Source of the DNA: Kiritimatiellia bacterium
Lineage (GTDB): Bacteria; Verrucomicrobiota; Kiritimatiellia; RFP12; UBA1067
Assembly: GCA_045598585.1 (NCBI GenBank)
Contig: JAZLMG010000027.1
Location: 4,380 to 68,379, forward strand
Length of the DNA stretch: 64,000 nt
Reading direction: 5' to 3'
Part shown: one piece after another, positions 1-64,000 of the stretch
How the letters are laid out: each line of letters starts with the position of its first letter
How positions within the stretch are numbered: the first letter of the stretch is position 1
Notes under the pieces: generated by a model
The model's database searches: none
Told to the model about the DNA's origin: nothing
What the model saw: only the letters and a program-made list of their open reading frames with translations
Position numbers and translations under genes: made by a program

Positions 1-68
1 TTGAGGACTTAAATGCTGAAGAGCTCGAAGCGAAAGATCCGGTACTTAAGGAGCTTCTAACCTAAGGG

Positions 69-1319
69 ATGATAGCGGGAATTATAACGCTCTTCATCCT
101 CTCCGCCTTTTTTTCGAGCGCGGAAACGGTGCTTTTTTCTTTGACCGGCGCGGAAAGATCGCGCATCAAGGCGCGCAATCCCAAAGCCGAATCGTTGATA
201 CGACTTTGCCTGACCGATAAGGCGGTACTCTTTTCCACTTTGCTTGTCGGTAATACCTTTGTCAACTTCGCGCTCGCGACGCTCGGCTATCGACTTTTCG
301 CGAAGTGGATTCCGGTCGCGCCCTATCTCGCCGTTCCTGTGATGACGATCATGCTCCTCGTCTTCGGAGAGATTACGCCGAAGCGACTGGCGCTTAAGTA
401 TACCGAAGAGCTCGCCCCCGTATATGCGGCGATTCTGATTTTCTGGCGATACCTGCTAACGCCGTTCAATGCCGTTCTTCGCTATACCTCCAAGGCCTTC
501 GCTCCCGCGCTCGAAAGAGAACGTCGCGCGCTCTCGGATGAAGAGCTCGTCTCTGTGCTCGAATCTGCCGCGGAGAATGGGGACGTAAGTCGTAAGGACG
601 CGGAAATGGTCGAAGGCGTGCTGCGGCTTTCGGAGCTGTCGGCGAATGACGAGATGACTCCGCGCGTCGATATTCAAGGTTATGACCTCGACTTAAGTGA
701 AGAGGAGAGAACCGAGAAGCTAAAGTATATCCGCTATCGTTATCTCCCCGCGTTCAAGCGCACACCTGATGCTATCGAAGGCGTTTACGATAAGCTTACG
801 GGAAAAATCGAAGACGCGCTATTCGTTCCCGAAACGGTGACGCTCGACGACCTTCTTGTTACCTTCGCGAAAAGCTCGAAGCCGCTCGCGGTCGTCCTTG
901 ATGAATATGGCGGGACGGCGGGCATCATCACCCCGAACGACATTCTCGAGCTTATCGTCGGCCCCGGAGTCTTCCGCAATCCCGACGCGGAGCCGCAAAT
1001 CATCAAGAAGGGGAATAACGTCTGGGAAATCGATGCGCGAGTATCCTTGGACGAGGTTAACCGCGAACTCGATCTCGAACTCGAAGCTGAAGATGCCGAC
1101 CGTATCTCCGGTTGGGTGCAGTTCCATGCCGAACGCATTCCTCATATCGGTCAGGAGATCGAAGCTGACGGTTGCCGCGCTACGGTTCTCAAACGTCGTC
1201 ATCGCCGCGTTACCTTAATCCGGCTCGAAGTCCTCGCCCATCCGGATGCGCTTGATGATGAGGAAATCATGGCCGATACTGACGAGGCGATCGAACGCAC
1301 GCAGGAGGACAACGAATGA
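69..1319 (+). CDS. CNNM/CorC-HlyC family transporter (DUF21 TM domain + CBS pair + CorC_HlyC domain)
   Basis: 416-aa ORF starting at ATG 69. It has an N-terminal multi-TM DUF21-like region, a central CBS-like segment and a C-terminal transporter-associated domain (family-level recognition). Confidence 0.8.
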   Translation: MIAGIITLFILSAFFSSAETVLFSLTGAERSRIKARNPKAESLIRLCLTDKAVLFSTLLVGNTFVNFALATLGYRLFAKWIPVAPYLAVPVMTIMLLVFGEITPKRLALKYTEELAPVYAAILIFWRYLLTPFNAVLRYTSKAFAPALERERRALSDEELVSVLESAAENGDVSRKDAEMVEGVLRLSELSANDEMTPRVDIQGYDLDLSEEERTEKLKYIRYRYLPAFKRTPDAIEGVYDKLTGKIEDALFVPETVTLDDLLVTFAKSSKPLAVVLDEYGGTAGIITPNDILELIVGPGVFRNPDAEPQIIKKGNNVWEIDARVSLDEVNRELDLELEAEDADRISGWVQFHAERIPHIGQEIEADGCRATVLKRRHRRVTLIRLEVLAHPDALDDEEIMADTDEAIERTQEDNE

Positions 1320-1960
1320 TTACAATCATATTCCTCTTAGTCGCAATCGTGCTCACGCTTCTGGGCGCGGCGTTTTGTGCGGGCGCGGAAACGGCTTTTC
1401 TCTCGGTAAGCCGCGAGCGAGTTCTCCACCTCGCGCGAGAAGGAGGTAAAAAGGCTCGCAAGATTGATGCAGCGCTAAGCGATATGGCGAAGACCACGAC
1501 AACGCTCTTGATCGGCAATAACCTCGCCTCCGTCGGCTATTCGTCGGCGACTGCGGCACTTTCGACGATTCTTGTAGGGGATAATATCGCAGGGAGGGCG
1601 ATAGCGGGTTTTATCGCCGCGTTCATCGTTTTGTACGTTTCCGAGTTCATGCCGAAACTCCTTTGCTCCGCAAGGCCTCTGAATCGCTCGCTCATGATGG
1701 CAGAGTCGTACGCGATTCTCGAAAAGGTGCTTTCGCCTTTTGCCGCGCTCGCAATGAAGTTCACCAATCTCTTCATCCCGAAGAAAGAAAAGAAGTACAA
1801 ACTTACGACGGCTGATTTGGTGCGTATCCTTCAAGATCGCAAGGATGGAGTTTATCTTTCCGATTTCGAATCGGCGCTTATCTCTCGAATCCTTGTTTTG
1901 AGGGTCAAGGGTAAGCCGATAACGGTCGACGCAATACTCTCGGTGCTTAAGAATGAGTGA
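1316..1960 (+). CDS. DUF21/CNNM transmembrane-domain protein (short paralog lacking the CorC domain)
   Basis: 214-aa ORF with an ATGA overlap onto the upstream stop. The N-terminus (GAETAFLSVSRERV) parallels the upstream gene (SSAETVLFSLTGAERS). Confidence 0.65.
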   Translation: MITIIFLLVAIVLTLLGAAFCAGAETAFLSVSRERVLHLAREGGKKARKIDAALSDMAKTTTTLLIGNNLASVGYSSATAALSTILVGDNIAGRAIAGFIAAFIVLYVSEFMPKLLCSARPLNRSLMMAESYAILEKVLSPFAALAMKFTNLFIPKKEKKYKLTTADLVRILQDRKDGVYLSDFESALISRILVLRVKGKPITVDAILSVLKNE

Positions 1961-2828
1961 GTGGTCTTACTATGCGCTCGCGAGCGCGGGAATGCTCGCG
2001 GCGTACGATCTCGCCAAGAAGGCGAGCGTGAAGGGGAATTCGGTATTGGGTGTTCTCCTCGGTTCGACCACGTGTGGGTCGTTAGCGTTTCTCATCGTTC
2101 TTCTCGCGACCGGAAGGTTTAGCGAAGCTGTCACGGGCATCGATACGAAGGTCGTGACGCTGGGGCTTCTTAAGTCTTGTATCGTCGCCTCGTCGTGGGT
2201 CTTTACCTTTTGTGCGCTTAAGTCTCTCCCTATCACCACCGCGACCCCGATTCGCTCGTCTTCTCCCGCGCTCGTGTTTCTCGCGGCACTTTTCATATAT
2301 GGGGAAGTCCCGAGTGTAATCCAGGCGATCGGGCTTATATTAGTATTTTTCGGGTACTTCGTCTTTTCGTGGGCCGGCAAACATGAAGGCATTGATTTCT
2401 TTAAGAATCGAGCGATTTGGTGCGCAATAATGGGAACTATACTTGCCGCGTGCTCGTCATTGTGGGATAAATTCGTCTTCCAAGTCGAGGCCTCTCCCAT
2501 TGCGCCTACCCAGCTCGTTTATCAACTTGGCCTGGTTCTCGTATACGCGATTCTTATTACCATAAAGCCGCTGCGAGGAACTACGCCTTTTGTCTTTCGA
2601 GCGACGATTCCTCTAGTCGGAGCTTTTCTCGCGCTCTCGGATTATTTGATGTTCAATGCGTTATCGTACGATGGCGTCCCGATCTCGGTCGCTTCGCTTG
2701 TCAGGCGCTTCTCGATAGTTCTTACGTTCGCTTTCGGGGCGATTATCTTTAAAGAAAAGAACCTTAAACGCAAGGCCTTTGCGCTTATATTTGTCTTATG
2801 TGGCATTGCGCTTTTGGTCGTTAAATGA
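1953..2828 (+). CDS. EamA/DMT-family permease
   Basis: 291-aa polytopic membrane ORF (about 10 TM segments, two-halves architecture) that overlaps the upstream gene. Confidence 0.7.
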   Translation: MSEWSYYALASAGMLAAYDLAKKASVKGNSVLGVLLGSTTCGSLAFLIVLLATGRFSEAVTGIDTKVVTLGLLKSCIVASSWVFTFCALKSLPITTATPIRSSSPALVFLAALFIYGEVPSVIQAIGLILVFFGYFVFSWAGKHEGIDFFKNRAIWCAIMGTILAACSSLWDKFVFQVEASPIAPTQLVYQLGLVLVYAILITIKPLRGTTPFVFRATIPLVGAFLALSDYLMFNALSYDGVPISVASLVRRFSIVLTFAFGAIIFKEKNLKRKAFALIFVLCGIALLVVK

Positions 2829-2862
2829 TATAATATTACAAAATATAATGGAGAAAACTGCC

Positions 2863-3549
2863 ATGAAGAAAGCTCTTATGATGTTCGCGGCCATCGTCGC
2901 GACTATGTTCGTGTATGCTCAAGAGGAAGAAGCGCCTGCCGCTCCCGCGATGTCGGAAGCTGCTCAGGAAGTCGCTCGCCTTACCGCAGAACTCAAGACC
3001 GTGAAGGCCGATATCTCCGCCGCGAAGAAAGATCTTCAGCAGCAGAAAAGTGCCTCATCCAAGGTGCGCAATTCGATTAGAAGCAAAGGGGCTCATTTGA
3101 TTGGCACGGTCGATCAGCGTAACCTTCTTGATCGTCGTCGTCCTACCAAAGAAGAAAAGCGCCTTTATCCGACCGGTGATATCATGATCGTCAAGGCGAA
3201 GTGCGTCTGCTCCCATTACCCCGAGGGTACGGATCAGGAACATACCGACAGCGTCGGCGGTTTCGGTGGCGGTTTCGGTAATTCGATGATGAACGGACGT
3301 TCCAATTCAAACATGAATCGCAAGCCGAAAGCCTGCTCGCAGTATCAGGCCTGGAGAAAGGCGATGGACGAAGTCGACAAGACGACGAAGATGATTGCGC
3401 AGCTGGAGCCGCTTCTCGCCGAAGAAGATAAGACCACAGAAAAGATGGCTGAATTGGAAGCGAAGAAGAAAGAGCTCGAAGCGGAGCTTAAGGCCGCCAA
3501 GAAAGCGAAAGCCGCAGAAGCTGCCGCGGCTACGGGAGATAACCAGTAA
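2863..3549 (+). CDS. secreted coiled-coil hypothetical protein
   Basis: ATG 2863 is preceded by GGAG. It has a signal-peptide-like N-terminus (MKKALMMFAAIVATMFVYAQ) and K/E/A-rich coiled-coil ends. The track start at 2779 lies inside the EamA gene. Confidence 0.5.
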   Translation: MKKALMMFAAIVATMFVYAQEEEAPAAPAMSEAAQEVARLTAELKTVKADISAAKKDLQQQKSASSKVRNSIRSKGAHLIGTVDQRNLLDRRRPTKEEKRLYPTGDIMIVKAKCVCSHYPEGTDQEHTDSVGGFGGGFGNSMMNGRSNSNMNRKPKACSQYQAWRKAMDEVDKTTKMIAQLEPLLAEEDKTTEKMAELEAKKKELEAELKAAKKAKAAEAAAATGDNQ

Positions 3550-4854
3550 ATGAAAGAAATCGGTGTAGGTATATTGGGCTTCGGCACAGTCGGTGCCGGC
3601 GTTGCGGACGGACTTCTCCGCAATCGCGAGACGTTTGCCCAGCGCCTTGGCGTAGATGTTGTTCTCAAGAAGATAGCTGATCTCGATATCGTTAAAGATC
3701 GTGGCGTCAAGATTCCCGAGGGAGTTCTGACGACAGATGCGGCGTCCGTTATTGCCGACCCTTCGATTCAGATTATCGTCGAACTTATCGGCGGCACGGG
3801 TATCGCGAAGAAGTTCATTCTTGACGCAATCTCTGCCGGGAAGTCGGTCGTTACCGCCAATAAGAAACTCTTGGCCGAATATGGCGCGGAAATCTTCGGC
3901 GCGGCGACGAAGGCGGGCGTTGATATCTACTTCGGCGCGGCGGTAGGCGGTGGTATTCCGATTATCCGATCGTTGCGCGAAGGCCTCGCCGGCAATGAAA
4001 TCGAGTCCATCAAGGGTATTTTGAACGGCACTTGCAACTACATCTTAACGCGTATGGCGCGTGAAGGCGCGCAGTTCGATGAAGTCCTGAAGGATGCTCA
4101 GCGTCTTGGCTTTGCGGAGGCGGATCCGACGCTCGATATTGATGGTTGGGATACGGCGCATAAGGCCTCAATTCTCGCCTCGCTCGCTTACGGCTTTTTC
4201 GTCTCGCCGCATGACTTCGAGGTCAAGGGTATTCGCAATCTCTCTTCGGTCGATGTCACCTACGCGAAAGAACTTGGGTTTTCGATCAAGCTGCTCGCGC
4301 ATATCGGCAGGAAGGGTGATGAGGTCGCTATCTCGGTTGGACCTACATTGATTCCGGAAAATCATCTTTTAGCAGCGGTCAATGATGTCTTCAATGCTGT
4401 CCTCGTTCATGGTGATCTCTCGGACGATTTGATGTTCTACGGTAAGGGCGCCGGACGCGCCCCGACCGCTTCGACCGTTCTTGGCGATATCGGTGACATC
4501 GCGCGTAATATCTCGAACGGCGGCGCTCGCTACAAGAGCGCGATCTCGACGGCGAACGAGGGACTCCTCGCGCTTAAGGTCGCCTCGAACGATACTTCGA
4601 GCTACTATGTTCGTCTCATGGTCGAGGATCGCTGCGGCTGCTTAGGTAAGCTCACGACGATCTTCGGTGAACACGGCGTTTCGATTCTTCAGGCGACGAG
4701 CCATAAGCAGCTCAAGGGCCATGAAGTCGAAGGCGCGATTCCCGTCGTCATTCGTACTCACAAGGCGACTTCGGGCGCGGTTGATCGCGCACTTGAAGAG
4801 ATTGAAGGCGCCGGCATCATCCGCGGCAAAGCCGTAAAGATGCGCATGATATAA
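3550..4854 (+). CDS. hom: homoserine dehydrogenase
   Basis: 434 aa with an N-terminal GFGTVG Rossmann motif and a C-terminal ACT-like region. It sits next to aspartate kinase. Confidence 0.9.
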   Translation: MKEIGVGILGFGTVGAGVADGLLRNRETFAQRLGVDVVLKKIADLDIVKDRGVKIPEGVLTTDAASVIADPSIQIIVELIGGTGIAKKFILDAISAGKSVVTANKKLLAEYGAEIFGAATKAGVDIYFGAAVGGGIPIIRSLREGLAGNEIESIKGILNGTCNYILTRMAREGAQFDEVLKDAQRLGFAEADPTLDIDGWDTAHKASILASLAYGFFVSPHDFEVKGIRNLSSVDVTYAKELGFSIKLLAHIGRKGDEVAISVGPTLIPENHLLAAVNDVFNAVLVHGDLSDDLMFYGKGAGRAPTASTVLGDIGDIARNISNGGARYKSAISTANEGLLALKVASNDTSSYYVRLMVEDRCGCLGKLTTIFGEHGVSILQATSHKQLKGHEVEGAIPVVIRTHKATSGAVDRALEEIEGAGIIRGKAVKMRMI

Positions 4855-4866
4855 GGAGAAGCTTTA

Positions 4867-6231
4867 ATGAAGGTATGTAAATTCGGTGGTAGCTCGCTCG
4901 CGGATGCTGCGCAGATCAACAAGGTGATCGACATAGTTCTCGCCGATCCCTCGCGTCGTATCGTCGTCGTTTCCGCGCCCGGTAAGCGTAATTCTGGAGA
5001 TACCAAGGTCACGGATCTTTTAATCGCGCTCGCCAAGGTCGCGCTCGCCGGCGGAAACACCGACCGCGAATATGGCGCCGTCGTTGAGCGTTACGCTTCG
5101 ATCGCTCAGGATCTTCGTCTCGGCGACCAAATCGTCAAGGAAATCGAAGACGACCTCAAGGGACGCCTCGCCGATAAGCCGAATCTCACGGAAGGGGAGT
5201 TCATGGATCTCATGAAGGCGGCGGGCGAAGACAACAACGCGAAGATTATCGCCGCGGCCTTTACCGCTCGTGGTCGCAAGGCGCGTTACGCAAGTCCGCG
5301 CGATACCGGCATGGTTCTTATGGGCCAGCACGGTGACGCCCAGCTCGATCCCGAGAGCTACAAGACCTTGACCCGCGCGTTCTCGAACTTCGAAGGCATT
5401 GTCATTTACCCCGGTTTCTTCGGCTATACGAAAGAGGGGAAGGTCGCGACGTTCCCGCGCGGCGGCTCTGACATTACGGGCTCGATTCTTGCGGCGGCCG
5501 TTTGCGCCGATGTTTACGAGAACTTCACGGATGTCGACTCGGTCTATCCCGCCGACCCTCGTCTCGTTCCCGAAGTCAAGGACGGCGAAGGCATCAAGAC
5601 GATGACTTATCGTGAAATGCGCGAACTCGCCTACGCGGGCTTCGGCGTTTTCAATGATGACGCGGTTATTCCCGCCGTCAAGGCGCGCATCCCGATCAAT
5701 ATCCGCAATACGAACCATCCTTCCGCTCCCGGTACGATGATTCAGCAGACGCGCCGCGCCATCCCGGGAACGATCGTCGGCGTCGCCTCGGAAAGCGGCT
5801 TCGTGAATATCATCATCGACAAGTACCTCATGAACCGCGAAATCGGTTTCGGTCGCAAGGTGCTTACCATTCTCGAAGAGGAAGGTATCGGCTATGAGCA
5901 CATGCCCACCGGTATCGACTCTCTCTGCGTCATGGTCAAGGACAAGTTCATGCCCAAGGAAGTCGAAAAGCGCGTCGTTCAGCGTATTCGCCGCGAACTT
6001 AACCCCGATTCCGTGACGGTCGTCCACGATCTCGACGTTCTTATGATGGTCGGCGAAGGGACGCGCTACGCCGTCGGTATGCTCGCTAAAGTCTCAAGCG
6101 CGCTCGCCGAGGCCGGCGTCAGCGTCATGATGTTCAGCCAGGGCGCGAGCGAAGTAAGCTCGATGGCGGCCGTAAGAACGCAAGATCGCGAGAAGGCGGT
6201 GCGTGCCATCTACAAGGCGTTTTTTGGCTGA
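4867..6231 (+). CDS. lysC: aspartate kinase
   Basis: 454 aa with the KFGGSSL amino-acid-kinase N-terminus and C-terminal ACT-type region. Confidence 0.9.
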   Translation: MKVCKFGGSSLADAAQINKVIDIVLADPSRRIVVVSAPGKRNSGDTKVTDLLIALAKVALAGGNTDREYGAVVERYASIAQDLRLGDQIVKEIEDDLKGRLADKPNLTEGEFMDLMKAAGEDNNAKIIAAAFTARGRKARYASPRDTGMVLMGQHGDAQLDPESYKTLTRAFSNFEGIVIYPGFFGYTKEGKVATFPRGGSDITGSILAAAVCADVYENFTDVDSVYPADPRLVPEVKDGEGIKTMTYREMRELAYAGFGVFNDDAVIPAVKARIPINIRNTNHPSAPGTMIQQTRRAIPGTIVGVASESGFVNIIIDKYLMNREIGFGRKVLTILEEEGIGYEHMPTGIDSLCVMVKDKFMPKEVEKRVVQRIRRELNPDSVTVVHDLDVLMMVGEGTRYAVGMLAKVSSALAEAGVSVMMFSQGASEVSSMAAVRTQDREKAVRAIYKAFFG

Positions 6232-6246
6232 AATCGCAATAAGCTA

Positions 6247-6275
6247 TTGACTTTCGCGCGGAAATAACATAAAAT
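6247..6275 (+). promoter_or_regulatory. sigma70-type promoter of the mre operon
   Basis: TTGACT, 17-nt spacer, TAAAAT. The -10 ends 10 nt before the mreB ATG. Confidence 0.6.
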
Positions 6276-6285
6276 ATTAAATACT

Positions 6286-7320
6286 ATGTTAGGAAAATTT
6301 TTGCAGCTCTTCTCGACTGACATCGGTATCGACCTCGGTACCGCCAACTCCCTCGTTTATGCCAAGAATCGCGGCATCGTGATGCGCGAACCTTCGGTCG
6401 TCGCCATTCAGGCCGGCTCGAAGCGCGTCCTCGCCGTTGGCGAAGAGGCGAAGCGCATGCTCGGTCGTACTCCCGGTAACATCGTCGCGATCCGTCCGAT
6501 GAAGTCGGGCGTCATTGCCGACTTCGACATTACTGAGGCGATGCTTGCGTACTTCATCAACAAGGTTTGCCCCAAGCGCTTCTATTCGCGCTATACCAAG
6601 CCGCGCATGGTCGTCGCGGTTCCTTCGGGCATTACCGAAGTCGAAAAGCGCGCGGTTGAAGACGCCGCACATGCCGCCGGCGCAGGCGACGTGTTTTTAA
6701 TCGAAGAGCCGATGGCTGCCGCTATCGGTGTCGGACTTCCCGTTTCCGAGCCTGCGGGCTCCATGATCGTCGACATCGGCGGTGGTACGTGCGAAGTCGC
6801 CATCATCTCCCTCGCAGGTATCGTTCATAGCTACTCTGCCCGTCAGGCGGGTGGTGACGCGATGGACGAAGCGATCATGAGCTATATCAAGCGCGTCTAT
6901 AACCTCATGATCGGTGAACGCACGGCCGAAGAGATCAAGATTCAGATCGGCTCCGCTTACCCCATCGGCGAAGAGATGAAGATGGAGATCAAAGGCCGCG
7001 ACATCGTCGCGGGGTTGCCCAAAACTTTAACCATTACCTCCGAAGAAATCCGCGACGCCCTCAAGGATACGGTCGCTTTAATCGTCGATGCCGTGAGATC
7101 CACGCTCGATAGATGCGAACCGGAACTTGCGGCCGACCTCGTGGATCGAGGCCTAGTACTGTCGGGCGGCAGCGCCCAGCTTCGAGGCCTCGATAAGCTC
7201 CTCGCCGCGCAGACGGGACTTCCCGTTACCGTTGCGGACGATCCGCTTTCGGCGGTTGCCGAGGGAACGGGCGTCGTCATGAACGAGCTCGACTTCCTCG
7301 CGAAGAATAAGAAATCGTGA
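6286..7320 (+). CDS. mreB: rod shape-determining protein MreB
   Basis: 344 aa with the actin-fold motifs DLGTANS and DIGGGT. Confidence 0.95.
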
Positions 7321-8108
7321 GACAAAATAGTACCGGCACGGTAGTTACGATCGCGATTGCCGCGCTCGTGGCCGTCCTTTGTGTCGGTTCGAAAACGATT
7401 TCGGTTGAAGCCGCATATCCCGTAGAGCGCATGAAGCAGAGCTTCGCGCGCAAGGTGATGACGCGGGTGAAGGGCTTTTTCAATGCTGCGGAAGCGAAAG
7501 CCGAGAACGTTCGGCTCAAGCGCGAGATCGCGTCGCTAGCGCTCATGGCCGGCGATGTCGAACGTCTCGAGATGGAGAACGCGCGTCTTCGCCGAGCACT
7601 CGAATATACTTCCAAAGCTCCTGAAAAGTGGTTAGCCGCCGGCGTTCTCTCCGAAAACGGAGGAGCGGCTGGGGCGAAAAAGACCATTCGTGTCGATAAG
7701 GGCTCGATTGCGGGGGTTAAGGAGAACGCGGTAGTTGTCGTCCCGGAAGGGCTGGTCGGACTCGTCACTCATGTTACTCCTCACACGGCGGAAGTAACGC
7801 TTATCACCGATCCATCCGTTAAGGTCGCTTGTGAAGTTGAAAATCAAGGAGACCTCCGTTCTCGCGGCATTATTGCGGGCGGAAATGACGACGCGATCAT
7901 TTTGAAGCATTTGTCGAACGGGGGAGAAGCGCTCCCTCGCTCTAGGGTTTTAACATCCGGTCTTGGCGGTATCTTCCCGCGGGGGATCGAGGTAGGCACT
8001 TTATTGGACGTCCGAAGGGACGCTAAGGGTCTCGCAAGCGAGGGAGAAGTGCTACCGAATGTCGAATATTCGAATTTGGAGGACGTCTTCATTCGCCGTG
8101 AGAAGTGA
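7317..8108 (+). CDS. mreC: rod shape-determining protein MreC
   Basis: 263 aa with an N-terminal TM segment, coiled coil and beta-rich C-terminus. It lies between mreB and mreD. Confidence 0.85.
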
Positions 8109-8553
8109 TTTCGCCAAACTCGTATTTTCGCTTCTTGTCCTCGTTTTCGGCGCGGCCTTAGAGGAGCTTCTTCCTAACTTTTGGGGAGTCGGCATTCCGA
8201 TTCTCTTAATTGCCGCTCAATACGAATCGCGACGCAGTTCGGCACTGCTCGCCATGTTCTTCGCTATCGCGGCAGGTGGAGTCGAGGATGCGATTTCCAA
8301 TCTCCCGATGATGGCATCGGCCAGCTACTTCCTCTTGGTCGCGATTCTTACTCGTTGGGCGGGGCTTCCGAGAGGGCTGCTCGTGTTAACCTATCCCGGA
8401 TATCAGATTTGGCTTCGTATTTGGGTTGGAGACGCTTTCGGCAACATCTTCAATCGTATTCTTTTTTCCGTGCCGGTCGGTATACTCTCCGGTTTCGCGG
8501 TAGTGTTTCTTCTCGCATATCTCGAAGGAAAGGCGGCCGTGGATGAAGAATAA
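8059..8553 (+). CDS. mreD: rod shape-determining protein MreD
   Basis: Small polytopic membrane ORF in the mreBCD position. An alternative GTG start at 8098 gives a shorter overlap with mreC. Confidence 0.65.
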   Translation: MSNIRIWRTSSFAVRSDFAKLVFSLLVLVFGAALEELLPNFWGVGIPILLIAAQYESRRSSALLAMFFAIAAGGVEDAISNLPMMASASYFLLVAILTRWAGLPRGLLVLTYPGYQIWLRIWVGDAFGNIFNRILFSVPVGILSGFAVVFLLAYLEGKAAVDEE

Positions 8554-10309
8554 CGCGGTATTCGTCAGCAACCTTTCGTGTTTTGCGACGGCGGGACTAT
8601 TCTTGTTCGGGCTGTTGATTCTTGCCGTGAACTTAAAGGAAGTTCAAGTTGAAGACGCCGCGTCTTACAATCTCGAGTTCGATCGGCAGGCGATTCGCCG
8701 CGTCGAGACGGCCGGCCTACGCGGGCGAATCATCGATCGTCATGGTCGTGACTTAGCCGCGAATCGCAAGAGTCTCTCGCTCGCGCTAAATGCCGAGGCG
8801 TTTCAAAAAAACACGTGGAAGAAGACGGCGGATGCGATCGAAGAAGCGATTCAAAAAGTCGCGGATTGCATCGGGACGCCTTCGCCTCTTGACCGAAAAA
8901 CCATCGAGCGGCATGTCAATCAGTCGCTCGCAATGCCGCTCCCCGTATGGCGCGATATTAACGATGTGGAACTCGCGCGTTTCGCCGAACATGACCGCGA
9001 CTTCGAGGGTTTCGAGATTATAGAAACGGATGAAAGATATTATCCTTATGGTTCGTTGGCTTCGCATATGATCGGGTACGTCGGGCGTGATCGCGGCGAA
9101 TCGGAAGCGGGCGATAGAAAGTTCAACTTCCATGAACTTGAACTGCGTGGGCGAAGTGGCCTTGAAATCTATTACGACAGCTATTTGCGCGGCGTCTCCG
9201 GCGAGAAACATGTACGTGTCGATGCGCGAGGCTATAAGGTCAGTGAGCGCATAGTTATCGAATCCAAGGCCGGCCCGGACCTCAAGACGACGATCGATAT
9301 CGATATCCAGAAGGAGGTTGAGCGACAACTCCGTGGTCAAGCGGGAGCTTGCGTTGTGATGGATCCTCGTGACGGCTCCATTCTCGCGATGGCGAGCGCG
9401 CCTTCGTACGATCCGAACGCGTTCGTCCCGGCGTTAAGCAAGTCGCTTTATGATAGATACTCGAATCACCCGCAAAAGCCGCTCTTGAATCGTGCTTCAG
9501 GCGGCGCCTACGCGCCCGGCTCGACCTTTAAGCCGATTACGGCGCTCGCGGGGCTTACCGTCGGCTATCCCCAGATGAGGACATACGAATGCACGGGGGC
9601 ATTCAAACTCGGCGGGCTTACGCTTCATTGCGCTCGGCGTTGGGGACACGGGTCGATGGATATGCGCCATGCGCTTAAAGAAAGCTGCAATCCTTACTTC
9701 TGCCACCTCGGTTACGATATCGGGACGAACGCGCTTATCACCGCCGCGAAGACGATGGGCCTCGGCGCGAAAACCGGCATCGACTTCGGCATCGATGTCA
9801 CCGGCGTTGTTCCGGATGCCGAGTGGAAAGAGGTTCATTATCATGAGAAGTGGTTCCCGGGTGATTTGACTCAGATGTCGATCGGTCAAGGAATGCTCCT
9901 CGTTTCGCCGCTCCAAATGGCACGCGTTGCGGGCGCGATCGGTACGGGATACCTCGTCACACCCAAGATCAAGGCGGACTTGCCGATCAAGAAGCAACCT
10001 CTCCCTTATAAGCAGTGGCAGCTTAAGGTCGTTCGTGACGGAATGGAAATGGTGGTTAATGGCGGCTCGGGAAAGAAAGCGAAACTCGACGCCGTCAAGG
10101 TCGCGGGTAAGACGGGTACGGCGGAAATCGGTCGCGGCGAAACGAGAAGAAAGAACACATGGTTCATCGCTTATGCACCCGCGGAAGATCCGGTTGTCGC
10201 CGTGGCGATGATAATCGAGAATGGCGATTCCGGTGGCGGTACGACCGCTCCGAGGGTAAAGGCGGTATTGGAAAACATATTCGGAAGCGTGGATATCGAT
10301 GAAGAGTAA
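8543..10309 (+). CDS. mrdA: penicillin-binding protein 2 (elongasome transpeptidase)
   Basis: 588 aa with the STFKP (SxxK), SCN (SxN) and KTGTA motifs. It sits next to rodA. Confidence 0.9.
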   Translation: MKNNAVFVSNLSCFATAGLFLFGLLILAVNLKEVQVEDAASYNLEFDRQAIRRVETAGLRGRIIDRHGRDLAANRKSLSLALNAEAFQKNTWKKTADAIEEAIQKVADCIGTPSPLDRKTIERHVNQSLAMPLPVWRDINDVELARFAEHDRDFEGFEIIETDERYYPYGSLASHMIGYVGRDRGESEAGDRKFNFHELELRGRSGLEIYYDSYLRGVSGEKHVRVDARGYKVSERIVIESKAGPDLKTTIDIDIQKEVERQLRGQAGACVVMDPRDGSILAMASAPSYDPNAFVPALSKSLYDRYSNHPQKPLLNRASGGAYAPGSTFKPITALAGLTVGYPQMRTYECTGAFKLGGLTLHCARRWGHGSMDMRHALKESCNPYFCHLGYDIGTNALITAAKTMGLGAKTGIDFGIDVTGVVPDAEWKEVHYHEKWFPGDLTQMSIGQGMLLVSPLQMARVAGAIGTGYLVTPKIKADLPIKKQPLPYKQWQLKVVRDGMEMVVNGGSGKKAKLDAVKVAGKTGTAEIGRGETRRKNTWFIAYAPAEDPVVAVAMIIENGDSGGGTTAPRVKAVLENIFGSVDIDEE

Positions 10310-11453
10310 GCTTAAAAATTTCAGCTTCCTGATGTTTGCCGCGATGATTGCGCTCATCGCGATCGGCACGATTGCCATTTATTCGGCGGGTAATGCGCGT
10401 ACCGAATATATCTTCCACGGCATGTGGATCAATAATCTCGTGACGGCTGTCTTCGGGCTCGTATTGTATTTCCTGATCGCCTTTACCGATTATCGCAAAA
10501 TTCTCGATTTCGTTTCTGCTCCCGGGTACGCGGTTGCGATTGTGCTTCTTATCGCGGTGTTGATATTCGGAACAGAAGTCTATGGCGGCAAGCGCTGGCT
10601 CTTGTTCTTCCAACCAAGTGAAATCTCGAAACTCTTCATTATCATGTTTCTCGCTTGGGTCTTGGGCGGGAATTTCTTTGAAGAGCGCGGCTTTAAGGTG
10701 TTTCTCCTATCGCTTGTGATTATCGGGGTGCCGTCGGTGCTGATTCTGAAAGAACCGGATCTTGGAACGACCTTGACTTTGATTCCCGCGACTTTCCTTA
10801 TGATGCTCGTAGCGAAGGTTTGGCGCAAGGGTATGATCGTTATGTTCGCTACGGGAGCAATCGCGGCTCTCTCCATACTCGGCGCGGTCTATGAAGCGGA
10901 GAAGCCCGGCTGCACCGAGGAGCGTCACGCGAAGATCATGAAGTACGTTCCTTTGAAGCCTCATCAGGTAAAGCGGGTGAAGGTCTTCCTCTTCCCGGAC
11001 GAGGACACTCTCGGTGCGGGCTACAATTTACGTCAGGCGAAGTGCTCGATCGGTTCGGGTGGCTTCAGCGGTAAAGGCATCGGTAAGGGCGAGGTAAATC
11101 ACCTCAAATTCTTGCCGCCGTCGATTTCGATGAATGACTTCATCTTCTGCGTCTATGCGGAGGAGACGGGTTATGTCGGATCTTTAGTGCTCCTATGCGC
11201 GTTCGGAATGCTGCTCATCCCAAGCGCGTGGGTAGCGTTCTGCAGTAAAAACGATTCGGGGCGGCTTTTGGTGCTTGGCATCTCGACTCTGATATTCGCG
11301 CATGTCTATATCAACATCGCGATGTCGATCGGACTGGTGCCGATTACCGGACTTCCGCTGCCGTTCATCTCGTCGGGAAGAACCTTCCTCCTGACGGTCA
11401 TGCTCGGACTCGGGCTTATACAAAGTGTCTCTATGCACAGAGAGGAAAGATAA
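10299..11453 (+). CDS. rodA: peptidoglycan glycosyltransferase RodA (FtsW/RodA/SpoVE family)
   Basis: 384-aa polytopic SEDS-family sequence immediately after mrdA. Confidence 0.9.
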   Translation: MKSKLKNFSFLMFAAMIALIAIGTIAIYSAGNARTEYIFHGMWINNLVTAVFGLVLYFLIAFTDYRKILDFVSAPGYAVAIVLLIAVLIFGTEVYGGKRWLLFFQPSEISKLFIIMFLAWVLGGNFFEERGFKVFLLSLVIIGVPSVLILKEPDLGTTLTLIPATFLMMLVAKVWRKGMIVMFATGAIAALSILGAVYEAEKPGCTEERHAKIMKYVPLKPHQVKRVKVFLFPDEDTLGAGYNLRQAKCSIGSGGFSGKGIGKGEVNHLKFLPPSISMNDFIFCVYAEETGYVGSLVLLCAFGMLLIPSAWVAFCSKNDSGRLLVLGISTLIFAHVYINIAMSIGLVPITGLPLPFISSGRTFLLTVMLGLGLIQSVSMHREER

Positions 11454-11457
11454 CGAA

Positions 11458-13047
11458 ATGAATCTTAATCCGCTTAGTTGGTTCAAGCGCTCGAAACTGA
11501 AGCGCGAAATCATCGTGAACGTCGAGAAGTTGGAAACTCGCGTCGCGGTAATGGAAAACGGACGCATCGAGGAATACATGGTCGAGCATCCCGAAGAGGA
11601 GCGCCTCGTCGGCAGCGTCTTCAAAGGACGTATCCAGAATCTGGAGAACGATCTTCAGGCCGCTTTCGTGGATATCGGGCTTAAGAAGAACGCCTTCCTT
11701 CACTATTGGGATATGACGCCGGATATCGACGCGCTTATCGATGACGATGATCCCGAGAAGTCACAGAAGAAGGGCGGCCGAAAAGCGAATCGCCTGAGCG
11801 ACGAAGAAATCGCCAAGCGCTTCCCTCCGGGATCGGAAATCATCGTTCAGGTCACCAAGGGACCGATCTCGACGAAGGGCCCGCGTGTTACAGCGAATCT
11901 CTCGATCCCCGGTCGCTATCTCGTCATGATGCCCGGCACTCGCGTCCGCGGCGTTTCCAAGAAGATCGCCGACGCGGCGGAGCGTAAGCGTCTCAAGAAG
12001 ATCCTCGATAAGCTCCCCTTGCCCGATAATGTCGGCCTCGTAGTTCGCACTGTCGGCGCGGGTGCGTCAGCTCGCGCTTTCGCTCGTGACCTTCGCAACC
12101 TCGTCTCCGTTTGGAACGAAATGCAGGGAAATATCAAGAATCTTCGCACGCCTTGTTGCATTTTCCAGGAGCCCGATCTTTGCGAACGCGTCGTTCGCGA
12201 TTGGCTTACCGAAGACGTGGACGCGATCATTATCGACGACGAGAAGAGCTATAATGCGATGCGAGAAGTCACAGGTCGTATTTCGCGTCGCGCGAAGGCG
12301 AAGATCCGCCGCTTCGACGGGACGAGCTGCATCTTCGAGCACTATGGTCTCGAGCGTCAGCTTCATGAAGCGTTCTCGCGTCAAGTTCCGCTAAAGTCCG
12401 GCGGTTATCTCGTTATTGACGAGACCGAAGCGTTGATTGCGGTCGACGTCAACACGGGGCATTACAAGGGGAACGGTAGCCAGGAAGATGCGATTCTTGA
12501 AGTAAACCTCGAGGCGGTCGAAGAAGTCGCGCGTCAACTTCGTCTCCGTAACATCGGAGGCCTCGTTGTGCTCGACCTTATCGACATGAAAAGTCGCAAA
12601 CATCAGAACCAAGTTTACAAAGCTCTCAAAGCCGCGCTACGCCGCGATCGGGCGCGCACGAACGTTTTGCAGATTTCCGAGCTCGGACTTCTTGAGATGT
12701 CGCGACAGCGTCAAGATCAGTCGATTCTCTCGCAACTTACCTCGAAATGCCCCTACTGTCAGGGACATGGCGTCGTCAAGTCGCCGATGGCGATTTCGAT
12801 CGAAGTTCAGCGCCATTTGATCTCTTTACTCAAGAAAGCCGAGGTCGAAAAGAAGCCCTTCGAGCCGAAGATTATCGTCGCGCCTCAAGTCATGCAGCGT
12901 CTCAGAACCGAAGACGCGCAAATTTTGGGCGAACTTCAGAAGCAATTTTCGACGCGTCTTACCTTCGTTTCGGAACTTCATCGTCATCCGGAAGCGTTTT
13001 CTATACTAGACACAGCCACGTCACAAGTGTTATACTCTCAAGTATGA
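11458..13047 (+). CDS. rng: ribonuclease E/G family protein (RNase G-like)
   Basis: ATG 11458 follows GAGGAAAG. It has an S1 domain followed by the RNase E/G catalytic core (VIDETEALIAVDVNTG). Confidence 0.85.
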   Translation: MNLNPLSWFKRSKLKREIIVNVEKLETRVAVMENGRIEEYMVEHPEEERLVGSVFKGRIQNLENDLQAAFVDIGLKKNAFLHYWDMTPDIDALIDDDDPEKSQKKGGRKANRLSDEEIAKRFPPGSEIIVQVTKGPISTKGPRVTANLSIPGRYLVMMPGTRVRGVSKKIADAAERKRLKKILDKLPLPDNVGLVVRTVGAGASARAFARDLRNLVSVWNEMQGNIKNLRTPCCIFQEPDLCERVVRDWLTEDVDAIIIDDEKSYNAMREVTGRISRRAKAKIRRFDGTSCIFEHYGLERQLHEAFSRQVPLKSGGYLVIDETEALIAVDVNTGHYKGNGSQEDAILEVNLEAVEEVARQLRLRNIGGLVVLDLIDMKSRKHQNQVYKALKAALRRDRARTNVLQISELGLLEMSRQRQDQSILSQLTSKCPYCQGHGVVKSPMAISIEVQRHLISLLKKAEVEKKPFEPKIIVAPQVMQRLRTEDAQILGELQKQFSTRLTFVSELHRHPEAFSILDTATSQVLYSQV

Positions 13048-15278
13048 AGTATTTACGATACCCCATGACGCTTCTCTTAAGCGCCCTCACGGCTGTTGCC
13101 GCAGAGGACCCTATCGGTTACGTCGAACCGGCGAAACCGATGGGGCTTTCCGCCGATAAAATCCAAGTGGATAATGTCACGAAGACAACTGTCGTCAGCG
13201 GCAATGTTGCAGCCAAGTACGAGGCCTTCTCGATTCGCGGTGATAAACTCGCTCGCGATCAAGAAGGTACGATGACGGCGGAAGACGCGACGGTAACGAC
13301 TTGTACGAACGAAGTCGGCCATACTCACTGGGATGCGACGGGAAACGTCGTTTATCGCCAACAGGAGTATGTGATTCTACGCAACTCGTGGGTTCACTGG
13401 CATCAAATCCCGATCTTTTGGTTCCCGTATATATACTATCCGCTCGATACGAATTACGGACTACGAGTTATGCCGGGATATTCGAGTAGACATGGCGCAT
13501 ACCTGCAAGCGAGATATGTATATTCGCTCTATGGTAGCCCGTCCAAGAATCCCGATTCCCTCTGGCTTGCTGCCTCTACGCGAGTTGACTGGTGGCAAAA
13601 GAATGGTTTAGGTTACGGGCAGAGTCTTCGTTGGGGCCTTGGTGAATTCGGGAAAGGTCGTTTTAAGGGCTATTATATCAACGATAATGATTATGACTAT
13701 CTTTTCAAGGAGAAGCATGGCGGGTCGTCGAATCGCGCGTGGGAAAGCCCTGTTTATCGTGATCGATTCTACTTCGATTTGGAGCATAAGTGGCAAATTA
13801 CCGAGCGAGATGTATTTCGTCTTCGTGGCGAAAAGATTTCCGACTCTTTATTTCGCAATGACTTCTTCAGAAATTCGTTCTTTAGTTTGAAGAATGATTT
13901 CATTGGTTATGGTGGCAATGCGGTGCAATGGGAACATAATGAGTCAACAGTTGGCTTGGGTCTGGAGGTGAGTGGACCGCTTGATGACTTCTATACGATG
14001 ACCGGGCGTCTTCCCGAGGTGTATTTCGATGTTGCCCCTCAACCGATTTTTGACTTACCGTTTAATTATGAGTCTCAGACCAAGGCTGCCTATATGTATC
14101 GTCAAGAAGCCAAATACAATGGCAGCCGGGCTAATCCGCTATCGAATAATCCCGGTATTTGGGCGAACTATGAGACGGCTCGAGTCGATACATATCATAG
14201 GGTGACGATGCCTTTTAGGATTATGAACGATACGCTTTCGGTCGTACCTCGCGTCGGATATCATGGTACGTTTTGGGATAAAACCGGCTATATGCAGAAT
14301 CAGGATTCGTGGTATGCAGGAAACGTCAAGGCCAAAAATGGATCGAGCGCGATTCGTTCAATCGGCGAAGCGGGTGTTACCTTCTCGGCGCGTGGCACCG
14401 GTTATGTGAACGACAATTGGGCGCATATGATGGAGCCGTATTTTGATGTTCTCGCACAGAAGGCGAAGTACTCGGGGTTAAAAAAAGGCAATCGTCCCTA
14501 TGTTTTTGACACGGTTGACGCTTCGGTTATGTGGGAAGATCAGTTTGCGGGGCGCGGTCGTAATCTCCCTTACACGTATTATGGGCTCACTCCCGGTTTT
14601 AGAAACGCATGGAGTAAGCTTAATGAGCGTGGTGATTTACGGCAGATTGTCGATGTAGATTTTTATGTCGCGATGCAGTTCAACAAATCTTCTCGTACCG
14701 GTAGTAGGTGGCATGAACTTGCGGAAGTCGGCGATCCCAATTATGGTGCAGACGGCATCATGCTAGTCCCGGGTTACCGCGTTCGATATCGCCCCTCCAG
14801 CGACATATCGCTTATTTCTCGCGCTGAGTACGATAGCGAAAACGAGAAACTTGCGCTTTTTGACTTAGCATTCAATCAGAAGATATCCGAGAACTTCGAT
14901 TGGCATGTCAGATATGCGATTCGTGATTTTCGTTGGTGGGATTTCTCCTCCTCGCCATTCCATCCAAAATACGAAAAGAGCGATGTCATGAATCGCGCAT
15001 TGGTTCATAATGTTGATGTCGGGTTCTTTCATCATCCCATTGATTGGCTTCAGTATAGCCCGTTTTTGGTCTGGGATGCACGAGAGGGTTGCATTGATCG
15101 CGGTGGCGCGTGGATTGATTATTTGACCGACTGTATCGGCTATCGATTCCAGTTCGTTCATAGAGGTAAGATGCATCGTGTCGATGGCCATACCTATCCG
15201 GAAGACTGGGACTTTTCGGTTATGGTTTATTTGCGTGCATTCGGTTCGGGGACAGACGCCATTTTCAATAAATACTGA
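13044..15278 (+). CDS. lptD: LPS-assembly protein LptD (OstA family)
   Basis: ATG 13044 overlaps the rng stop (ATGA). It has a signal peptide (MKYLRYPMTLLLSALTAVAA), an N-terminal OstA-like region and a large aromatic-rich beta-barrel part. The track start at 12747 lies inside rng. Confidence 0.75.
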   Translation: MKYLRYPMTLLLSALTAVAAEDPIGYVEPAKPMGLSADKIQVDNVTKTTVVSGNVAAKYEAFSIRGDKLARDQEGTMTAEDATVTTCTNEVGHTHWDATGNVVYRQQEYVILRNSWVHWHQIPIFWFPYIYYPLDTNYGLRVMPGYSSRHGAYLQARYVYSLYGSPSKNPDSLWLAASTRVDWWQKNGLGYGQSLRWGLGEFGKGRFKGYYINDNDYDYLFKEKHGGSSNRAWESPVYRDRFYFDLEHKWQITERDVFRLRGEKISDSLFRNDFFRNSFFSLKNDFIGYGGNAVQWEHNESTVGLGLEVSGPLDDFYTMTGRLPEVYFDVAPQPIFDLPFNYESQTKAAYMYRQEAKYNGSRANPLSNNPGIWANYETARVDTYHRVTMPFRIMNDTLSVVPRVGYHGTFWDKTGYMQNQDSWYAGNVKAKNGSSAIRSIGEAGVTFSARGTGYVNDNWAHMMEPYFDVLAQKAKYSGLKKGNRPYVFDTVDASVMWEDQFAGRGRNLPYTYYGLTPGFRNAWSKLNERGDLRQIVDVDFYVAMQFNKSSRTGSRWHELAEVGDPNYGADGIMLVPGYRVRYRPSSDISLISRAEYDSENEKLALFDLAFNQKISENFDWHVRYAIRDFRWWDFSSSPFHPKYEKSDVMNRALVHNVDVGFFHHPIDWLQYSPFLVWDAREGCIDRGGAWIDYLTDCIGYRFQFVHRGKMHRVDGHTYPEDWDFSVMVYLRAFGSGTDAIFNKY

Positions 15279-16447
15279 TGCGAAAAGCCAGACAGCGAGG
15301 TATTGAGCGGCTCGAGAATTCTCTCGTTAAGCTGATTCAAGAGAAGGGTGCCGACCAAGTTGAGGACGGCGGTCTTCGGTTCTTGCTTGCGCTTTTAAAA
15401 GCGTTCAGCTTCCTGTACGGTGCGATTGTCAAACTTCGCTATTTATTCTATGCTTTGGGGGTTATAAAGCGATTCCCGCTCGGGGTGCAGGTCATTGCCA
15501 TCGGTAACGTAACTGCGGGTGGAACGGGTAAAACGCCTGTCACGGAGATATTCGCTCGAACTTTGCAACAACAAGGCCGCAAAGTGGCGATTCTTTCGCG
15601 TGGCTATCGCCGTAAAGAAGCACCTTTCTGGCAACGCATCTTTTCGCAGGTAATCGAGCCGCCGCTTGTAGTCTCCGACGGACGTCGCGTTCTTCTCGAT
15701 TCCGCGACCGGCGGCGATGAGCCGTATATGCTCGCTTCAAATCTTCCAGGGGTGGCTGTGGTCGTTGATCGTAATCGTGTAAAGGCGGGACGTTACGCTG
15801 TCAAGCGATTGGGATGCGATACGATTATTCTTGATGATGGCTTTCAGTATCAAAAGCTTAAACATTCGATCGAGGTCGTTCTCGTAGATTCGACGAATCC
15901 TTTCGGCAACGGCAACTTGCTCCCTCGAGGCATCCTGCGCGAGCCGGCGAAGCATTTGAAGCGAGCCGACATTATCTTCTTGACTAAATGCCGTGGTGAT
16001 GTGACCGAGGTTAAAGAAGAGGTCCGAAAATACAATAAGCACGCGCAGATTGTCGAGTGTAATCATGCGCCGAAGCTTTTGAAGGACGTGTGGACGAGAG
16101 AGGAGTATCCGCTTTCGTGGCTGTCGGGAAAGACTTGTTGCACGATTTCCGGCATCGCCAATCCTCGCGGATTCGAGAACTCGCTTCGACACATGGGCTC
16201 GAAGGTCATATGGTGCGATCACTATGCCGATCACCACCGATATGATTCCTCCGAGATTCTCTATGCGCTTAATCGTTCGGCTGATATGGGCGCGGACGCG
16301 CTTATCACGACTGAGAAAGATGCGGTAAAATTCCCTCGCTTCGAAACGACGCCTATTAAGTGCCTTTATCTTCGTATCGCGATTGAGATTCTTGCCGGCG
16401 GCGAGAGCTTCAACGATATCATTAACCGCATCTGCTTTAAGAAGTGA
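15278..16447 (+). CDS. lpxK: tetraacyldisaccharide 4'-kinase
   Basis: 389 aa with the P-loop [12 protein letters not shown]. Confidence 0.85.
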
Positions 16448-17991
16448 AAATTCCGAAGGTTTTAGCGAACATCATCACAGTTGGCGCTTTCACTTCGCTT
16501 TCGCGTGTCCTTGGGCTCGTTCGCGAAATGCTCCAGTCCCGACTTATCGGCGCGGGTGTTGAGCAGTCCGCGTTCACACTCGCTTTCGCGCTTCCCAATA
16601 TGGCGCGTAAGCTCTTTGGTGAAGGTGCCTTGACCGCGGCGTTTGTGCCGGTCTTCAAAGGCGAAGTGGAGCGCGGCGATATTGAAAACGCGAAGCGTTT
16701 AGCGAACGCGGTCGTCACGATGGTGATGATGATTCTCGGCGCGGTCGTTGTTCTCGCGTGCCTCGGTATGAGCGCGTATCTCAATTTTGCCGGCATGCTT
16801 TCTGAACGCGCGGATCTTACGATTCGGCTTGTGAGAATCCTTTTCCCCTACATGATCTTCATTTGCGGCGCGGCGTTCGGTATGGGTGTTCTTAATGCGC
16901 TCGGGAAATTCAAGGCCGCCTCGTTCATGCCGAGCTTACTCAATATTATCTGGATTGCCGCGCTTGGGTTCTTATGTTTCTTCCCTTCGTTCACCCTTGC
17001 TGTTCGCGTGAAGTTCGTCGCGTGGGCGATTCTGCTTGGTGGTTTAAGTCAGATGGTGTTCTTGTTCTATTGCATGGCGAAGCGCGGCTTTGCGCCGAGA
17101 CTTGTATTCAAGGATTTCAAAAACGAAAAGGTGCGTCTCGTTTGGCGCAATACGCTTATCGCGGCGGTTGGTGCGGGAGCGGTGCAAATCAATTACATGC
17201 TTGACCAGGTTCTTGCGCAGTACGCGGCTCCTTGGGCGGCGAGCGTTATCGGCTATGCCGAACGTTTGATGGATTTGCCGCTCGGCGTAATCGGGGTCGC
17301 GTTCGGGACAGTCCTCCTCCCGACCTTTGCGGGACTCTTCGCGAAGAACGATTTGGAAGGAGCTCGCAAGGCGCTTTCCTCCTCGTTCGTGAACTTGATG
17401 TTCGTGATGCTTCCTGCGGCGGCAGGTCTCGCGGTACTCTCGATGGAGGTCACTTCGGTAATTTACGAAGGCGGCGCGTTTGATGGCGCGGCGACGATTC
17501 GAGTTGCGCGAGCTCTCGCTGTCTATTCGCTCGGGCTTGGCTTCTTCGGTTATCAAAAGAGCATCGTTCCTTGGTTCCAAGCCCAGAATGATATGAAGAC
17601 TCCGCTTAGAGTTTCGGTCATCGCCGTGTTCGTGAATGCGACCTTGAATATTCTCGCGGTTCTCCTCTTGCCTGTCGAATGGCGCCACGTCGGCCTCGCG
17701 ACATCGACGGTGGTGTGTGCGGCATTTTCCGCTATTTTGCTTACTGTTCTCGCAAGGCGCAAGAATGGCGCGCTTGGGCTTAAGTCGGCGAGCGGCAAGG
17801 TCGTTAAGATTCTTTTCGCCTCGCTCCTGATGGCGCTAACGATATATTTCTTGCGTTCTTTTGTCGCCGAGAGTTCTGCGCTTATTAAGCTTTTGACGCT
17901 TATTCCTGCGGGTGCGGCAGTTTATGCTTTACTCGCGGCGGTTATGATGCGTGAGGAAATTCGTCATTTCCTCTTGCGTAAATCGCTATAA
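16444..17991 (+). CDS. murJ: lipid II flippase MurJ (MviN)
   Basis: 515-aa polytopic protein with a GTG start overlapping the lpxK stop and a MurJ-like N-terminus (SRVLGLVREMLQSRLIGAG). Confidence 0.88.
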   Translation: MKIPKVLANIITVGAFTSLSRVLGLVREMLQSRLIGAGVEQSAFTLAFALPNMARKLFGEGALTAAFVPVFKGEVERGDIENAKRLANAVVTMVMMILGAVVVLACLGMSAYLNFAGMLSERADLTIRLVRILFPYMIFICGAAFGMGVLNALGKFKAASFMPSLLNIIWIAALGFLCFFPSFTLAVRVKFVAWAILLGGLSQMVFLFYCMAKRGFAPRLVFKDFKNEKVRLVWRNTLIAAVGAGAVQINYMLDQVLAQYAAPWAASVIGYAERLMDLPLGVIGVAFGTVLLPTFAGLFAKNDLEGARKALSSSFVNLMFVMLPAAAGLAVLSMEVTSVIYEGGAFDGAATIRVARALAVYSLGLGFFGYQKSIVPWFQAQNDMKTPLRVSVIAVFVNATLNILAVLLLPVEWRHVGLATSTVVCAAFSAILLTVLARRKNGALGLKSASGKVVKILFASLLMALTIYFLRSFVAESSALIKLLTLIPAGAAVYALLAAVMMREEIRHFLLRKSL

Positions 17992-18002
17992 AATAGTATA
18001 AT
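17974..18002 (+). promoter_or_regulatory. promoter of the TPR/ExbBD cluster
   Basis: TTGCGT, 17-nt spacer, TATAAT. The -10 ends 9 nt before ATG 18012, so the leader is very short or absent. Confidence 0.55.
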
Positions 18003-18011
18003 TATCTCATC

Positions 18012-21000
18012 ATGAGACATCAGTTAGCTACCATTTTCGGATGCGCGGCCTTGGCTTGCGCATCACAAGCCGTTTTCGCGGAGGAGCCCGCGAAGTCGGA
18101 AGCGGAGGTCGTCGAAGTCGATCCCGCGATGCTTGAAGAAATCAAATTCGTGAAAGCTCTCGTCGACGGGGGCTATTCCGATTTGGCCGAAAGCGTTATC
18201 GCCGCGACCAAGAAGAAGTGGCCGGAATCCGAGGCGGAACTTTTCGCTGTGGAAATTCGCGGACTTCTCTTGCTCGCGAAGTTCGACGAAGCCGAGAAGA
18301 AGATCGCCGCGCTTCCCGATCGCAAGAGCTCGAAATATTGGGCCGCGCGTGTCGAGCTCGGTAGCTTCTACTTCCTCAAAGGCCGCAAGGAAGAGGGCAA
18401 GAAGGTCTACGACGAGTTCTTCGCCCTTTATAAAGACAAGACTCCTCCGAAAGATTTGATGGGCACCTACATCAACGCCGCCTTCATGTGGGGTCAGCTT
18501 CTAGTTAAGGATCGCCGCTTCGCCGAAGCGATTGATGTCTATGCGATCTTGCTCGGCCAGAAGCTCGACAAGATTCAGCGCGGCGGTGTACTCTGCGAAG
18601 CGAGCGATATCAGTCTTCGTCTCGCCGGCGATATTGAAGATGCGAACAAGCGTAAGCCGATCCTCGACCGCGCCGAACCTTGGATCAAGGAGCTCCAGGA
18701 TGACCCCGATCAGCCGATTTATTTCGGTCGTTCGATTAATATGCTCGCGCACCTCACGATGCTTCGCGGCGATAATGATCGCGCCCAAGGCATCATTGAA
18801 GACTTCTTCCCCCAGCTTTTCGAACTTCATCAGGCTATCAAGGCCTCGGATCCTGACGGACGCAACGGTTCGCTGCGCCTTTCGCCGATTCCTCAATGTC
18901 GTTATCTTCTCGCTCGAATCCAGTGGATTCAGGCGATGGACGAGTTCAATAAGGGCTCGAAAAAGGACGATGAAATCGTTAAATCGCTTTTGTTCGGCAC
19001 TATCGACAAGAAGAGCGGCAAGCGTAATGGCCGCGGCGCTTATAACCACGCGCTCAATGTCTTCCTTCGCTACCCCGAGTCTTCCTGGTCGCCTGCGGCC
19101 GGCGAACTTGCGAACGAAATCAAGACTTTTGCGAAAGAAAAGTACGGCGCTAATGTCGTTGACAATATAACGCCCGATATGATCGCGAAGATTCGCGCCA
19201 ACCAGTTCAAGGGTGCCGCCAACAAGCAGCTCGAAGGCGAATATCTCGAAGCTATTGACGGATTTGTTGAAGTTCTTGGCCGTTATCCCGAGGAAATGGA
19301 GTCGATCCCCGCTATCGAAGCGGTTGCGACTTGCTACCTCGATTTGATGGTTAAGGCGATGATCGACAAGCAGAAGCCCCTCGAGGACGAATATCGTCTT
19401 TGTGCGAGCGCGGTCGAGGGCTATCTTATCGAGCGCTTCTGCGAGAGTGACGACAAGAAGCTCATGACGCTTGCGGGCGACGCGGTTCTGCGTCTCGCCA
19501 ATAAGGAAAAGGAGCGCCAGCAGCTCAATAACGAGCTTAAGCTCAAGCGTGCCTTCGCCGAGAACTTCCTCGCCCACCCGAATGCCGCGGGCGTCGCCGC
19601 CGGAGCCGCGAGCGAGCTCATGAAGAGCAATCGGTTTACGGAAGCGATCGAAATCTGGAACATTGTTGCGGAAAAGTATGAGTCCTCGCAGTTCTATTCT
19701 GCCGCGTACGCTCAGATTTCTCAGTGCTATCAGAAGCTTGAGAACCGTGAAGAAGCGCTCAAGGCGCTCCAGAAATATGTGGAAGTCGAAAAGAACGGTC
19801 TTTTGCAAGCTCAGGCTCAGATGCAGCTCGCTCAGATGTTCAAGGACGACGGTATCGACATGCTGAAGAAGGCCGAGGAGAAGGTCGGCACGGAGGAAGG
19901 CGCGAAGATGCTTACTCAGGCGAGCGCCAACATCATCCGCGGCATCAAGCAGTTTACGGAACTCTCCACGAAGGCCGAGGGTATGATCAACACGGTTTCG
20001 ACCCCGACCGGCGAAAAGGAGAAGTATTCCGAACTTCGTGAAGCGGGCATGTTCCTTATCGGCGATTCCTGGAGCCGCATGGTCCTCCCCGCCGACAAGC
20101 TCGCCAATTTCCGCCAGCGTGCCGCCGACAGCTTCGAAGCTTACGTTAAGGCCTATCCGAAGGGTAAGTACACGAAGGCCGCTTATGTGAAGCTCGGCAC
20201 GGTCTATACCGCGCTCCAGAAGAGCGAAGAAGCGAAGGGCGCCTTGGAGCGCCTAGGCAAGGACTTCCCCGATTCCGACGAAGCGAAGAACGCAAAGCCG
20301 CGTTTAGCCAAGAGCTTGGTCGAGATGGGTATGGCGAAGGAAGGCGCGGCGATTTACGCCGAAATGCTTAAGACCGACGGCGCTTATACCTCGCCTCAGT
20401 TCGTCCAGGCCGGTGAAGCGCTTATCGATGCGAAGGCGTGGGATCTCGCGAATCAGGCCTTCGATAAGGCGATTGCGAAGGCGACTCCGGAGCAGACTTC
20501 GAGCGTCGCCAAGGCGAAAATCGGCAAGGCGAAGAGCTTGTATCGCCAGAAGGCCTATGTTGAAGCGCGTGATTCCTTGGATACCTTCCTCGCCGATTCG
20601 AAGATGTCCAAACTCGCGATCGCCGAAGAGGCATATCTCCTTATCATCGAAGTCGCCTCCGAACAGGGTCGAACCGAAAAGAACGATGAGCTTCGTGCGA
20701 AGGACTTCGGCGCGGCCATCGGCGCGGTTAAGAAGATGCGTGTTTATTGGGCGAAGAAGGAACAGTGGGAACTCGACTCCTTGGATCTTATGTCCGCCGA
20801 TGTCCAAGTTCGTCGTATGAAAGCCGAAGAGGCGATGGATCTTAAGGAACAGGCAATGGAAACCTGCGAAAAGGCGGCTGCCTCCTTGCAGAGCTTCTTG
20901 CAGGCGCGTCGCATCACCAAGGATCGTCCTTTCGAATCGCTTTCCGAGGGCGATAAGCAGAATCTCGAACGTTGCTACTCGACGATGATTCCGCTCTTTT

Positions 21001-21161
21001 CGAAGCTTGGCGCGAATCAGGCCGACCGCGTGCTTAAGTTCGGTCAGGAATATCTCGATTTGTTCCCGAACGGCAAAGCCCGTACGGAAGTAGGTAATTG
21101 CATGAATCAGGCCAAGGCCTTGTCCGCGGCCCCGGCAGCTCAGAATGAGGAGGAAAAGTAA
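18012..21161 (+). CDS. large secreted TPR-repeat protein
   Basis: 1049 aa with a signal peptide (…CASQAVFA|EE) and helical-repeat (TPR-like) composition throughout. Confidence 0.6.
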   Translation: MRHQLATIFGCAALACASQAVFAEEPAKSEAEVVEVDPAMLEEIKFVKALVDGGYSDLAESVIAATKKKWPESEAELFAVEIRGLLLLAKFDEAEKKIAALPDRKSSKYWAARVELGSFYFLKGRKEEGKKVYDEFFALYKDKTPPKDLMGTYINAAFMWGQLLVKDRRFAEAIDVYAILLGQKLDKIQRGGVLCEASDISLRLAGDIEDANKRKPILDRAEPWIKELQDDPDQPIYFGRSINMLAHLTMLRGDNDRAQGIIEDFFPQLFELHQAIKASDPDGRNGSLRLSPIPQCRYLLARIQWIQAMDEFNKGSKKDDEIVKSLLFGTIDKKSGKRNGRGAYNHALNVFLRYPESSWSPAAGELANEIKTFAKEKYGANVVDNITPDMIAKIRANQFKGAANKQLEGEYLEAIDGFVEVLGRYPEEMESIPAIEAVATCYLDLMVKAMIDKQKPLEDEYRLCASAVEGYLIERFCESDDKKLMTLAGDAVLRLANKEKERQQLNNELKLKRAFAENFLAHPNAAGVAAGAASELMKSNRFTEAIEIWNIVAEKYESSQFYSAAYAQISQCYQKLENREEALKALQKYVEVEKNGLLQAQAQMQLAQMFKDDGIDMLKKAEEKVGTEEGAKMLTQASANIIRGIKQFTELSTKAEGMINTVSTPTGEKEKYSELREAGMFLIGDSWSRMVLPADKLANFRQRAADSFEAYVKAYPKGKYTKAAYVKLGTVYTALQKSEEAKGALERLGKDFPDSDEAKNAKPRLAKSLVEMGMAKEGAAIYAEMLKTDGAYTSPQFVQAGEALIDAKAWDLANQAFDKAIAKATPEQTSSVAKAKIGKAKSLYRQKAYVEARDSLDTFLADSKMSKLAIAEEAYLLIIEVASEQGRTEKNDELRAKDFGAAIGAVKKMRVYWAKKEQWELDSLDLMSADVQVRRMKAEEAMDLKEQAMETCEKAAASLQSFLQARRITKDRPFESLSEGDKQNLERCYSTMIPLFSKLGANQADRVLKFGQEYLDLFPNGKARTEVGNCMNQAKALSAAPAAQNEEEK

Positions 21162-21932
21162 ATGAATATGAAGCTTATCGGTGCGGTGGCGTTAGCCATG
21201 TCCACCATGTCGGTTTTCGCTGCGGCTCAGGGTACTATTATCCGTGAGAATGGCGAACCCGTTGTCGGTACGATTAACTTTAATAAGCGTGCGGGCGTTT
21301 ATGAGGTCCAGAAGGGCAAGGTTTCCCAAGAAGTCAAGCTCGAGGAAGTCGCCAAGCTCGATATTCCGAAGCCTGATGGTCTTGAGAAATTGATTCAGCA
21401 GGTTGAAAAAGGCCAGGGAACTGCCGCAATTGCCGGTTTGCAGAAGATTGTCGCCGATTACAAGATGCTCGTTTGGGATAAGCCCGCGGCGCGTTATCTT
21501 GTCGAAGCGATGCTCGCTTCCGGAAACGCGAAGGGCGCTTACGATGAGGCCCAGAAGGTTATCGCTGACGATAAGACGGCCGCTTATAAGGGTGCGCTCG
21601 CTCCCGCTTATTGGCAGTCCTTGTTGAAGCTCAAGAAGATGACCGATCTCGAAAAGTGCCTTAAGGACGCGGTAGCGAAGGGCGACCGCGCCGCCAGCGC
21701 TGCCGCGCTCGTCGTTCGTGGCGACATTATCGTCGACAAGGGCGCAGGTTCCGCCGATAGCTATAAGCAGGCGTTGACCGACAGCTACCTCCGCGTAGCT
21801 TTGATGTATTCCGACGAAGCGAGCCGCTCCGCTCGTATCGACGCGATGAACCGCGCCGCTACCTGCTTCGAAAAGCTTGGCCAGGCTTCGCGCGCCGAGA
21901 CGATGCGCGAAAAAGCGAAGTCGCTCCAGTAA
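21162..21932 (+). CDS. secreted TPR-like hypothetical protein
   Basis: 256 aa with a signal peptide (MSTMSVFAAAQG). The start abuts the upstream stop. Confidence 0.45.
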   Translation: MNMKLIGAVALAMSTMSVFAAAQGTIIRENGEPVVGTINFNKRAGVYEVQKGKVSQEVKLEEVAKLDIPKPDGLEKLIQQVEKGQGTAAIAGLQKIVADYKMLVWDKPAARYLVEAMLASGNAKGAYDEAQKVIADDKTAAYKGALAPAYWQSLLKLKKMTDLEKCLKDAVAKGDRAASAAALVVRGDIIVDKGAGSADSYKQALTDSYLRVALMYSDEASRSARIDAMNRAATCFEKLGQASRAETMREKAKSLQ

Positions 21933-21984
21933 CCGATAACCCTTTTACTTAAAACTCTCAAAACATACTCAAGGAAAACTAAAA

Positions 21985-22878
21985 ATGAACAAGATCAAGA
22001 AATCGTTGATGGCTATGATGATCCTCATCGGTACCTGCGTCGCCCCGGTTGCCGCGCTTCAGTCGATGGGTCAGGAACTTACCGATGCTAATGGCAATGC
22101 CATCTCGCAGGATGCCGCGGGTGGTTCGAAGCCGTCGGGTGGCTTCGCCGAAATCGTTTTCGGTACACCCGGTAACCGCAACTATGTCGGTACGCTCCTT
22201 TGGTTCACGCTTTTCGGTGACTTCGCGGCCTTCATCTACTTCGCGCTTGACTCTTCCGTCCTCATCAAGCCCGATAAGCTCATGCCCAAGAAGCTCATCG
22301 ATCAGGTTCAGCGTGCGATGGCCGAAGGCGATATCGGCGCGGCGATCACTTCCTGCGAAAATACGCCCTCTTGTATGTCGAATATTCTCGTCTCCGCGTT
22401 CCAGCACGTCGAGGAAGGTTTCGATGTGATTCAGGAAGCCGTCAATGGCGCGTCGGATCTCGAGCAAGAAAAGCTCCAGCAGCGCATCAACTGGGTGTCG
22501 GTCTGCGGTAACCTCGGCCCGTCGCTCGGCCTTCTCGGTACGGTTCAGGGTATGATCTTGACGTTCGAAGCGCTCTCTTCGGGTGGTGCCGGTGACGCTT
22601 CCGCGCTCGCTAACTCGATCGGTCAGGCGCTTTGGACGACTGCGGGCGGCCTTATCGTTTCGATTCCCGCCATCACGACGTTCTATGTGCTCCGTAACAA
22701 GGCCAACCGTATGATTCTCCAAATGACGGCGATGACGATGGAGCTCCTCAACGGTCTTCGTAATGTCCAGGTCGCGGGCGGTGAAGAAGCTCCAGCGGAA
22801 GAAGTCGCGGCCGAAGAGTACGCTGAAGAAGGCGTAGAAGAAGTCGCCGAAATGGAAGAAGTCCCTGAAATGGCCTAA
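21985..22878 (+). CDS. exbB: MotA/TolQ/ExbB proton-channel family protein
   Basis: 297 aa with the conserved GLLGTVQGMI segment. An acidic tail and two exbD genes follow. Confidence 0.85.
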   Translation: MNKIKKSLMAMMILIGTCVAPVAALQSMGQELTDANGNAISQDAAGGSKPSGGFAEIVFGTPGNRNYVGTLLWFTLFGDFAAFIYFALDSSVLIKPDKLMPKKLIDQVQRAMAEGDIGAAITSCENTPSCMSNILVSAFQHVEEGFDVIQEAVNGASDLEQEKLQQRINWVSVCGNLGPSLGLLGTVQGMILTFEALSSGGAGDASALANSIGQALWTTAGGLIVSIPAITTFYVLRNKANRMILQMTAMTMELLNGLRNVQVAGGEEAPAEEVAAEEYAEEGVEEVAEMEEVPEMA

Positions 22879-22897
22879 GGAGAAGGGGCCGAAATAA

Positions 22898-23395
22898 ATG
22901 GCTCGTAAGTCTCAAGAGAATCCGCAGCTCGATATGACGCCGATGATCGACGTCGTATTCGAGCTCATCATCTTCTTCGTCGTTACCTTAACGGAAGCGC
23001 AGAAGAAAGATGAGACGATTGAGCTCGAGGATGGTCAGCATGGTATCATTTTGACCCCCGAAGAGTTACCTCCCTCGCACATGCAGATCGATATCGGTAT
23101 CGATCCTAAGACGAAACGCGCCCGCGTTTCGATGGGCGACAGGGATATCACGATGGACGAGATCACTCGCCGCGTGAAAGAACGCAAGGCCAGATATGGT
23201 GAATTTCCGATCATGATTCGCGCCGACTGGGCGGTACAGCATGGTGCCGTCGCTCGAGTGATGAATGCTTGCACTTCGGCCGGCGTTTGGAAGATTTCCT
23301 TCATGGCTATCGGAGAGGACAAGACGTCGAAGCCCGGTCAGCCAGGACGTGAGCGTCTATTCGGTGCGACCGGCGGTCGACAAGGAGGTAAGTGA
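22898..23395 (+). CDS. exbD: ExbD/TolR biopolymer transport protein (paralog 1)
   Basis: 165 aa with the N-terminal LDMTPMIDVVFELIIFFVV motif. Confidence 0.85.
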   Translation: MARKSQENPQLDMTPMIDVVFELIIFFVVTLTEAQKKDETIELEDGQHGIILTPEELPPSHMQIDIGIDPKTKRARVSMGDRDITMDEITRRVKERKARYGEFPIMIRADWAVQHGAVARVMNACTSAGVWKISFMAIGEDKTSKPGQPGRERLFGATGGRQGGK

Positions 23396-23396
23396 G

Positions 23397-23810
23397 ATGG
23401 CTCGTAAATCTCAAGAGAATCCACAGCTTGATATGACGCCGATGATTGACGTTGTCTTCGAACTCATCATCTTCTTCGTCGTCACGATCAAGCAGGAAGA
23501 TATGTTCTCGAAGATGAACGTGAACCGTCCGTCTCCTGCTCCTTCGAGTGCATCCTCCGATTCTTCCGATGACATCACGGTCACAATTGAGATTCTCAAT
23601 GGTGGTGGAATCGGCGGCAGGATTTTCTACAACAAGACCCCGGTAGACGTGAAACAGCTCGATGTGAACCTTCGTGAAATCGCGCGCACTTCGAAAAAGA
23701 CGCCGATTATCGTGAAAGCGCATGAGCTCTCGCCTCACAAGGGTCTCGTAGATGTCCTCGATGCTTGTTATAAGAACGAGCTTTTCAGCGTCAGTGTCTT
23801 CACGATGTAA
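23397..23810 (+). CDS. exbD: ExbD/TolR biopolymer transport protein (paralog 2)
   Basis: ATG 23397 follows AAGGAGG. The first 30 aa are identical to paralog 1. The track start at 23265 overlaps paralog 1. Confidence 0.85.
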   Translation: MARKSQENPQLDMTPMIDVVFELIIFFVVTIKQEDMFSKMNVNRPSPAPSSASSDSSDDITVTIEILNGGGIGGRIFYNKTPVDVKQLDVNLREIARTSKKTPIIVKAHELSPHKGLVDVLDACYKNELFSVSVFTM

Positions 23811-23822
23811 GGAGGTAAAGTA

Positions 23823-25169
23823 ATGAGCGAAGAACTTACAGACCTCGACGAACTTGCGAAGAACTACGAAGAAAAGGGCTTCTTTACCCGCGTGGTCGAA
23901 ATGATCAAGGGCTTCAGCGCGCCGAAGAACTCGCGCGAGTACAAGCTCGCACTTGTTGAACTTCAGCGCCTACAGGCGCCCTTGGTCGCAATCGTGGCTC
24001 CCGTTTTGGGCATCATTATCCTGATTGTCGTCACGGCCGTTTCCGGCAGTTCAAAGGAAGTCATCAAAGTTGAAATCGCTCGTGCTCAGGAAGATCTTGA
24101 AGATCTCCAGCAGGACGAGCCCGAGCCCGAGGATATCGATCAGACTCAAGATGTCGATGTTCAGGTCGATATCGACGTCCCGTCGCCTCAGATGGATACG
24201 CCCGCTCCGCCGAGCCCCGATCCGGGTGGTGCGCCCGACACGGTCGCTACCGCTCCGAGCCCCGTCTCGATGGCCGTTCCGGGAGTGTCGAAGATGCGCG
24301 GTCTCGAAGGCGAAGGTAACTTCGGCGCGGCCGTTACCGGTAAGAAGCAGGATATCGAAGGCTGTCTCGTCGGCTACCTTATCGATACGAAGCGTGATGC
24401 TTCCGGTAAAGAAAAGACCCAGAACATGAAGGGCCAGGACGCGAAGCTCTACTTCGATGCCTTGCGCGAAGTCGTTAAGAGCGGTTTTGCCAAGACCGAA
24501 CTTAATAAGCACTTCCAGGTTCCGAAGCGCCTCGCGGTGACGAAGATGTTCATCCCCGAACAGCCGGCCAAGAACGGTCCCGCAGCGTTCGGCGCCGACA
24601 AGGACTTCAAGGAAGGCGCTTGGTTCGCGTACTATACGGGTACACTTAAGCCGAAAAAATCCGGTAAATATCGCTTTATCGGTTACTTCGACGAAGTGAT
24701 GGTCGTTCGAATCAACAAGAAGATTGTTCTTGAGTGTTCGTATGGTTTTGGTCCTCAGCAGAAAGCCAACGCTTGCCCCAATCATGCGATGACTGGGTGG
24801 AAGGCGAAGGATTCGTCGATGGATAAGAAGATCGTTTCTCCCCAGAACAACTCGTATATGGTTTTCGGCGACTGGGTCGATATGAAGTCCGGTCAGGAAT
24901 ACACGATGGATCTCGTCGTCGGCGAAGGTCCGGGTGGCGCTTGCGGTGGACTTCTCCTTATCGAAGAAGAGGGCGCGAAGTACGAGATGGTAAATGGTCG
25001 TAAGAAATATCCGATCTTCGCTTCTCGTCCCTTGGCGACCAAGGATAAGGACAACATGAAGACCTACAAGTGGCCGTTCAGCGTCGATTCGCCGGTTATG
25101 AACGGGCGCGGCACTTCGGCTTTCGCGGCGATGTTCAAGGAAGACATCACCGTCGATGTCGATATCTAA
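23823..25169 (+). CDS. membrane-anchored protein in the TonB position: TM anchor, acidic/Pro-rich linker, PA14-like C-terminal domain
   Basis: 448 aa. One TM segment (PLVAIVAPVLGIIILIVVTAV) is followed by a D/E/P-rich linker (PSPQMDTPAPPSPDPGGAP). The C-terminus carries a PA14-like motif (WFAYYTGTLKPKKSGKYRFIGYFDEVMVVRINKKIV). I see no TonB C-terminal domain motif. Confidence 0.5.
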   Translation: MSEELTDLDELAKNYEEKGFFTRVVEMIKGFSAPKNSREYKLALVELQRLQAPLVAIVAPVLGIIILIVVTAVSGSSKEVIKVEIARAQEDLEDLQQDEPEPEDIDQTQDVDVQVDIDVPSPQMDTPAPPSPDPGGAPDTVATAPSPVSMAVPGVSKMRGLEGEGNFGAAVTGKKQDIEGCLVGYLIDTKRDASGKEKTQNMKGQDAKLYFDALREVVKSGFAKTELNKHFQVPKRLAVTKMFIPEQPAKNGPAAFGADKDFKEGAWFAYYTGTLKPKKSGKYRFIGYFDEVMVVRINKKIVLECSYGFGPQQKANACPNHAMTGWKAKDSSMDKKIVSPQNNSYMVFGDWVDMKSGQEYTMDLVVGEGPGGACGGLLLIEEEGAKYEMVNGRKKYPIFASRPLATKDKDNMKTYKWPFSVDSPVMNGRGTSAFAAMFKEDITVDVDI

Positions 25170-25176
25170 GGTAAAT

Positions 25177-25848
25177 ATGTTATTAGGTACATTGTTTGCC
25201 CTCATATTGGCGGCTTCCCCTGTGGAGGCCGCCGATATTGATATGGCTCGCAAAGAGGGTCTCCTCATGACCGGGGGCGCGGCGATTTCGGAACTCGCCA
25301 AGCGTTGTGACTTGATTGATGACGAATATATCGGCTCCTCGACCGGCAAAGAAGCGCGCCTCAAAATTATGCAGTGCCTTAGAGGCCGAATCGCCGGAAT
25401 TACTTATTATCATGTCGCTAGCGAGAACATGAAATCGGTCGGGTCTAGCGCTTTCGGGTCCGAATATACCGGCTCGATGACGGGCCCGAAACTCTTCCCT
25501 CCGGGCGGGGAGTACAAGGCGAAAGTGCCGCGGAACTTCGACGCGGGGGTTAAAAAGCTCGCTTTGGCGATGAAGGCGAAAGATACCGAGGCCGGACTTC
25601 AGGTCGCGTCTTTATATTTTATGGACGCGCTCCACTCGAAGGGGCTTAGTGACGCTAAGATGTTCCAGCTTTTCAAAACTGCCGCGAAAGACGATAATCA
25701 CGAAGATGCGAAGCTGATGTGCGCCGTGTGCTATTATTACGGTATCGGGGTAAGTCCTAATCGCGCAGCCGCCAAAAAGCTTATCCGTGATTGGCGCACT
25801 GTCAACCCGAAAGTCGGCGCTCTCGACGGCTGGTTCAAGACCCGCTAA
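25177..25848 (+). CDS. Sel1-like repeat protein (secreted)
   Basis: Signal peptide MLLGTLFALILAASPVEA and a Sel1-type motif (CYYYGIGVSPNRAAAKKLI). Confidence 0.6.
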   Translation: MLLGTLFALILAASPVEAADIDMARKEGLLMTGGAAISELAKRCDLIDDEYIGSSTGKEARLKIMQCLRGRIAGITYYHVASENMKSVGSSAFGSEYTGSMTGPKLFPPGGEYKAKVPRNFDAGVKKLALAMKAKDTEAGLQVASLYFMDALHSKGLSDAKMFQLFKTAAKDDNHEDAKLMCAVCYYYGIGVSPNRAAAKKLIRDWRTVNPKVGALDGWFKTR

Positions 25849-25866
25849 CCCACCTCAATAAGAAAA

Positions 25867-25937
25867 ATCTACTTTAGGGGTAGATATTAAGCGGAGAATA
25901 TGGTATACTATCCATCGTTATCTACTAAATCGGTAGA
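25867..25937 (+). promoter_or_regulatory. two ATCTAC-N7-GTAGA inverted repeats bracketing the metY -10 (TGGTATACT, 25901-25909)
   Basis: ATCTACtttagggGTAGAT at 25867-25885 and ATCTACtaaatcgGTAGA at 25920-25937. Confidence 0.55.
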
Positions 25938-25960
25938 GATTAACGAGAGGAAGAAAGACG

Positions 25961-27229
25961 ATGGGTAAGTTACATGCTGAAACGCTCGCTCTTCACGCGG
26001 GCTGGAACGGGGATCCTGCGACGCAGGCTTGTGCGGTTCCCGTTTATCGTACGACGGCGTTCAACTTTAAGAACGCTCAACATGGCGCGGATCTTTTCGC
26101 TTTGAAAAGAGCGGGCAATATCTATGCTCGCTTGATGAACCCGACTGAGGATGTCCTCGAGAAGCGTCTTGCCGCGCTCGAAGGGGGTATCGGCGCGTTG
26201 ACGCTCGCTTCCGGAACCGCGGCGATTTACTTTACGGTTACGAATATCGCGGAAACGGGCTCGGAGTTCATCTCGGCTGACAATGTCTACGGCGGCACTT
26301 TCGTTCAATTCAACACTATACTCCCCCAATCGAACAACATCCATGTTCGTTGGACGCATCTCAATGATTTTGCCGCGGTAGAAGCGGCGATCAACGAGAA
26401 GACTCGCTTCATTTACGTCGAGACTATCGGTAACCCCGGCCTCGGAGTCGCCGATCTCGAGAAGTATGCTGAAATCGCCCATAAACACGGCCTTCCGCTC
26501 GTAGTCGACGCGACTTTCTCGACTCCGATCTTGGAGCATCCGATCGAGTGGGGTGCCGATGTCGTCATTCACTCGCTTTCGAAGTGGATCGGTGGACATG
26601 GCGCGGGTATCGGCGGCGTCGTAATTGACGCGGGTAAGTTCAACTGGGATAATCCTCGCTTACCGCTTTTCACGGAGCCCGACACCGGCTATCATGGAAT
26701 CAAGTGGGGCTCGGCCATCGGCGCGGCCTCCTTCATCACGCGACTTCGCACGGTCGGTCTTCGTAATCAGGGCCCGACCTTGTCCCCTGACGCGAACTGG
26801 ATCTTTCTCCAGGGCGTCGAGTCGCTTCCCTTGCGTATCGCGCGTCATAGCGAGAATGCGCTTAAGGTCGCCGAGTTCTTGAAGAATCACCCGAAAGTCG
26901 CTTGGGTCAACTACCCGACTTTGACCGATCCGGAACTTACGAAAAAGTATCTCCCGAACGGCGCGGGCGGCATGGTCGTCTTCGGCGTTAAGGGTGGCGT
27001 CAAGGAAGGCATCAAGTTCGCCGATGGACTTAAGCTCTTCACTCAGCTTGCGAATGTCGGTGACGCGAGAAGTCTCGTCATCCATCCCGCCTCGGCGACG
27101 CACTCTCAGCTTACCGAGGAAGAGATGAAGTCGACGGGACTTAAGCCTGAGCTTATCCGCCTTTCGATCGGCATTGAACATATTGACGACATCCTCGCCG
27201 ATCTCGCTCAATCGCTTGAGGCGATTTGA
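25961..27229 (+). CDS. metY: O-acetylhomoserine sulfhydrylase (PLP-dependent)
   Basis: 422 aa in the Cys/Met-metabolism PLP family (HSLSKWIGGHG lysine motif). Confidence 0.9.
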   Translation: MGKLHAETLALHAGWNGDPATQACAVPVYRTTAFNFKNAQHGADLFALKRAGNIYARLMNPTEDVLEKRLAALEGGIGALTLASGTAAIYFTVTNIAETGSEFISADNVYGGTFVQFNTILPQSNNIHVRWTHLNDFAAVEAAINEKTRFIYVETIGNPGLGVADLEKYAEIAHKHGLPLVVDATFSTPILEHPIEWGADVVIHSLSKWIGGHGAGIGGVVIDAGKFNWDNPRLPLFTEPDTGYHGIKWGSAIGAASFITRLRTVGLRNQGPTLSPDANWIFLQGVESLPLRIARHSENALKVAEFLKNHPKVAWVNYPTLTDPELTKKYLPNGAGGMVVFGVKGGVKEGIKFADGLKLFTQLANVGDARSLVIHPASATHSQLTEEEMKSTGLKPELIRLSIGIEHIDDILADLAQSLEAI

Positions 27230-27244
27230 GGTATATGATATAAT
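27216..27244 (+). promoter_or_regulatory. extended -10 promoter of the Rrf2-cysK unit
   Basis: TTGAGG, 17-nt spacer, TGATATAAT. ATG 27252 is 7 nt after the -10, so the transcript is probably leaderless. Confidence 0.6.
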
Positions 27245-27251
27245 ATAAGGT

Positions 27252-27653
27252 ATGAAGCTGACGGCAAAAGCTAGATATGCGCTAAGGATTCTCCTCGATA
27301 TCGCCCAAAACGCGACCGAGGAGAAACCTCGCACCCTAAAGGAAATCTCCGAAGAGCAAGGCATCGGCGAAAAGTTCGTTTCGCGCCTCGTCCTTAATTT
27401 GCGTGATGCGGGGATGATAACTGCCGCGCGCGGACGAGTCGGCGGATATCGTCTCGCAAAGGATCCGAAGGATATTACGCTTCTTGAAATCATCGAAGTC
27501 GCTCAAGGGCCGATTTGCGTCGTCGAGTGTCTCGGCGAGAAAGCTTGCGAAAGAGCGCTTACGTGCGCGCCGAAAATCGTTTGGTCCGAGGTGAATGAGG
27601 CAATTCGATCTTCGCTTAAGACCGTCACTTTAAAGAAAGTACTCTCGAAATGA
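27252..27653 (+). CDS. Rrf2-family transcriptional regulator (CymR/IscR-like, Cys-containing)
   Basis: 133 aa with an N-terminal Rrf2 wHTH (MKLTAKARYALRILLDIA) and a C-x-x-C…C cluster (CVVECLGEKACERALTC). Confidence 0.85.
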   Translation: MKLTAKARYALRILLDIAQNATEEKPRTLKEISEEQGIGEKFVSRLVLNLRDAGMITAARGRVGGYRLAKDPKDITLLEIIEVAQGPICVVECLGEKACERALTCAPKIVWSEVNEAIRSSLKTVTLKKVLSK

Positions 27654-28567
27654 AACTTACGAATATTTTGGAATCGATCGGTAAGACACCCCTGGTCGAA
27701 CTCTCGAAGAAGACGAATGAGGGCGAGGGCAAGGTGCTCGTCAAAGTCGAGTTCTTCAATCCCGGTGGCAGCGTTAAGGATCGCGCGGCGCTTTCGATGG
27801 TCGAGGCCGCTGAAAAGGACGGAACCTTGAAGCCCGGCGCGACGATTATCGAGCCCTCGAGCGGCAATACGGGAGTCGGTCTCGCGCTCGTTTCGGCGGT
27901 GCGCGGCTATAAGATGATTCTCGTTATGCCCGAAACGATGTCGATCGAGCGCAGGAAACTTGCTGCGGCTTATGGCGCGGAAATCGTCCTTACGCCCGGC
28001 CCCTTGGGGATGAAGGGCTCGGTCGATAAGGCCATTGAGCTTCGTGATTCGATCCCCGGTGCCGTCATCCTCCAGCAGTTCGAAAATCCCGCGAATCCTG
28101 CGGCGCACATTGCTTCGACCGGGCCGGAGATTTGGGAAGATACTTGCGGGAAGGTTGATGCGTTTGTAGCGGGCGTCGGTACGGGAGGTACGGTTACGGG
28201 TGTCGGCAAGTTCCTTAAGTCGAAGAATCCCGAAGTAAAGGTCTTTGCGGTCGAGCCCGATACGAGTCCTTTGCTCTCGAAGGGTGTTGCGGGTCCTCAC
28301 AAGCTCCAAGGTATTGGCGCGAACTTCGTTCCGGGCGCTCTCGATACGAGCGTCTACGACGAGGTGATTACGGTTGATGCCGAGAATGCCGGGAAGACCG
28401 CTCGCTCCCTCGCCTCTCAAGAAGGTATGTTAGTTGGCATTTCTTCGGGCGCGGCAGTTTACGCGGCACTTGAGCTCGCGAAGCGTCCCGAATGGGCCGG
28501 AAAGACCATCGTCGCTCTTATGCCCGATACGGGAGAGCGCTATCTTTCGACTTGGCTCTTCGACTAA
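27650..28567 (+). CDS. cysK: cysteine synthase A (O-acetylserine sulfhydrylase)
   Basis: 305 aa with NPGGSVKDR and SSGNTG motifs. ATGA overlap with the Rrf2 gene. Confidence 0.92.
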   Translation: MKLTNILESIGKTPLVELSKKTNEGEGKVLVKVEFFNPGGSVKDRAALSMVEAAEKDGTLKPGATIIEPSSGNTGVGLALVSAVRGYKMILVMPETMSIERRKLAAAYGAEIVLTPGPLGMKGSVDKAIELRDSIPGAVILQQFENPANPAAHIASTGPEIWEDTCGKVDAFVAGVGTGGTVTGVGKFLKSKNPEVKVFAVEPDTSPLLSKGVAGPHKLQGIGANFVPGALDTSVYDEVITVDAENAGKTARSLASQEGMLVGISSGAAVYAALELAKRPEWAGKTIVALMPDTGERYLSTWLFD

Positions 28568-28588
28568 TCGCGGCAAATATGGTATAAT
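28560..28588 (+). promoter_or_regulatory. extended -10 promoter of bioB-mnmA-thi4
   Basis: TCGACT, 17-nt spacer, TGGTATAAT. ATG 28597 is 8 nt after the -10. Confidence 0.55.
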
Positions 28589-28596
28589 ATACGCTA

Positions 28597-29553
28597 ATGC
28601 TCAAGGCCATAGTCGAAAGAATCAAGGCGGGAGGCGAAATCTCCAAAGCCGAAGCCGTGGAGCTCCTCAAAAACGGGAGCTCTTCGGCGCTCTATGATGC
28701 CGCGCATGAAATCACCGAGTTTTTCAAAGCCGATCATTTCGACTTCTGTGCAATCATCAATGCGAGAAGCGGGAAGTGCTCGGAGAATTGCAAGTGGTGC
28801 GCTCAGTCGGCCCACTACTCGACGGGCTGCGAAGTCTATCCGTTCGTAGGAGCGGAAAAGTGCGTCGAAGAAGCGAAGAAGGCCGAAGCGAATAAGGTAG
28901 GACGTATCGCCATTGTGACCTCGGGGAGGGGACAGACCGAAGGCCAAATCGACGAGATTTGTGAAGCGCTTAAGGCGATGAAGAAGGAGACGAAGATGTC
29001 GCTTTGCGCGAGCTTGGGACTCGTTACCAAGGCGCAACTCGAAAAACTTAAAGCGGCGGGGCTTACGCGTATTCACTGCAATATGGAGTCTTCGCCGAAT
29101 CACTTCAAGACGCTTTGCACGACTCACACGACCGAGGAAAAGCTCGCGACGATTAAAGCCGCGCGAGAAGTCGGTCTCGAGGTTTGTTCGGGCGGCATTA
29201 TCGGAATGGGCGAGAGCGATGAAGAGCTTGTCGAGTTCGGCTTCCTTCTAAAAGAAATCGGTCCCGATTCGATTCCCGTCAATATTCTTCATCCGATTAA
29301 AGGGACTCCGCTTGGGGACTGTCCCCGCTTGAGCTTAAAGCGCATTCTCGACTCGATTGCGATTCTTCGCCTAATCAATCCGAAGACGTATTTACGTTTC
29401 GCGGGCGGAAGACGCGACCTTACCGATGAAGAAGCGGCGAAGTGCGTTTATGTCGGGATCAATTCGGGTATTCAAGGTCCGCTACTTACGACGCCCGGCT
29501 CCGACTATGCCGATGATCGTCAGCTTGCGAAGAATGCGGGGTACGAGGTATGA
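28597..29553 (+). CDS. bioB: biotin synthase (radical SAM)
   Basis: 318 aa with CSENCKWCAQS (CxxxCxxC). HCNMESS and CSGGIIGMGE match BioB of anaerobes. Confidence 0.85.
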   Translation: MLKAIVERIKAGGEISKAEAVELLKNGSSSALYDAAHEITEFFKADHFDFCAIINARSGKCSENCKWCAQSAHYSTGCEVYPFVGAEKCVEEAKKAEANKVGRIAIVTSGRGQTEGQIDEICEALKAMKKETKMSLCASLGLVTKAQLEKLKAAGLTRIHCNMESSPNHFKTLCTTHTTEEKLATIKAAREVGLEVCSGGIIGMGESDEELVEFGFLLKEIGPDSIPVNILHPIKGTPLGDCPRLSLKRILDSIAILRLINPKTYLRFAGGRRDLTDEEAAKCVYVGINSGIQGPLLTTPGSDYADDRQLAKNAGYEV

Positions 29554-30608
29554 GAGTTGCGATAGGACTTTCGGGCGGAGTCGACTCCTCGGTTGCCGCG
29601 CTCCTTTTAAAGGAAGCGGGTCATGAGGTCGTCGGCATCACGATGAAGCTTTGGCGCGAGGGCTATTACAAGGGAGGAGAGCGCGAATCTTGCTTCAGCG
29701 CGAAAGAGCCCGAAAATATTGCCCGCATTGAAGAACTCGCGAAGACTTTGGGAATCGAATATCAAGCTTTCGACTGCTTCGAAGCGTACAACAAGGAAGT
29801 CATCGGCTACTTCCGCGACACTTATCTCGAAGGGCGAACTCCGAACCCTTGCGTTCGTTGCAACGAACTCGTCAAGTTCGGACTTTTGCTGCGCCTCGCT
29901 ACGGATGCGGGCCTTAAGTTCGACAAATTCGCGACGGGGCATTACGCGCGAATCGAGGAAGTGGGCGGGAGATATTGCGTCGCGAGGGGAGCTGACGAAT
30001 CGAAAGATCAGAGCTATTTCCTTTGTCGTTTATCGCAGGAGCAGCTTTCGAAGACGCTCTTCCCGCTCGGGGGTTTAACCAAGAAGGAAATCCGCCGAAT
30101 TGCCGCGGAAAAGGGACTTATTACCGCAGAGCGACCCGACTCGCAGGATTTCTATTCGGGCGACAAGGCGGAGCTGATTGGAGAACCCGATAGACCCGGC
30201 AATATCGTCGATGTGCGCGGCAAAGTCCTCGGCAAGCACAATGGTTTTTGGCACTACACGGTCGGACAACGCAAGGGCCTCGGCATCGGAGGCGGAACGC
30301 CTTACTATGTCGTCGACCTTAACGCTTGCAAGAACGAGGTCATCATCGGCTTCGAAGAAGAGGCGGTCAAGACCTCGCTTGAAATGACGGATGTCGTCTA
30401 CGGCGCGTTGGATCCCACGATGAACGATGGCGAGAAGGAAATCGAGTGCTTCGTCAAGGTTCGCTCCGCAGGAGTGCCGCGTGGCCCCGCCTATCTTAAA
30501 GGAACTGCCGCGACTTTCCCGAACGGAATTCGTGGCGTCGCGCCCGGTCAATCGGCGGTCTTCTACGATAAGGAAGGGCGAATCCTCGTCTCGGGCATCA
30601 TCAAATGA
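29550..30608 (+). CDS. mnmA: tRNA 2-thiouridine(34) synthase
   Basis: 352 aa with the PP-loop [14 protein letters not shown] overlap with bioB. Confidence 0.9.
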
Positions 30609-30628
30609 CTTTAAAGGAGAATACTAAA

Positions 30629-31408
30629 ATGCAGGTAATGGAAGAAACGATTTCGGGCGCGATTGTGCGCAGCTATTTCAAGAAACTCGAAAGCAATTTG
30701 GCGGTTGATGTCGCCATTGTCGGTGCGGGTCCTTCGGGTCTCGTTGCCGCGCGTGATTTGGCTTTGAAGGGCTACAAGGTCGCGATGTTCGAATCGAAGC
30801 TCGCGCCGGGCGGCGGAACTTGGGGCGGCGGCATGCTCTTCAACGAAGTCGTCGTTCAGAATGACGCGGCGGAAATCCTCCATGAGTTCGGCATCACGAC
30901 CGTTCCTGTCGATAACCAGTATCACACCGTCGACTCGGTCGAAATGGCCTCGGGTCTTATCTTCGGCGCGAAGAAGGCGGGCGTTACGATCTTCAACACG
31001 GTTAAAGTCGAAGATATCGTCATTCACAACGGCACCGTCTGCGGCGTCGTCATCAACTGGAATCCGGTCGCGCGTCTCGAGATGCATGTTGATCCGATTG
31101 TCGTCACTTGCCGCGCGCTTATCGACGGCACGGGTCATCCGAGCGAAATCATCAACAAGGCCGTCAACAAGGCGGGCGTCAAGATCGATTCTCCTACGGG
31201 CGGCATCCTCGGCGAAAAGCCGATGTGGATGGAAGACGGGGAGCGTACGACGGTCGAGAACACGAAGCGCCTCTACCCCGGGCTTTACGCCTCGGGTATG
31301 GCGGCGAACAATGTCCAAGGCGGCTTCCGTATGGGCCCGATCTTCGGCGGAATGTTCAAGTCGGGTCGTAAGATCGCCTCGATTATCGACGCTGATTTGA
31401 AGGCCTAA
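30629..31408 (+). CDS. thi4: Thi4-type thiazole synthase (sulfide-dependent ADP-thiazole synthase family)
   Basis: ATG 30629 lies 8 nt after AAGGAG. FAD/NAD motif [11 protein letters not shown]. Confidence 0.85.
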
Positions 31409-31423
31409 GTCGCTTAGTTGGGC

Positions 31424-31942
31424 ATGAAGATAGCGTTTATCAGTGATGTGCATGGTGTGCCGTCGACTTTGGAGGCGGCGCTAAGAAAAGCGGACGAGCT
31501 AGGCGCGGAGAAGATCGCGCTTTTGGGCGATCTTCTCTATCATGGCCCTCGAAACGGCGTACCTAACTTCTACGATCCCGTCAAAGTCGCCGAGCTTCTT
31601 AATGAACGCGCCTCTCAGATTATCGCGGTCCGCGGCAACTGTGACGCGGAAGTCGACCAAATGATGCTCAAATTCCCGATTATGGCCGATTATCAAATCC
31701 TCGAGGCGGGGAAAGAGACGTTCTTTTTGACCCATGGGCACCTCTTTAACGAGTGGAAGCTTCCCCCGATAGGAATCGGCACGGTTATGGTCAACGGCCA
31801 CACGCATATCGCTGAAAAGAAGACGCTTCCTTGTGGACTTAAGCTTTTTAATCCCGGCTCTGTGTCGCTTCCGAAGGGCGGAACGCCGCGCAGTTTCGGC
31901 TTTTACAACGGCTCCGACTACTCAATCGTCCCTCTATCGTAA
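31424..31942 (+). CDS. YfcE/MJ0936-family metallophosphoesterase
   Basis: MKIAFISDVHG, GDLLYHGPRN, RGNCD and THGH motifs. Confidence 0.8.
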   Translation: MKIAFISDVHGVPSTLEAALRKADELGAEKIALLGDLLYHGPRNGVPNFYDPVKVAELLNERASQIIAVRGNCDAEVDQMMLKFPIMADYQILEAGKETFFLTHGHLFNEWKLPPIGIGTVMVNGHTHIAEKKTLPCGLKLFNPGSVSLPKGGTPRSFGFYNGSDYSIVPLS

Positions 31943-32025
31943 AGCCCTACCCCTCCTCGGGAGGTGGGTGCCTACCACCCGAGCGGTCCGATTATAGGGA
32001 ATTATACATAACTATAAGCATGTTC

Positions 32026-32054
32026 TTGCAAAAAGCCCTATAGTATGTTATAAT
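32026..32054 (+). promoter_or_regulatory. extended -10 promoter of the AAA+ ATPase gene
   Basis: TTGCAA, 17-nt spacer, TGTTATAAT. The gene has its own SD (AAGGAGG) before ATG 32085. Confidence 0.55.
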
Positions 32055-32084
32055 ATGCTATAGTTTTAATGTCAAGGAGGCGCA

Positions 32085-33254
32085 ATGGATAGACTCAATA
32101 ACCCGTTTACCCCCGGCGCCGGCGCATTACCGCCGGAGCTTGCAGGCCGTTCTCAAATAATAGAGGATGGGCGCGTTCTCGCAGGTCGCATTCTTAAATC
32201 ACGTTATGAGAAAAGTTTGTTGCTGATTGGGCTGCGTGGTGTCGGCAAGACCGTACTTCTTCGTCATTTAGCGGAAACGGCGCGTAAAGATGGTGTTGTT
32301 CCTGTTGTGGTTGAAGTTAGAAGTGCAAAGACTGACATTGAAGAGTTGTCTTTGAGGTTAAAAGAGTCGCTTTCGACAATCGACTTCGCTTCTAAAGTCA
32401 AGGCCAAGGTTAACTATGCGTTCTCTGTTCTGAGTAACTTCGTCAGGGCTTTCGCTATAAATATAGGGGATTTTGGTGTTACTGTCGAACTCGCGCAAGG
32501 GGTTGCATCGTCCGGCAAGATGGAACTTGACCTATCTGAAGTTCTAATAGCTTGCGCACGGGCGGCAAAGGACGCGGAAACCGCCATAGGGCTTTATATT
32601 GATGAGTTGCAAAATCTTGATATTGAGGCAATGAGAGGTATAATTGTGGCACTCCATCGCTCGGCTCAAGAGTCTTTGCCGCTTTACATGGTCGGCTCCG
32701 GATTGCCATCTATTCGCGGGTTGATAGGAAAGAGTAAGACCTATGCAGAAAGAATGTTTAACTACGCGGATGTTGGTGCGTTAAATGAGAGTGATGTCGA
32801 TGCGGCGATAACTATCCCGATGAATGCTAACGGTCTTGACATCGAGCTCTCGGCAATTAAAGAAATCTTTCGCGCAACGCAAGGGTATCCATATTTCTTG
32901 CAAGAGTATGGATATCAAGTGTGGCTTGCGGCAAACGGCGAGTCGATTACCGCCAAAGAGATTCTAAGTATTGGGGAAGCGGTTGAACGCAGATTAGACG
33001 CGAACTTCTTTGATGTGCGATTTGATCGGGTTTCGAACATTGAAAAGTCCATGCTTAGATTCATGGCTGATTTCCCGAGTGAGGCCTCGGTGTCTGTGTC
33101 GGAGTTGGCGGAGCGAATGGGCAGAACGTTGAGTTCATTATCGCCAATACGTTCGTCTTTAATTAAAAAGGGGATGATATATTCGCCCAAGCATGGCTGT
33201 GTTGCATACACGGTGCCGATGTTTGGTGAATATATGAAGCGAGTAATGCCCTAA
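32085..33254 (+). CDS. AAA+/STAND-like ATPase with C-terminal winged-helix (Arch_ATPase/DUF234-like)
   Basis: 389 aa with N-terminal NPFTPGAG…GR, Walker A GLRGVGKT, Walker B LYIDELQ, GYPYFLQ, and a C-terminal wHTH-like SVSELAERMGRTLSSLSPIRSSLIKKGMIY. Confidence 0.65.
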   Translation: MDRLNNPFTPGAGALPPELAGRSQIIEDGRVLAGRILKSRYEKSLLLIGLRGVGKTVLLRHLAETARKDGVVPVVVEVRSAKTDIEELSLRLKESLSTIDFASKVKAKVNYAFSVLSNFVRAFAINIGDFGVTVELAQGVASSGKMELDLSEVLIACARAAKDAETAIGLYIDELQNLDIEAMRGIIVALHRSAQESLPLYMVGSGLPSIRGLIGKSKTYAERMFNYADVGALNESDVDAAITIPMNANGLDIELSAIKEIFRATQGYPYFLQEYGYQVWLAANGESITAKEILSIGEAVERRLDANFFDVRFDRVSNIEKSMLRFMADFPSEASVSVSELAERMGRTLSSLSPIRSSLIKKGMIYSPKHGCVAYTVPMFGEYMKRVMP

Positions 33255-33300
33255 AGTTAAAGCCGCAGTGAAAACTGTGCTGCTGCCACACTGAAAATCC

Positions 33301-33329
33301 TTGCAAAAGGAGCGGGGATTTGCTATAAT
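33301..33329 (+). promoter_or_regulatory. strong orphan promoter (TTGCAA-17-TGcTATAAT)
   Basis: Near-consensus -35 and extended -10 with no start codon downstream before the terminator at 33407-33442. Confidence 0.55.
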
Positions 33330-33335
33330 GTGACG

Positions 33336-33442
33336 ACTTCGGCCAATCTCTTCAAGCTCGAGCTCAAGCTCAAGTAAGAGATAATTAGGTTTAGGCCTAT
33401 ACAATACGCGGCGGTTCTTTAAGGATCGCCGCGCATTATTTT
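33336..33442 (+). ncRNA. candidate ~105-nt small RNA (promoter-to-terminator unit without an ORF)
   Basis: The predicted TSS is about 33336. There is no ATG, GTG or TTG in the interval. It ends in a 7-bp all-GC hairpin (CGCGGCG…CGCCGCG) followed by CATTATTTT. Confidence 0.35.
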
Positions 33443-33489
33443 AGATGATAGGGGTCAGCGGTTTTTGTCCTTAGGGCTTTCCGATTGTC

Positions 33490-33633
33490 TTCAATATTGA
33501 AAACAACTTTCTTCAATATTGAAAACAACCTTTTCCAACATTGAAAACGACTTCCTTCAATATTGAAAATAAACGTCTTCAATATTGAAGAAAAGACGAT
33601 TCAATATTGAAGATAACCCTTTTCAATATTGAA
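33490..33633. repeat. 7 x 22-bp tandem repeat, each unit carrying the 12-bp palindrome TTCAATATTGAA
   Basis: Palindromes start at 33490, 33512, 33534 (degenerate: TCCAACATTGAA), 33556, 33578, 33600 and 33622, giving an exact 22-bp phase. Confidence 0.92.
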
Positions 33634-33733
33634 GATAAACGTAAGGGTAGGGTGCGGAAAACGTGTCGATTCCCAAGGTAAATGTATGCATCGCAATAGA
33701 TAAAAAACACTTGCATTGTCGAGCTGCCGCGTG

Positions 33734-33762
33734 TTGTATTTTGGAGGGATTTGTGGTATAAT
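33734..33762 (+). promoter_or_regulatory. extended -10 promoter of the GH89 gene
   Basis: TTGTAT, 17-nt spacer, TGGTATAAT. ATG 33769 is 6 nt after the -10, so the transcript is probably leaderless. Confidence 0.55.
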
Positions 33763-33768
33763 ATTCGT

Positions 33769-36336
33769 ATGAAAAACTTGATATTATTAGGTGCTGTTGT
33801 AGTAGGTGCGGTTACTTCGTTTGCGGCGCCCAAGGCCGATGAGAGTACGAAGGCTGCGTATGATGTTATCCGTCGTTTTGCGGGCGAAGTCGATCCGAAG
33901 GTCGAGCTGAAGCTCGATGGGGTTAGGGGAATGGGGAACGGGGACTGGTTTAACACCGAGGTGAAGGGCGAGAAGCTCGTCGTTACCGGTAATAGTCCCA
34001 TCGCTCTTACCCGCGGCTTTTATACGGCTACGAAAGCTCAAAAGCGCGGCATGAACAGCTGGGCGGGAAACCGTTTCGCCGCCGAGCCCTGGAAGAAAGA
34101 AGCGGAAGTTACCGGCTCGACTCCGTTCGAATACCGTTACTACTTTAACGTCGTAACTTACGGCTATACGATGCCCTATTGGACTTGGGAGCGCTGGAGT
34201 AAGGAAATCGACTACATGGCGCTTCACGGCATCAATTCGCCGATCACGCTCGTCGCGCAGGAAGCGATTATGGCGCGTGTTTTCAAGAAACTCGGCCTTA
34301 CCGACGATGAGATTCAGAGCTATTTTGTCGGCCCCGCCCATCTTCCTTGGATGCGCATGGGCAATATCTCCGGTCTCGACTCTCCCATGCCGCTCGAGTG
34401 GCACACGGACCAGATCGCGCTCCAGAAGAAGATTCTCAAGAAAATGCGCGCTCTTAAGATGAAGCCGATTACGCCCGGCTTCGCGGGATTCGTTCCGCCT
34501 GCCCTGAAGCGCATCTATCCCGACTTGGAGCTCGTCGAAACGAAGTGGTGTGGCGGCAGATTTCATAACTGGATGGTCATGCCCAATCACCCCGTCTTCG
34601 AGAAGATCGGCACGATGTTCATCGAGGAATATCAGAAGGAATTCGGCAAGAATGATCTGATACTCGTCGACTCCTTTAATGAGATGGAGACTCCTTTCCC
34701 TCCGAAGGGCTCGGCGGAGCGCTACAATCTCATGAACGAGTATGGCGAGAAGGTCTACCGCTCGCTTCACAACGCGAACCCCGACGCGATTTGGGTAATG
34801 CAGGGTTGGATGTTCGGCTACCAGCGTCATGTCTGGGATCAAGACACTCTCGCGGCACTCGTGAAGAAAGTCCCGGACGACAAGATGATCCTCCTCGATG
34901 AAGCCGTCGACTATAATAAGCATTGGTGGCACAATCAGGTCAATTGGGATTTCCACAAGGGCTTTTACAATAAGCTCTGGATCTACTCCGTGATTCCGAA
35001 TATGGGCGGAAAGTGCGGCCTTACGGGCGTCCTCGATTTCTATGCGAATGGTCACTTGGAAGCCCTTAATTCGCCGAACAAGGGTCGTCTCGTGGGCCAC
35101 GGCATGGCTCCCGAGGGCATCGAAAACAATCAGGTCGTCTACGAAATCATGGCCGATGCCGCGTGGCGCACGGAAAGAGCCGATATTCGTCAGCTTCTCC
35201 GCGATTATTCGACCGCGCGTTACGGAAAGTACGATCCCGCCCTCGATACATTCTGGGATGGAATGCTCAAATCTTGCTACGGTAGCTTCTGCGACCACCC
35301 GCAGTTCACTTGGCAGCTCGCCCCCGGGCGTGACGGCAAGGGCTCGATCAAGACGAATGCCGATTATTATCGCGGCATCGAGGCCCTCGCTTCGGTCGCG
35401 TATAAATTCAAGAATTCGCCGCTTTTTGAGGCCGATATGATTGAGATGGCCGTCGCTTATTGCGCGGGTCGAGTCGAAGAGTTGATTATCGAGAGCGAGC
35501 GGGCGATGCGCGAAGGCGAGGACGAGGTAAGCGACACTTGCGAACTCTGGATCGAGCGCCTTCTTATGGCGATGGACCGCCTCCTCGAGTCTCATCCTCA
35601 CTTCTCGCTCGAGCGTTGGATTAAATTCGCCCGCGCGCATGGCGGAAAGAACGAAAAGCTCGCCGATTACTACGAAAAGAATGCGCGCCGCATCGTCACG
35701 ATCTGGGGCCCGCCCGTCGATGACTATGCGTGCAAGGTCTGGTCGGGACTTATTCGTGACTACTATGTCCAGCGTCGTAAGATTTATATCGCCAACAAGC
35801 GCGGCGCTTCTAACGTCAACCGTTCCGAGTGGGAGCGCGAGTGGGTCGAGAAGAAGACGGGTGTAAGCGCCGTTAAGCCCTATCGAGACCCCATTGTCGC
35901 TTCGATTGCAATGGTCCAGGATTCGGCCAAGATTGTGAAGTCGCTCGTCGGAGACGTCAACGCCGCGAAAGTCTCGAACGTTAAGGCGGTCGGCGGCTGG
36001 GATCCGAAGTCGGTTTCGCTCAATACTTGGAAGGATATCGTGATTCCTTGCTCGACTCAGGACATCCGTTCGGGTCGCGCGATTCGCCTTCGCTATATTC
36101 GCGGCAGTGAACGCCTCGAGATTAAGCGTATCGCCATCGAAATGGACGGCAAGATTGTCGCCAAGTCGGAGAAGTTCGGCTTCACCGGCACGAAGCAGGA
36201 AAATAACGTCCTTCTTTACGATATCGGTTCCGAAGTTACCGGCAACAACAGCTGCAACATCGTCCTTACCGTTCGCACGCAGAACTCGAAGGACTCGACC
36301 GGTGCGGTTGAGATCTTGCTGAAAAAGAAGAAATAG
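33769..36336 (+). CDS. alpha-N-acetylglucosaminidase (GH89, NAGLU-like) with a C-terminal beta-sandwich extension
   Basis: Signal peptide MKNLILLGAVVVGAVTSFAAP. NAGLU-like blocks (YYFNVVTYGYTMPYWTWERW, GPAHLPWMRMGN, VDSFNEM, PNMGGK) are followed by about 130 extra C-terminal aa. Confidence 0.85.
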   Translation: MKNLILLGAVVVGAVTSFAAPKADESTKAAYDVIRRFAGEVDPKVELKLDGVRGMGNGDWFNTEVKGEKLVVTGNSPIALTRGFYTATKAQKRGMNSWAGNRFAAEPWKKEAEVTGSTPFEYRYYFNVVTYGYTMPYWTWERWSKEIDYMALHGINSPITLVAQEAIMARVFKKLGLTDDEIQSYFVGPAHLPWMRMGNISGLDSPMPLEWHTDQIALQKKILKKMRALKMKPITPGFAGFVPPALKRIYPDLELVETKWCGGRFHNWMVMPNHPVFEKIGTMFIEEYQKEFGKNDLILVDSFNEMETPFPPKGSAERYNLMNEYGEKVYRSLHNANPDAIWVMQGWMFGYQRHVWDQDTLAALVKKVPDDKMILLDEAVDYNKHWWHNQVNWDFHKGFYNKLWIYSVIPNMGGKCGLTGVLDFYANGHLEALNSPNKGRLVGHGMAPEGIENNQVVYEIMADAAWRTERADIRQLLRDYSTARYGKYDPALDTFWDGMLKSCYGSFCDHPQFTWQLAPGRDGKGSIKTNADYYRGIEALASVAYKFKNSPLFEADMIEMAVAYCAGRVEELIIESERAMREGEDEVSDTCELWIERLLMAMDRLLESHPHFSLERWIKFARAHGGKNEKLADYYEKNARRIVTIWGPPVDDYACKVWSGLIRDYYVQRRKIYIANKRGASNVNRSEWEREWVEKKTGVSAVKPYRDPIVASIAMVQDSAKIVKSLVGDVNAAKVSNVKAVGGWDPKSVSLNTWKDIVIPCSTQDIRSGRAIRLRYIRGSERLEIKRIAIEMDGKIVAKSEKFGFTGTKQENNVLLYDIGSEVTGNNSCNIVLTVRTQNSKDSTGAVEILLKKKK

Positions 36337-36599
36337 GTGAAGAAGTGAGGTAGCCATTTTCGGCTTCCTTATCGACACGAATAGCCTCCAGCGTGTACGG
36401 AATATCCACGAATAGGAGTGGAATTGTCTTGTAGTTCATTCGTGTGTATTCGAGAGGCTTGGTCAGCATTCGTGTGGATTAAAGAGGACTGCGCAAGCAG
36501 TTCAAGTCCGCTTTAATTTATTCGTGCTCCGGCGCGGTAGCGCCTACTCCGAAGGCCTTAACTAAAACACCGCCACTATTGACAGGGGAGGTGGAAAAG

Positions 36600-36655
36600 T
36601 CTATCAGTGAAAACGTCAAAAGTCTATCAGTGAAAACAGGAAATATCTATCAGTG
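36600..36655 (+). promoter_or_regulatory. 3 direct repeats of TCTATCAGTG at 23-bp spacing abutting the -35 of the DUF4143 ATPase promoter
   Basis: Copies at 36600-36609, 36623-36632 and 36646-36655. The first two are embedded in identical 20-mers (AAAAGTCTATCAGTGAAAAC). Confidence 0.7.
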
Positions 36656-36684
36656 TTGATTATATCTGAGAAATATGATATAAT
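36656..36684 (+). promoter_or_regulatory. extended -10 promoter of the AAA_14/DUF4143 gene
   Basis: TTGATT, 17-nt spacer, TGATATAAT. Confidence 0.55.
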
Positions 36685-36706
36685 ATTTGCATATTTTGGA
36701 GGGTAT

Positions 36707-37975
36707 ATGAAACGTAGAGGTTATCGCGACAGATTGATTGATAAAAATGTGGAGCTTTATCTTTCCACATTCGGTGCAGTGTGCTTGGAGGGCCCGAAGT
36801 GGTGTGGAAAGACATGGACAAGTCTTGCTCATGTCAAAAGTGCATATATGATAGCAGATCCATCTGACAACTTTGCGAACCGTCAATTAGCTAAGTTAGA
36901 TGTTAACAAGGCCTTAGAAGGTGAAACTCCACATCTAATTGATGAATGGCAAGAGATTCCTGCGGTTTGGGATGCAGTAAGATTTCGTGTTGATGAGGAA
37001 GCAAAGACCGGGCAATTTATCTTAACAGGATCGTCAACTCCGCAGAACAAAGGCGTCATCCATTCAGGGACGGGTCGAATTGCGCGGCTTCCAATGCATC
37101 CAATGTCGTTATACGAGAGTGGTGATTCAACAGGATCAGTATCATTGGCTGCAGTTTGCCGCGGTGAATCGATTGGTGTCGAGGCAATGGAATGTCCCAG
37201 TGTTGAACGATTGACCTCGCTTGTTGTAAGAGGAGGGTGGCCAGCTGCGCTTGGGAAATCCGATGAACAGGCAATGTTGATTCCTCGAGAATATATCGAA
37301 AACGTAATAAATATCGATATTCATAAATTGGATAATATAGAGCGGGATTCGGTAAAGGTTCGTAAATGCCTTAGATCGCTGGCACGTAATGAGTCGACTT
37401 CCGCAACAACAGCAACTATTCGGAATGATATTGCTGAAGTCGATGATTCTACGCTTAGCATCAATACTGTCGTCAATTATCTCGATGCCTTCAAGAGACT
37501 GTTCTTGACGCATGATACGGAGCCTTTTTCCACTTTCCTTCGCTCCCCTACGCGGATTAAGCAGCAAGCGAAGCGCCGCTTCTGCGATCCTTCAATAGCT
37601 GCCGCGTTACTCGGAGCGACGCCGGCGATGCTAATGCGAGACTTAAGGACATTTGGATTGTTGTTTGAATCTTTGGCTGTAAGAGATCTTGAAATCTATG
37701 GTGAATCTCTCGGCGCGAAAATTTATCATTATCAAGATTATGATAGCGATGAGTTTGATGCTGTTTTGCAGTTCCCGGATGCTTCCTGGTGTGCGTTTGA
37801 AGTGAAGTACAATCCTGAAGATATTGAGGAAGCTGCTAAGAACCTTATCGAAACCTCTAAAAAGTTTGTGCACAATCCTCCACGAGCGCTTTGTGTTATT
37901 GTCGGCAAACATGGCATCGCTCACCGTAGGGATGATGGAGTTTATGTACTTCCTTTAATGATGCTTCGTCCATAA
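36707..37975 (+). CDS. AAA_14-type ATPase with DUF4143 C-terminal domain
   Basis: ATG 36707 follows GGAGGG. Walker A GPKWCGKT, Walker B LIDEWQ, and C-terminal DUF4143-like FESLAVRDL…YHYQD…DAVL. Confidence 0.8.
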   Translation: MKRRGYRDRLIDKNVELYLSTFGAVCLEGPKWCGKTWTSLAHVKSAYMIADPSDNFANRQLAKLDVNKALEGETPHLIDEWQEIPAVWDAVRFRVDEEAKTGQFILTGSSTPQNKGVIHSGTGRIARLPMHPMSLYESGDSTGSVSLAAVCRGESIGVEAMECPSVERLTSLVVRGGWPAALGKSDEQAMLIPREYIENVINIDIHKLDNIERDSVKVRKCLRSLARNESTSATTATIRNDIAEVDDSTLSINTVVNYLDAFKRLFLTHDTEPFSTFLRSPTRIKQQAKRRFCDPSIAAALLGATPAMLMRDLRTFGLLFESLAVRDLEIYGESLGAKIYHYQDYDSDEFDAVLQFPDASWCAFEVKYNPEDIEEAAKNLIETSKKFVHNPPRALCVIVGKHGIAHRRDDGVYVLPLMMLRP

Positions 37976-38181
37976 TAACAACATCTCAAGAAGTCGCTCG
38001 CGAGGGGATGGAAGTGCTCGCAAGGCGAGGCGCTTCGCCGGATGAGAACACAAAAATTTCGCCGCGCGGCAGGGTGATGATATGATTCCTAACCAAGCGG
38101 CGAGCCATATTTTATAAGGGTCATAGCGCGTTTTTGCCGCGCTATAAACGCGCCGCGAGCTATAAGTTGCTAAAAATAGCG

Positions 38182-38210
38182 CTTTACGGGACAAAAAAAA
38201 ACGATATAAT
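38182..38210 (+). promoter_or_regulatory. putative promoter of the giant gene
   Basis: CTTTAC, 17-nt A-rich spacer, TATAAT (38205-38210). The -35 is weak. Confidence 0.4.
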
Positions 38211-38232
38211 GTAAAATGTAAAAGCACGGGAA

Positions 38233-38312
38233 CTGTGCTGAAGGCGGCAGCTTGGTCAGGGGTTTCTAACATCATTCCTCCCCGAAGCTGGGCTGCTCGC
38301 CTTCAGCACAGC
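38233..38312 (+). promoter_or_regulatory. long imperfect stem-loop in the ~130-nt 5' UTR of the giant gene
   Basis: CTGTGCTGAAGGCG (38233-) pairs with CGCCTTCAGCACAG (-38312), GCAGC with GCTGC, and GGGG with CCCC. TTTCTAACA occurs in the apical loop and again at 38328-38336 just before the SD. Confidence 0.5.
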
Positions 38313-38348
38313 TGCCGTATCGTACGATTTCTAACAAAGGAAAATAAG

Positions 38349-41300
38349 ATGATGAAAAAGATCATGAAAACTATGTTGTCTTTTGCCGCGCTGATGCTGT
38401 GCGGCGGAGCGTGGGCGGCGGCAATCTATAAGCCGATTGCGGTTTGGGATGGTAACTTTGCGGATTTGACAAAGGGCGGCGTTACGCTTGCCAATGTCGG
38501 TGAATCTGCTAATCCTATTGTCACAAGCAATGGAGAGTCGTATATTAAAATTGCCGATGATGCAACAAAAGGTGTGTTCCTTAACTGGGATGATCTTTAT
38601 AATGTAACGTTGGCCAACGGCGGTTTTAGCGGAAGAGAGGTGACGGTCATCGTAGCATATTCGGATATGCCGACTCCGGGGACAAATGCGAAAGACGCAA
38701 TTTTCACTTTGACGAGTCAGGCAACGACAACGAGCAATGCAAGCTCTGACTGGCTTGGTGTTATGGCGAACACGTCCGGTCAGACGTCGGCTATGGTCGG
38801 ATCTAATTCGACTTGGACGCACACTTCTGAGAATCCGAAAGGCGTGTTTGACTTTGCGAATAACGAGCAAGGTATTCGTTATCTCGCGTTCTCGTATAAA
38901 TCTTCAAGTACCGAGGTGCTTCCGACGGGTTGCCAGCTTTTCCAGAGAGCCGATGACGGTACTTGGACGAAGGTTTATGGATCGTGGGGACTTAAGACGT
39001 CCACTGCGGATATTAGAGGCTGCAGTATCGGTGGCCCTCGTAATGTGACTTATGCGGGCGCACTTCAAGGACTTAAGATTCATAAGATAGCGGTCTTTAA
39101 TGAAATTCTTACGGATGCAAATCTCGCAGGATATCGTTTCCCGAGTGATGTTAACGTCCTGACGCACAACAAGGCATTGACTAGCGACTATGTTGCAACC
39201 GGTTGGTATGTTTCGTCTGTCGATGAACTTACCGCCTACAACTATACGGGCGTAATGGCCGGTGGTTATGTCACGGATGGAACTCCCGCATACGGATATT
39301 TCCCGACGAAGCACAGTGATGGCACGGTTACGGTCGAAATGCATGGCGTTGACAACGAAGCAAAGGGCGTGCTCGTCGAAATGAAGGTCGAGGACGGTGA
39401 GGTCAAAATTAAAGGTATCAAGGCGGCGTATTGGAGTGCTAAGAATCAAATCGGCAATCGTTTGTGGCAGGCGGCGAATAATTCGCAGATTACAACCGGG
39501 AATGGAACATTTGCGTCGGGTGCAACAGGCAATGGTTATGGCATTTTGTCTTTGACGGCGACTCCGAGCTATCATGTTTTAAACGCTTCATATAAGAATT
39601 TCAATCAGGCGGGCTATGGAAGTACGTATACATACAAATTTAATTTGCGCGCTACCCCGAGCTATGCTGATGGAACAAAGGTTCTCGTAAAGCGTGTTGG
39701 TATTGCATGCGAAGGTGCGAACGACGATCTTCCCGCAAAGGTTCGCATTAACGGAATCGCGAGCACTTCGCGTATTGGGCCTGAATATGAATCGACCTTT
39801 GGCTCTGCGTCAAGTACTATTGTCTATTATAATTTTGATAATGGAGTTGAGCTGACTGTTGGCACGGATGCAGATGAATTTGTATATTTGAATGCTGATG
39901 ATACTGTATCGACTTCTATTCGACATCGTCTCGTTGAAAAGATCGCTCGCAGTTATTCCAATCTCTCGGTTATTACCATTTACAATAATGGTACTGAAGT
40001 TACGAACTATTCGCCGATTTGTGATGTTGTTGCCGAGCGAATAGCGATTAATCCGGATAATGATGCGACGTTTACGGGTACACTTTCGCATTCTACATGG
40101 TCGGTGATTGGTAAGGTTGCAGAAGGTGACACGATTAATGATGTCGCGCTCAAATACGGAATTACTGCGCAGCTTGGCGGTTCGAGCATTAACAGAGGAA
40201 CGCCTCTTGATGCCGTTGACTGCTACTCGCAGGTTCACACAGATGGTGTTCTCACCGTCGAAATGCATGTTCAGGATGGTGATAACAAGAAGAATGTGCT
40301 TGTTGGCTTCAAGGTCGAAGGTGGTCTCTTAATGGCCAAGTGGCTTAAGGGCTCTTATAAGGGAACAACAGTAAATGATCGCCAAACAACCTACGCAGAA
40401 GGTGGGACGATCTCAGTTATTTCGGGTTTTACCTCGTATGATAACTACGAGGTTACAAAGCTCGTGGTGACGAAGGCCGATCTCCTCAACACGAGCGCGA
40501 CGAAGCCTTCTGTAATCGCCACGAGCAATAACGCGCTCCGTCTTCATCTCGATGCCTCATCGCTCGCCAACTTCACGCTCTCAAATGGTGAGGTGACGCA
40601 GTGGAACGACCTCTCCGGCAAGAACTATAATGCAACGCCGGCATCGGCAAAGGTCGGTAATGCGGATGTGACCCGAAATGGTTATATCGAAGTTGTTAAT
40701 GGCGTCCCCGCGTTCCAGATGGGACCGACCGGGAGCGGCGTCGATCTCGCCTTCAATCGATTCACCGGCATCAAGACTGTGTTTTGGGTGATGGACATCA
40801 AACAGGAACAAGCTGCGTTCTTCCTCGGAGATGTCGGTTATCAGCAATATGACTTCCATCGTGGCGCTAATGGTGTTTATGCCTCTCAGAACAAGCCGTT
40901 CAAGAATGCGACATGCGTGCGCTGCGATGGTGTACAGGTAAATCCCGCCTCTGATGTCGCGCCGACCGGTTTGCATGTCTATTCCGCACAGTTGGCCACG
41001 GCTGCTAATGCGAATCGTCTTTCACAGGACCGCTCCGAGAACGGATGCAATGGCGGTCGTGCGATTTCAGAACTTTTGATTTTCAATACCGAACTCACGA
41101 ATGATCAGGTTGCGGAAGTCAATAAGTATTTGATGAAGAAGTGGACCGGATATAAAGAACGCACGGCCACGATCTCTGCTGATACGAATTGGTCGGAAAT
41201 TGAGTGGTCCGGTGATGAAGATACGGATAACATTGTTATTGCCTTTGAAGATAATGCCAAGCTGACGTTTGATTCGTCGGTGCAGTGCAACTCGATGACG

Positions 41301-44300
41301 ATTTCCGGCAATGGTCAGATTGCCGCCGATGAGTCGCTCTTTACGGATGGCTGCTATATCAAGGCGCTTGTCGAGGCGCAGAGCGCTCTCACGATTGCGG
41401 ATACCATTACGTTCGATCAGACAATGAAGTCTGGTTTTGTTGGAGCGCTTTACAAGACAGCAACAACGATTGAGCTTCGTGCGCAGAATAAGGAAGTTAT
41501 CTCCATTAACCTTGCCGGCGGTAAGAACACGGCGGAGACTTCCGAAGCCGCGAACTTGGTGACGGACGCCAATACCTATTATGGTCTCGCGCCGGTTCCG
41601 GGTGATAAGTGGAATAATATTTCCGGTCGTTGGCAGACGGGAAACAAGACCGTTACGCTTAATTCGGCTACCGCGTATGATGGCATGACGACGGCTCAGC
41701 GCGATACGATGAGCTTGAGTGCGACGGCGCAAAATACTTGGAATGCTGATAGTATTGCAAATCCGTTCCTTCGCGGCTATCTTGACGATAGCGGCGGCGT
41801 TGAAGTCTCGGTTACGGGTATCCCTTATTCGAAATACGATGTCATTGTTTATGTAACATCGGATGATGCACGTTATAGACTTGCGCCGATTACCGTGAAC
41901 AAAGTCAAGTATACCTATATGAACGGGGAAGCCGTCGTTGATACCGGTACGACGGATTGGGGCGTTGGACTTCAGGCGACGCCGGCTTTCGGCAAGAATG
42001 CGATGATTATTCGCAACCAGAGCCTGCAGACCTTGTCAATCAAGGCCGAGCGTCATACGAATGCGGGTCGTGGTACGCTTTGCGCGATACAGGTTATCAA
42101 CATGGGCGGCGAGGTGCTGACCCAGCGCACCTATGCTTCGACGATTACGACAGAAATGACCGCAGCGAATCTCTCGGAGCTTCAGTGCACCGGCTCGGGT
42201 TCGACGATTGTTGGCGGTGAGCTCACTCAGGTTACGCTGACGCTTGAAGGCGAAGCGACTGATCCCGAATTCGTTTTGACGATGGACGATCCGACGATCA
42301 AGACGGAATTCATCAAGATTATCGGCTCGCGTCCGATTAAGATTGCCTCTTCCGCGGCGATGGAAGGTGTTGTTTTGGATCTTTCCGAAACGTCGGGCAA
42401 TGTGACGCTTGCTCAGTCGGCTAAGAAGGTGACGGTTGGCGAACACGCGCGCCTTGTTCTTGCCGATGGTGTCTCGGTTGAGGCGCTCACGAATAACGGT
42501 GGTACGATTCGCTTCGAATCTGACCTTTCGTCCGGTACGACGCCGAACAATGGCGCGGGTACTTACGAATATAAGAATGCGAAGATTACCGGCTTCGTCA
42601 ATGGCAGCGCGAAAATCCATGTACTTGATGGTGATACGCTTAACGTGACGGCGCGTACGGCTCCTTCGCTCGAAATTGAGAATGGCGCGACGGTGACGAT
42701 CGGTGAAGCCGTTGGCAGCTTGTGGTATGGCGATGGTACGACCTTTGTTCAGAAGGGTGGCACGGTCTCATTGCCAATTAACGGTACGGGAACCTCCGGC
42801 ACAGGTAATGGCCTCTTGCTCGGCTATCAGAATGGCGGCATCACTCAGATGTCGGTTTCGGGCGGCTCGTTCACGATTGCGAATTCGTCTCTCAACTTCT
42901 ATCTCTGCTCGTCGATGACGGTTTCGGGTACCGGACACGTCAAAGCGAAGGGTGTTTATAAGAGCGGTAATGCCGCGACAGTCACGGTTTCCGATAACGG
43001 TATCTTCGAAATCGGTTCGCTCGGTTGGTCTGATATTTCTCTTAATATGAACGGCGGCACGTTTAAGGCGTTCGAGACGGCGACGATGTCAGCGGCGATG
43101 ACGATCCGTGATGCGACGACGATAGATGTCCCCGATGGCGTCACGCTTACGATTACGGGCGCGATTTCGGGTAGCTCGAACATCACGAAGACGGGTGCGG
43201 GCACGCTCATCATCACCGACTCGCTAGAAGGTTATACGGGTACGATTACGGCAACGGCCGGCCGCATCTCGGCGTGTGACTACTCGAAGGTCGCGACTTC
43301 CGATGTGGGTAAAATTCTCGTCGTGGAGTCGATTCCCGAATATGCCTCGGGCCACTTCACGGTTCCGACGGAGCTTGCGACGGTTGACTTCGATGTTCTT
43401 CGTCCGACAGGTACGATTGTGACCAAGGCGGAAGTTCTCGCCGATAAGACGGCGAAGATCTCGGGCGTTGCAACGAGCTTCGACGTGACCTATACCAATA
43501 CGATTAACTTTGCGTACAAGGCGAATTCTTCATGGTCCTCGGCTACGGATGCCAATGCAAAATCGTACAATAACACGCTCAATGACAAGTCCACGGGTCT
43601 TGAAATTCATAATCAGCCGCATATTGAGAATATTGCGTCAACGTTTTATGATGCAACCGATCAATTGTCGTTTGCGATTGTCGGTACTATGCCGGCGGGT
43701 CAGGATACGATTTTTGCGCACTTTGGACATTCTCAATCCGGTAAGTCCGGCCTTATGATCATTACCGGATCTAAGGAAGATGAGGTCGTCGTAGCGTTCA
43801 ACCATGGAAATCAAGTTACGCCGATTGCGAAGATGGTAGTTCCGAATTCGGCGACCAAACGTCATGCGTATGTCATCACCAAGGATGACAATCGCGATGC
43901 CGATACGACGACCTTTACGATTTATCTCGATGGAATAAAGTGGAAGACCCATGTTGAAACACCGAGATTTATGATTAGCGGCAATATTCAAATCGGTGGT
44001 GATGTTTGGGGCCTAATTCGAAATACCCCAAGTATCACAAATCCTGCGAATAACTATACGATTGCTACTTCTCAAAATGATGGTATCGTAAACTGTGTTC
44101 GTGGATATAACCGAATTATCTCCGCAGCGGAAATTGCTCAGTATTCCGATGAGAGCGAATTTCCTTATGTTTCGCCGAATGGAACATATACTCGTAATCC
44201 TACCGAGAATGGTAGCTGGGTTAGCGAGGGTGCGTGGACGAGCGGAGATGAGACGGTTGAGAAGCCCTCGGTTAAGGGTAATGTCGTCGTGACCGGTACG

Positions 44301-47300
44301 CACGCTGAAAACGCCGAAGCGACCGAGAAGACGATTACGGTTAATCTCACCGATGAAGTTCAGTACGAAAAGCTCACGCTCTCGGGTGATCCGATGCGCT
44401 TCGTCAACGGCGGCAACGATGCAAAGCCCGTTAAGTCGGTCTGCACGGTTGTCGGCACGACGGTTACGCTTTCGCAGAATGCGATCGACCTCAAGGCCGG
44501 CCCGACGATCATTCTCGATACGGGCAAGCTCGTCTTCGACTTCTCTTCGCTTACCGAGCAGATCGTCGCTGCCAACCCGATCGATCAGCAGGTTACAGGC
44601 GATATCGAAGAAGATGAGAACATCGGCACTGAAAGCGCGAAGATTGTCGTCGTTGGCCCGGAGAATCCCGGCCGTCTCGACATTCGTTTGAGCTACGTCA
44701 ACAACTGCTATCATGTCGTTGCGGCATTGAAGCCGGTCTATCTCAACAGCGATAATACGTTGCAGCTTGCTGACGGAACGACGGTCTCTTCGCTCTACGA
44801 GAACGAGAAGGTTTATGTCTCCTCGGTTGGCTTTGATCAAACGACCCGCTGGCGCGTCAACCTGAATAATAACACGCTCAGCGGACATACGGTCGTCATC
44901 GACTATCCGAATGGTGGTTCGAATCCGGGTATCAGCGTCCAAAGCGATATCTTGGATAATCTCAACATTGAGATTGCGGACGGTTCGATTATGTACATGC
45001 AGTCGGGCTATAAGGCGACCAATGCGACGATTACCGGCAAGGGCACCTTTAAGCTCACACAGCCGTTGACGGTTGACGGCGCCTTGATGATCTCCGCGGC
45101 AACTGTTACCGTCGAAGAATCGGGTAAGTTCAAGTTGAATACCAACGGCTCGGTTACCGTTCCTTCTGAACTTGGCGAGGGTCTTATTGAAAGCAATGTT
45201 TCGGGCATGCAGGTCAAGAAGGTGACCAACGAAGGCGAGACGACGACCTACACTTACTCGCTCTTCACGCCGGCGGCTTCTATCACGATTGACGGTGAGA
45301 CGACGTATTATTATCCGACTCTTGCCGATGCGATTTCCGATGCCTCGGCGGATGGTCTTACGGTGACGCTTGAGGGTGATGTGACGCTGGACGCCGCAGT
45401 AACGGTTCCGGTTGGGGTTACCCTCGATATCGGTTCGCATACGATCAGCGGTAGTCAGGTTAATGTCTATGGCGCTATCGCCGGTAATGGTACGATCGGC
45501 ACTTTGGTGATGGTTCGTAATTCGACGATCATTATGCCCGAGGAGGGCGTGCTCAAGGTGAGCTACATCGGTAAGTTCGATATAAAGCTCAATATCGCCA
45601 ATGCTGCGACCTCGCCGCTTACCTATCTCGAAGTTGCGAACATCTATGTTGATGGCACGAAGGCGTATGCGCCGTCATTCATCTCCTTCGTCGATGATGG
45701 AGTCGAATCCGTTGGCGTGGTCGGTCTTGACCAGCGCGAATCGGATGAGGTCTATCTCCTCCAGGCGGCAATCGCCGTCGCCGGCGTTTCGGTTTCGGTA
45801 GGGGGAGTTGACTATACCTATGGTTACATGACTGTCAATGAGGCAGTAGAGGCGGCAGTTGAGCAGGGTGGCTCCTATGCCAATGTCGAGGTCTACGACG
45901 AGGACGCGGAACTTCCTGAGGGCTTCATGGTCGTCTCGGGTCATTTGGCTCCGATTGTCGCCAAGATCGGCACGACTCCGTATCCAACGCTCCCCGGCGC
46001 GATTGCTGCGGCAGAAGAGACCGCTTCGGCGCAGACGCCTGTGACGGTGACGCTCGCGCGCAACGTGACGCTTCAGGATGCTTTGAATATTCCCGCCAAT
46101 GTGACGGTTGATGTGAACGGCTTCACGTTCACGGGCTCGGTTCAGGGTGCGGGTAAGATCAAGTTCGCCGGCTTCGCGCCGATTAAGGATGCGACGACGC
46201 TCAAGACCTCGCTTCAGGATTCCGAACATTGGACGGGTACGCTTTTGATTACTCAGCCGACTTCGGGCCAGATTGGTGCGAGTGATAACACTGTCGATAC
46301 GGCGGCCAATGGCTATCGTACGCTTCTTAATAACTACGGCAACATCAATTCGAAGATTGAGTTCGTTGATTGCACGGGTGATGGTGATATCAACTATATC
46401 GGACTTTCGCACAATGGCGATTCTGATCCTGTTGTTATCAAGCCCGAAATTGTCATTACCGGTAATGTGAAACTAAATAACGGATATTCGCATAGCAACA
46501 GCTATCCGAATTACTACACCGTTATTCGTAAGCTTTCCGGTACGGGTGCAATCAGTGCAACGCACTCCTCGCAGCTCTATTACATCGTTGACGGCAGCGA
46601 GTTCGCGGGCTCCATCTCGACGACAACGAAGAAGTTCATCTTCGGTGAGCGTGAGTCGACGGATGGTGTTCCGGCAGATGGCATTATCGCCGTTAAAATC
46701 GGTAAGTCCGTAACGATCGCGTCTGATAAGACTTGGTCTGCGACATCGATCGTTGTTAACGGTACGCTTACGAAGTCGAATGGTGCGACTTTGACCGGTA
46801 GCAATAATAACAATGGTAAGGTTGCCGGCTCCGGCGAAATCATCGTCGTCGGTTCGACCACGGCCGCCGGTATCAGCGGACATGGTATTCGCGGGCTTAC
46901 CGAAACGAATTGGACGGGTACGCTTACCATTAAGGATTGGAATGGTGCTGCTAATGCCGGTTCGGCAGATTTCGGCAATCTCGGCAATGCCAATTCGACT
47001 GTTCGCTTCGATGGCTATAACGGTTATCTCTATACGGGAACCTATAACCAGATTAAGGCGTATGACATTGCCGCGGGCGGCTTGACCTTGATTGGTCAGT
47101 ACTCGAACGGTAATCCGATCTTCCAGGGCAACTTGACCGGATCGGGTCCGATTACGGTGAATATGACGGGTGGACGTTTGATTAAGTTCGTCGGCGATCA
47201 CTCCGCATATACGGGAACGATTACTGTTGCGAATACTGCGTGCGTTGCGTTGGTTGATTCGGCTGACGCGCCTGTCCAGTACGAAGCCGGCAAGGTCATC

Positions 47301-47840
47301 TACGGTTCCGGATCCTCTCAGAAGATTCCTGAGATTCCTGAAGATGCGACTGTGACGATTGCACCCGGATCAAACGCGACGGTGACGTTCCCCGAAGAAG
47401 CGACTGCCGAGGAGAAGGCGGCAATTGCTGACCAGATCGTCGTCAAGTACGGCGAGACTGTTCTCAATCCTGCCGAATGCACGAAGTATGTCGAAGTCAC
47501 GATCAATCAGGAATCCGGTAAGGTCGAGCTGACGACGACGGAGGCCGCCAAGCCGGCTGCGACGGAGATCGCGATGTCGACGCCGACGGAAGGCGAAGGT
47601 GAGGAAGCGACTGACAAGGTTCAGTTCACGATCACCAACCCGATCCCGGGTCTCTTCTACGAAATCGTCTCCGGCGATAGCTTCGATGAGCACGGTGCTC
47701 TCGTTGTTGACGAAGACGCTGAGAAGGGTACCTCTCAAGCGACGACTTCGGCCGAAGCGAAGACGGTCTCGATCCCGATGACCTTCACCGGCGATAAGAA
47801 GGTGAAGTACTACAAGGTCAGCGTCAAGGCAACGAAGTAA
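38349..47840 (+). CDS. giant secreted surface protein (3,163 aa): LamG/ConA-like lectin domains + PATR-like/beta-helix repeats + small conserved C-terminal tail
   Basis: ATG 38349 follows AAGGAAAATAAG, with signal peptide MMKKIMKTMLSFAALMLCGGAWA|AA. LamG-like segments lie at about 38420-39140, 40525-41150 (LHLDASSL…WNDLSGKN…LIFN) and 43594-44150. PATR-like motifs are TKTGAGTLIITDSLEGYTGTITATAGRI (~43180-43270) and LTGSGPITVNMTGGRLIKFVGDHSAYTGTITVAN (~47130-47235). An internal duplication covers ~39315-39435 and ~40240-40360 (DGTVTVEMHGVD / DGVLTVEMHVQD). I recognise no beta-barrel, LPXTG or PEP-CTERM. Confidence 0.85.
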   Translation: MMKKIMKTMLSFAALMLCGGAWAAAIYKPIAVWDGNFADLTKGGVTLANVGESANPIVTSNGESYIKIADDATKGVFLNWDDLYNVTLANGGFSGREVTVIVAYSDMPTPGTNAKDAIFTLTSQATTTSNASSDWLGVMANTSGQTSAMVGSNSTWTHTSENPKGVFDFANNEQGIRYLAFSYKSSSTEVLPTGCQLFQRADDGTWTKVYGSWGLKTSTADIRGCSIGGPRNVTYAGALQGLKIHKIAVFNEILTDANLAGYRFPSDVNVLTHNKALTSDYVATGWYVSSVDELTAYNYTGVMAGGYVTDGTPAYGYFPTKHSDGTVTVEMHGVDNEAKGVLVEMKVEDGEVKIKGIKAAYWSAKNQIGNRLWQAANNSQITTGNGTFASGATGNGYGILSLTATPSYHVLNASYKNFNQAGYGSTYTYKFNLRATPSYADGTKVLVKRVGIACEGANDDLPAKVRINGIASTSRIGPEYESTFGSASSTIVYYNFDNGVELTVGTDADEFVYLNADDTVSTSIRHRLVEKIARSYSNLSVITIYNNGTEVTNYSPICDVVAERIAINPDNDATFTGTLSHSTWSVIGKVAEGDTINDVALKYGITAQLGGSSINRGTPLDAVDCYSQVHTDGVLTVEMHVQDGDNKKNVLVGFKVEGGLLMAKWLKGSYKGTTVNDRQTTYAEGGTISVISGFTSYDNYEVTKLVVTKADLLNTSATKPSVIATSNNALRLHLDASSLANFTLSNGEVTQWNDLSGKNYNATPASAKVGNADVTRNGYIEVVNGVPAFQMGPTGSGVDLAFNRFTGIKTVFWVMDIKQEQAAFFLGDVGYQQYDFHRGANGVYASQNKPFKNATCVRCDGVQVNPASDVAPTGLHVYSAQLATAANANRLSQDRSENGCNGGRAISELLIFNTELTNDQVAEVNKYLMKKWTGYKERTATISADTNWSEIEWSGDEDTDNIVIAFEDNAKLTFDSSVQCNSMTISGNGQIAADESLFTDGCYIKALVEAQSALTIADTITFDQTMKSGFVGALYKTATTIELRAQNKEVISINLAGGKNTAETSEAANLVTDANTYYGLAPVPGDKWNNISGRWQTGNKTVTLNSATAYDGMTTAQRDTMSLSATAQNTWNADSIANPFLRGYLDDSGGVEVSVTGIPYSKYDVIVYVTSDDARYRLAPITVNKVKYTYMNGEAVVDTGTTDWGVGLQATPAFGKNAMIIRNQSLQTLSIKAERHTNAGRGTLCAIQVINMGGEVLTQRTYASTITTEMTAANLSELQCTGSGSTIVGGELTQVTLTLEGEATDPEFVLTMDDPTIKTEFIKIIGSRPIKIASSAAMEGVVLDLSETSGNVTLAQSAKKVTVGEHARLVLADGVSVEALTNNGGTIRFESDLSSGTTPNNGAGTYEYKNAKITGFVNGSAKIHVLDGDTLNVTARTAPSLEIENGATVTIGEAVGSLWYGDGTTFVQKGGTVSLPINGTGTSGTGNGLLLGYQNGGITQMSVSGGSFTIANSSLNFYLCSSMTVSGTGHVKAKGVYKSGNAATVTVSDNGIFEIGSLGWSDISLNMNGGTFKAFETATMSAAMTIRDATTIDVPDGVTLTITGAISGSSNITKTGAGTLIITDSLEGYTGTITATAGRISACDYSKVATSDVGKILVVESIPEYASGHFTVPTELATVDFDVLRPTGTIVTKAEVLADKTAKISGVATSFDVTYTNTINFAYKANSSWSSATDANAKSYNNTLNDKSTGLEIHNQPHIENIASTFYDATDQLSFAIVGTMPAGQDTIFAHFGHSQSGKSGLMIITGSKEDEVVVAFNHGNQVTPIAKMVVPNSATKRHAYVITKDDNRDADTTTFTIYLDGIKWKTHVETPRFMISGNIQIGGDVWGLIRNTPSITNPANNYTIATSQNDGIVNCVRGYNRIISAAEIAQYSDESEFPYVSPNGTYTRNPTENGSWVSEGAWTSGDETVEKPSVKGNVVVTGTHAENAEATEKTITVNLTDEVQYEKLTLSGDPMRFVNGGNDAKPVKSVCTVVGTTVTLSQNAIDLKAGPTIILDTGKLVFDFSSLTEQIVAANPIDQQVTGDIEEDENIGTESAKIVVVGPENPGRLDIRLSYVNNCYHVVAALKPVYLNSDNTLQLADGTTVSSLYENEKVYVSSVGFDQTTRWRVNLNNNTLSGHTVVIDYPNGGSNPGISVQSDILDNLNIEIADGSIMYMQSGYKATNATITGKGTFKLTQPLTVDGALMISAATVTVEESGKFKLNTNGSVTVPSELGEGLIESNVSGMQVKKVTNEGETTTYTYSLFTPAASITIDGETTYYYPTLADAISDASADGLTVTLEGDVTLDAAVTVPVGVTLDIGSHTISGSQVNVYGAIAGNGTIGTLVMVRNSTIIMPEEGVLKVSYIGKFDIKLNIANAATSPLTYLEVANIYVDGTKAYAPSFISFVDDGVESVGVVGLDQRESDEVYLLQAAIAVAGVSVSVGGVDYTYGYMTVNEAVEAAVEQGGSYANVEVYDEDAELPEGFMVVSGHLAPIVAKIGTTPYPTLPGAIAAAEETASAQTPVTVTLARNVTLQDALNIPANVTVDVNGFTFTGSVQGAGKIKFAGFAPIKDATTLKTSLQDSEHWTGTLLITQPTSGQIGASDNTVDTAANGYRTLLNNYGNINSKIEFVDCTGDGDINYIGLSHNGDSDPVVIKPEIVITGNVKLNNGYSHSNSYPNYYTVIRKLSGTGAISATHSSQLYYIVDGSEFAGSISTTTKKFIFGERESTDGVPADGIIAVKIGKSVTIASDKTWSATSIVVNGTLTKSNGATLTGSNNNNGKVAGSGEIIVVGSTTAAGISGHGIRGLTETNWTGTLTIKDWNGAANAGSADFGNLGNANSTVRFDGYNGYLYTGTYNQIKAYDIAAGGLTLIGQYSNGNPIFQGNLTGSGPITVNMTGGRLIKFVGDHSAYTGTITVANTACVALVDSADAPVQYEAGKVIYGSGSSQKIPEIPEDATVTIAPGSNATVTFPEEATAEEKAAIADQIVVKYGETVLNPAECTKYVEVTINQESGKVELTTTEAAKPAATEIAMSTPTEGEGEEATDKVQFTITNPIPGLFYEIVSGDSFDEHGALVVDEDAEKGTSQATTSAEAKTVSIPMTFTGDKKVKYYKVSVKATK

Positions 47841-47883
47841 GCGAACTATTCTATCAGATATATTAGTTCGATTTACCAACAGC

Positions 47884-47915
47884 AAACGGCTTCGAAAGGA
47901 GCCGTTTGTTATTTT
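47884..47915 (+). terminator. rho-independent terminator of the giant gene
   Basis: AAACGGCT-tcgaaagg-AGCCGTTT followed by GTTATTTT. Confidence 0.8.
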
Positions 47916-47922
47916 AAGGGGC

Positions 47923-47952
47923 TTGATTTGAGAGAGAGGATTTTGATATAAT
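47923..47952 (+). promoter_or_regulatory. cassette promoter 1 (GGGGCTTGAT…TGATATAAT)
   Basis: TTGATT, 18-nt spacer, TGATATAAT. ATG 47961 is 8 nt after the -10. Confidence 0.6.
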
Positions 47953-47960
47953 AGCGTAGC

Positions 47961-48893
47961 ATGAATCCTTTAAGAAATAGCAATATTAACTACTGCCAAG
48001 GGTGGTTCTTCGTTACTATCCAAGTGGCGATGAACAAATCGGTTTTTGGTGTTGTTTCCGATAAGAGATTAATTCTTAATGAGTTAGGAAATGCGGTTAA
48101 AGAGAATCTAAGCCGACTTGGAAATATATTCCCGGAATTATATGTTGATACCTTTGTAATTATGCCGAACCATCTTCACGCTATTTTCAAGATAGATAGT
48201 AAAAGCGAGTCGCGGCATCTGTCGTATTTTATAGGACGATTCAAGTCTTTCACAGCGAATTTGTATCATAGAATGGTAAGAGAAGGTGTTTGTATTGATA
48301 TTGGGGCTTCGCTTTGGCAGACTAATTATTACGATAATTTGATAACCGAACATAAGGAGCTGGAAGCCATCAGAGAATATATAAGGAGAAATCCCGAGAG
48401 ATGGGAGGATGACCGTTTTGGCCCGGTTACGACATATTCAAAGGGAAACCTGAAGCTGTTAAATGAGTCTTTGGTGGCATTTGTCGCGTCAGATACTAAA
48501 GATAATTGGCAAGAGGATGTGCCGCATTTAAGAGAGGTGAGAGAGGTTTCAGGACGGAGCCCTATTTCAAAAGAAGCTCCCTTAATATCCACTTTCTCTA
48601 GTTTTGAGGAAAAAGGAGCTTTGTTAAAAAGAATAAATGATAGGTTGCCTTTTATATGGGTAGATCCGGCAGGAATTAAGCCGAATCTTCGTCCTGATAT
48701 TGAATCGGCGATTCTTGAAGGATGGGGATTGGTGATTTCTCCGGTTGAAAGCGGGACGGGACTCAATAAACAACGGGCGATCTGGTGTAATAGATGGATT
48801 ATTAAGGTAGCTAAACGAATTTATGTTGGAACGATAAAGAAGGGTGGTACTCTTGATACATTGTTGACGCACGGAGGCGTCAACCTACGATAA
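47961..48893 (+). CDS. HUH Y1 transposase (IS200-like/REP-associated RAYT, COG1943-type) fused to a DprA-like (SLOG-fold) C-terminal domain
   Basis: 310 aa. The N-terminal ~160 aa carry the HUH motif (MPNHLHAIF), LWQTNYYDNLI and the catalytic-Tyr motif (EYIRRNPERW). The C-terminal ~150 aa resemble DprA at motif level: GNLKLLNESLVAFVAS (compare GNxxLL…vaIVGSR) and GLVISPVESGTGLNKQRAIWCNRWIIKVAKRIYVGTIKKGGTLDT (compare liSE.p.g…F..RNRiI.gls…vvEa..kSGsl.T). Confidence 0.6.
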   Translation: MNPLRNSNINYCQGWFFVTIQVAMNKSVFGVVSDKRLILNELGNAVKENLSRLGNIFPELYVDTFVIMPNHLHAIFKIDSKSESRHLSYFIGRFKSFTANLYHRMVREGVCIDIGASLWQTNYYDNLITEHKELEAIREYIRRNPERWEDDRFGPVTTYSKGNLKLLNESLVAFVASDTKDNWQEDVPHLREVREVSGRSPISKEAPLISTFSSFEEKGALLKRINDRLPFIWVDPAGIKPNLRPDIESAILEGWGLVISPVESGTGLNKQRAIWCNRWIIKVAKRIYVGTIKKGGTLDTLLTHGGVNLR

Positions 48894-48940
48894 CATATCG
48901 TGGTGCTCGGCCTCTGTGCCGAATTATGTAATCTTCCGCG

Positions 48941-48995
48941 CGAGGGTGTGAATAGAGGCGAGGAGTGATCTTCGCCTCTTTCTTCGTCTTTCCCG
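48941..48995 (+). repeat. 55-nt hairpin element, copy A (full length)
   Basis: CGAGGGTGTGAATAGAGGCGAGGAGTGATCTTCGCCTCTTTCTTCGTCTTTCCCG, inserted after TCCGCG. The flanks match the empty site at 52227-52263. Confidence 0.85.
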
Positions 48996-49015
48996 GCACT
49001 TTGGCGGAATGGGGC

Positions 49016-49045
49016 TTGATTTTCCCAAGGGGAATATGATATAAT
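49016..49045 (+). promoter_or_regulatory. cassette promoter 2
   Basis: GGGGCTTGATT, 18-nt spacer, TGATATAAT. Confidence 0.6.
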
Positions 49046-49147
49046 ATAAGCGATCTCCCGAAAGGTGGGATCATCTGGATGCGGAGGAAAGTCTTCGCGT
49101 TGGTGACGGGAAGTAATTCTCGTCGCCTTCTCATTTTAGCGGCAGGC

Positions 49148-49837
49148 ATGGCAGAGAAAATATTGAGTATATTTGTGGATGAATCGGGGCGCTTTCAGTA
49201 TCCCGATTCCGATTCTCGTTTCTACATTTTGGGTCTTGTATTACACGATCAATCTGACGCAATAGATAAATACGTTGCAGATCTTGAGCGGTCTGAAGAT
49301 GAGGTTGGACTTGAAGGGCATTGTTTTCATGCCGGACCTCTTATCCGCAAGGAGAAGGGGTATGAAATCATGAGTCGTAAATGGCGTGGAAGGATATTCT
49401 CTCGCATGATGGCATTTGCTCAGAAGGTTCCTTTTCGCTATCATTGTCTGAGCGTTGATAAGAAACTTATTGATGATGTTGGCCAGATTGTTGAACGCTT
49501 AGATCGACAACTGGTTGAGTTCATTTCATTGCATCGAATCGACTTGTTCAATATCGAGACTATCAAGATATACTACGATTGTGGTCAGTCTCCGGTTACA
49601 AATCTTCTTCATAAGACATTCGTTGAAGAACTCGGGAAACGGGTGGAGTTTGCGCAAGGAGTACAACCGTCAAGCTATCGGCTTTTCCAGTTGGCAGATC
49701 TCGTATGTACAGTTCATCTAATCGAGCGGCGTCTGGAAGAAGGGGATAGGATGACGATGTCAGAGGTTCGGTTCTTTGGCGGTCCTCGCGACTTCAAACG
49801 AAATGTTTTGAAAAAGCTCAAGGCCAAGGAAGTTTAA
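49148..49837 (+). CDS. DUF3800-family protein
   Basis: N-terminal ILSIFVDESG and C-terminal YRLFQLADLVC are DUF3800 hallmarks. An alternative upstream ATG at 49079 is conserved in the truncated copy. Confidence 0.7.
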   Translation: MAEKILSIFVDESGRFQYPDSDSRFYILGLVLHDQSDAIDKYVADLERSEDEVGLEGHCFHAGPLIRKEKGYEIMSRKWRGRIFSRMMAFAQKVPFRYHCLSVDKKLIDDVGQIVERLDRQLVEFISLHRIDLFNIETIKIYYDCGQSPVTNLLHKTFVEELGKRVEFAQGVQPSSYRLFQLADLVCTVHLIERRLEEGDRMTMSEVRFFGGPRDFKRNVLKKLKAKEV

Positions 49838-49889
49838 TCGAAGTAATCCTGTAAATCCTGTAAATCCTGTCTAAAACAGGACAAGCTAA

Positions 49890-49931
49890 AGAGGCGAGGC
49901 GTGAGTCTCGCCTCTTTCTTCGTCTCCCGCG
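49890..49931 (+). repeat. hairpin element, copy B (hairpin + 3' part; different 5' flank)
   Basis: AGAGGCGAG-gcgtgagt-CTCGCCTCT TTCTTCGTCTCCCGCG, preceded by the TCCTGT-ctaaa-ACAGGA hairpin (49865-49881) and AAATCCTGT tandem 9-mers. Confidence 0.8.
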
Positions 49932-49951
49932 GCGCATTGGCGGGAGGGGGC

Positions 49952-49981
49952 TTGACGAGGTTATCATAATTATGATATAAT
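49952..49981 (+). promoter_or_regulatory. cassette promoter 3
   Basis: GGGGCTTGACG, 18-nt spacer, TGATATAAT. The SD AAGGAGA precedes ATG 50006. Confidence 0.6.
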
Positions 49982-50005
49982 TCTTATCGGTTTAAGGAGA
50001 AGATT

Positions 50006-50302
50006 ATGCCGCCTATGATTAAAGACTCGGATATTCGTCCGATTTCCGACTTGCGCAATAAGTTCGCCGAAATTGCGGATTATGTGCAAGATGGTAATGC
50101 CGTTATCTTTACGCGTAATGGCTATGGTTGCATGGTGACGATCAGTTACGATTCGTTCAAGCGTCTAGGAGATCCTGTGCTTGCTGAATTGCGAGAGGCG
50201 GATCGAAAGTGCGAGCAGGACCCTCGTCATTATACGAAAGAAGAGTCTTTAGCCATTTTGAAGGAGCGCGCTAATGCTCGGCGAAACCGCGTACAGGCTT
50301 GA
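50006..50302 (+). CDS. Phd/YefM-family type II antitoxin
   Basis: 98 aa. IRPISDLRNKFAEIADYV…VIFTRNGYGCMVTISYDSFKRL is typical of Phd/YefM. Confidence 0.8.
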   Translation: MPPMIKDSDIRPISDLRNKFAEIADYVQDGNAVIFTRNGYGCMVTISYDSFKRLGDPVLAELREADRKCEQDPRHYTKEESLAILKERANARRNRVQA

Positions 50303-50621
50303 TATTCGTCCGACATTTATCGACGAGCTTGATCGCGCGGTAGAGTATATCGAGCGCAAATTCAAAAATCCTATTGCGGCAGACAATCTTATTAACGATG
50401 TCTACGCGGCGATAGACGAACGACTTTTTGCGCCGGAATCATACGAACCTTGCTATCGTCCACCGGATGTAACCAAGCCGTATTATCGTATTGATGTGCG
50501 AAACTATTCGATATATTACGTGGTGATTGGTTCGGTAATGGAAGTCCGGTGGTTCAGATATTCAAAGAGCGTTCAGCCTCTTTCCGGATATCCGATCTAT
50601 GAGTCCGGAAGTGTCTGGTAA
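50274..50621 (+). CDS. RelE/ParE-family type II toxin
   Basis: 115 aa overlapping the antitoxin, with a ParE-like core (YRLDIRPTFIDELDRAVEYI…YYRIDVRNYSIYYVVIGSVMEVRWFRY). An atypical C-terminal tail runs into the relic at 50605-50667. Confidence 0.72.
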   Translation: MLGETAYRLDIRPTFIDELDRAVEYIERKFKNPIAADNLINDVYAAIDERLFAPESYEPCYRPPDVTKPYYRIDVRNYSIYYVVIGSVMEVRWFRYSKSVQPLSGYPIYESGSVW

Positions 50622-50667
50622 CGCGAAGGTTAAGTACTTCCGCGTCCGCGTCAAGGCGACCAAGTAA
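50605..50667 (+). pseudogene. relic of a giant-protein 3' end (…PEVSGNAKVKYFRVRVKATK*)
   Basis: Aligns with the giant C-terminus TFTGDKKVKYYKVSVKATK* at both protein and DNA level (GTCAAGGCGACCAAGTAA vs GTCAAGGCAACGAAGTAA). It is out of frame with the parE end. Confidence 0.65.
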
Positions 50668-50709
50668 TCTTGGAAATCCTGTCAATCCTGTCTAAAACAG
50701 GCAAGTTAA

Positions 50710-50752
50710 AGAGGCGAGGAGTGATCTTCGCCTCTTTCTTCGTCTTCCCGCG
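50710..50752 (+). repeat. hairpin element, copy C (hairpin + 3' part)
   Basis: AGAGGCGAGGAGTGATCTTCGCCTCT TTCTTCGTCTTCCCGCG, preceded by the CCTGT-ctaaa-ACAGG hairpin (50687-50701). Confidence 0.8.
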
Positions 50753-50772
50753 GCGCATTGGCGGGAGGGGGC

Positions 50773-50802
50773 TTGATTTTCCCAAGGGTAATATGATATA
50801 AT
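50773..50802 (+). promoter_or_regulatory. cassette promoter 4 (near-duplicate of promoter 2)
   Basis: GGGGCTTGATTTTCCCAAGGGTAATATGATATAAT vs GGGGCTTGATTTTCCCAAGGGGAATATGATATAAT at 49011-49045. Confidence 0.6.
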
Positions 50803-50859
50803 ATAGGCGATCTTTCGAATGAAGGATCATCTGGATGCGGGGAAAGTGCTCCGCCTTAA

Positions 50860-51069
50860 GTGACGGGTTCGCCTGTCACTTTCGCATTTAATAGAATGAC
50901 GAGAAGGTCGCTTAGTGTATTTGCAGATTTAATCTGTACAATTCGCTTTATAGAGGAAGAACTTAACGTTGGCGATGGGATGACATCTTCCGAAGATAAG
51001 TTCTTTGGCGGTCCGAAGGCATTCCGTCATAATGTATTGCGTTATGTTAAGTCCAAGGAAATTCGTTAA
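50860..51069 (+). pseudogene. truncated DUF3800 paralog (promoter, leader and last ~50 codons only)
   Basis: LSVFADLICTIRFIEEELNVGDGMTSSEDKFFGGPKAFRHNVLRYVKSKE aligns with YRLFQLADLVCTVHLIERRLEEGDRMTMSEVRFFGGPRDFKRNVLKKLKAKE of the intact copy. The N-terminal DESG part is absent. Confidence 0.75.
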
Positions 51070-51080
51070 GGGCTTTGTTT

Positions 51081-51167
51081 TCAGCTAAGGCGGACTCGAT
51101 CCCGAAGACCTTCGGCGAAGGTAAGAAGGTCAAGTTCTTCAAGGTCAGCGTCAAGGCGACCCGATGA
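51081..51167 (+). pseudogene. relic of a giant-protein 3' end (SAKADSIPKTFGEGKKVKFFKVSVKATR*)
   Basis: Aligns with SAEAKTVSIPMTFTGDKKVKYYKVSVKATK* (47748-47840), with strong DNA identity (TCGATCCCGAaGACCTTC…AAGAAGGT…AAGGTCAGCGTCAAGGC). Confidence 0.75.
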
Positions 51168-51238
51168 TGCGAGCATCCCCGTGGCAGGCGAAGTAATCCG
51201 CGGCAGAAATGCCCAAGATGTAACAAGAACAACAACAG

Positions 51239-51268
51239 ACGGCTTCGCAAGGAGCCGTTTGTTATTTT
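51239..51268 (+). terminator. second copy of the giant-gene terminator
   Basis: ACGGCTtcgcaaggAGCCGTTTGTTATTTT vs ACGGCTtcgaaaggAGCCGTTTGTTATTTT at 47886-47915. Confidence 0.75.
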
Positions 51269-51338
51269 CCATGTTTGTGCTTGGCACATCTGTGGAGAAT
51301 GAAAATCGTATCTTCCGCTATACTTTGGCGTAAGGGGC

Positions 51339-51368
51339 TTGACAAAGGTGTATCCTAAATGATACAAT
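51339..51368 (+). promoter_or_regulatory. cassette promoter 5
   Basis: GGGGCTTGACA, 18-nt spacer, TGATACAAT. ATG 51375 is 6 nt after the -10, so the transcript is probably leaderless. Confidence 0.6.
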
Positions 51369-51374
51369 ATTGAC

Positions 51375-51662
51375 ATGACAATTCGAGAGACAGAGCTATA
51401 TAAGAAGTGGTTTGCAAAGTTGAAAGATACGGTAGCTAAGGCGCGTATCTTGGTGCGACTTCGTAGAATGGCGCTTGGTAATTTCGGTGAGTATAAGGAT
51501 TTGGGTGATAATGTTTCGGAGTTGAAGTTTCATTTCGGTCCTGGATATCGGATTTACTACACAGAGAGAGATGGCGAGATTGTAATATTATTGGCGGGAG
51601 GCGACAAGTCTTCGCAGACTAAAGATATTGCTAAGGCAAAGGAGCTTGCCGCAAACTTGTAA
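51375..51662 (+). CDS. addiction-module killer protein (HigB-like, RelE/ParE superfamily)
   Basis: 95 aa. GNFGEYKDLGDNVSELKFHFGPGYRIYYTERDGEIVILLAGGDKSSQTKDIAKAK is the canonical killer-protein signature. Confidence 0.85.
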   Translation: MTIRETELYKKWFAKLKDTVAKARILVRLRRMALGNFGEYKDLGDNVSELKFHFGPGYRIYYTERDGEIVILLAGGDKSSQTKDIAKAKELAANL

Positions 51663-51672
51663 GGAGGGTGTT

Positions 51673-51957
51673 ATGAAAACTAAGACTACAATTTGGAAGA
51701 TTGAGAATCACCTTAAGACGAAAGAAGAGCGTGAGGCTTATCTTAACGCGGCGTTTGAGGATGGTGATGCGTCTGTTATTGCTGCGGCGCTCGGTGATAT
51801 TGCTCGAGTTGAAGGTATGAGTAAGGTTGCGAAGAAGTCCGGGCTTGGACGGGAAAGCCTTTACAAAGCTTTGTCGGCTGAAGGCAATCCTGCTCTTGGG
51901 ACGATTATTAAAGTTCTTAAAGCGTTTGATTTTAATCTTCGAGCGGCATGCTTTTAA
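51673..51957 (+). CDS. addiction-module antidote protein (HigA-like HTH)
   Basis: ATG 51673 follows AAGGAGGG. YLNAAFEDGD…GMSKVAKKSGLGRESLYKALSAEGNPALGTIIKVLKA. Confidence 0.85.
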   Translation: MKTKTTIWKIENHLKTKEEREAYLNAAFEDGDASVIAAALGDIARVEGMSKVAKKSGLGRESLYKALSAEGNPALGTIIKVLKAFDFNLRAACF

Positions 51958-51977
51958 CATAGCAAAGCTTCTCCGCG

Positions 51978-52033
51978 CGAGGGGGTAAATTGAGGCGAGG
52001 TGTGAGTCTCTCCTCTTTCTTCGTCTTTCCGCG
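51978..52033 (+). repeat. hairpin element, copy D (full length, degenerate stem)
   Basis: CGAGGGGGTAAATTGAGGCGAGGTGTGAGTCTCTCCTCTTTCTTCGTCTTTCCGCG, flanked by TCCGCG on the left. Confidence 0.8.
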
Positions 52034-52073
52034 GCGATTTTGGTTTGTTTATGCAGTTATTGTTTCGGAATAA

Positions 52074-52113
52074 TTCAGTATTGTTTCAGTACGGATTCAG
52101 TAACGATTCAGTA
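52074..52113. repeat. 4 x 11-bp tandem repeat (TTCAGTA core)
   Basis: TTCAGTA at 52074, 52085, 52096 and 52107, with an exact 11-bp period. Confidence 0.75.
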
Positions 52114-52258
52114 CTGTTGCGGTTTGTTTTTAAAAAGAGGGGACAGTCCCCAATTCGTGGACATTCGAAAGGCGATGCAAGCATTCGTGTTCCCATTCGT
52201 GCCTCGCGCCGGTAGGCGCCAACATCTAATCTTCCGCGGCACTTTGGCGGAATGGGGC

Positions 52259-52288
52259 TTGACAGGATGATATCATATATGATACAAT
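52259..52288 (+). promoter_or_regulatory. cassette promoter 6
   Basis: GGGGCTTGACA, 18-nt spacer, TGATACAAT. ATG 52296 is 7 nt after the -10. Confidence 0.6.
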
Positions 52289-52295
52289 ACATGCC

Positions 52296-52634
52296 ATGAA
52301 TTACGTGACTAAGAAGTATGAACGAGAGAATGGGGCAATTCCCTTCGACGAATGGATCTCGTCGCTTTCGCCGGTATTTCGTGCTCGAGTCTATGCTTAT
52401 CTCACGAGAGTTGAGCTTGGCAATTGGGGTAATGTCAAGTCAATCGAGGGCGAGGATTCGAAAGATCTATTTGAGTTGCGTATGTTCTTTGGCCCCGGAT
52501 ATCGCGCTTATTTCGGCAAAGATGGTGACAAATTGATATTGCTACTTTGCGGAGGCGACAAGAAGACGCAAAAGCGTGACATCAAAGAGGCGAAGATGTT
52601 GTGGAATGAATATCGAAAGAGGAAAGGAGAATGA
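52296..52634 (+). CDS. addiction-module killer protein (HigB-like), paralog 2
   Basis: 112 aa. GNWGNVKSIEGEDSKDLFELRMFFGPGYRAYFGKDGDKLILLLCGGDKKTQKRDIKEAK. Confidence 0.85.
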   Translation: MNYVTKKYERENGAIPFDEWISSLSPVFRARVYAYLTRVELGNWGNVKSIEGEDSKDLFELRMFFGPGYRAYFGKDGDKLILLLCGGDKKTQKRDIKEAKMLWNEYRKRKGE

Positions 52635-52635
52635 T

Positions 52636-52953
52636 ATGGCTTTGACGGTTGATTATCGTGAAGGAGTGTTAAAAGACATCCGGGAAAATCCTGAGGTGGC
52701 ACGCGAGTATTATCGCGAAGCGGTTAAGGCAACGATTAACGGAGAGACGGATGTCGCAAATTCGATGTTTCGCGACCTTGTAAATGCAGGTATCGGCTTT
52801 CAGCGACTTGCGGCCGAAACGGGAATCAGTGCGCCGAATCTTCATCGCGCACTATCTCCACGCGGCAATCCTACTATGAAGACATTTAGTAAGATAGCAG
52901 CTGCGGTCAGTTTGTATTTGGGTTTCCCCACCCCGATGGGAATATTCGGTTAA
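52636..52953 (+). CDS. addiction-module antidote protein (HTH), paralog 2
   Basis: ATG 52636 lies 2 nt after the toxin stop. FQRLAAETGISAPNLHRALSPRGNPTMKTFSKIAAA. Confidence 0.8.
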   Translation: MALTVDYREGVLKDIRENPEVAREYYREAVKATINGETDVANSMFRDLVNAGIGFQRLAAETGISAPNLHRALSPRGNPTMKTFSKIAAAVSLYLGFPTPMGIFG

Positions 52954-52980
52954 ACCAAGAACAAACATCCACCATCCGCG

Positions 52981-53035
52981 CGAGGGGGTAAATAGAGGCG
53001 AGGCGTGAGTCTCGCCTCTTTCTTCGTCTCCCGCG
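52981..53035 (+). repeat. 55-nt hairpin element, copy F (full length, best consensus)
   Basis: CGAGGGGGTAAATAGAGGCGAGGCGTGAGTCTCGCCTCTTTCTTCGTCTCCCGCG, flanked by TCCGCG on the left. It has a 9-bp stem and an 8-nt loop. Confidence 0.85.
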
Positions 53036-53037
53036 GT

Positions 53038-53066
53038 TTGACAAAGCTACTCGTTTTTAGTATACT
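53038..53066 (+). promoter_or_regulatory. promoter of the glycoside-hydrolase-like gene
   Basis: TTGACA, 17-nt spacer, TATACT. ATG 53073 is 6 nt after the -10. Confidence 0.55.
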
Positions 53067-53072
53067 ATTAGA

Positions 53073-55013
53073 ATGCTGATTATGAAATATGCATTGATGT
53101 TCGTGTCGATTGCTTTCGCGGCGCTTTTTGTTGACGCAGTGGAGGTTCCGTCTGCACGTATCATCACAGCAGTAGGCGATATTGTCCTTCCCAGTAGCGG
53201 ACCTGCGAAGGCGGTAGTCAGGAAGGCCGATCCGAAAGCGGCGCGACTTTCCGAGCGTAGCGCGGCGAAAACGAAAGTCTTCAACCCGGTTAGACTTGGG
53301 AATCTGGCTGCGCGGCGAACCGAGATTGCAGGAAAGAATTATACGCGTTTTTTGATTGAACTCTCCAACAAGGGGACCGTCCCCATTAAAGTCGATGAAT
53401 TCGAACTTCTAAAGGATTATACTCCGGGAGGTGCGGGAGAGCGAGTCGGTTTCACGGACGGAGCGGTTGCGAAGTTTCCGGAGGTGAAGACTTTTATCGG
53501 CGTCGAGAATCCGCTTGCGAAAGTGACGGTCGAGAATGGTAAAGTTACGGCGATACTTGAGCGCGGTTTCGAAATTCAGCCGGGCGAAAAGTGGGCGGTT
53601 TCGTACGTTATCGGCAAATATCGCGAAGGGCAATTTCGCCGCGATTTCCACTACTACCTTAATTCGGAGCGTGCCCATCCTTATCGCGTTCTTCCGCACT
53701 ACAATTCGTGGTACGATATCAATATCGGTCGCAATGAGACGCCGGACTGGAAAAAGCGCATGGACGAAGCGGAGTCGCTCGGCGTGATGGTCGCTTTCCG
53801 TGAAGCGCTCTCGAAGCGCGGCGTTTTCATCAACTCTTATCTTTGGGATGATGGCTGGGATGATTGGGACTCGTTCTGGGATTTCCATCCCGGCTTCCCG
53901 AACGGCTTTAAGAAACATGCCGAAGAGGCCCATCGCAATAAAGGCGCGTCGATAGGCTGCTGGATGAGCCCTTGCGGTGGGTATGGTCGTGCCTTTGGAG
54001 GACGACTTAAATATGCGAAGGACCATGGCTATATCAGGCCGTCGGACAATCTCCTTCGTCTCTCGATACCGACTTGCTACGCGGCGTTTCGTGATCGTGT
54101 CATCAAGATGATCAAAGATTACGACATGAATCTCTTCAAGTTCGATCGCATGGGCTGTGGGCACGACTGCGAGGGCGCGGGGAAAGAGCATGCGCCTGAT
54201 ATCGATGGCGTCGTGCGGCTTATCGGCGAAATGCGCGAAGCGAAGCAGGATGTTTTCGTGAATGCGACGGTCGGAACTTGGGCGAGCCCGTTTTGGGTGA
54301 TGTATGCGGACTCGATTTGGCGAGGCGGAGCTGACTTCGGGATGGCGGGAGTCGGCACGGCGCGGCAGAAATGGCTTACCTATCGCGACAATGTGATTCA
54401 TGATCGTTTTGTCATGCGTAGCCCTTTGTTCCCGCTCAATTCGATGATGATGCATGGTATTATCGTCAATCGAGGAGGACCGCCGACAGTGATGGATGTT
54501 TCGAATAGTCCTACCTCGACCAGAGACTTTGCTGACGAAGTTTGGATGGGAGTTGCTTGCGGGACAGGACTTCAGGAATATTATATTACGCCGAAGCTTA
54601 TGCACGAAGAGTGGTGGGATATTTTGGCGAATGGCGTAAAATGGCTTAAAAAGAATGAGGCCGTCTTGAGAGACGTCCATTGGGTCGGAGGCGATCCTTG
54701 TTTTGGGCGACCTGCCGCAGAAGGCGCGAATCCTCCCGGCGAAGTCTATGGCTACGCGAGCTGGCTTGGCCGCGAGAAGGCCGCGAAGGGCATCGTGATT
54801 CTCCGTAATCCCTCGGATCAGCCCCAGACTTTCACGGCGCGACTCAATAAGATCTTTGAACTCCGCAATTTGCCGCGTGAAAAGGCGAAGGTCCTCAATA
54901 TGCGGGTCACATATTCTCATGATGCGAAAGTCCCGCAACCTAAAACTGCCGCGGAAGAGTTTACGATATCCTTCGGGCCTTTCGGCATCGCGTTAATCGA
55001 GTATAAACTTTAA
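53073..55013 (+). CDS. secreted glycoside-hydrolase-like protein (alpha-galactosidase/melibiase-like TIM barrel, clan GH-D-like)
   Basis: 646 aa with a signal peptide (…MKYALMFVSIAFAALFVDA). LWDDGWDDW and LFKFDRMG resemble the GH27/GH36 DDGW and KxD motifs. This is a family-level guess only. Confidence 0.45.
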   Translation: MLIMKYALMFVSIAFAALFVDAVEVPSARIITAVGDIVLPSSGPAKAVVRKADPKAARLSERSAAKTKVFNPVRLGNLAARRTEIAGKNYTRFLIELSNKGTVPIKVDEFELLKDYTPGGAGERVGFTDGAVAKFPEVKTFIGVENPLAKVTVENGKVTAILERGFEIQPGEKWAVSYVIGKYREGQFRRDFHYYLNSERAHPYRVLPHYNSWYDINIGRNETPDWKKRMDEAESLGVMVAFREALSKRGVFINSYLWDDGWDDWDSFWDFHPGFPNGFKKHAEEAHRNKGASIGCWMSPCGGYGRAFGGRLKYAKDHGYIRPSDNLLRLSIPTCYAAFRDRVIKMIKDYDMNLFKFDRMGCGHDCEGAGKEHAPDIDGVVRLIGEMREAKQDVFVNATVGTWASPFWVMYADSIWRGGADFGMAGVGTARQKWLTYRDNVIHDRFVMRSPLFPLNSMMMHGIIVNRGGPPTVMDVSNSPTSTRDFADEVWMGVACGTGLQEYYITPKLMHEEWWDILANGVKWLKKNEAVLRDVHWVGGDPCFGRPAAEGANPPGEVYGYASWLGREKAAKGIVILRNPSDQPQTFTARLNKIFELRNLPREKAKVLNMRVTYSHDAKVPQPKTAAEEFTISFGPFGIALIEYKL

Positions 55014-55017
55014 GGGG

Positions 55018-55683
55018 ATGGGTATGAATTCGGTAAATAAAATGATCAAAGGCGCGATTTTCGATCAAGACGGGCTTTTGTTCGACACCGAGAAAGTCTA
55101 TCAGCGCGCTTGGATCGAAGCGGGACGGCGTCAGGGCGTCATAATCGACCCCGCCGTTCCGCGGCGCTTTTCAGGGATGGGACGAAAGCTCATAAAAGAG
55201 ATAATTGCCGCTGAATATCCGACTCTTAATTGGGAAGAATATTCGACAACCGCTATCGAACTTGCGTGGAACGAGCAGTTATCGTCCGTTCCGCCCAAGA
55301 AGACGGGGCTTCTCGAGATGCTGGAGTTTTGCCGCGAGAAGGGGATAAAGACCGCCGTCGCATCTTCCTCGCGCATTCACATAGTTCGTCATAATCTTAC
55401 CTCTGCGGGAGTAATCGACTATTTCGACGCGATAACTACCGGAGAGGAGGTTGTAAACTCGAAGCCCGCTCCTGACATCTTCCTCCTCGCTGCGTCCAAA
55501 ATCGGCATCGAGCCGAAGGATTGTGCCGTTTTCGAGGATGCTTTTAGCGGAATCCGCGGCGCTTTTGCGGCAGGTATGAAGCCCGTCCTTATTCCCGATC
55601 AGGCCGAACCTACGGACGAGATCCTTCAAATCGCAACGGTATATCCGGATTTGCGTGCCGCCATAGATGCTTGCAGAAGCTAA
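55018..55683 (+). CDS. HAD-superfamily hydrolase (beta-phosphoglucomutase-like subfamily IA)
   Basis: FDQDGLLFDTE (DxDG motif I), SSS motif II, and a C-terminal FEDAFSGIRGAFAAGM. Confidence 0.85.
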   Translation: MGMNSVNKMIKGAIFDQDGLLFDTEKVYQRAWIEAGRRQGVIIDPAVPRRFSGMGRKLIKEIIAAEYPTLNWEEYSTTAIELAWNEQLSSVPPKKTGLLEMLEFCREKGIKTAVASSSRIHIVRHNLTSAGVIDYFDAITTGEEVVNSKPAPDIFLLAASKIGIEPKDCAVFEDAFSGIRGAFAAGMKPVLIPDQAEPTDEILQIATVYPDLRAAIDACRS

Positions 55684-55700
55684 GAGTATTATGATATAAT
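55671..55700 (+). promoter_or_regulatory. extended -10 promoter of lolE-lolD-RR
   Basis: TTGCAG, 18-nt spacer, TGATATAAT. Confidence 0.5.
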
Positions 55701-55716
55701 AGTCGCAAACGTACTT

Positions 55717-56931
55717 ATGAAGTTCGCCTTATTCCTTGCCCTTAAATACTTGAAGCCCAAGCGCTCGGTAGCGTCGGTCATTACCGTCGTGTCGATTCTG
55801 GGCGTGATGCTGGGAGTGGCGGTTGTCATCATCGTTCGAAGTGTGATGACGGGTTTCGGCGACATTTGGGAAGAAAAGATTCTCGACTTCAAGCCCCACA
55901 TCTCCATTGTCGCGCGTCAAGGCAACGTCGTTCATAACGAATACGCTTTAGCGGAGAAGCTCCGCAAAGTCCCGGGCGTCACGGCGGTCACTCCGGAAAT
56001 CGATACGCGCGTTATGCTTTCTTATCGCGGCAGAGTTTTGGCGCCTGTTATAATCGGCGTCGAGAGAGAAGACTTCGCGGCTGCCTATAAGGTCGGCAGC
56101 CCGGTTGCGGGTTCGTTCGACCTCGAGGGCGATTCGATTGTGCTCGGACGTGAGGCGGCGAGGCAGTTAGGTGTCTGGGTCGGAGACGAGGTAACCGTCT
56201 ATTCGCCGAAGACGCTCGTCGCGAAAGATGAAGTCTACCTCCCGATAAAGTGGAAGGTCGTCGGTATTTTTGCCTGTGGGCAGCATGAATACGACTCGGG
56301 ATATGTCGTTGCGTCCTTAAATAATGTCAGAGACTTGATGGGGATGGAGAAGGGTGTCTTCGCGGTTCATGTGAAGACCGACTGCCCGACCGATTACGAG
56401 AAGTTCAAGAAGATTCGTGACGCTATCCCTGTTCAGTATCGCCAAATCACCTGGCAGGAAGCGGATCGCCAAATTTTCAATGCTCTCGCGGTCGAAAAGA
56501 ATATGACGGCACTTCTCCTTTCGCTTATCTCGCTAGTTGCGGTCTTTTGCGTAATGAACACGCTCCTCGTTTTGACCGTCCAAAAGACGCCGGAGATCGG
56601 GCTACTTAAAGCGCTCGGGTTCAAAAAGCGCGAGGTCATGTCGGTTTTCCTCGTCCATGGGATGATTCAATGTACGCTTGGTATTCTCCTTGGGCTCGCG
56701 GTCTCGTGGGCGGTCTTGACGAATCTCCAAAATATCGTCGAGTTTCTCGCGCGCTTGGGGCTCGAAGTCTTTCCTGCGTCGGTTTATGGGCTTGACGCGA
56801 TTCCTCATCGCATTATCGTCTCCGATATCTTCTGGGTGGTCGGCTCGGTGGTCGTCTTCGGGCTCCTCGCCTCGCTAATCCCCTCGATGCTCGCGGCAAA
56901 CAAAGATCCTGTAAAGGCGCTGAACGAATGA
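55717..56931 (+). CDS. lolE: lipoprotein-releasing ABC transporter permease (LolC/E, FtsX-like)
   Basis: 404 aa with a MacB-like periplasmic domain between TM1 and TM2 and a C-terminal FtsX domain. Confidence 0.82.
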   Translation: MKFALFLALKYLKPKRSVASVITVVSILGVMLGVAVVIIVRSVMTGFGDIWEEKILDFKPHISIVARQGNVVHNEYALAEKLRKVPGVTAVTPEIDTRVMLSYRGRVLAPVIIGVEREDFAAAYKVGSPVAGSFDLEGDSIVLGREAARQLGVWVGDEVTVYSPKTLVAKDEVYLPIKWKVVGIFACGQHEYDSGYVVASLNNVRDLMGMEKGVFAVHVKTDCPTDYEKFKKIRDAIPVQYRQITWQEADRQIFNALAVEKNMTALLLSLISLVAVFCVMNTLLVLTVQKTPEIGLLKALGFKKREVMSVFLVHGMIQCTLGILLGLAVSWAVLTNLQNIVEFLARLGLEVFPASVYGLDAIPHRIIVSDIFWVVGSVVVFGLLASLIPSMLAANKDPVKALNE

Positions 56932-57557
56932 CGGTGCTCGAAGCTAAGAATGTAACCAAAACTTTCCGCCTTCCGGGACTAAAGCCGATTGAAGTCTTGA
57001 AGGGAGCGTCTTTGAAGGTCGAAGCGGGCGAGAAAGTCGCGATTATCGGGCGCTCGGGTGCGGGTAAGTCGACTCTCCTTAATATATTAGGGGGGCTCGA
57101 GGCGGCGACATCGGGTGAAATCGTAAGGCCCGAAACCATCGGCTTCGTTTTTCAGAGCTACCACCTTATGCCCGAGCTTACGGTCCTCGAGAATGTCATT
57201 CTCCCGACCATGGCGAATAAGGCGAAAGTGCCGCGCTCCCTTGCGCTCAAGCGAGCAAAAGAACTTTTAGGAAGAGTGGGGCTATTAGATCGTCTAGATC
57301 ACCTCCCTGCGGAACTTTCGGGCGGAGAGCGCCAAAGAGTCGCCCTCGCGCGCGCTCTTATTTTAGAGCCGGAGCTTGTTCTCGCCGATGAGCCGACGGG
57401 CAACCTCGATGCGATGACGGGGAAAGAGATTCTCACCATCTTCGAAGAACTTTCAAAAGGCATGAAGACCGCACTCGTCATCGTCACGCACTCGCCCGAC
57501 TGTGCGGCGATTTGCGATAGAGTTCTCACGATTGAAGAGGGAAAGATCAAATGTTGA
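56928..57557 (+). CDS. lolD: lipoprotein-releasing ABC transporter ATP-binding protein
   Basis: Walker A GRSGAGKST, signature LSGGERQR, Walker B LVLADEP. ATGA overlap with lolE. Confidence 0.88.
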   Translation: MTVLEAKNVTKTFRLPGLKPIEVLKGASLKVEAGEKVAIIGRSGAGKSTLLNILGGLEAATSGEIVRPETIGFVFQSYHLMPELTVLENVILPTMANKAKVPRSLALKRAKELLGRVGLLDRLDHLPAELSGGERQRVALARALILEPELVLADEPTGNLDAMTGKEILTIFEELSKGMKTALVIVTHSPDCAAICDRVLTIEEGKIKC

Positions 57558-58195
57558 TCTTGATCGTCGACGATGAGAGAATGATGCGCGACGGGCTTAA
57601 GGCGATCTTAAGTTCGGCCGGTTACAAAACACGCATCGCGAGTGACGGTTATGCTGCGATTCGCTCGATTCGCGAAGTTAAGCCGGATTTGGTGCTTATG
57701 GATGTGATGATGCCGCGAATGGACGGAGTCGCCGCTTGTAAGGAGATTCGTAAAACTGACGAGTATCTCCCGATTCTCTTCCTCACCGCCTTTGACACGG
57801 ATCAGAACGAGCTTAGAGCTTTGAGAGTCGGAGCTGATGATTTCCTTTCGAAAGACGTCCCGGAAGAAGTGCTTCTAAGAAAAATCGAACGCGCTCTCAA
57901 GCGTAGCGGAGCGATGGGTTCGAATGTATTTGCACAAAGACTCGAGCTCGGGCAAGTGACGATAGATCTTTCTTCTTTCATCGTTCTCGAGAACGGCAAG
58001 AAGATCGCGGAGCTGACGAAAGCGGAAGCGCAGATATTGCAGAAACTCCTTGAAAAACGGGGGGATTGGCTTACCGCAGAAGATTTTGAGACAACCGATG
58101 TCAGGCGCCATATCCACAATTTACGCGGTAAAATGGGAGTCGCGGGAGAGATGCTTAGAAGCGAAAGAACTCGTGGGTATACACTCGTAAAATGA
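57551..58195 (+). CDS. OmpR/PhoB-family response regulator
   Basis: REC domain (ILIVDDE…DLVLMDVMMP) plus a C-terminal winged-helix. It overlaps the lolD stop, and no kinase is in the window. Confidence 0.88.
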   Translation: MLILIVDDERMMRDGLKAILSSAGYKTRIASDGYAAIRSIREVKPDLVLMDVMMPRMDGVAACKEIRKTDEYLPILFLTAFDTDQNELRALRVGADDFLSKDVPEEVLLRKIERALKRSGAMGSNVFAQRLELGQVTIDLSSFIVLENGKKIAELTKAEAQILQKLLEKRGDWLTAEDFETTDVRRHIHNLRGKMGVAGEMLRSERTRGYTLVK

Positions 58196-58213
58196 GTTCT
58201 TGAAAATACCCCC

Positions 58214-58243
58214 TTGCGCAACTAGGGGGAAATATGGTATAAT
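58214..58243 (+). promoter_or_regulatory. promoter of tRNA-Thr/tuf
   Basis: TTGCGC, 18-nt spacer, TGGTATAAT. Confidence 0.55.
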
Positions 58244-58268
58244 AGTGCAGTTTTCGTCTCGAAAGAAG

Positions 58269-58344
58269 GCCACTTTAGCTCAGTAGGTAGAGCACATCCT
58301 TGGTAAGGATGAGGTCGTCGGTTCGATTCCGATAGGTGGCTCCA
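58269..58344 (+). tRNA. tRNA-Thr (anticodon GGT)
   Basis: Hand-folded cloverleaf: acceptor GCCACTT/AGGTGGC, D arm GCTC…GAGC, anticodon arm CATCC-TTGGTAA-GGATG, T arm GTCGG-TTCGATT-CCGAT, encoded CCA. Length 76 nt. Confidence 0.9.
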
Positions 58345-58394
58345 TTTCCCAGATGACAACACAGAAGAAAAACAACTCACAGGAGTAATAAAAA

Positions 58395-59606
<1,212 letters not shown>

Positions 59607-59720
59607 TCACTGAAGTCTTCTGTGAGATGTCTGCCCGTCAGAACCGACCGAGTGGTCGGTCGGGGCGGCGGGCGGACTCAACTTAACAAAAGACACGACT
59701 GATTCAGAAAGAACAAAGCA

Positions 59721-59870
59721 ATGCGTGATCTCGCAATTTTAGCTTGTGGCGAATGCAAGCGCAGAAACTACACGACGACCCGTAACAAAAAGACGATGAC
59801 GGAGCGTCTTGAGAAGGTTAAATTCTGCCCCTTCTGCCGTAAGCGCACGGCCCACAAGGAAACGAAGTAA
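59721..59870 (+). CDS. rpmG: 50S ribosomal protein L33 (Zn-ribbon C4 form)
   Basis: 49-aa [52 protein letters not shown], too short for the ORF track. It sits between tuf and tRNA-Trp. Confidence 0.85.
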
Positions 59871-59885
59871 AAGTTTCCGCCCTTT

Positions 59886-59959
59886 AGGGTAGTAGCACAA
59901 TGGCAGTGCAGCGGTCTCCAAAACCGCCTATGGGGGTTCGATTCCCTCCTACCCTGCCA
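59886..59959 (+). tRNA. tRNA-Trp (anticodon CCA)
   Basis: Cloverleaf: acceptor AGGGTAG/CTACCCT, anticodon arm GCGGT-CTCCAAA-ACCGC, T arm GGGGG-TTCGATT-CCCTC, encoded CCA. Length 74 nt. Confidence 0.9.
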
Positions 59960-59981
59960 ACAAAATAGAGAAGAAGAGAAG

Positions 59982-60179
59982 ATGAACATTATCGATAAGA
60001 CGAAAGAATATCTCACCGGCGTTGCCGCGGAAGGTAAGCGTGTCAGCTGGCCCGGTAAGCGTGAGCTTTGGGAATCGACGATGGTCGTTATCTCCTTCAT
60101 TTTCATCCTCGCGGTCACGACGCTTGTTTGCGATAAGGTGATCGAAGGTTTCATTAAGCTTATTCACACGGGAGCCTAA
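59982..60179 (+). CDS. secE: preprotein translocase subunit SecE
   Basis: 65 aa with a single C-terminal TM segment, in the conserved position before nusG. Confidence 0.8.
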   Translation: MNIIDKTKEYLTGVAAEGKRVSWPGKRELWESTMVVISFIFILAVTTLVCDKVIEGFIKLIHTGA

Positions 60180-60183
60180 TATA

Positions 60184-60786
60184 ATGAATAAGCAATGGTT
60201 CGTTCTTCACACCCTTACGGGTCAGGAAAACAAGGCTCAGAAGTCCATCGAAGCTCGTGTTAAGCTCGAGCATATGGAAGAGTTCATCGGTAAGTGCGTC
60301 ATCCCGACCGAGAAGGTCACCGAGAAGAAGAACGGCAAGAAGCGCACGATTACCAAGAAGTTTTTCCCGGGTTACATCCTCGCGGAGCTCGCGCTCTATG
60401 ATGAAGAGAAGGGTGTTGACGCGAACGGGAAGAAGGCGATTTACGAGCGTACGTGGCAGTTCCTCCGCGAAACCCCCGGTGTTATCGGTTTCGTCGGCGG
60501 TGATCGTCCGATGCCGCTCAAGCAGTCCGAAGTTGACGCTATTCTCCTCGACAAGCCCGCGGGCCAGTCGGCAGAGCGTCCGAAAGTCACTTTCACCGTT
60601 GATGAAACGGTTAAGATCGTTGATGGCGCGTTCATGGGTTTGACGGGCCAGATCAGCATGGTTGATCCCGACAAGGGCAAGCTCAAGGTTGAAGTCAATA
60701 TCTTCAATCGTAAGGTCCAAGTCGACGCCGAATACTGGCAGGTTGAGAAGGTTGCTCTTGAAGAGACCCTCGAACCTGTCAAGTAA
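60184..60786 (+). CDS. nusG: transcription termination/antitermination factor NusG
   Basis: 200 aa with an NGN domain (WFVLHTLTGQENKA) and a C-terminal KOW (VKIVDGAFMGLTGQI). Confidence 0.92.
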   Translation: MNKQWFVLHTLTGQENKAQKSIEARVKLEHMEEFIGKCVIPTEKVTEKKNGKKRTITKKFFPGYILAELALYDEEKGVDANGKKAIYERTWQFLRETPGVIGFVGGDRPMPLKQSEVDAILLDKPAGQSAERPKVTFTVDETVKIVDGAFMGLTGQISMVDPDKGKLKVEVNIFNRKVQVDAEYWQVEKVALEETLEPVK

Positions 60787-60859
60787 GAGGTAGGTTTTGC
60801 GGTCCGTTTGACCGGGAAGGATCCCCGGGAGGAGCCGCACGAAAAAAAGGTAGAGGCAA

Positions 60860-61285
60860 ATGGCCAAGAAGGTTACTGGCGTGGTTAAGCTCCAGATCCC
60901 GGCCGGCGCGGCTAATCCCGCGCCTCCCGTGGGCCCCGCGCTCGGTTCTGCTGGTGTCAACATCATGCAGTTCTGCAAGGAGTTCAACGCTAAGACCGCG
61001 AAGGACTCGGGGCTTGTTATTCCCGTCATCATCACCGTCTATCAGGACCGCAGCTTCTCGTTGCAGTTCAAGTCGCCGCCCGCGTCGGTTCTTCTCAAGA
61101 AGGAAGCCGGTCTCGCCAAGGGTTCGGGCGTTCCCAACAAGAACAAGGTCGGTAAGGTCACGAAGGCTCAGCTCGCCAAGATCGTCGAGATGAAGAAGAA
61201 TGACCTCAACACCACTGACGTCGAAGCCGCGATGCGCATGATCGCCGGCACGGCCCGCAACATGGGAATCGAGGTGGTCGAATGA
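60860..61285 (+). CDS. rplK: 50S ribosomal protein L11
   Basis: 141 aa: [20 protein letters not shown]. Confidence 0.95.
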
Positions 61286-61974
61286 GTCACGGTAAGAAGT
61301 ATTTCAACGCCCTCAAGAAGGCGCCCAAGAAGACTGTTACGCTCGAAGAAGCCGTCAAGTTCGTCAAGGACAATGCCGGCGCGAAGTTCGACGAAACCGT
61401 CGATTGCTATTTCCACCTCGGCAAGGAACTCACCAAGGGTGATACCGCCGTTCGTGGCATCGTTAAGCTCCCTCACGGTAGCGGTAAGAACGTCAAGGTC
61501 GCCGTCTTCGCCGGTGGTGACGCTGCGGAAGCCGCTAAGGCCGCCGGTGCCGATTTCGTCGGTATGGCTGACCTCATCGAGAAGGTCACCAAGGAAGGTT
61601 GGTGCGATTTCGACGTCGCTATCGCTACGGTCGAAGCGATGAAGGAAGTTCGTAAGTGCGCTCGTATCCTCGGCCCGCGTGGTCTCATGCCGAACCCCAA
61701 GACGGGTACGGTTACCGACGACACCGCTACCGCCGTCAAGGAAGCCAAGGCCGGTAAGGTTGACTTCCGTATGGATCGTACGGGTAACCTCTCGGTTATC
61801 GCCGGTAAGCGTTCGTTCGATGCCGACAAGCTCATCGCCAACATCAAGGCTGTTGTCAGCGCCGTCAATGGTGCCAAGCCCGCTACCGTCAAGGGTGTCT
61901 TCATCAAGTCGATGTCGATCTCCTCGACCATGGGTGTCAGCGTTTCCGTTAACCCCGCGATTGACGCCGAGTAA
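61282..61974 (+). CDS. rplA: 50S ribosomal protein L1
   Basis: 230 aa with an ATGA overlap onto rplK. Confidence 0.95.
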
Positions 61975-61988
61975 GGAGGTAATCTAAA

Positions 61989-62513
61989 ATGAGAATTGAG
62001 AAAGTTGCCATTCTTAACGAAGTCGTCGCTCGCGTCAATGATTCCGACTACACTTTCATCGTTAACTACGGTGGTGTCACGGTCGCTCAGATCGCCAAGC
62101 TCCGCGCCGATCTCCGCGCGCTCGAAAGCCGCGTCTTGATCGTCAAGAACACCTACCTCGCCAAGGTTGCGAAGGAAAAGGGTTGGAGCGAAGACGTCAA
62201 CGCGATGCTCAACGGCCCGACCGCTATCGTTACCGGTAAGGGTGAGCCCACGGCTGTCGCCAAGGCGATTATGGAATTCGTGAAGGCCTCGGGCGGCAAG
62301 GCTGCCGTCAAGGGTGCTGATTACGATAACAAGATCGTCGACGCCGCGATGGTTGACGCGCTCTCGAAGGTTCCCGGCAAGAACGAACTCCGTGCGACGT
62401 TGCTCATGCTCCTCAAGGAGCCCGCGACTCGCCTCGCTCGCGTTCTCTCCGAGAAGGCCAAGAAGGAAGGCGCTCCCGCCGAGGCTCCTGCCGAAGCGCC
62501 CGCCGCCGAGTAA
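61989..62513 (+). CDS. rplJ: 50S ribosomal protein L10
   Basis: 174 aa, positioned between rplA and rplL. Confidence 0.92.
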   Translation: MRIEKVAILNEVVARVNDSDYTFIVNYGGVTVAQIAKLRADLRALESRVLIVKNTYLAKVAKEKGWSEDVNAMLNGPTAIVTGKGEPTAVAKAIMEFVKASGGKAAVKGADYDNKIVDAAMVDALSKVPGKNELRATLLMLLKEPATRLARVLSEKAKKEGAPAEAPAEAPAAE

Positions 62514-62570
62514 AAACAATTTCCTGCAGATGAAACACGCTGCAGGTTGAAGTAAAAAGGAAAAAAGAAA

Positions 62571-62936
62571 ATGACTAACGAAGAACTCATCCAGGAACTC
62601 TCGGGCAAGACTGTCCTCGAGATCAACGAACTCGTCAAGGCTCTTGAAGAAGCTTGGGGCGTCAGCGCTGCCGCTGCCGTTGCCGTCGCCGGTCCTGCTG
62701 CCGGTGCCGCTCCCGCTGAAGAAAAGACCGAATTCGACGTCATCCTCAAGTCGGCCGGTGCTAACAAGATCGCCGTCATTAAGGAAATCCGCGCGATTAC
62801 GGGTCTCGGCCTCAAGGACGCTAAGGACATGGTCGATGGCGCTCCCAAGAAGGTCAAGGAAGCTATCGCCAAGGACGAAGCTGAAAAGATCGCCGAACAG
62901 CTCAAGAAGGCCGGCGCTGAAGTCGAAGTCAAGTAA
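62571..62936 (+). CDS. rplL: 50S ribosomal protein L7/L12
   Basis: 121 aa with an Ala-rich hinge and a C-terminal KEAKDLVDGAPK-like motif ([17 protein letters not shown]). Confidence 0.95.
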
Positions 62937-62959
62937 TTCATTTACTTGTTTCGCTAAAG

Positions 62960-62990
62960 GAGCCGCGGTATTTTGCCGCGGCTCTTTTTT
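62960..62990 (+). terminator. rho-independent terminator after rplL
   Basis: GAGCCGCGG-tattttg-CCGCGGCTC followed by TTTTTT. Confidence 0.8.
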
Positions 62991-62995
62991 CTCCA

Positions 62996-63412
62996 ATGCA
63001 CGACGTATTTTTATCGTTAGGGACTAATCTCGGTAATCGCGCGGCGAATCTCGCCGAGGCGAAACGCCTCCTTGCCGATAAGTTGGGGACAGTCCCCAAG
63101 TTTGTCTCTTCGGGAGTTATCGAGACGGAGCCCGTCGATGTCCCTGAAGAATTCGCCGCGCTCAAGTTTCTTAATGAAATGATCCTTGTGAAGACCGAGA
63201 AAGGACCCTACGAAGTCTCGGAAATCGTTCACGGAATCGAAGACGAGATGGGGAGAGTCAGATCGGTCAAGAACGGACCCCGCGTAATCGATATCGATAT
63301 TATCGCTTATGACGATCTCGTCCTTGATGATCCCGTCTTGACGCTTCCTCATCCGCGCGCGATGGAGCGCGATTTTGTCCGCCTCCCGTGGCAAGCTCTA
63401 AAAGGTAAGTAA
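62996..63412 (+). CDS. folK: 2-amino-4-hydroxy-6-hydroxymethyldihydropteridine diphosphokinase (HPPK)
   Basis: 138 aa: LSLGTNLGNR…IDIDIIAYDD…LTLPHPRAMERDFV. Confidence 0.85.
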   Translation: MHDVFLSLGTNLGNRAANLAEAKRLLADKLGTVPKFVSSGVIETEPVDVPEEFAALKFLNEMILVKTEKGPYEVSEIVHGIEDEMGRVRSVKNGPRVIDIDIIAYDDLVLDDPVLTLPHPRAMERDFVRLPWQALKGK

Positions 63413-63413
63413 T

Positions 63414-64000
63414 ATGGAAAACTTCGGTCTTTATCTCGTTATCACCAACCCGACTGTCGGCTATGAGGAATGTGCACGTGCTGCAGTTAAAGCGGGGGTA
63501 AAGATAATTCAGCTTCGCATGAAACATGTCTCGCGCGAGGAGATTATCGAGGAAGCGCAGAAAATGAGGGCGGTAACGAAAGGTACCGATACTCTCTTTA
63601 TCGTTAACGATGATCCCGAAATCGCCGCGCTTGTGGAAGCGGACGGCGTTCATGTCGGACAAGGCGATATGAGTCCCAAGGAAGTTCGCGCGAAATACCC
63701 GACTCTAAAGATTGTCGGCCTTTCGACACATAATATTGACCAGGTCAAAGCTTCCTTGGGAGAGCCGATTGATTATATCGGAGTTGGGCCTGTTTACGCA
63801 ACTCCGACGAAGGATATTCCCGACCCAACTTTAGGCCCTGATACTGCTGCGGAAATGATTCGTCTTTCCAAAGTCCCGGCAGTCACTATCGGAGGGCTCG
63901 ACCTCGAAACCGTAAAGCCGGTAATCGCCAAAGGAGCCAAGAATTTCGCAATCGTTCGAGCCGTCTGCAAGTCGACCGATCCGTATTCCGAGATAGTAAA
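63414..64000 (+). CDS. thiE: thiamine-phosphate synthase (3' end beyond the window)
   Basis: Open frame from ATG 63414 to the window edge: LYLVITNP…IIQLRMK…GVHVGQGD…IGVGPVYATPTK…TIGG. Confidence 0.85.
   Translation, partial: MENFGLYLVITNPTVGYEECARAAVKAGVKIIQLRMKHVSREEIIEEAQKMRAVTKGTDTLFIVNDDPEIAALVEADGVHVGQGDMSPKEVRAKYPTLKIVGLSTHNIDQVKASLGEPIDYIGVGPVYATPTKDIPDPTLGPDTAAEMIRLSKVPAVTIGGLDLETVKPVIAKGAKNFAIVRAVCKSTDPYSEIV

Follow-up and report, generated by a model that had tools for sequence, protein, structure and literature searches.

The intergenic DNA upstream of a GH89 glycosidase gene in the window (the whole 64-kb stretch of DNA that was analysed) contains seven tandem 22-bp units, each built around a 12-bp palindrome. 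The array is real, statistically unambiguous and unusual. In form it is a variant of the phased protein-binding repeat arrays; it is a strain-specific orphan, and in general terms it is probably a cis-acting platform on which a dimeric DNA-binding protein assembles cooperatively. A more specific version of this reading, in which the multi-dimer platform was acquired with its cassette and controls or insulates the GH89 promoter 100 bp downstream, is offered tentatively, as a proposal that falls somewhat short of probable.

Using a pattern search of the 64-kb window, exact copies of the palindrome TTCAATATTGAA were located at 33490-33501, 33512-33523, 33556-33567, 33578-33589, 33600-33611 and 33622-33633, the cores being perfect in six of the seven units; the remaining one, at 33534-33545, is the array's degenerate core, TCCAACATTGAA, with 2 mismatches. 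Without any indel, the cores follow one another at six intervals of exactly 22 bp, the spacing that the first-pass annotation had described, and Tandem Repeats Finder delimits the repeat at 33488-33633, with a period of 22 and 6.6 copies. The full set of seven 22-bp units occupies 33485-33638 (no strand assigned), with each core followed by a conserved R-A-n-A-A flank. The conserved unit, TTCAATATTGAA-R-A-n-A-A, is longer than the palindrome and asymmetric; because the palindrome carries this A-rich flank on one side, the array has a polarity. Its GC content is 26.6%, as compared with 52.3% for the window, and, counted from the GH89 ATG, it extends from -279 to -136. No further exact or 1-mismatch copy of TTCAATATTGAA was found in the 64-kb window, in agreement with the initial impression that the palindrome does not recur there, while the three 2-mismatch matches outside the array (at 41082, 49547 and 51363) compare with 2.85 expected by chance. 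None of 100 shuffles reached 10 matches.

The cores and the DNA between them have diverged to very different degrees. Pairwise mismatch across the seven units is 4.8% in the 12-bp cores and 49.5% in the 10-bp spacers; counted against the array consensus, 2 of 84 core positions are mismatched versus 24 of 70 in the spacers (Fisher p=8e-8), so that the dyad sites are conserved above the surrounding DNA in the manner of an operator array. Linkers 1-3 are similar to one another, as are linkers 4 and 7, as would be expected had units been duplicated locally and then diverged for a long time; the longest exact repeat within the array is 20 bp. Since the spacers have diverged while the cores are conserved and indels are absent, the array is, to judge from its sequence, an old one in which palindromes and spacing have been preserved, and not a recently expanded minisatellite. 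The first reading had all seven sites facing the same side of the helix. With a helical repeat of 10.5 bp, however, successive sites 22 bp apart are rotated by about 34 degrees, some 206 degrees across the array, and a common face therefore requires either DNA unwound to 11 bp per turn or a gently spiralling filament.

The gene downstream of the array (33769-36336, + strand) encodes a GH89 alpha-N-acetylglucosaminidase with a signal peptide and with NAGLU N-terminal, TIM-barrel and C-terminal domains (E=1.6e-118). In a collection of about 15 billion proteins this enzyme stands as a singleton, and its nearest relatives show 85% and 84% identity. Upstream lies a standalone gene (32085-33254, + strand) for an AAA+ ATPase of the AAA_16/AAA_22 type with a C-terminal winged helix, an early assignment that holds at the level of the fold, which resembles those of the archaeal ATPases and Orc1/Cdc6. 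Altogether, the genes flanking the array encode Thi4, a metallophosphoesterase, this ATPase, the GH89 enzyme and a second ATPase, of the AAA_14/DUF4143 type. The surroundings consist of co-oriented chromosomal housekeeping operons, over which the cumulative GC skew climbs steadily and monotonically. No Rep, Par or integrase genes are present in the region from 27.6 to 38.2 kb, no relaxase gene was seen among the array's neighbours, and no regulator gene was found adjoining it. Two more accessory transcription units in the window have tandem repeats upstream: a 23 bp x 2.7 repeat at 36595-36655 abuts the -35 of the DUF4143 ATPase, and an 11 bp x 4 repeat at 52074-52118 lies upstream of a HigBA-like module. 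The genome also encodes a RAYT-type Y1 transposase and contains REP-like elements.

Between the first ATPase gene and the array, the promoter scan lists a promoter-like site with an extended -10 (TTGCAA-17-TGcTATAAT; 33301-33329, + strand), followed at 33336-33443 (+ strand) by a short non-coding transcription unit, a candidate sRNA, which ends in an intrinsic terminator. The terminator stem, at 33407-33433, has 12 pairs, 8 of them GC, and the hairpin with its T-run ends about 47 bp ahead of the array. The candidate sRNA (about 105 nt) has a fold z-score of -4.8 and contains no + strand ORF of 20 aa or more. Neither it nor the array matched an Rfam family at gathering or at permissive thresholds, the permissive search returning just sub-threshold generic hairpin (microRNA) models. 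Nor does the scan predict any promoter in the stretch from the terminator to the array; the only candidate is a weak match (9/12) inside the array itself. On the far side, a putative GH89 promoter, TTGTAT-17-TGgTATAAT (33734-33762, + strand), was recognized by reading the sequence; it escapes the promoter scan, since its -35 matches at only 3 of 6 positions. This -35 (TTGTAT, 33734-33739) lies 100 bp downstream of the array end, and the -10 ends 6 nt ahead of the ATG at 33769, so that the GH89 mRNA would be leaderless or nearly so. The array thus lies, as originally placed, in non-coding DNA between the terminator and the GH89 promoter.

The block encoding the metallophosphoesterase and the ATPase (31415-33306, + strand) shows 95-98% nucleotide identity with related metagenomic strains. 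Thirteen short metagenome contigs with an identical ATPase protein match the window only over 31415-33306, the genes upstream of that segment being unrelated. Downstream, the homology stops at 33306, within the -35 hexamer of the promoter-like site at 33301; what follows the ATPase is a Phd/YoeB toxin-antitoxin cassette in six of the related contigs and a third sequence in L060, and none of the related contigs extending past the ATPase has the array. Because homology stops at this point and differing sequences follow it, the slot after the ATPase is a cassette-exchange point with at least three alleles, of which the one with the array was seen in this genome only. In the alternative allele, the YoeB toxin was found only on contigs of 2.7 kb or less; no exact-protein record elsewhere exists for the GH89 enzyme, for the second ATPase or for six small ORFs that lie across the array.

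As a protein-binding platform, the array would be the docking site of a sequence-specific dimeric protein encoded elsewhere, with one dimer per 12-bp palindrome. The fixed spacing of 22 bp, about two turns, would allow up to seven dimers to touch one another and to form one cooperative filament on AT-rich DNA. The array would have been imported within a strain-specific accessory cassette made up of the sRNA-like unit, the array and the GH89 gene, and its most likely job would be to control or insulate the GH89 promoter. In support of a platform are the conservation of the cores alongside diverged spacers, the exact spacing without indels, and the palindromic form of the cores, which suits twofold-symmetric dimers; the array is also non-coding, corresponds to no known RNA and has a strong terminator upstream. 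From these features, and from the array's position, we infer that a protein binds, that it does so cooperatively and that the promoter is the target.

The role at the GH89 promoter is supported by that position, by the two other promoter-upstream arrays in the window and by the similar geometry of arrays in the Bacteroidota, though the cross-phylum parallels may be coincidence. Counting against it are the absence of an adjacent regulator gene and the absence of an array at the closest GH89 orthologues (85% and 84%), which are embedded in tight operons and have no intergenic region ahead of them; a set of seven sites at such a distance upstream is, moreover, unusual for sigma-70 control. The proposal in the first-pass annotation of a repressor array for the glycosidase therefore keeps its positional argument and is at odds with the orthologues. 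Simple occlusion of the promoter is excluded, as no second site overlaps it: no copy of TTCAATATTGAA falls on the inferred promoter, and the array ends 100 bp upstream of the -35. Nor is there any sign of a regulon, since no other motif copy is present in the 64 kb; single sites upstream of other genes, which would have made the array an amplified version of an ordinary operator, were not found within the window. The sites are, as first remarked, far more numerous than in an ordinary operator, and the array is iteron-like in form.

Other genomes were searched for two palindromes 0-30 or 8-12 bp apart, using the GTDB genomes, the JGI metagenomes and IMG/VR. No second 22-bp array of TTCAATATTGAA was found in the GTDB representative genomes, the JGI metagenomes or the IMG/VR viral contigs, and none of the matches came from the source lineage, so that conservation of the association with a particular gene cannot be shown; a full-text literature search for the 12-mer returned only primers. 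Arrays of TTCAATATTGAA at other periods do occur, in Bacteroidota MAGs (21 or 42 bp) and in C. difficile phages and plasmids (23 bp). The AATATT-centred arrays of the Bacteroidota (L014, L016, L028, L031, L033, L068 and L072) share with the present one the same 12-bp core, a period of about two turns, an intergenic location and an end lying 90-185 bp upstream of a gene start, the distance being about 90-185 bp in L014, L068, L031 and L033. They differ in having a period of 21 bp (or of 42 bp, with alternating core types) in place of 22 bp, and they belong to another phylum and to other genes. In L014 and L068 the array is followed, at a distance of about 90-120 bp, by an FN3-containing gene, and the two genes are homologous but only 28% identical; Paludibacter UBA6032 carries two loci of its array type, 145-185 bp ahead of the respective gene starts. 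The likeness of these arrays to the one studied here may be a convergence. Loci with paired palindromes in viral contigs numbered 13 for TTCAATATTGAA versus 5, 4 and 21 for three AT-rich control palindromes; since the controls pair about as often, the shared core does not speak for a common ancestry of the arrays or for one binding protein serving them, and the same-core arrays elsewhere are probably convergent or coincidental. Phased palindrome arrays are nonetheless a recurrent architecture.

The layout itself invites comparison with replication origins. The gamma ori of R6K has seven 22-bp iterons, and the array, with its seven tandem direct repeats of 22 bp (the usual unit being 17-22 bp, phased at about 22 bp), resembles the iteron arrays of R6K gamma ori, pPS10, RK2, F and P1 in the approximate number and period of its repeats, in being AT-rich and non-coding, and in having repeat cores conserved above the linkers. 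One might thus see in it a plasmid- or phage-derived relic, or an active site dependent on factors in trans -- an iteron origin or a centromere-like site in a chromosomal accessory slot, its binder lost or encoded elsewhere. An old array with diverged spacers, lying in a strain-specific, low-GC segment, would fit evolution elsewhere followed by import. We nevertheless regard this origin as unlikely. Iterons are normally asymmetric and lie beside a rep gene, DnaA boxes and an AT-rich unwinding element, whereas the cores here are perfect palindromes, no Rep family match was obtained among the flanking genes, and no DnaA box TTATCCACA was found at up to 1 mismatch in 30915-36369 (about 2.5 kb each way). 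No separate AT-rich unwinding element stands beside the array, the AT-rich DNA being the array itself. Blastn of the array against 72,556 plasmids gave no match, no phage similarity was found, and IMG/VR yielded no 22-bp array. The chromosomal housekeeping operons all around and the monotonic GC skew are likewise at variance with a replicon, as is the lack of any ParA, ParB, ParR, integrase or relaxase gene among the flanking genes, and the suggestion made at the outset of a replication or partition site is accordingly not upheld.

Repeats containing palindromes are, to be sure, known in lambda-type origins and in F sopC. The lambda-type origins and the array of C. difficile phage phiSemix9P1 (KX905163) resemble the present array in having a dyad-symmetric site in each repeat for a dimeric initiator, with sites about two turns apart, and that of phiSemix9P1 has the identical 12-bp core, TTCAATATTGAA. 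They differ in having 3-4 sites at a 23-bp period, lying in or beside the initiator gene of phage genomes. The phiSemix9P1 array lies 45 bp after a gene whose product combines HTH_36 and Phg_2220_C domains, a replisome-organiser-like architecture, and this is a point in favour of a replicon relic; on the other side, the window encodes no homologue of that protein, and C. difficile phages share the core no more than the control palindromes would lead one to expect. In F, sopC consists of twelve 43-bp repeats, each with a 16-bp inverted repeat. It and the parC sites of R1 and pSK41 are, like the present array, sets of tandem palindromes, bound there by a dimeric protein to give a higher-order nucleoprotein complex; unlike it, they lie directly beside parA/parB or parM/parR operons. 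The seven tandem palindromes found here have no parA/parB, parM/parR or tubZ/tubR operon next to them, as judged from Pfam matches of the neighbouring genes. Beyond its repeat layout, then, the array lacks the features by which an origin or a centromere can be tested.

The flanks of the array suggest a second alternative. Two 19-nt arms, at 33399-33417 (overlapping the 5' arm of the terminator) and 33721-33739 (overlapping the -35 of the GH89 promoter), neither assigned to a strand, form an inverted repeat that brackets the array, complementary at 16 of 19 positions. The pair is unique in the window, and its alignment score was reached in 1 of 500 shuffles. The segment 33399-33739 could accordingly be a selfish or structural unit of the BOX or MITE type that has no dedicated binder, with terminal inverted repeats around an inner module that multiplies in tandem; its palindromes would be kept by hairpin-mediated slippage or gene conversion and not by selection. 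The whole unit folds as one closed domain (z=-7.4), and the presence in the genome of the RAYT-type Y1 transposase and REP-like elements, as well as the occurrence of the Paludibacter UBA6032 array type at two loci, would be in keeping with such an element. So would its plan, which is the boxA-boxBn-boxC plan of the pneumococcal BOX elements; these and the MITE-like repeats also have complementary ends bracketing a tandem module, lie in intergenic DNA near promoters and can fold into one large stem-loop. BOX elements, however, occur in about a hundred copies per genome and have units of about 45 bp, whereas the array has one known copy, with units made of a strongly conserved palindromic core and diverged linkers. 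The bracketed unit is present once in the 64-kb window and in none of the GTDB representative genomes, none of which has two of these palindromes separated by 10 bp within an array of 22-bp period, and no target-site duplication was seen. Slippage or conversion would, in addition, homogenise whole units and not only the 12-bp core, while the longest exact repeat here is 20 bp. Such an element thus seems quite improbable as the explanation.

The adjacent ATPase has also been considered as the binder, in which case the array would be its loading or recognition platform, much as the origin recognition boxes are for archaeal Orc1/Cdc6. Its stop codon lies 236 bp upstream of the array. A structural model, built on 29 homologues and only moderate in quality (pLDDT 75.7), comes closest to the archaeal AAA+ ATPases SSO1545 and PAB2304 and next to Orc1/Cdc6, RuvB and the STAND NTPases, the best fold matches being 2fna (TM 0.60/0.65), then 2qby, 1fnn and 2v1u; the predicted fold thus resembles, among others, that of Orc1/Cdc6 bound to origin DNA, and includes the C-terminal winged helix. 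The protein nevertheless belongs to a very large family, of over 7,700 members, whose genes behave as standalone accessory genes and also occur, next to IS elements and toxin-antitoxin genes, on plasmids of Legionella, Pandoraea and others. No palindrome array accompanies its homologues of 56-89% identity in six other contexts, or those on plasmids, and where the 13 contigs with the identical protein extend downstream they carry the Phd/YoeB cassette or other sequence. Given a large standalone family and inspected homologue contexts without a palindromic array, the adjacency is not evidence of a partnership, contrary to the link first drawn between the two, and we judge it very improbable that the ATPase acts on the array. 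A 22-bp x 2.9 direct repeat, unrelated in sequence to the array, lies 750 bp downstream of one ATPase homologue. It is just as doubtful, in our view, that an Orc1/Cdc6-like bacterial ATPase uses the array as an ORB-like platform within a broader scheme, in which AATATT-centred two-turn arrays of the Bacteroidota, clostridial phages and this lineage would form an undescribed chromosomal class of nucleoprotein platforms that organise or silence newly acquired cassettes.

Least likely of the alternatives, with a very slim chance of being right, is an RNA element. Read-through from the promoter-like site at 33301 would yield a long imperfect hairpin, serving as a double-stranded RNA signal or sequestering the 5' end of GH89 through the 19-nt pairing. 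The array indeed folds at -53.9 kcal/mol (z=-10.7), the arms 33399-33417 and 33721-33739 pair in the minimum-free-energy fold of the hypothetical 440-nt read-through RNA, and the same slot holds a toxin-antitoxin module in other strains. A hairpin fold, however, follows trivially from repeated palindromes, and the strong intrinsic terminator stands before the array, with only the weak internal 9/12 match in place of a promoter after it. The GH89 mRNA would lack the structure, since its promoter is situated downstream of the pairing partner; there is no Rfam match and no toxin ORF.

A number of further candidates were rejected: a type III toxin-antitoxin (ToxI-like) locus, as the terminator comes before the repeats, a toxin ORF is absent and the gene downstream encodes a secreted GH89 enzyme; a neutral minisatellite (VNTR), in view of the 49.5% divergence of the spacers and the 20-bp longest exact repeat; coding or small-peptide sequence, the 22-bp period being out of frame and the ORFs only spurious; a promoter array, the TTGAAA hexamers not being accompanied by a -10 at a workable distance; and a regulon motif of the form TTCA-N4-TGAA, which is absent or at chance in the window. 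CRISPR arrays have repeats of 24-47 bp and unique spacers of similar length; the present core is 12 bp and its 10-bp linkers are related to one another, and this candidate was rejected as well.

As a single instance without an identified partner, the array is of modest general significance. It sits, though, in a slot where strains swap accessory cassettes, and its seven-fold 12-bp palindrome offers a simple bait for a DNA-binding protein of a lineage that has been little studied and is probably associated with the rumen or gut. If the array is indeed a cooperative platform, it would represent a compact chromosomal version of the iteron- or centromere-style architecture, used outside replication and partition.

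The protein encoded by the standalone AAA+/winged-helix ATPase gene at 32085-33254 is 100% identical across 13 contigs. Its DNA differs by about 2% between the window and the related metagenome contigs (L056-L065 and L138), so the coding differences are all synonymous. ATPase relatives with 42-45% identity are found on plasmids of Legionella, Pandoraea, Protochlamydia and actinobacteria. Comparing window positions 33255-33306 with L057-L062 (including L060) and L138, the slot directly 3' of this gene is a site of cassette exchange, for which at least three alleles are seen: a Phd/YoeB toxin-antitoxin; an uncharacterised sequence, in L060; and, in the window, an sRNA-like unit together with the main array of seven 22-bp units. 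The breakpoint between the window and the related contigs falls inside the -35 hexamer TTGCAA.

At 33301-33443 lies an sRNA candidate, in which a promoter precedes about 105 nt of structured non-coding sequence (fold z=-4.8) with a strong terminator; the candidate contains a run of CTCAAG/CTCGAG hexamers and has no match in Rfam. Upstream of its promoter, at 33266, lies the decamer CAGTGAAAAC, which is also part of a 23-bp direct repeat (2.7 copies, beginning AAAAGTCTATCAGTGAAAAC) at 36595-36655 and has three exact copies in the window, each upstream of an extended -10 promoter. The 36595-36655 repeat adjoins the -35 of a gene for an AAA_14/DUF4143 ATPase, the PADLOC candidate PDC-S01 (E=9e-57). 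Downstream of the main array, the geometry of the GH89 promoter (33734-33771) predicts that the GH89 mRNA is leaderless or nearly so, since the -10 ends 6 nt 5' of the ATG. In the database annotation, translation begins 6 codons further upstream, at TTG 33751.

Essentially all of the real-looking long ORFs of the window (1-64000) are encoded by the + strand. Across the whole length of the window the cumulative GC skew climbs; at its end is a tRNA-Thr / EF-Tu / tRNA-Trp / ribosomal-protein cluster. A Y1 transposase gene (IS200-like, RAYT-type, 310 aa) lies at 47961-48893, and REP-like elements (ATTCGTG ... GGCGCTACCGCGCC) are dispersed intergenically at 36430-36545 and 52150-52225; in a related strain, another comes after the toxin-antitoxin cassette (L057 2590-2668). 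The cluster of small accessory modules at 49079-52953 includes a DUF3800 protein, Phd/ParE (50006-50621) and two Gp49(HigB)/HI1420(HigA)-like pairs (51375-51957 and 52296-52953). About 180 bp upstream of the second pair, at 52074-52118, are four 11-bp repeats, TTCAGTAnnGn, the last of which is nearly the palindrome TTCAGTACTGAA; these have the same outer arms, TTCA...TGAA, as the main array.

Outside the window, 21/42-bp arrays of AATATT-centred palindromes occur at two distant Bacteroidota-type loci, L014 (2067-2330, with TTCAATATTGAA alternating with TCTAATATTAGA) and L068 (790-990); the FN3-containing genes downstream of them, of about 205 aa, are homologous, with 28% identity. In the C. 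difficile phage phiSemix9P1 (KX905163), four TTCAATATTGAA-type sites with 23-bp spacing, at 4050-4145, lie 45 bp 3' of a gene whose product has HTH_36 and Phg_2220_C domains; they are plausibly a phage origin, one that seems to lack annotation.

Follow-up and report, generated by a model that had tools for sequence, protein, structure and literature searches.

Kiritimatiellia are common degraders of polysaccharides and mucins in animal guts. A search of the literature found no description of how their giant proteins are sorted, nor of the C-terminal domain examined below. Among described systems, three offer points of comparison: the C-terminal domains (CTDs) of T9SS cargo in Bacteroidota, the PVC 'passenger-only' PATR/autotransporter-like giants, and the collagen-binding/PPC-type domains of clostridial collagenases. 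The T9SS domains are described as Ig-like 3+4 sandwiches in PMC11285876.

Here we analyse P0001, a protein of 3,163 aa encoded in a 64,000-nucleotide stretch of DNA (the window). The original prediction saw in it a very large secreted protein of the surface type that lacks a recognisable anchor and terminates in a small beta-sandwich. This core reading survives our analysis, in which the terminal module matches no known sorting domain and belongs to an uncatalogued domain family.

Results

The giant gene and its setting

The gene and its flanking signals are as follows.

38349..47840, + strand: P0001 coding sequence (giant protein of 3,163 aa, stop included); single intact open frame
38222..38317, + strand: leader hairpin of ~95 nt, preceded by a TATAAT-like box (38203-38208) and followed by the start codon; predicted fold, -61.4 kcal/mol
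47875..47915, + strand: terminator hairpin 3' of the stop codon; sequence alignment of copies

The frame runs from an ATG at 38349, immediately preceded by the ribosome-binding stretch AAAGGAAAATAAG, to a stop at 47840; a protein on record, P0002, is identical to P0001 except for the missing first Met. Both hairpins recur. Copies of the leader (87-96% identity) lie upstream of giants on contigs C15 and C48, and also on C67; the terminator is found again after other giants and after cassettes, with copies 92-100% identical at C15:10466, C27:55609, C42:42563, and C42:44430. The host is an uncultured Kiritimatiellia bacterium of the herbivore gut; by MnmA it is closest to a Kiritimatiellia MAG from horse faeces (96% identity), with Kiritimatiellae MAGs from ruminants coming next.

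A glycan-binding role had been argued from the position of the gene between GH89 and 'GH-D-like' glycosidase genes. The upstream neighbour is indeed NAGLU/GH89 (E 1.6e-118). The downstream 646-aa gene gave no match in a Pfam search, so the 'GH-D-like' label is not supported. Moreover, an AAA_14/DUF4143 ATPase gene intervenes between the giant and GH89 genes, the giant gene is located in an accessory stretch of lower GC, and each flanking glycosidase-type gene was found in a single genome out of 30 from the genus; on these grounds the neighbourhood argument falls. Among the same 30 genomes, neither gene was found beside a tail-bearing gene, and on the one usable contig from the synteny check (G005) the upstream context is unrelated.

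Signal peptide and anchor motifs

The modules of P0001, from its N-terminus to its C-terminus, are listed below.

38349..38417, + strand: Sec signal peptide, aa 1-23, predicted SPase I cut after AWA; read from sequence
38418..39164, + strand: probable ConA/LamG-like jelly roll at the N-terminus ('head' module, aa ~24-272); homologue profile
39312..40358, + strand: region spanning a duplicated ~40-aa module (copies at aa 322-362 and 630-670); by eye
40518..41162, + strand: second putative ConA/LamG-like module, aa 724-938; profile A4, 4.1e-98
41163..42413, + strand: conserved core, aa ~939-1355 ('RAQNKEVISINLAGG...GYLDD...'); best conserved part against relatives
42495..43328, + strand: T/G/N/V-rich beta-helix-like stretch, aa ~1383-1660, with PATR-like 'ITKTGAGTLIIT' at its end; sequence reading
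43446..44240, + strand: third putative ConA/LamG-like module, aa 1700-1964; Laminin_G_3 at E 0.03-0.05 in P0001
45147..46796, + strand: two beta-helix-type segments opening 'xYPTLxxAI...VTVTL', aa 2267-2387 and aa 2538-2816
47484..47837, + strand: C-terminal end-domain (tail), aa 3046-3163, strands 'PGLFY' and 'KVKYYKVSVKATK'; family profile and AlphaFold model

The N-terminus, MMKKIMKTMLSFAALMLCGGAWA followed by AA, is a signal of the Sec/SPase-I type, as originally read. The claim that no known anchor is present was likewise borne out. No LPxTG motif occurs anywhere in P0001; the last 60 aa hold no PEP motif, and TIGR02595 (NCBIfam) is unmatched; the best 19-residue hydropathy window within the last 120 aa is 0.7, which does not amount to a hydrophobic tail; and Pfam detects no beta-barrel translocator (PF03797) in the whole protein or in its pieces. 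As to RTX features, neither HemolysinCabind nor another Pfam match is found in P0001. These results speak against LPXTG/sortase cargo (motif absent throughout), a type V autotransporter (PF03797 unmatched), PEP-CTERM/exosortase cargo (no PEP motif, maximal hydropathy of 0.7, no TIGR02595), and a T1SS RTX giant adhesin of the LapA/SiiE type (N-terminal Sec signal, no HemolysinCabind). An exosortase gene is present on contig C5.

An N-terminal lipoprotein anchor via Cys18 (LMLC-GG, the hyphen marking the cut) would leave the tail with no need for an anchoring role. This cysteine sits at a lipobox-like distance within the signal peptide, and 'LCGGAWA' is kept in the closest subfamily. However, position -1 is occupied by Leu or Val instead of Gly, Ala, or Ser; in P0001 the residues read L-M-L-C, with Leu at -1, and depart from the canonical lipobox [LVI][ASTVI][GAS]C. 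What recurs among relatives is G(G/S)AWA-A and not Cys18: the wider family conserves this SPase I site, and the cysteine is displaced or absent in many members (for example P0005, P0006, P0009, and P0056). We consider a lipoprotein anchor improbable.

A mosaic body

The whole protein has no significant match among Pfam, NCBIfam, or PDB sequences. The three ConA/LamG-like domains originally proposed are weakly supported, through homologues: within P0001 itself, Laminin_G_3 (PF13385) reaches at best 14.8 bits against a cut-off of 27.6, whereas homologous segments of relatives do match. A profile of 13 homologous heads aligns with aa 15-272 of P0001 (3.4e-70); one of these 13 heads matches Laminin_G_3 (3.1e-9), and the P0001 head does not. 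For the second module the family is matched by 1 of 6 homologues (8.5e-3), and for the third by 3 of 14 (best 1.8e-3). Profile searches of the PDB returned nothing useful for the head and second modules, and weak matches to ConA-like folds for the third. That the domain calls rest on sub-threshold or transitive matches weighs against our reading of the body.

The other modules fared unevenly. The ~40-aa duplication is visible by eye and is missed by self-BLAST, which detects no internal repeats at E 1e-3. The proposed PATR-like motifs come down to a motif-level resemblance of 'ITKTGAGTLIIT', since PF12951 is undetected in P0001 even at E 10; the same family is on record for four relatives (P0006, P0009, P0011, and P0014). 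The two predicted 'YPTL..AI..VTVTL' segments were recovered at about aa 2320 and aa 2545, and are common to P0007, P0004, P0023, and others at 30-46% identity. The conserved core matches no Pfam entry; it shows 68% identity to P0003 (over aa 936-1637) and 45% to P0006.

In the BLAST map, segments shared with relatives appear in shuffled order, while aa 529-644 are unique to P0001 (zero coverage). The body is a mosaic, the same modules occurring in related bacteria in other orders and combinations. Profiles of these modules also match further giants encoded by the host, including tail-less ones. We found 16 full-length relatives, all without a name, and a whole-protein search of GTDB species representatives found no relative. 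P0001 belongs to no characterised adhesin family, and the possibility raised at the outset, that it is a routine member of one, is therefore not borne out by its 16 relatives.

An obligately C-terminal domain family

Comparison with relatives confirms the C-terminal module and its conservation. AlphaFold models the last ~115 aa as an FN3/Ig-like beta-sandwich (pLDDT 80.4, pTM 0.67), in keeping with the fold originally read from the sequence; the model used is the 60-sequence one, an earlier model of 179 aa built with 7 sequences having reached a pLDDT of 68.6 and given an uninformative fold search. The subfamily of the tail carries the signature PGLxY ... VKATK, and its last strand fits [FY][FY][KR][VI]x[VI]. 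With 53% identity to P0003, the tail is less conserved than the core (68%).

No family in Pfam or NCBIfam was matched by the tail, and Foldseek against the PDB yielded no significant neighbour (best E 0.13, TM <= 0.45); these searches thus identify the tail with no known sorting domain. A weak PDB profile match to 1nqd and 4hpk spans the 'PGxYY' strand (E 6e-4 to 5e-3). The original prediction had suggested a comparison of the predicted structure with T9SS CTDs, and none occurs among the 50 Foldseek matches listed. A divergent T9SS domain, with P0001 as T9SS cargo, would share the logic of pairing a Sec signal with a beta-sandwich (about 80-115 aa) that is obligately C-terminal, and, on the description in PMC11285876, also the Ig-like fold. 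Against this, PF18962/TIGR04183 and PF13585/TIGR04131 are unmatched by the whole of P0001 (E <= 1), by its last 363 aa (E <= 10), and among the families listed for the 60 tails; the Foldseek result points the same way; and the host is a member of Kiritimatiellia, not of Bacteroidota. A search for SprA (PF14349) matched nothing in the host genome (93% complete), nor in any of 14 control genomes. Taken together, a T9SS identity of the tail is highly improbable.

Run against 1.84 billion representatives, the tail profile recovers 166 protein clusters (E <= 1e-3). In all 151 scored proteins the tail ends <=11 residues from the C-terminus, and it is internal in none. Carriers measure 300 to 4,200 aa and are mostly adhesin-type proteins with a signal peptide; signal-peptide-like N-termini are present in 106 of 119. 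Apart from one SGNH insert, carrier domains are of adhesin type only (InlB B-repeats, LamG, BspA LRR, cohesin). At least five carriers are encoded in this genome. The tail is present in 15 of 41 relatives and, across the phylum, in 9 of 301 genomes, 8 of which fall in the host's order. Of ten further giants in this genome whose ends were aligned with the tail profile by hhalign, that on C47 alone proved homologous; similarity in the rest extends over no more than the final ~11 residues and is not significant. The tail is an uncatalogued, lineage-restricted, obligately C-terminal domain family, missed in the original prediction and defined here by profile and position. Across the proteins collected, it occurs solely at the extreme C-terminus of proteins that carry the marks of export.

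Could the tail instead play no part in export or anchoring, and serve merely as a structural end-cap or as the distal binding tip in a single modular fibre family? Release or retention of the protein would then rely on other means, for example type II secretion and non-specific association. Through some shared module, 99 of 110 cargo bodies are connected (single linkage), so that the tail could be the conserved end-piece of a single such family. Its FN3/Ig-like sandwich fold is generic, and it is scattered unevenly through the order (one family, for example, has it in 1 of 15 genomes). Partner genes are absent beside tail genes: neighbourhoods in this genome have cassette genes alone in common and no secretion partner, and the contexts of relatives P0003, P0005, P0007, and P0009 show no conserved secretion genes. 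The genome also has three secretins, through which folded giants could leave the cell with no need of a linear tag.

The position of the tail argues otherwise. Other modules of the family are freely shuffled, the head being internal in 6 of 28 occurrences, yet the tail is never internal (0/151). Nor does any other module come close to being universal: of the 120 collected proteins of >=400 aa, 110 have the tail and at most 26 any other module. Lastly, homologous bodies exchange it for a different ending: P0010, P0011, P0012, and P0014 have body modules like those of P0001 and terminate in a G-hydrophobic-R/K sequence instead, a tag that the host genome does not use (1 chance-like match among 1,246 ORFs of >=300 aa). 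We therefore judge the end-cap explanation possible but rather unlikely.

Tail relics at the ends of cassettes

Downstream of the giant gene, the window contains two truncated copies of the tail.

50623..50667, + strand: tail relic A (AKVKYFRVRVKATK and stop), ending an HUH-DprA / DUF3800 / phd-parE unit
51075..51167, + strand: tail relic B (...SIPKTFGEGKKVKFFKVSVKATR and stop), ending a truncated DUF3800 unit

The final strands of the tail are conserved in both, in frame, as had been predicted. With five more elsewhere in the genome, seven relics are known, all in frame with a stop codon and all closing small toxin-antitoxin/DUF3800 cassettes. Relic A is 95.6% identical to the 3' end of the P0007 gene from another metagenome, and relic B is 82% identical to that of the P0003 gene; judged by these identities, the two derive from other alleles.

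Discussion

Based on the above data, we propose as the best reading that P0001 is a strain-variable surface fibre whose end-domain serves as a position-dependent sorting or anchoring tag, to which we assign a probability of about 0.5. P0001 would be a non-enzymatic adhesin-type giant, varying between strains. Its signal peptide suggests Sec-dependent passage across the inner membrane, with cleavage by signal peptidase I. The body would consist of probable ConA-like binding modules, the conserved core, and beta-helix stalk segments. The tail may target the giants to the cell surface or retain them on it, in which case it would be cell-proximal and the lectin-like head distal. By analogy, the tail would do the job of the T9SS C-terminal domain of Bacteroidota, and a short Gly-hydrophobic-Arg/Lys tag may do the same job in other Kiritimatiellia. 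Finally, the seven relics suggest that the 3' coding end of the tail, together with the terminator, could be a recombination site at which toxin-antitoxin/DUF3800 cassettes have accumulated.

Several observations weigh against a sorting role. The neighbourhoods of tail genes have only cassette genes in common, the cargo is less diverse than that of T9SS, the tail is less conserved than the core, and the patchiness within the order counts against a core secretion pathway, which would be expected to be less patchy.

A bolder proposal, which we put forward as speculative and unlikely, unites these elements. The PGLxY...FYKV domain would be the cargo tag of an undescribed outer-membrane export/anchoring pathway of Kiritimatiellales, functionally interchangeable with the short Gly-hydrophobic-Arg/Lys tag of sister lineages. 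The last 13-28 codons and the terminator would form an attachment site for Campbell-style integration of small circular toxin-antitoxin or defence cassettes, each insertion restoring the gene end and leaving a relic.

A domain that is always last, uncatalogued, and restricted to a single lineage offers a handle on how Kiritimatiellia display very large proteins at their surface, and it lends itself to reporter fusion, deletion, and phylogenetic profiling for its machinery. The locus also illustrates how giant genes vary between strains: a shuffled interior lies between common outer parts (leader and head on one side, tail and terminator on the other), and the tail end gathers mobile cassettes. 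Were the tail an end-cap merely, P0001 would be an ordinary giant adhesin, poorly annotated.

Relation to known systems

The T9SS CTD (Por_Secre_tail, PF18962 / TIGR04183) resembles the tail in being a small Ig-like beta-sandwich that is always last on cargo with a Sec signal, in serving several cargo proteins per genome, and in its amphipathic, basic final strand. It differs in that the two have no sequence or significant structural similarity and belong to different phyla; no T9SS genes were detected here, by a SprA search that matched 0/14 controls. Furthermore, tail cargo consists nearly entirely of adhesin-type modular giants and not of enzymes.

The collagen-binding/PPC-type domains of clostridial collagenases (1nqd, 4hpk) are likewise C-terminal beta-sandwiches on a secreted protein, but the match spans half of the tail module and was not recovered by Foldseek. 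With the PVC 'passenger-only' giants, P0001 has in common its size, signal peptide, T/G/N-rich beta-helix, and lack of a translocator barrel, as well as a PATR-like motif and the PATR records of four relatives; it departs from them in lacking PF12951 and in being mostly without a family match. The Gly-hydrophobic(4-5)-Arg/Lys tag of Kiritimatiellia giants, lastly, is a peptide of 7-10 residues and not a folded domain, but it sits on bodies homologous to that of P0001.

The giant protein and its host

The giant protein encoded at 38349-47840 adds a new, strain-specific member to the giant surface proteins of PVC bacteria, a poorly annotated group, and its tail (the last ~115 aa, aa 3046-3163) represents an uncatalogued, lineage-restricted, obligately C-terminal domain family. 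The gene is real and the core of the original prediction stands: a single uninterrupted frame runs in the window from the ATG to the stop codon and encodes 3,163 aa, with a AAAGGAAAATAAG stretch immediately 5' of the ATG. The protein on record, P0002, is identical minus the first Met, and its sole source is one 80.7-kb contig. The MnmA of the window shares 96% identity with that of a horse-faeces Kiritimatiellia MAG and 60-73% with those of many ruminant Kiritimatiellae MAGs; the host is an uncultured Kiritimatiellia bacterium from herbivore guts. The assembly examined (2.0 Mb, 87 contigs) is 93% complete. The features of the window discussed here are:

36653-37975, AAA_14/DUF4143 ATPase gene
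38222-38317, leader hairpin
38349-47840 (+), giant gene
47841-53072, small cassettes 3' of the giant gene
50623-50667, relic A, a truncated copy of the tail-coding end
51075-51167, relic B, likewise
53073-55013, gene for a 646-aa protein with a signal peptide

A Sec/SPase I signal, complete with n-, h- and AxA-regions, can be read at the N-terminus (MMKKIMKTMLSFAALMLCGGAWA|AA). The claim that the protein lacks a recognisable anchor held: neither LPxTG nor a PEP motif occurs in it, the last 120 aa contain no hydrophobic segment (maximum 19-residue hydropathy, 0.7), and Pfam scans of the whole protein and of its pieces found no barrel domain. A lipoprotein anchor through Cys18 appears unlikely, because the context of this residue (L-M-L-C) is non-canonical and because the conserved element across the family is G(G/S)AWA|A, the Cys being shifted or absent.

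A shuffled interior

Only 16 related proteins of comparable length were found, all unnamed and each aligning over part of the giant. According to the BLAST map, the same modules recur in these relatives in differing order and combination: P0003 matches the core (aa 936-1637) at 68% identity, many relatives match the N-terminal head module at 25-33%, and aa 529-644 are found in the giant alone. Other giants of the same genome, tail-less ones included, also match the module profiles.

Whole-protein Pfam and NCBIfam scans returned nothing meaningful, as did a PDB sequence search. Scanned as nine overlapping pieces at E <= 10, the giant gave only sub-threshold matches, of which the one sensible match was Laminin_G_3 (14.8 bits vs a cut-off of 27.6, ~aa 1835-1930); the three proposed LamG domains were therefore tested through the homologous segments of relatives.

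Matches of homologous segments to Laminin_G_3
Domain; position; homologues matching; best E
Head; aa 24-272; 1/13; 3.1e-9
Second; aa 724-938; 1/6; 8.5e-3
Third; aa 1700-1964; 3/14; 1.8e-3

In the PDB, the third-domain profile also gives weak matches to ConA-like structures. The case for LamG is thus transitive, borne by the homologous segments while the giant itself stays below threshold, and such an identity is plausible for the three domains. The remaining predicted motifs fared unevenly. Both 'YPTL..AI..VTVTL' segments are present in the sequence, and so is the ~40-aa duplication, which self-BLAST does not recover; PATR (PF12951) was not detected in the giant, where the motif 'ITKTGAGTLIIT' resembles it, and is on record for four relatives.

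Genomic neighbourhood

A glycan-binding role had been argued from two glycosidase neighbours. The upstream GH89 gene was confirmed, with the AAA_14/DUF4143 ATPase gene lying between it and the giant gene. The downstream 'GH-D-like' call was not borne out: the 646-aa protein has no Pfam match at E <= 1e-3, and its one homologue among 30 genomes of the genus (67% identity) lies in an unrelated context. For either flanking glycosidase-type gene, just 1 of these 30 genomes has a copy. Given the intervening ATPase gene, the rarity of the flanking genes and the 646-aa protein lacking a Pfam match, this neighbourhood gives no functional support, and the probable ConA-like modules are left as the sole argument that the giant may bind glycans.

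The G+C content falls to 0.44-0.48 at 32000-34000, 36000-40000 and 48000-53000, vs 0.53-0.55 in the flanks, which fits an accessory island in which STAND/AAA ATPases, the first part of the giant gene and the cassette array all lie. At three independent loci, a giant gene has an AAA_14 + DUF4143 ATPase gene close by: the window, the contig of P0003 (L094, 1575-2912) and that of P0005 (L092, 1-277 and 19589-20632). The DNA of the three loci is not similar, and the pattern may therefore be a recurrent association or simply what chance produces in accessory islands dense in genes.

Recurring gene ends

The leader hairpin (~95 nt, -61.4 kcal/mol) precedes the start codon of the giant gene; copies at 87-96% identity occur 5' of giants on two other contigs of the genome (C15 and C48) and on C67, and it is probably a reused promoter-leader module. 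The shared 5' leader and the recurring gene ends indicate that the giants have in common a leader, a signal peptide with head, a tail and a terminator, arranged around the shuffled interior.

The predicted downstream tail relics are genuine. The last 13-28 codons of the tail recur as seven truncated copies, each in frame with its stop codon, on four contigs; one relic closes each small unit on C42 and in the window (DUF3800, Phd-ParE, two Gp49-like killer/antidote pairs). At 47841-53072, at C42:41300-46900 and at C15:10460-11500, every small cassette 3' of a giant gene is closed by a relic and a terminator, the cassettes being HUH-DprA + DUF3800 + Phd-ParE, a truncated DUF3800 and Gp49-like killer/antidote pairs. 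Relic A aligns at 95.6% identity with the 3' end of the P0007 gene, which comes from another metagenome, and relic B at 82% with that of the P0003 gene; on these alignments, the two relics derive from other alleles and not from the resident giant gene. We infer that the layout fits cassettes that integrated as circles at the tail end: a circle bearing a tail fragment would recombine by single crossover with the tail of the resident gene, leaving the full gene and its terminator followed by the cassette and, last, a truncated relic, exactly the order seen.

An obligately C-terminal domain

The predicted small C-terminal module is conserved: a near-identical ending (...FTITNPIPGLFY...KVKYYKVSVKATK) occurs in P0003, P0004 and P0007, and a looser version ends P0005, P0008 and P0009. 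A seven-tail profile searched against 1.84 billion representative proteins retrieved 166 at E <= 1e-3 and 47 at E <= 1e-10. With a 60-sequence profile, the tail ended within 11 residues of the C-terminus in 151/151 matching proteins (median 2). Its carriers range from ~300 to 4,199 aa and are nearly all Pfam-dark, the few matches being adhesin-type (InlB B-repeats, LamG, BspA-type LRR, cohesin); P0007 carries an SGNH insert. Among collected proteins of at least 400 aa, 106/119 have signal-peptide-like N-termini and 110/120 the tail, every other module occurring in at most 26. Of 28 occurrences of the head, 6 are internal; the tail never is. Through any shared module, single linkage connects 99 of 110 cargo bodies, so that the cargo is a modular family and not a set of unrelated enzymes.

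At least five proteins of the host genome end in the tail:

C27 (contig of the window), giant gene
C15, 3,214 aa
C61, 1,076 aa
C47, 18836-24772, 1,978 aa
C47, start of contig, partial ORF

The other giants of this genome have at most the last ~11 residues in common with it ('..FFR/K.h.h'), which is not significant. The tail is present in 15/41 relatives and in 9 of 301 genomes, most of high quality, drawn from across the phylum, 8 of these 9 in the host's order, where it is patchy (4/12, 1/1, 1/15 and 1/3 genomes per family).

Four of the 16 full-length relatives (P0010, P0011, P0012, P0014) end instead in Gly, a short hydrophobic strand and Arg/Lys (...GGMTIVVR, ...GFMLMLK, ...GFYIRIR, ...QFMILVR). 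They are without the sandwich, yet have body modules in common with the giant; homologous bodies thus carry one of two mutually exclusive endings, the behaviour expected of address labels. The short tag is essentially absent from the host genome (1/1,246 ORFs of at least 300 aa). The most likely role of the tail is that of a sorting or anchoring tag, to which we give a probability of about one half; the main rival, a plain end-cap, is a possibility of clearly lower standing.

As to secretion genes, the host genome encodes an exosortase and three secretins. On C47, a cluster resembling a type III secretion system (26364-40189) lies ~2 kb downstream of the tail-bearing giant at 18836-24772; it includes a 612-aa secretin, an FlhA/SctV-like 675-aa membrane protein, a TPR chaperone-like small protein and several small paralogous proteins, a call made from the sequences plus one Pfam secretin match. 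No link could be shown between the tail genes and the exosortase, the secretins or this cluster. The neighbourhoods of tail genes in the host genome have only cassette genes in common, the gene contexts of four relatives revealed no conserved secretion partner, and SprA was not found in the host genome in a search run without a positive control.

Comparison with known domains

The literature searched yielded no paper describing the tail, and none of 60 tails has a convincing Pfam or NCBIfam family match. As the original prediction had proposed, the end structure was modelled and compared. The AlphaFold model (60 sequences) is a confident eight-stranded beta-sandwich (pLDDT 80.4, pTM 0.67). Foldseek found nothing significant in the PDB (best E 0.13, TM <= 0.45): its listing of 50 matches consists of pilins, cytokine-receptor domains and Ig/FN3-like domains of a generic kind, with no T9SS C-terminal domain, the sorting domain of Bacteroidota, among them. 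By profile, the best PDB match of the tail family is 9n2z chain A ('LM2363', 118 aa; E 1.1e-4), with an alignment of 91 positions that takes in G-YY and KYYKV. Other weak profile matches (E 6e-4 to 5e-3) fall on the 'PGKYY' strand of the collagen-binding domains of clostridial collagenases, a likeness confined to half of the tail module.

What the first reader, a model, noticed from the sequence alone, without database searches (positions are those of the whole stretch)
47748..51268. Three copies of the giant protein's extreme 3' end (plus its terminator) punctuate the downstream array
- **The three copies.**
  - Giant gene end: SAEAKTVSIPMTFTGDKKVKYYKVSVKATK* followed by a terminator (47884-47915).
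  - Relic 2 (50605-50667): PEVSGNAKVKYFRVRVKATK*.
  - Relic 3 (51081-51167): SAKADSIPKTFGEGKKVKFFKVSVKATR*. It is followed at 51239-51268 by an almost identical terminator (ACGGCTTCGcAAGGAGCCGTTTGTTATTTT).
- **Further vestiges.** The shorter string CGAAGTAATCC recurs after the DUF3800 stop (about 49839-49849) and at 51189-51199.
- **Interpretation.** Direct repeats of a target gene's 3' end are what serial site-specific insertions at one att-like site leave behind. Alternatively they could be relics of paralogous giant genes whose bodies were deleted.
- **Sorting-signal possibility.** The tail is conserved at protein level (K-V-K-aromatic-aromatic-basic-V-x-V-K-A-T-basic-stop). This may also reflect a functional C-terminal sorting or secretion signal.
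Basis: seen in the sequence. Interest (0 to 1): 0.7.

Follow-up and report, generated by a model that had tools for sequence, protein, structure and literature searches.

The report
Giant-gene tail relics join cassette array
The repeated 3' ends are real: short dead copies of the tail, 3' UTR and terminator of a family of giant secreted Kiritimatiellia proteins form the joints between small toxin-antitoxin and other gene cassettes stacked behind the giant gene. The same pattern recurs in related genomes.

Summary
Observation confirmed. The giant ORF (38235-47840) ends ...KVKYYKVSVKATK*. Two non-coding tail relics lie at 50623-50667 and 51081-51167, two 2-codon vestiges at 49839-49849 and 51189-51199, and a second copy of the terminator at 51230-51268.

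The tail is the last beta-strand of a ~100-aa C-terminal domain. This domain ends at least 17 other large proteins (1457-3177 aa), all with a ...CGGAWA-type signal peptide. The named ones are from Kiritimatiellia.

The relics are not local duplicates. Relic 2 with its UTR and hairpin matches the native 3' end of a different paralogue. The DUF3800/relic 3 junction recurs in another assembly at another locus, so relics travel with their cassettes.

Region 47916-53036 holds six same-strand cassettes, each with a strong promoter, gene(s), a giant-3'-end-derived module and a terminator. A related contig (L018) has the same design with three relics.

All nine known relic junctions keep 68 codons or fewer and abut the upstream stop codon. 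This rules out random deletion of paralogous giants.

Best model: giant-gene 3' ends act as shared landing pads and recombination modules. The enzymology is unresolved. A RayT-like HUH gene follows the tail or a relic at six places in five contigs. No integrase is present.

The parts
38349..47840 (+). Giant secreted protein gene. The ORF starts at 38235. The likely start is the ATG at 38349, giving MMKKIMKTMLSFAALMLCGGAWAA, the family's signal peptide.
   Evidence: No Pfam or NCBIfam hit. The N-terminus matches the family signal peptides.
47508..47837 (+). Family-wide C-terminal domain of about 100 aa. The tail KVKYYKVSVKATK (47799-47837) is its last beta-strand.
   Evidence: phmmer finds 25 hits, 17 of them large proteins matched at their extreme C-terminus. 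Alignment A4. AF2 model with pLDDT 81.6, six strands, the last at residues 96-103.
47841..47915 (+). Native 3' module of the giant gene: UTR hairpin (GAACTA..TAGTTC) followed by intrinsic terminator T1 (47877-47915).
   Evidence: fold -10.7 kcal/mol, z -4.3. Conserved behind homologous tails in L001 and L018.
47918..48893 (+). Cassette 1: promoter GGGGCTTGAT-N17-GATATAAT (47918-47952) and a RayT-like Y1/HUH gene with an extra C-terminal domain (47961-48893).
   Evidence: Pfam Y1_Tnp 35.7 bits. NCBIfam REP_Tyr_transpos 54.5 bits, below the cut-off of 80. Promoter. An 82%-identical gene sits behind a different giant in L006.
48935..48989 (+). Junction module: TCCGCGCGAGGG, then terminator hairpin T2 (48954-48979), then TTCTTCGTCT.
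49011..49837 (+). Cassette 2: promoter (49011-49045), leader hairpin (49102-49127), and DUF3800 gene (49151-49837).
49839..49934 (+). Tail vestige (CGAAGTAA, the last 2 codons plus stop), then type-2 3' UTR (AATCCTG repeats, CTGTCTAAAACAGG hairpin), then T2 (49890-49915) and CCCGCGG.
   Evidence: 90.5% identical over 74 nt to the native 3' flank of the MAG giant in L002.
49947..50621 (+). Cassette 3: promoter (49947-49981), Phd antitoxin (50006-50302), ParE toxin (50274-50621).
50623..50755 (+). Relic 2: the last 14 codons of a YFRVRV-subtype tail (50623-50667), then type-2 UTR, T2 (50710-50735) and CCCGCGG.
   Evidence: 80% identical over 120 nt to the L002 native end, E 1e-25. Alignment A2. 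The frame is open for only 42 codons.
50768..51069 (+). Cassette 4: promoter (50768-50802), with a leader 79% identical to that of cassette 2, and an internally deleted DUF3800 gene remnant ending at 51069.
   Evidence: (D3, D12).
51081..51268 (+). Relic 3: the last 28 codons of a tail (51081-51167), a 20-nt odd insert, a second vestige GCGAAGTAA (51187-51195), type-3 UTR, and a T1 copy (51230-51268).
   Evidence: The same DUF3800-stop/relic junction occurs in L017. The same odd insert occurs in L018 relic B.
51334..51957 (+). Cassette 5: promoter (51334-51368), HigB-like Gp49 toxin (51375-51662), HigA-like antidote (51673-51957).
   Evidence: The orthologous cassette, with the same promoter and preceded by a tail relic and T1, is in L018.
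51972..52036 (+). Junction module: TCCGCGCGAGGGGG, a degenerate T2 (51991-52016), and TTCCGCGGCG.
52254..52953 (+). Cassette 6: promoter (52254-52288), HigB-like gene (52296-52634), HigA-like gene (52636-52953).
   Evidence: The same promoter and the same gene start lie downstream of another giant in MAG locus L004.
52975..53036 (+). Last junction module: TCCGCGCGAGGGGG, T2 (52994-53019), CCCGCGG. This is the right edge of the array and abuts the promoter of the 646-aa gene (53038-53066; CDS 53073-55013).
   Evidence: The same T2 to TTTGACAAAGC junction occurs in L015 and L017, with different content upstream.

Best explanation
**What is shown**
- The giant protein belongs to a lineage-specific family of large secreted proteins. 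The named members are from gut-associated Kiritimatiellia.
- Family members share a signal peptide (..LCGGAWA) and a ~100-aa C-terminal beta-sandwich domain. The repeated 'tail' is its last strand.
- In this lineage, the 3' end of these genes has become the repeated joint of small-gene cassette arrays. The joint comprises the last ~30 codons or fewer, the 3' UTR hairpin and the intrinsic terminator.
- Each cassette has a near-consensus promoter, then one gene or a toxin-antitoxin pair, then a truncated non-coding tail relic or only its UTR, then a terminator (T1 or T2).
- The two downstream copies in the window are such relics. They derive from other paralogue subtypes, and they move together with their cassettes between loci and genomes.

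**What is inferred**
- Arrays grow and shuffle by recombination between these shared 3'-end modules. The routes would be Campbell-type insertion of excised circles, unequal crossing-over and gene conversion.
- Any giant-gene 3' end or existing relic can therefore serve as a landing pad.
- This keeps the giant gene's own tail intact and places a relic behind each cassette.
- The relics themselves probably have no coding function. They persist because they carry the terminator and the homology.
For: **The tail is a family domain**
- 17 large proteins end with it, and all carry the same type of signal peptide.
- Named members are from Kiritimatiellia.

**The relics come from elsewhere**
- Relic 2 plus its UTR plus T2 is collinear with the native end of a 3177-aa GDSL/PATR giant in MAG locus L002.

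**Relics travel with cassettes**
- The DUF3800-stop/relic junction in the window (51060-51095) is the same junction as in L017, at a different locus.
- The block relic, T1, promoter, HigBA is shared between the window and L018.

**The design is general**
- L018 reads: giant, T1, RayT-like gene, relic, T1, HigBA, relic, T1, antitoxin/YafQ, relic, T1.
- L004 has a giant followed, after a tRNA gene, by the promoter and HigB of cassette 6.

**The modules are mosaic**
- Tail type, UTR type and terminator type occur in different combinations.
- The odd 20-nt insert of relic 3 is followed by a type-3 UTR in the window but by a type-1 UTR in L018 (alignment A5).
- This is what recombination inside the modules would produce.

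**The array is variable**
- In L015, the T2 next to the 646-aa gene is preceded by a tail relic instead of cassette 6. The flanking protein is 99% identical.
- Assemblies break at these repeats.

**Two unrelated terminator hairpins play the same role**
- T1 and T2 differ in sequence yet both serve as joints. This fits homology-driven rather than sequence-specific recombination.

**The elements look functional**
- Promoters and terminators score well and are confined to the array within the window.
Against: - No recombination intermediate or crossover has been observed directly.
- Plain homologous recombination does not explain how each gene/relic junction first arose.
- It does not explain why relics start 1-16 nt after the upstream stop codon.
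- It does not explain why four independent relic starts cluster at 24-29 codons from the end.
- It does not explain why a RayT-like HUH gene follows the tail or a relic at six places in five independent contigs.
- Cassettes 1, 5 and 6 end in TCCGCGCGAGGGGG plus T2 with no tail remnant, so tail homology is not universal.
- Only fragments of related genomes could be examined.
Confidence: 0.55

Rival explanations
1. An enzyme-driven, integron-like cassette system. The terminator hairpins (T1, T2) are structure-specific recombination sites, cut and rejoined by the RayT-like Y1/HUH protein or by an unseen recombinase acting in trans. Each cassette is a gene plus its own hairpin module, as in attC cassettes. 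The tail relics are passengers inside those modules.
For: - A RayT-like gene is the first gene after the giant's terminator, or after a relic, in the window, L006, L003, L019 and twice in L018.
- Three RayT-like subtypes, only about 30% identical to each other, occupy this position.
- The right edge of every module is sharp, immediately after the terminator, while the left edge varies. This is the same asymmetry seen for attC.
- Two different hairpins play the same role, as a structure-reading enzyme would allow.
- In junction J6, CCGCG motifs flank T2 and pair into an extended hairpin.
- Toxin-antitoxin cassettes with their own promoters are typical of chromosomal integrons (own knowledge).
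Against: - More distant homologues of the RayT-like protein (67-68% identity) sit in a conserved housekeeping neighbourhood (DUF1425, LpoB..., rpsB, tsf). They look domesticated rather than cassette-linked.
- The protein scores below the NCBIfam RayT cut-off.
- No conserved cleavage motif was found at the junctions.
- No integrase was found among the ORFs scanned between 28.6 and 63.4 kb.
- The mosaic modules are explained more simply by homologous exchange.
Confidence: 0.25
2. Classical serial integration of genomic islets at one att site in this giant gene's 3' end. Each incoming element carried a replacement 3' end and displaced the previous end downstream.
For: - The giant's tail plus T1 and relic 3 plus T1 bracket 3.3 kb of accessory genes as direct repeats.
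- The giant's own tail remains intact.
Against: - There is no integrase or excisionase in or near the array.
- The array continues past relic 3 with two more cassettes that use the same modules.
- Relic 2 and the 49839 vestige carry another paralogue's UTR and terminator.
- Identical gene/relic junctions occur at other loci.
- The units are 0.8-1 kb single-gene cassettes, not islands.
Confidence: 0.1
3. Relics of tandem paralogous giant genes whose bodies were deleted, or a simple local tandem duplication.
For: The relics do resemble different paralogue subtypes.
Against: - All nine relic junctions known (window, L015, L017, L018, L019) keep only 2-68 codons of genes that are 1500-3200 codons long.
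- Seven of the eight junctions with a readable upstream edge begin 1-16 nt after a small gene's stop codon. In L019 the relic starts ~100 nt after the upstream stop.
- Random deletions would mostly leave long fragments.
- A local duplication is excluded by the 17-21% divergence, the different UTR and terminator types, and the unrelated genes between the copies.
Confidence: 0.05

Closest known systems
Chromosomal integron cassette arrays and CALINs (clusters of attC sites lacking an integrase)
   Same: - A same-strand array of short cassettes.
- Conserved hairpin-containing joints alternate with variable genes.
- Rich in type II toxin-antitoxin pairs that carry their own promoters.
- Content varies between strains.
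   Different: - No IntI and no attC core (RYYYAAC / GTTRRRY).
- The joints are copies of a protein-coding gene's 3' end plus an intrinsic terminator.
- Every cassette has a near-consensus promoter.
- The array is anchored to the 3' end of a giant-gene family, not to attI.
Orphan modules downstream of rhs and cdiA genes (displaced C-terminal tips)
   Same: - Fragments of a large polymorphic gene's end accumulate downstream of the intact gene, interleaved with small genes.
- They are thought to arise by recombination in conserved sequence.
   Different: - Here the repeated piece is the conserved extreme C-terminus, not a variable toxin tip preceded by a conserved motif.
- The small genes are autonomous toxin-antitoxin, DUF3800 and HUH genes with their own promoters, not cognate immunity genes.
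attL/attR partial duplications of a target gene's 3' end made by integrative elements (tRNA, tmRNA or protein genes)
   Same: - An intact gene end sits upstream and truncated copies of the same end sit downstream, bracketing accessory DNA.
   Different: - No integrase.
- The units are single-gene cassettes.
- The relics come from several paralogues and are portable parts of the cassettes.
REPtrons and RAYTs (REP-associated tyrosine transposases with their REP/BIME hairpins)
   Same: - A Y1/HUH gene of the RayT type lies next to extragenic hairpins at gene 3' ends.
   Different: - The hairpins are not high-copy and dispersed. They occur only in the array within 64 kb.
- They do not flank the gene as inverted copies.
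- The protein has an extra C-terminal domain and scores below the RayT equivalog threshold.

Membership tests
Integron / CALIN | A tyrosine-recombinase integrase (IntI) adjacent to the array. A CALIN lacks this. | tested here: not met
   None of the 36 ORFs scanned between 28.6 and 63.4 kb has a Phage_integrase-type hit. ORFs in 1-28 kb were not scanned.
Integron / CALIN | attC sites: imperfect palindromes with R''/L''/L'/R' boxes and a GTTRRRY core at cassette boundaries. | tested here: not met
   The junctions were read and aligned. The boundaries are CCGCGG-type or terminator T-runs, with no GTTRRRY / RYYYAAC pair. IntegronFinder's attC model was not run.
Integron / CALIN | A same-orientation array of short cassettes with conserved joints and variable genes. 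| tested here: met
   Six cassettes on the + strand. Five T2 and six promoter modules occur only in the array.
REPtron (RayT plus REPs) | A Y1 HUH transposase of the RayT clade. | tested here: inconclusive
   Pfam Y1_Tnp is above its cut-off at 35.7 bits. NCBIfam REP_Tyr_transpos scores 54.5 bits against a cut-off of 80. An HUH motif (NHLHAIF) and a Tyr (NYYDN) are present in the translation. JGI names some homologues RayT.
REPtron (RayT plus REPs) | REP hairpins in high copy number (more than 100 per genome, abstract of PMC2817692), dispersed across the genome and flanking the rayT gene in inverted orientation. | tested here: not met
   T1 (2 copies) and T2 (5 copies) occur only inside the array in 64 kb, all on one strand. 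Whole-genome copy number could not be measured.
Integrative element with att duplication | An integrase encoded at one end of the element, with direct repeats limited to the two element ends. | tested here: not met
   No integrase. There are five tail-derived pieces inside one 5-kb array.
Rhs / CDI orphan arrays | Orphans consist of a variable toxin tip preceded by a piece of the conserved core (PxxxxDPxGL or VENN) and followed by an immunity gene. | tested here: not met
   The giant has no Rhs, CdiA or toxin-domain hit. The relics are the conserved last strand only. The neighbours are Phd/ParE, HigBA and DUF3800.
Diversity-generating retroelement (VR/TR pair) | A template repeat that differs from the gene's 3' variable region at adenines, with a reverse transcriptase nearby. 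| tested here: not met
   Mismatches between 47756-47833 and 51083-51160 are of all kinds (D6). There is no RT domain in the neighbours.
Known C-terminal sorting domains (T9SS CTD, PEP-CTERM, autotransporter barrel) | A match to the curated profiles or folds. | tested here: not met
   The whole giant has no Pfam or NCBIfam hit. The AF2 model has no significant PDB match, best E 6e-3. A sorting role itself was not testable.

The most novel reading that the evidence does not exclude
The 3' ends of this giant-gene family are the attachment sites of a previously undescribed cassette-capture system with no integrase. The RayT-like HUH enzymes that so regularly follow these genes would cut single-stranded terminator hairpins and move promoter-gene-terminator cassettes between giant-gene ends. 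This would be a functional analogue of an integron built on intrinsic terminators.
Probability: 0.2. Interest if true: 0.85.

Novelty: new variant of a known kind. Interest (0 to 1): 0.62.

Why it matters
- It would add a way of building accessory-gene arrays. The recombination module would be the conserved 3' end and terminator of a paralogous family of giant genes, not a dedicated att or attC site.
- It defines a new lineage-specific family of giant surface or secreted proteins in gut Kiritimatiellia, with a signature signal peptide and a C-terminal domain. This domain is a candidate sorting signal in a phylum whose secretion biology is almost unknown.
- It gives domesticated-looking RayT-type HUH enzymes a concrete, testable genomic partner.
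- Toxin-antitoxin arrays placed right behind very long genes may also stabilise those genes against deletion. This last point is speculation.

Tried and rejected
- **Exact-sequence look-ups** of three window proteins found nothing, so the source genome is not in the protein collection.
- **Tail-pattern scan of JGI metagenomes** gave one hit (L005) with no long ORF and an unrelated context. I judged it a chance match.
- **T2 pattern in viral contigs:** no hit.
- **DGR reading:** rejected. Mismatches are not adenine-specific and there is no RT.
- **Integron reading:** no IntI and no attC core.
- **REPtron reading:** the hairpins are not dispersed.
- **Rhs/CDI orphan reading:** no toxin tips.
- **PADLOC:** no defence-system hit for any cassette protein, apart from a marginal NsnC match for HigB at E 8e-4.
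- **Rfam:** nothing in 47000-53500 at E up to 0.1.
- **Foldseek against PDB:** no significant match for the C-terminal domain.
- **CCGCGGCR as a specific core site:** the octamer is common genome-wide, with 32 copies in the window, so it cannot define a site by itself.
- **Orthology of the giants that precede the same RayT-like gene (window and L006):** rejected. They are 31% identical and not collinear. The RayT-like unit therefore sits behind different giants.
- **Literature searches** found nothing on this architecture.

Full report
**1.

The 3201-codon ORF at 38235-47840 ends ...SAEAKTVSIPMTFTGDKKVKYYKVSVKATK*. It is followed by a UTR hairpin and an intrinsic terminator, T1, at 47877-47915.

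The repeat finder confirms the copies:
- 47798-47840, 50625-50667 and 51125-51167 form one family, at 81% and 79% identity to the giant's end.
- 47756-47833 and 51083-51160 are 83% identical over 78 nt.
- 47877-47915 and 51230-51268 are 92% identical.

A six-frame motif scan finds the tail only at these three places in the window. The two relics cap open frames of only 42 and 38 codons, so they are not genes.

Only 50623-50667 of relic 2 is tail-derived. The residues before that are the ParE 3' end read in another frame.

**2. What the tail is**

The giant has no Pfam or NCBIfam match. An exhaustive phmmer search with its last 110 residues found 25 proteins among 1.84 billion representatives:
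- 17 are large (1457-3177 aa) and carry the match at their very C-terminus.
- All 17 start with the same kind of signal peptide (M.K...LAFAALMLCGGAWA) and end KVK[YF][YF][KR][VI].VKAT[KR]*.
- Two tail subtypes exist: ..KTVSIPMTFTG..KVKYYKVSVKATK and ..TTTSIDMPDAKVKYFRVRVKATK.

A DNA scan of one genome per species found the tail in only three contigs. All three belong to one Kiritimatiellia MAG from horse faeces, and two of those proteins are in NCBI under that taxon.

In the one close homologue found by word-indexed search, the last ~100 residues are far better conserved than the body.

An AlphaFold model built from 18 sequences (pLDDT 81.6) is a six-stranded beta-sandwich, and the tail is its last strand. 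Foldseek finds no significant PDB relative. The core of the domain also matches internal tandem repeats of two other giants.

The 'conserved at protein level' impression is therefore explained. The tail is the end of a family-wide C-terminal domain. A sorting or anchoring role is plausible but untested.

**3. What lies around the relics**

Between the giant's terminator and the next chromosomal gene (646 aa, 53073-55013) there are six same-strand cassettes. Each begins with GGGGCTTGAY-N17-GATAYAAT. That pattern has six matches in the window, all in the array, against 0.01 expected by chance. All six score 10-11 of 12 as sigma-70 promoters with an extended -10.

The genes are:

| Cassette | Content | Coordinates |
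|---|---|---|
| 1 | RayT-like Y1/HUH protein with an extra C-terminal domain | 47961-48893 |
| 2 | DUF3800 | 49151-49837 |
| 3 | Phd/ParE | 50006-50621 |
| 4 | Internally deleted DUF3800 | to 51069 |
| 5 | HigBA-like pair | 51375-51957 |
| 6 | HigBA-like pair | 52296-52953 |

Five cassettes end in a second terminator hairpin, T2 (AGAGGCGAGGnGTGAnnCTCGCCTCT followed by TTCTTCGTCT). T2 has five matches, all within the array. Cassette 4 ends in relic 3 plus a T1 copy.

No integrase, reverse transcriptase or known defence system was found among the ORFs scanned. There is no Rfam family in the region.

**4. Where the relics come from**

In MAG locus L002, an intact giant (3177 aa, GDSL lipase plus PATR) ends ..DAKVKYFRVRVKATK*. 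It is followed by TCCTATCAATCCTGTCTAAAACAG..CAAGCTAA and then T2.
- Window relic 2 with its downstream sequence is collinear with this native end (80% over 120 nt, E 1e-25).
- So is the stretch after the DUF3800 stop, starting at CGAAGTAATCC (90.5% over 74 nt).
- T2 is therefore the native terminator of another paralogue. Relic 2 and the first vestige are truncated copies of that paralogue's 3' end.

The second vestige (51187-51205) and the UTR after it match the sequence that follows a tail relic in L019. The stop context matches that of the giant in L006.

Relic 3 carries an odd 20-nt insert that is also present in a relic of L018. There it is followed by a different UTR type.

**5. Relics travel with cassettes, and the design is general**

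*L017.* A DUF3800 gene ends ..KSKEIR* and is followed, after the same spacer (GGyTTTGTTTTC), by a 29-codon tail relic. This is the same gene/relic junction as window cassette 4 and relic 3. In L017 it is followed by a type-2 UTR and T2, and it sits at another locus.

*L018.* The layout shows the whole architecture again:
1. a 1954-aa giant with a variant tail, then T1
2. a RayT-like gene, then a ~25-codon relic and T1
3. the orthologue of window cassette 5, then an 8-codon relic, a UTR hairpin and T1
4. an antitoxin/YafQ pair, then a 27-codon relic, a UTR hairpin and T1
5. a truncated RayT-like gene, then a tRNA gene

*L004.* Another giant is followed by a tRNA gene and then by the promoter and HigB of window cassette 6.

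*L019.* A 68-codon relic precedes a RayT-like gene.

*L015.* This comes from a strain whose 646-aa protein is 99% identical. A partly deleted tail relic abuts the last T2 where the window has cassette 6, so the content varies within the species. Assemblies of relatives break at these repeats.

**6. Discriminating the explanations**

The retained tail lengths at the nine known relic junctions are 2, 8, 14, ~25, 27, 28, 29 and 68 codons, plus the L015 relic, which is cut by the contig edge. They start 1-16 nt after the stop codon of the small upstream gene (~100 nt in L019; the L015 start is cut by the contig edge).

- **Random deletion of giant bodies.** This would mostly leave long fragments from genes of 1500-3200 codons, so this alternative is rejected.
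- **Simple tandem duplication.** This is excluded by the divergence, the different UTR and terminator types, and the unrelated genes in between.
- **Classical island integration.** This fails because there is no integrase, because the array continues beyond relic 3, and because the units are single cassettes.

What fits best is that the 3' end of the giant family acts as a shared module. Recombination between its copies inserts, excises and shuffles cassettes, while the resident giant gene keeps a complete tail.

Support for this model:
- The module parts occur in mosaic combinations.
- Two unrelated terminators do the same job.
- The C-terminal region is much better conserved than the gene bodies among paralogues.

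Not explained by plain homologous exchange:
- how each gene/relic junction was first made
- the tight abutment of relics to stop codons
- the clustering of four independent relic starts at 24-29 codons from the end
- the presence of a RayT-like HUH gene, of three subtypes only about 30% identical to each other, directly behind a tail or relic at six places in five contigs

These points keep an enzyme-driven, integron-like mechanism alive as the main rival.

Against that rival:
- More distant homologues of the RayT-like protein sit in a conserved housekeeping neighbourhood.
- The giants in front of the same RayT-like gene in the window and in L006 are not orthologues. The RayT-like unit may therefore simply be another shuffled cassette.

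**7. Comparison with known systems**

- The array works like a chromosomal integron or CALIN: conserved hairpin joints, variable genes, toxin-antitoxin cassettes, strain variability. It fails the membership tests for IntI and attC.
- It resembles Rhs/CDI orphan arrays and att-site duplications in leaving gene-end fragments downstream. However, the fragments are the conserved last strand, they come from several paralogues, and they are portable.
- It is not a canonical REPtron, because the hairpins are confined to the array.
- I found no description of this architecture in the searchable literature.

**8. Verdict**

- The feature is real, recurrent and lineage-specific.
Serial insertion at one att site is not the mechanism, and neither is deletion of paralogous giants.
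- Novelty: a new variant of known kinds of cassette array.
- Interest: 0.62.

Noticed in passing
L003 4440-4560 and 5540-5680 (minus strand); L019 725-830: The L003-type RayT-like genes are flanked on both sides by direct copies of an ~18-nt repeat (GCCCGAGCATCGCGATCAG and variants). There are 3-4 copies upstream and 3 inside or after the 3' end. These may be the cognate repeats of that HUH enzyme.
   Followed up: no
window 49102-49127 and 50858-50885; L017 about 3293-3330: The 5' leader of the DUF3800 cassettes holds a terminator-like hairpin between the promoter and the start codon. Its stem differs in sequence among the three copies but stays paired. This could be an attenuator or regulatory leader.
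   Followed up: no
window 53037-53115; L017 3112-3196 and 4221-4300: The 646-aa gene and a GH95 gene in L017 share the same promoter and the same first 12 codons (MKYALMFVSIAF). L017 also carries a truncated 5' relic of this start, joined to a cassette at the microhomology CGCGGCGC. 5' ends of genes are therefore also left as relics in these regions.
   Followed up: partly
window 52040-52220: A 180-nt spacer between cassettes 5 and 6 has four copies of (G)ATTCAGTA and a GGGGACAGTCCCC hairpin. It has no counterpart in the other junctions, and its origin is unknown.
   Followed up: no
window 36653-37975: The DUF4143/AAA_14 ATPase gene just upstream of the giant gene matches the PADLOC candidate defence family PDC-S01 (E 9e-57).
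   Followed up: no
L007 10001-10987; L009-L014: Two-domain RayT-like proteins 67-68% identical to the window's sit in a conserved block (DUF1425, LpoB, several unknowns, RayT-like, 175 aa, 480 aa, rpsB, tsf) in several assemblies. This suggests a domesticated, vertically inherited HUH gene in related Kiritimatiellia.
   Followed up: partly
L002 1-70 (minus strand): The MAG contig ends in a tandem 22-nt repeat (CAAAGTAAGCGGCTACTCGCTC, at least 3 copies), about 250 nt downstream of the giant's terminator.
   Followed up: no
L006 4373-4414; L018 7270-7310; L017 3010-3043: Other giants end in related but distinct tails (EKVKYYQIEYTITK*, DKVKFIKIEYVIQ*, SAFYKLELKLK*). Two of these are followed by T1-type terminators. 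The C-terminal family is probably broader than the 17 proteins found.
   Followed up: no
L004 7193-7268: A tRNA-Ile gene with the unusual anticodon AAT lies 8 nt after the stop codon of a giant gene, between that gene and a HigB cassette.
   Followed up: no
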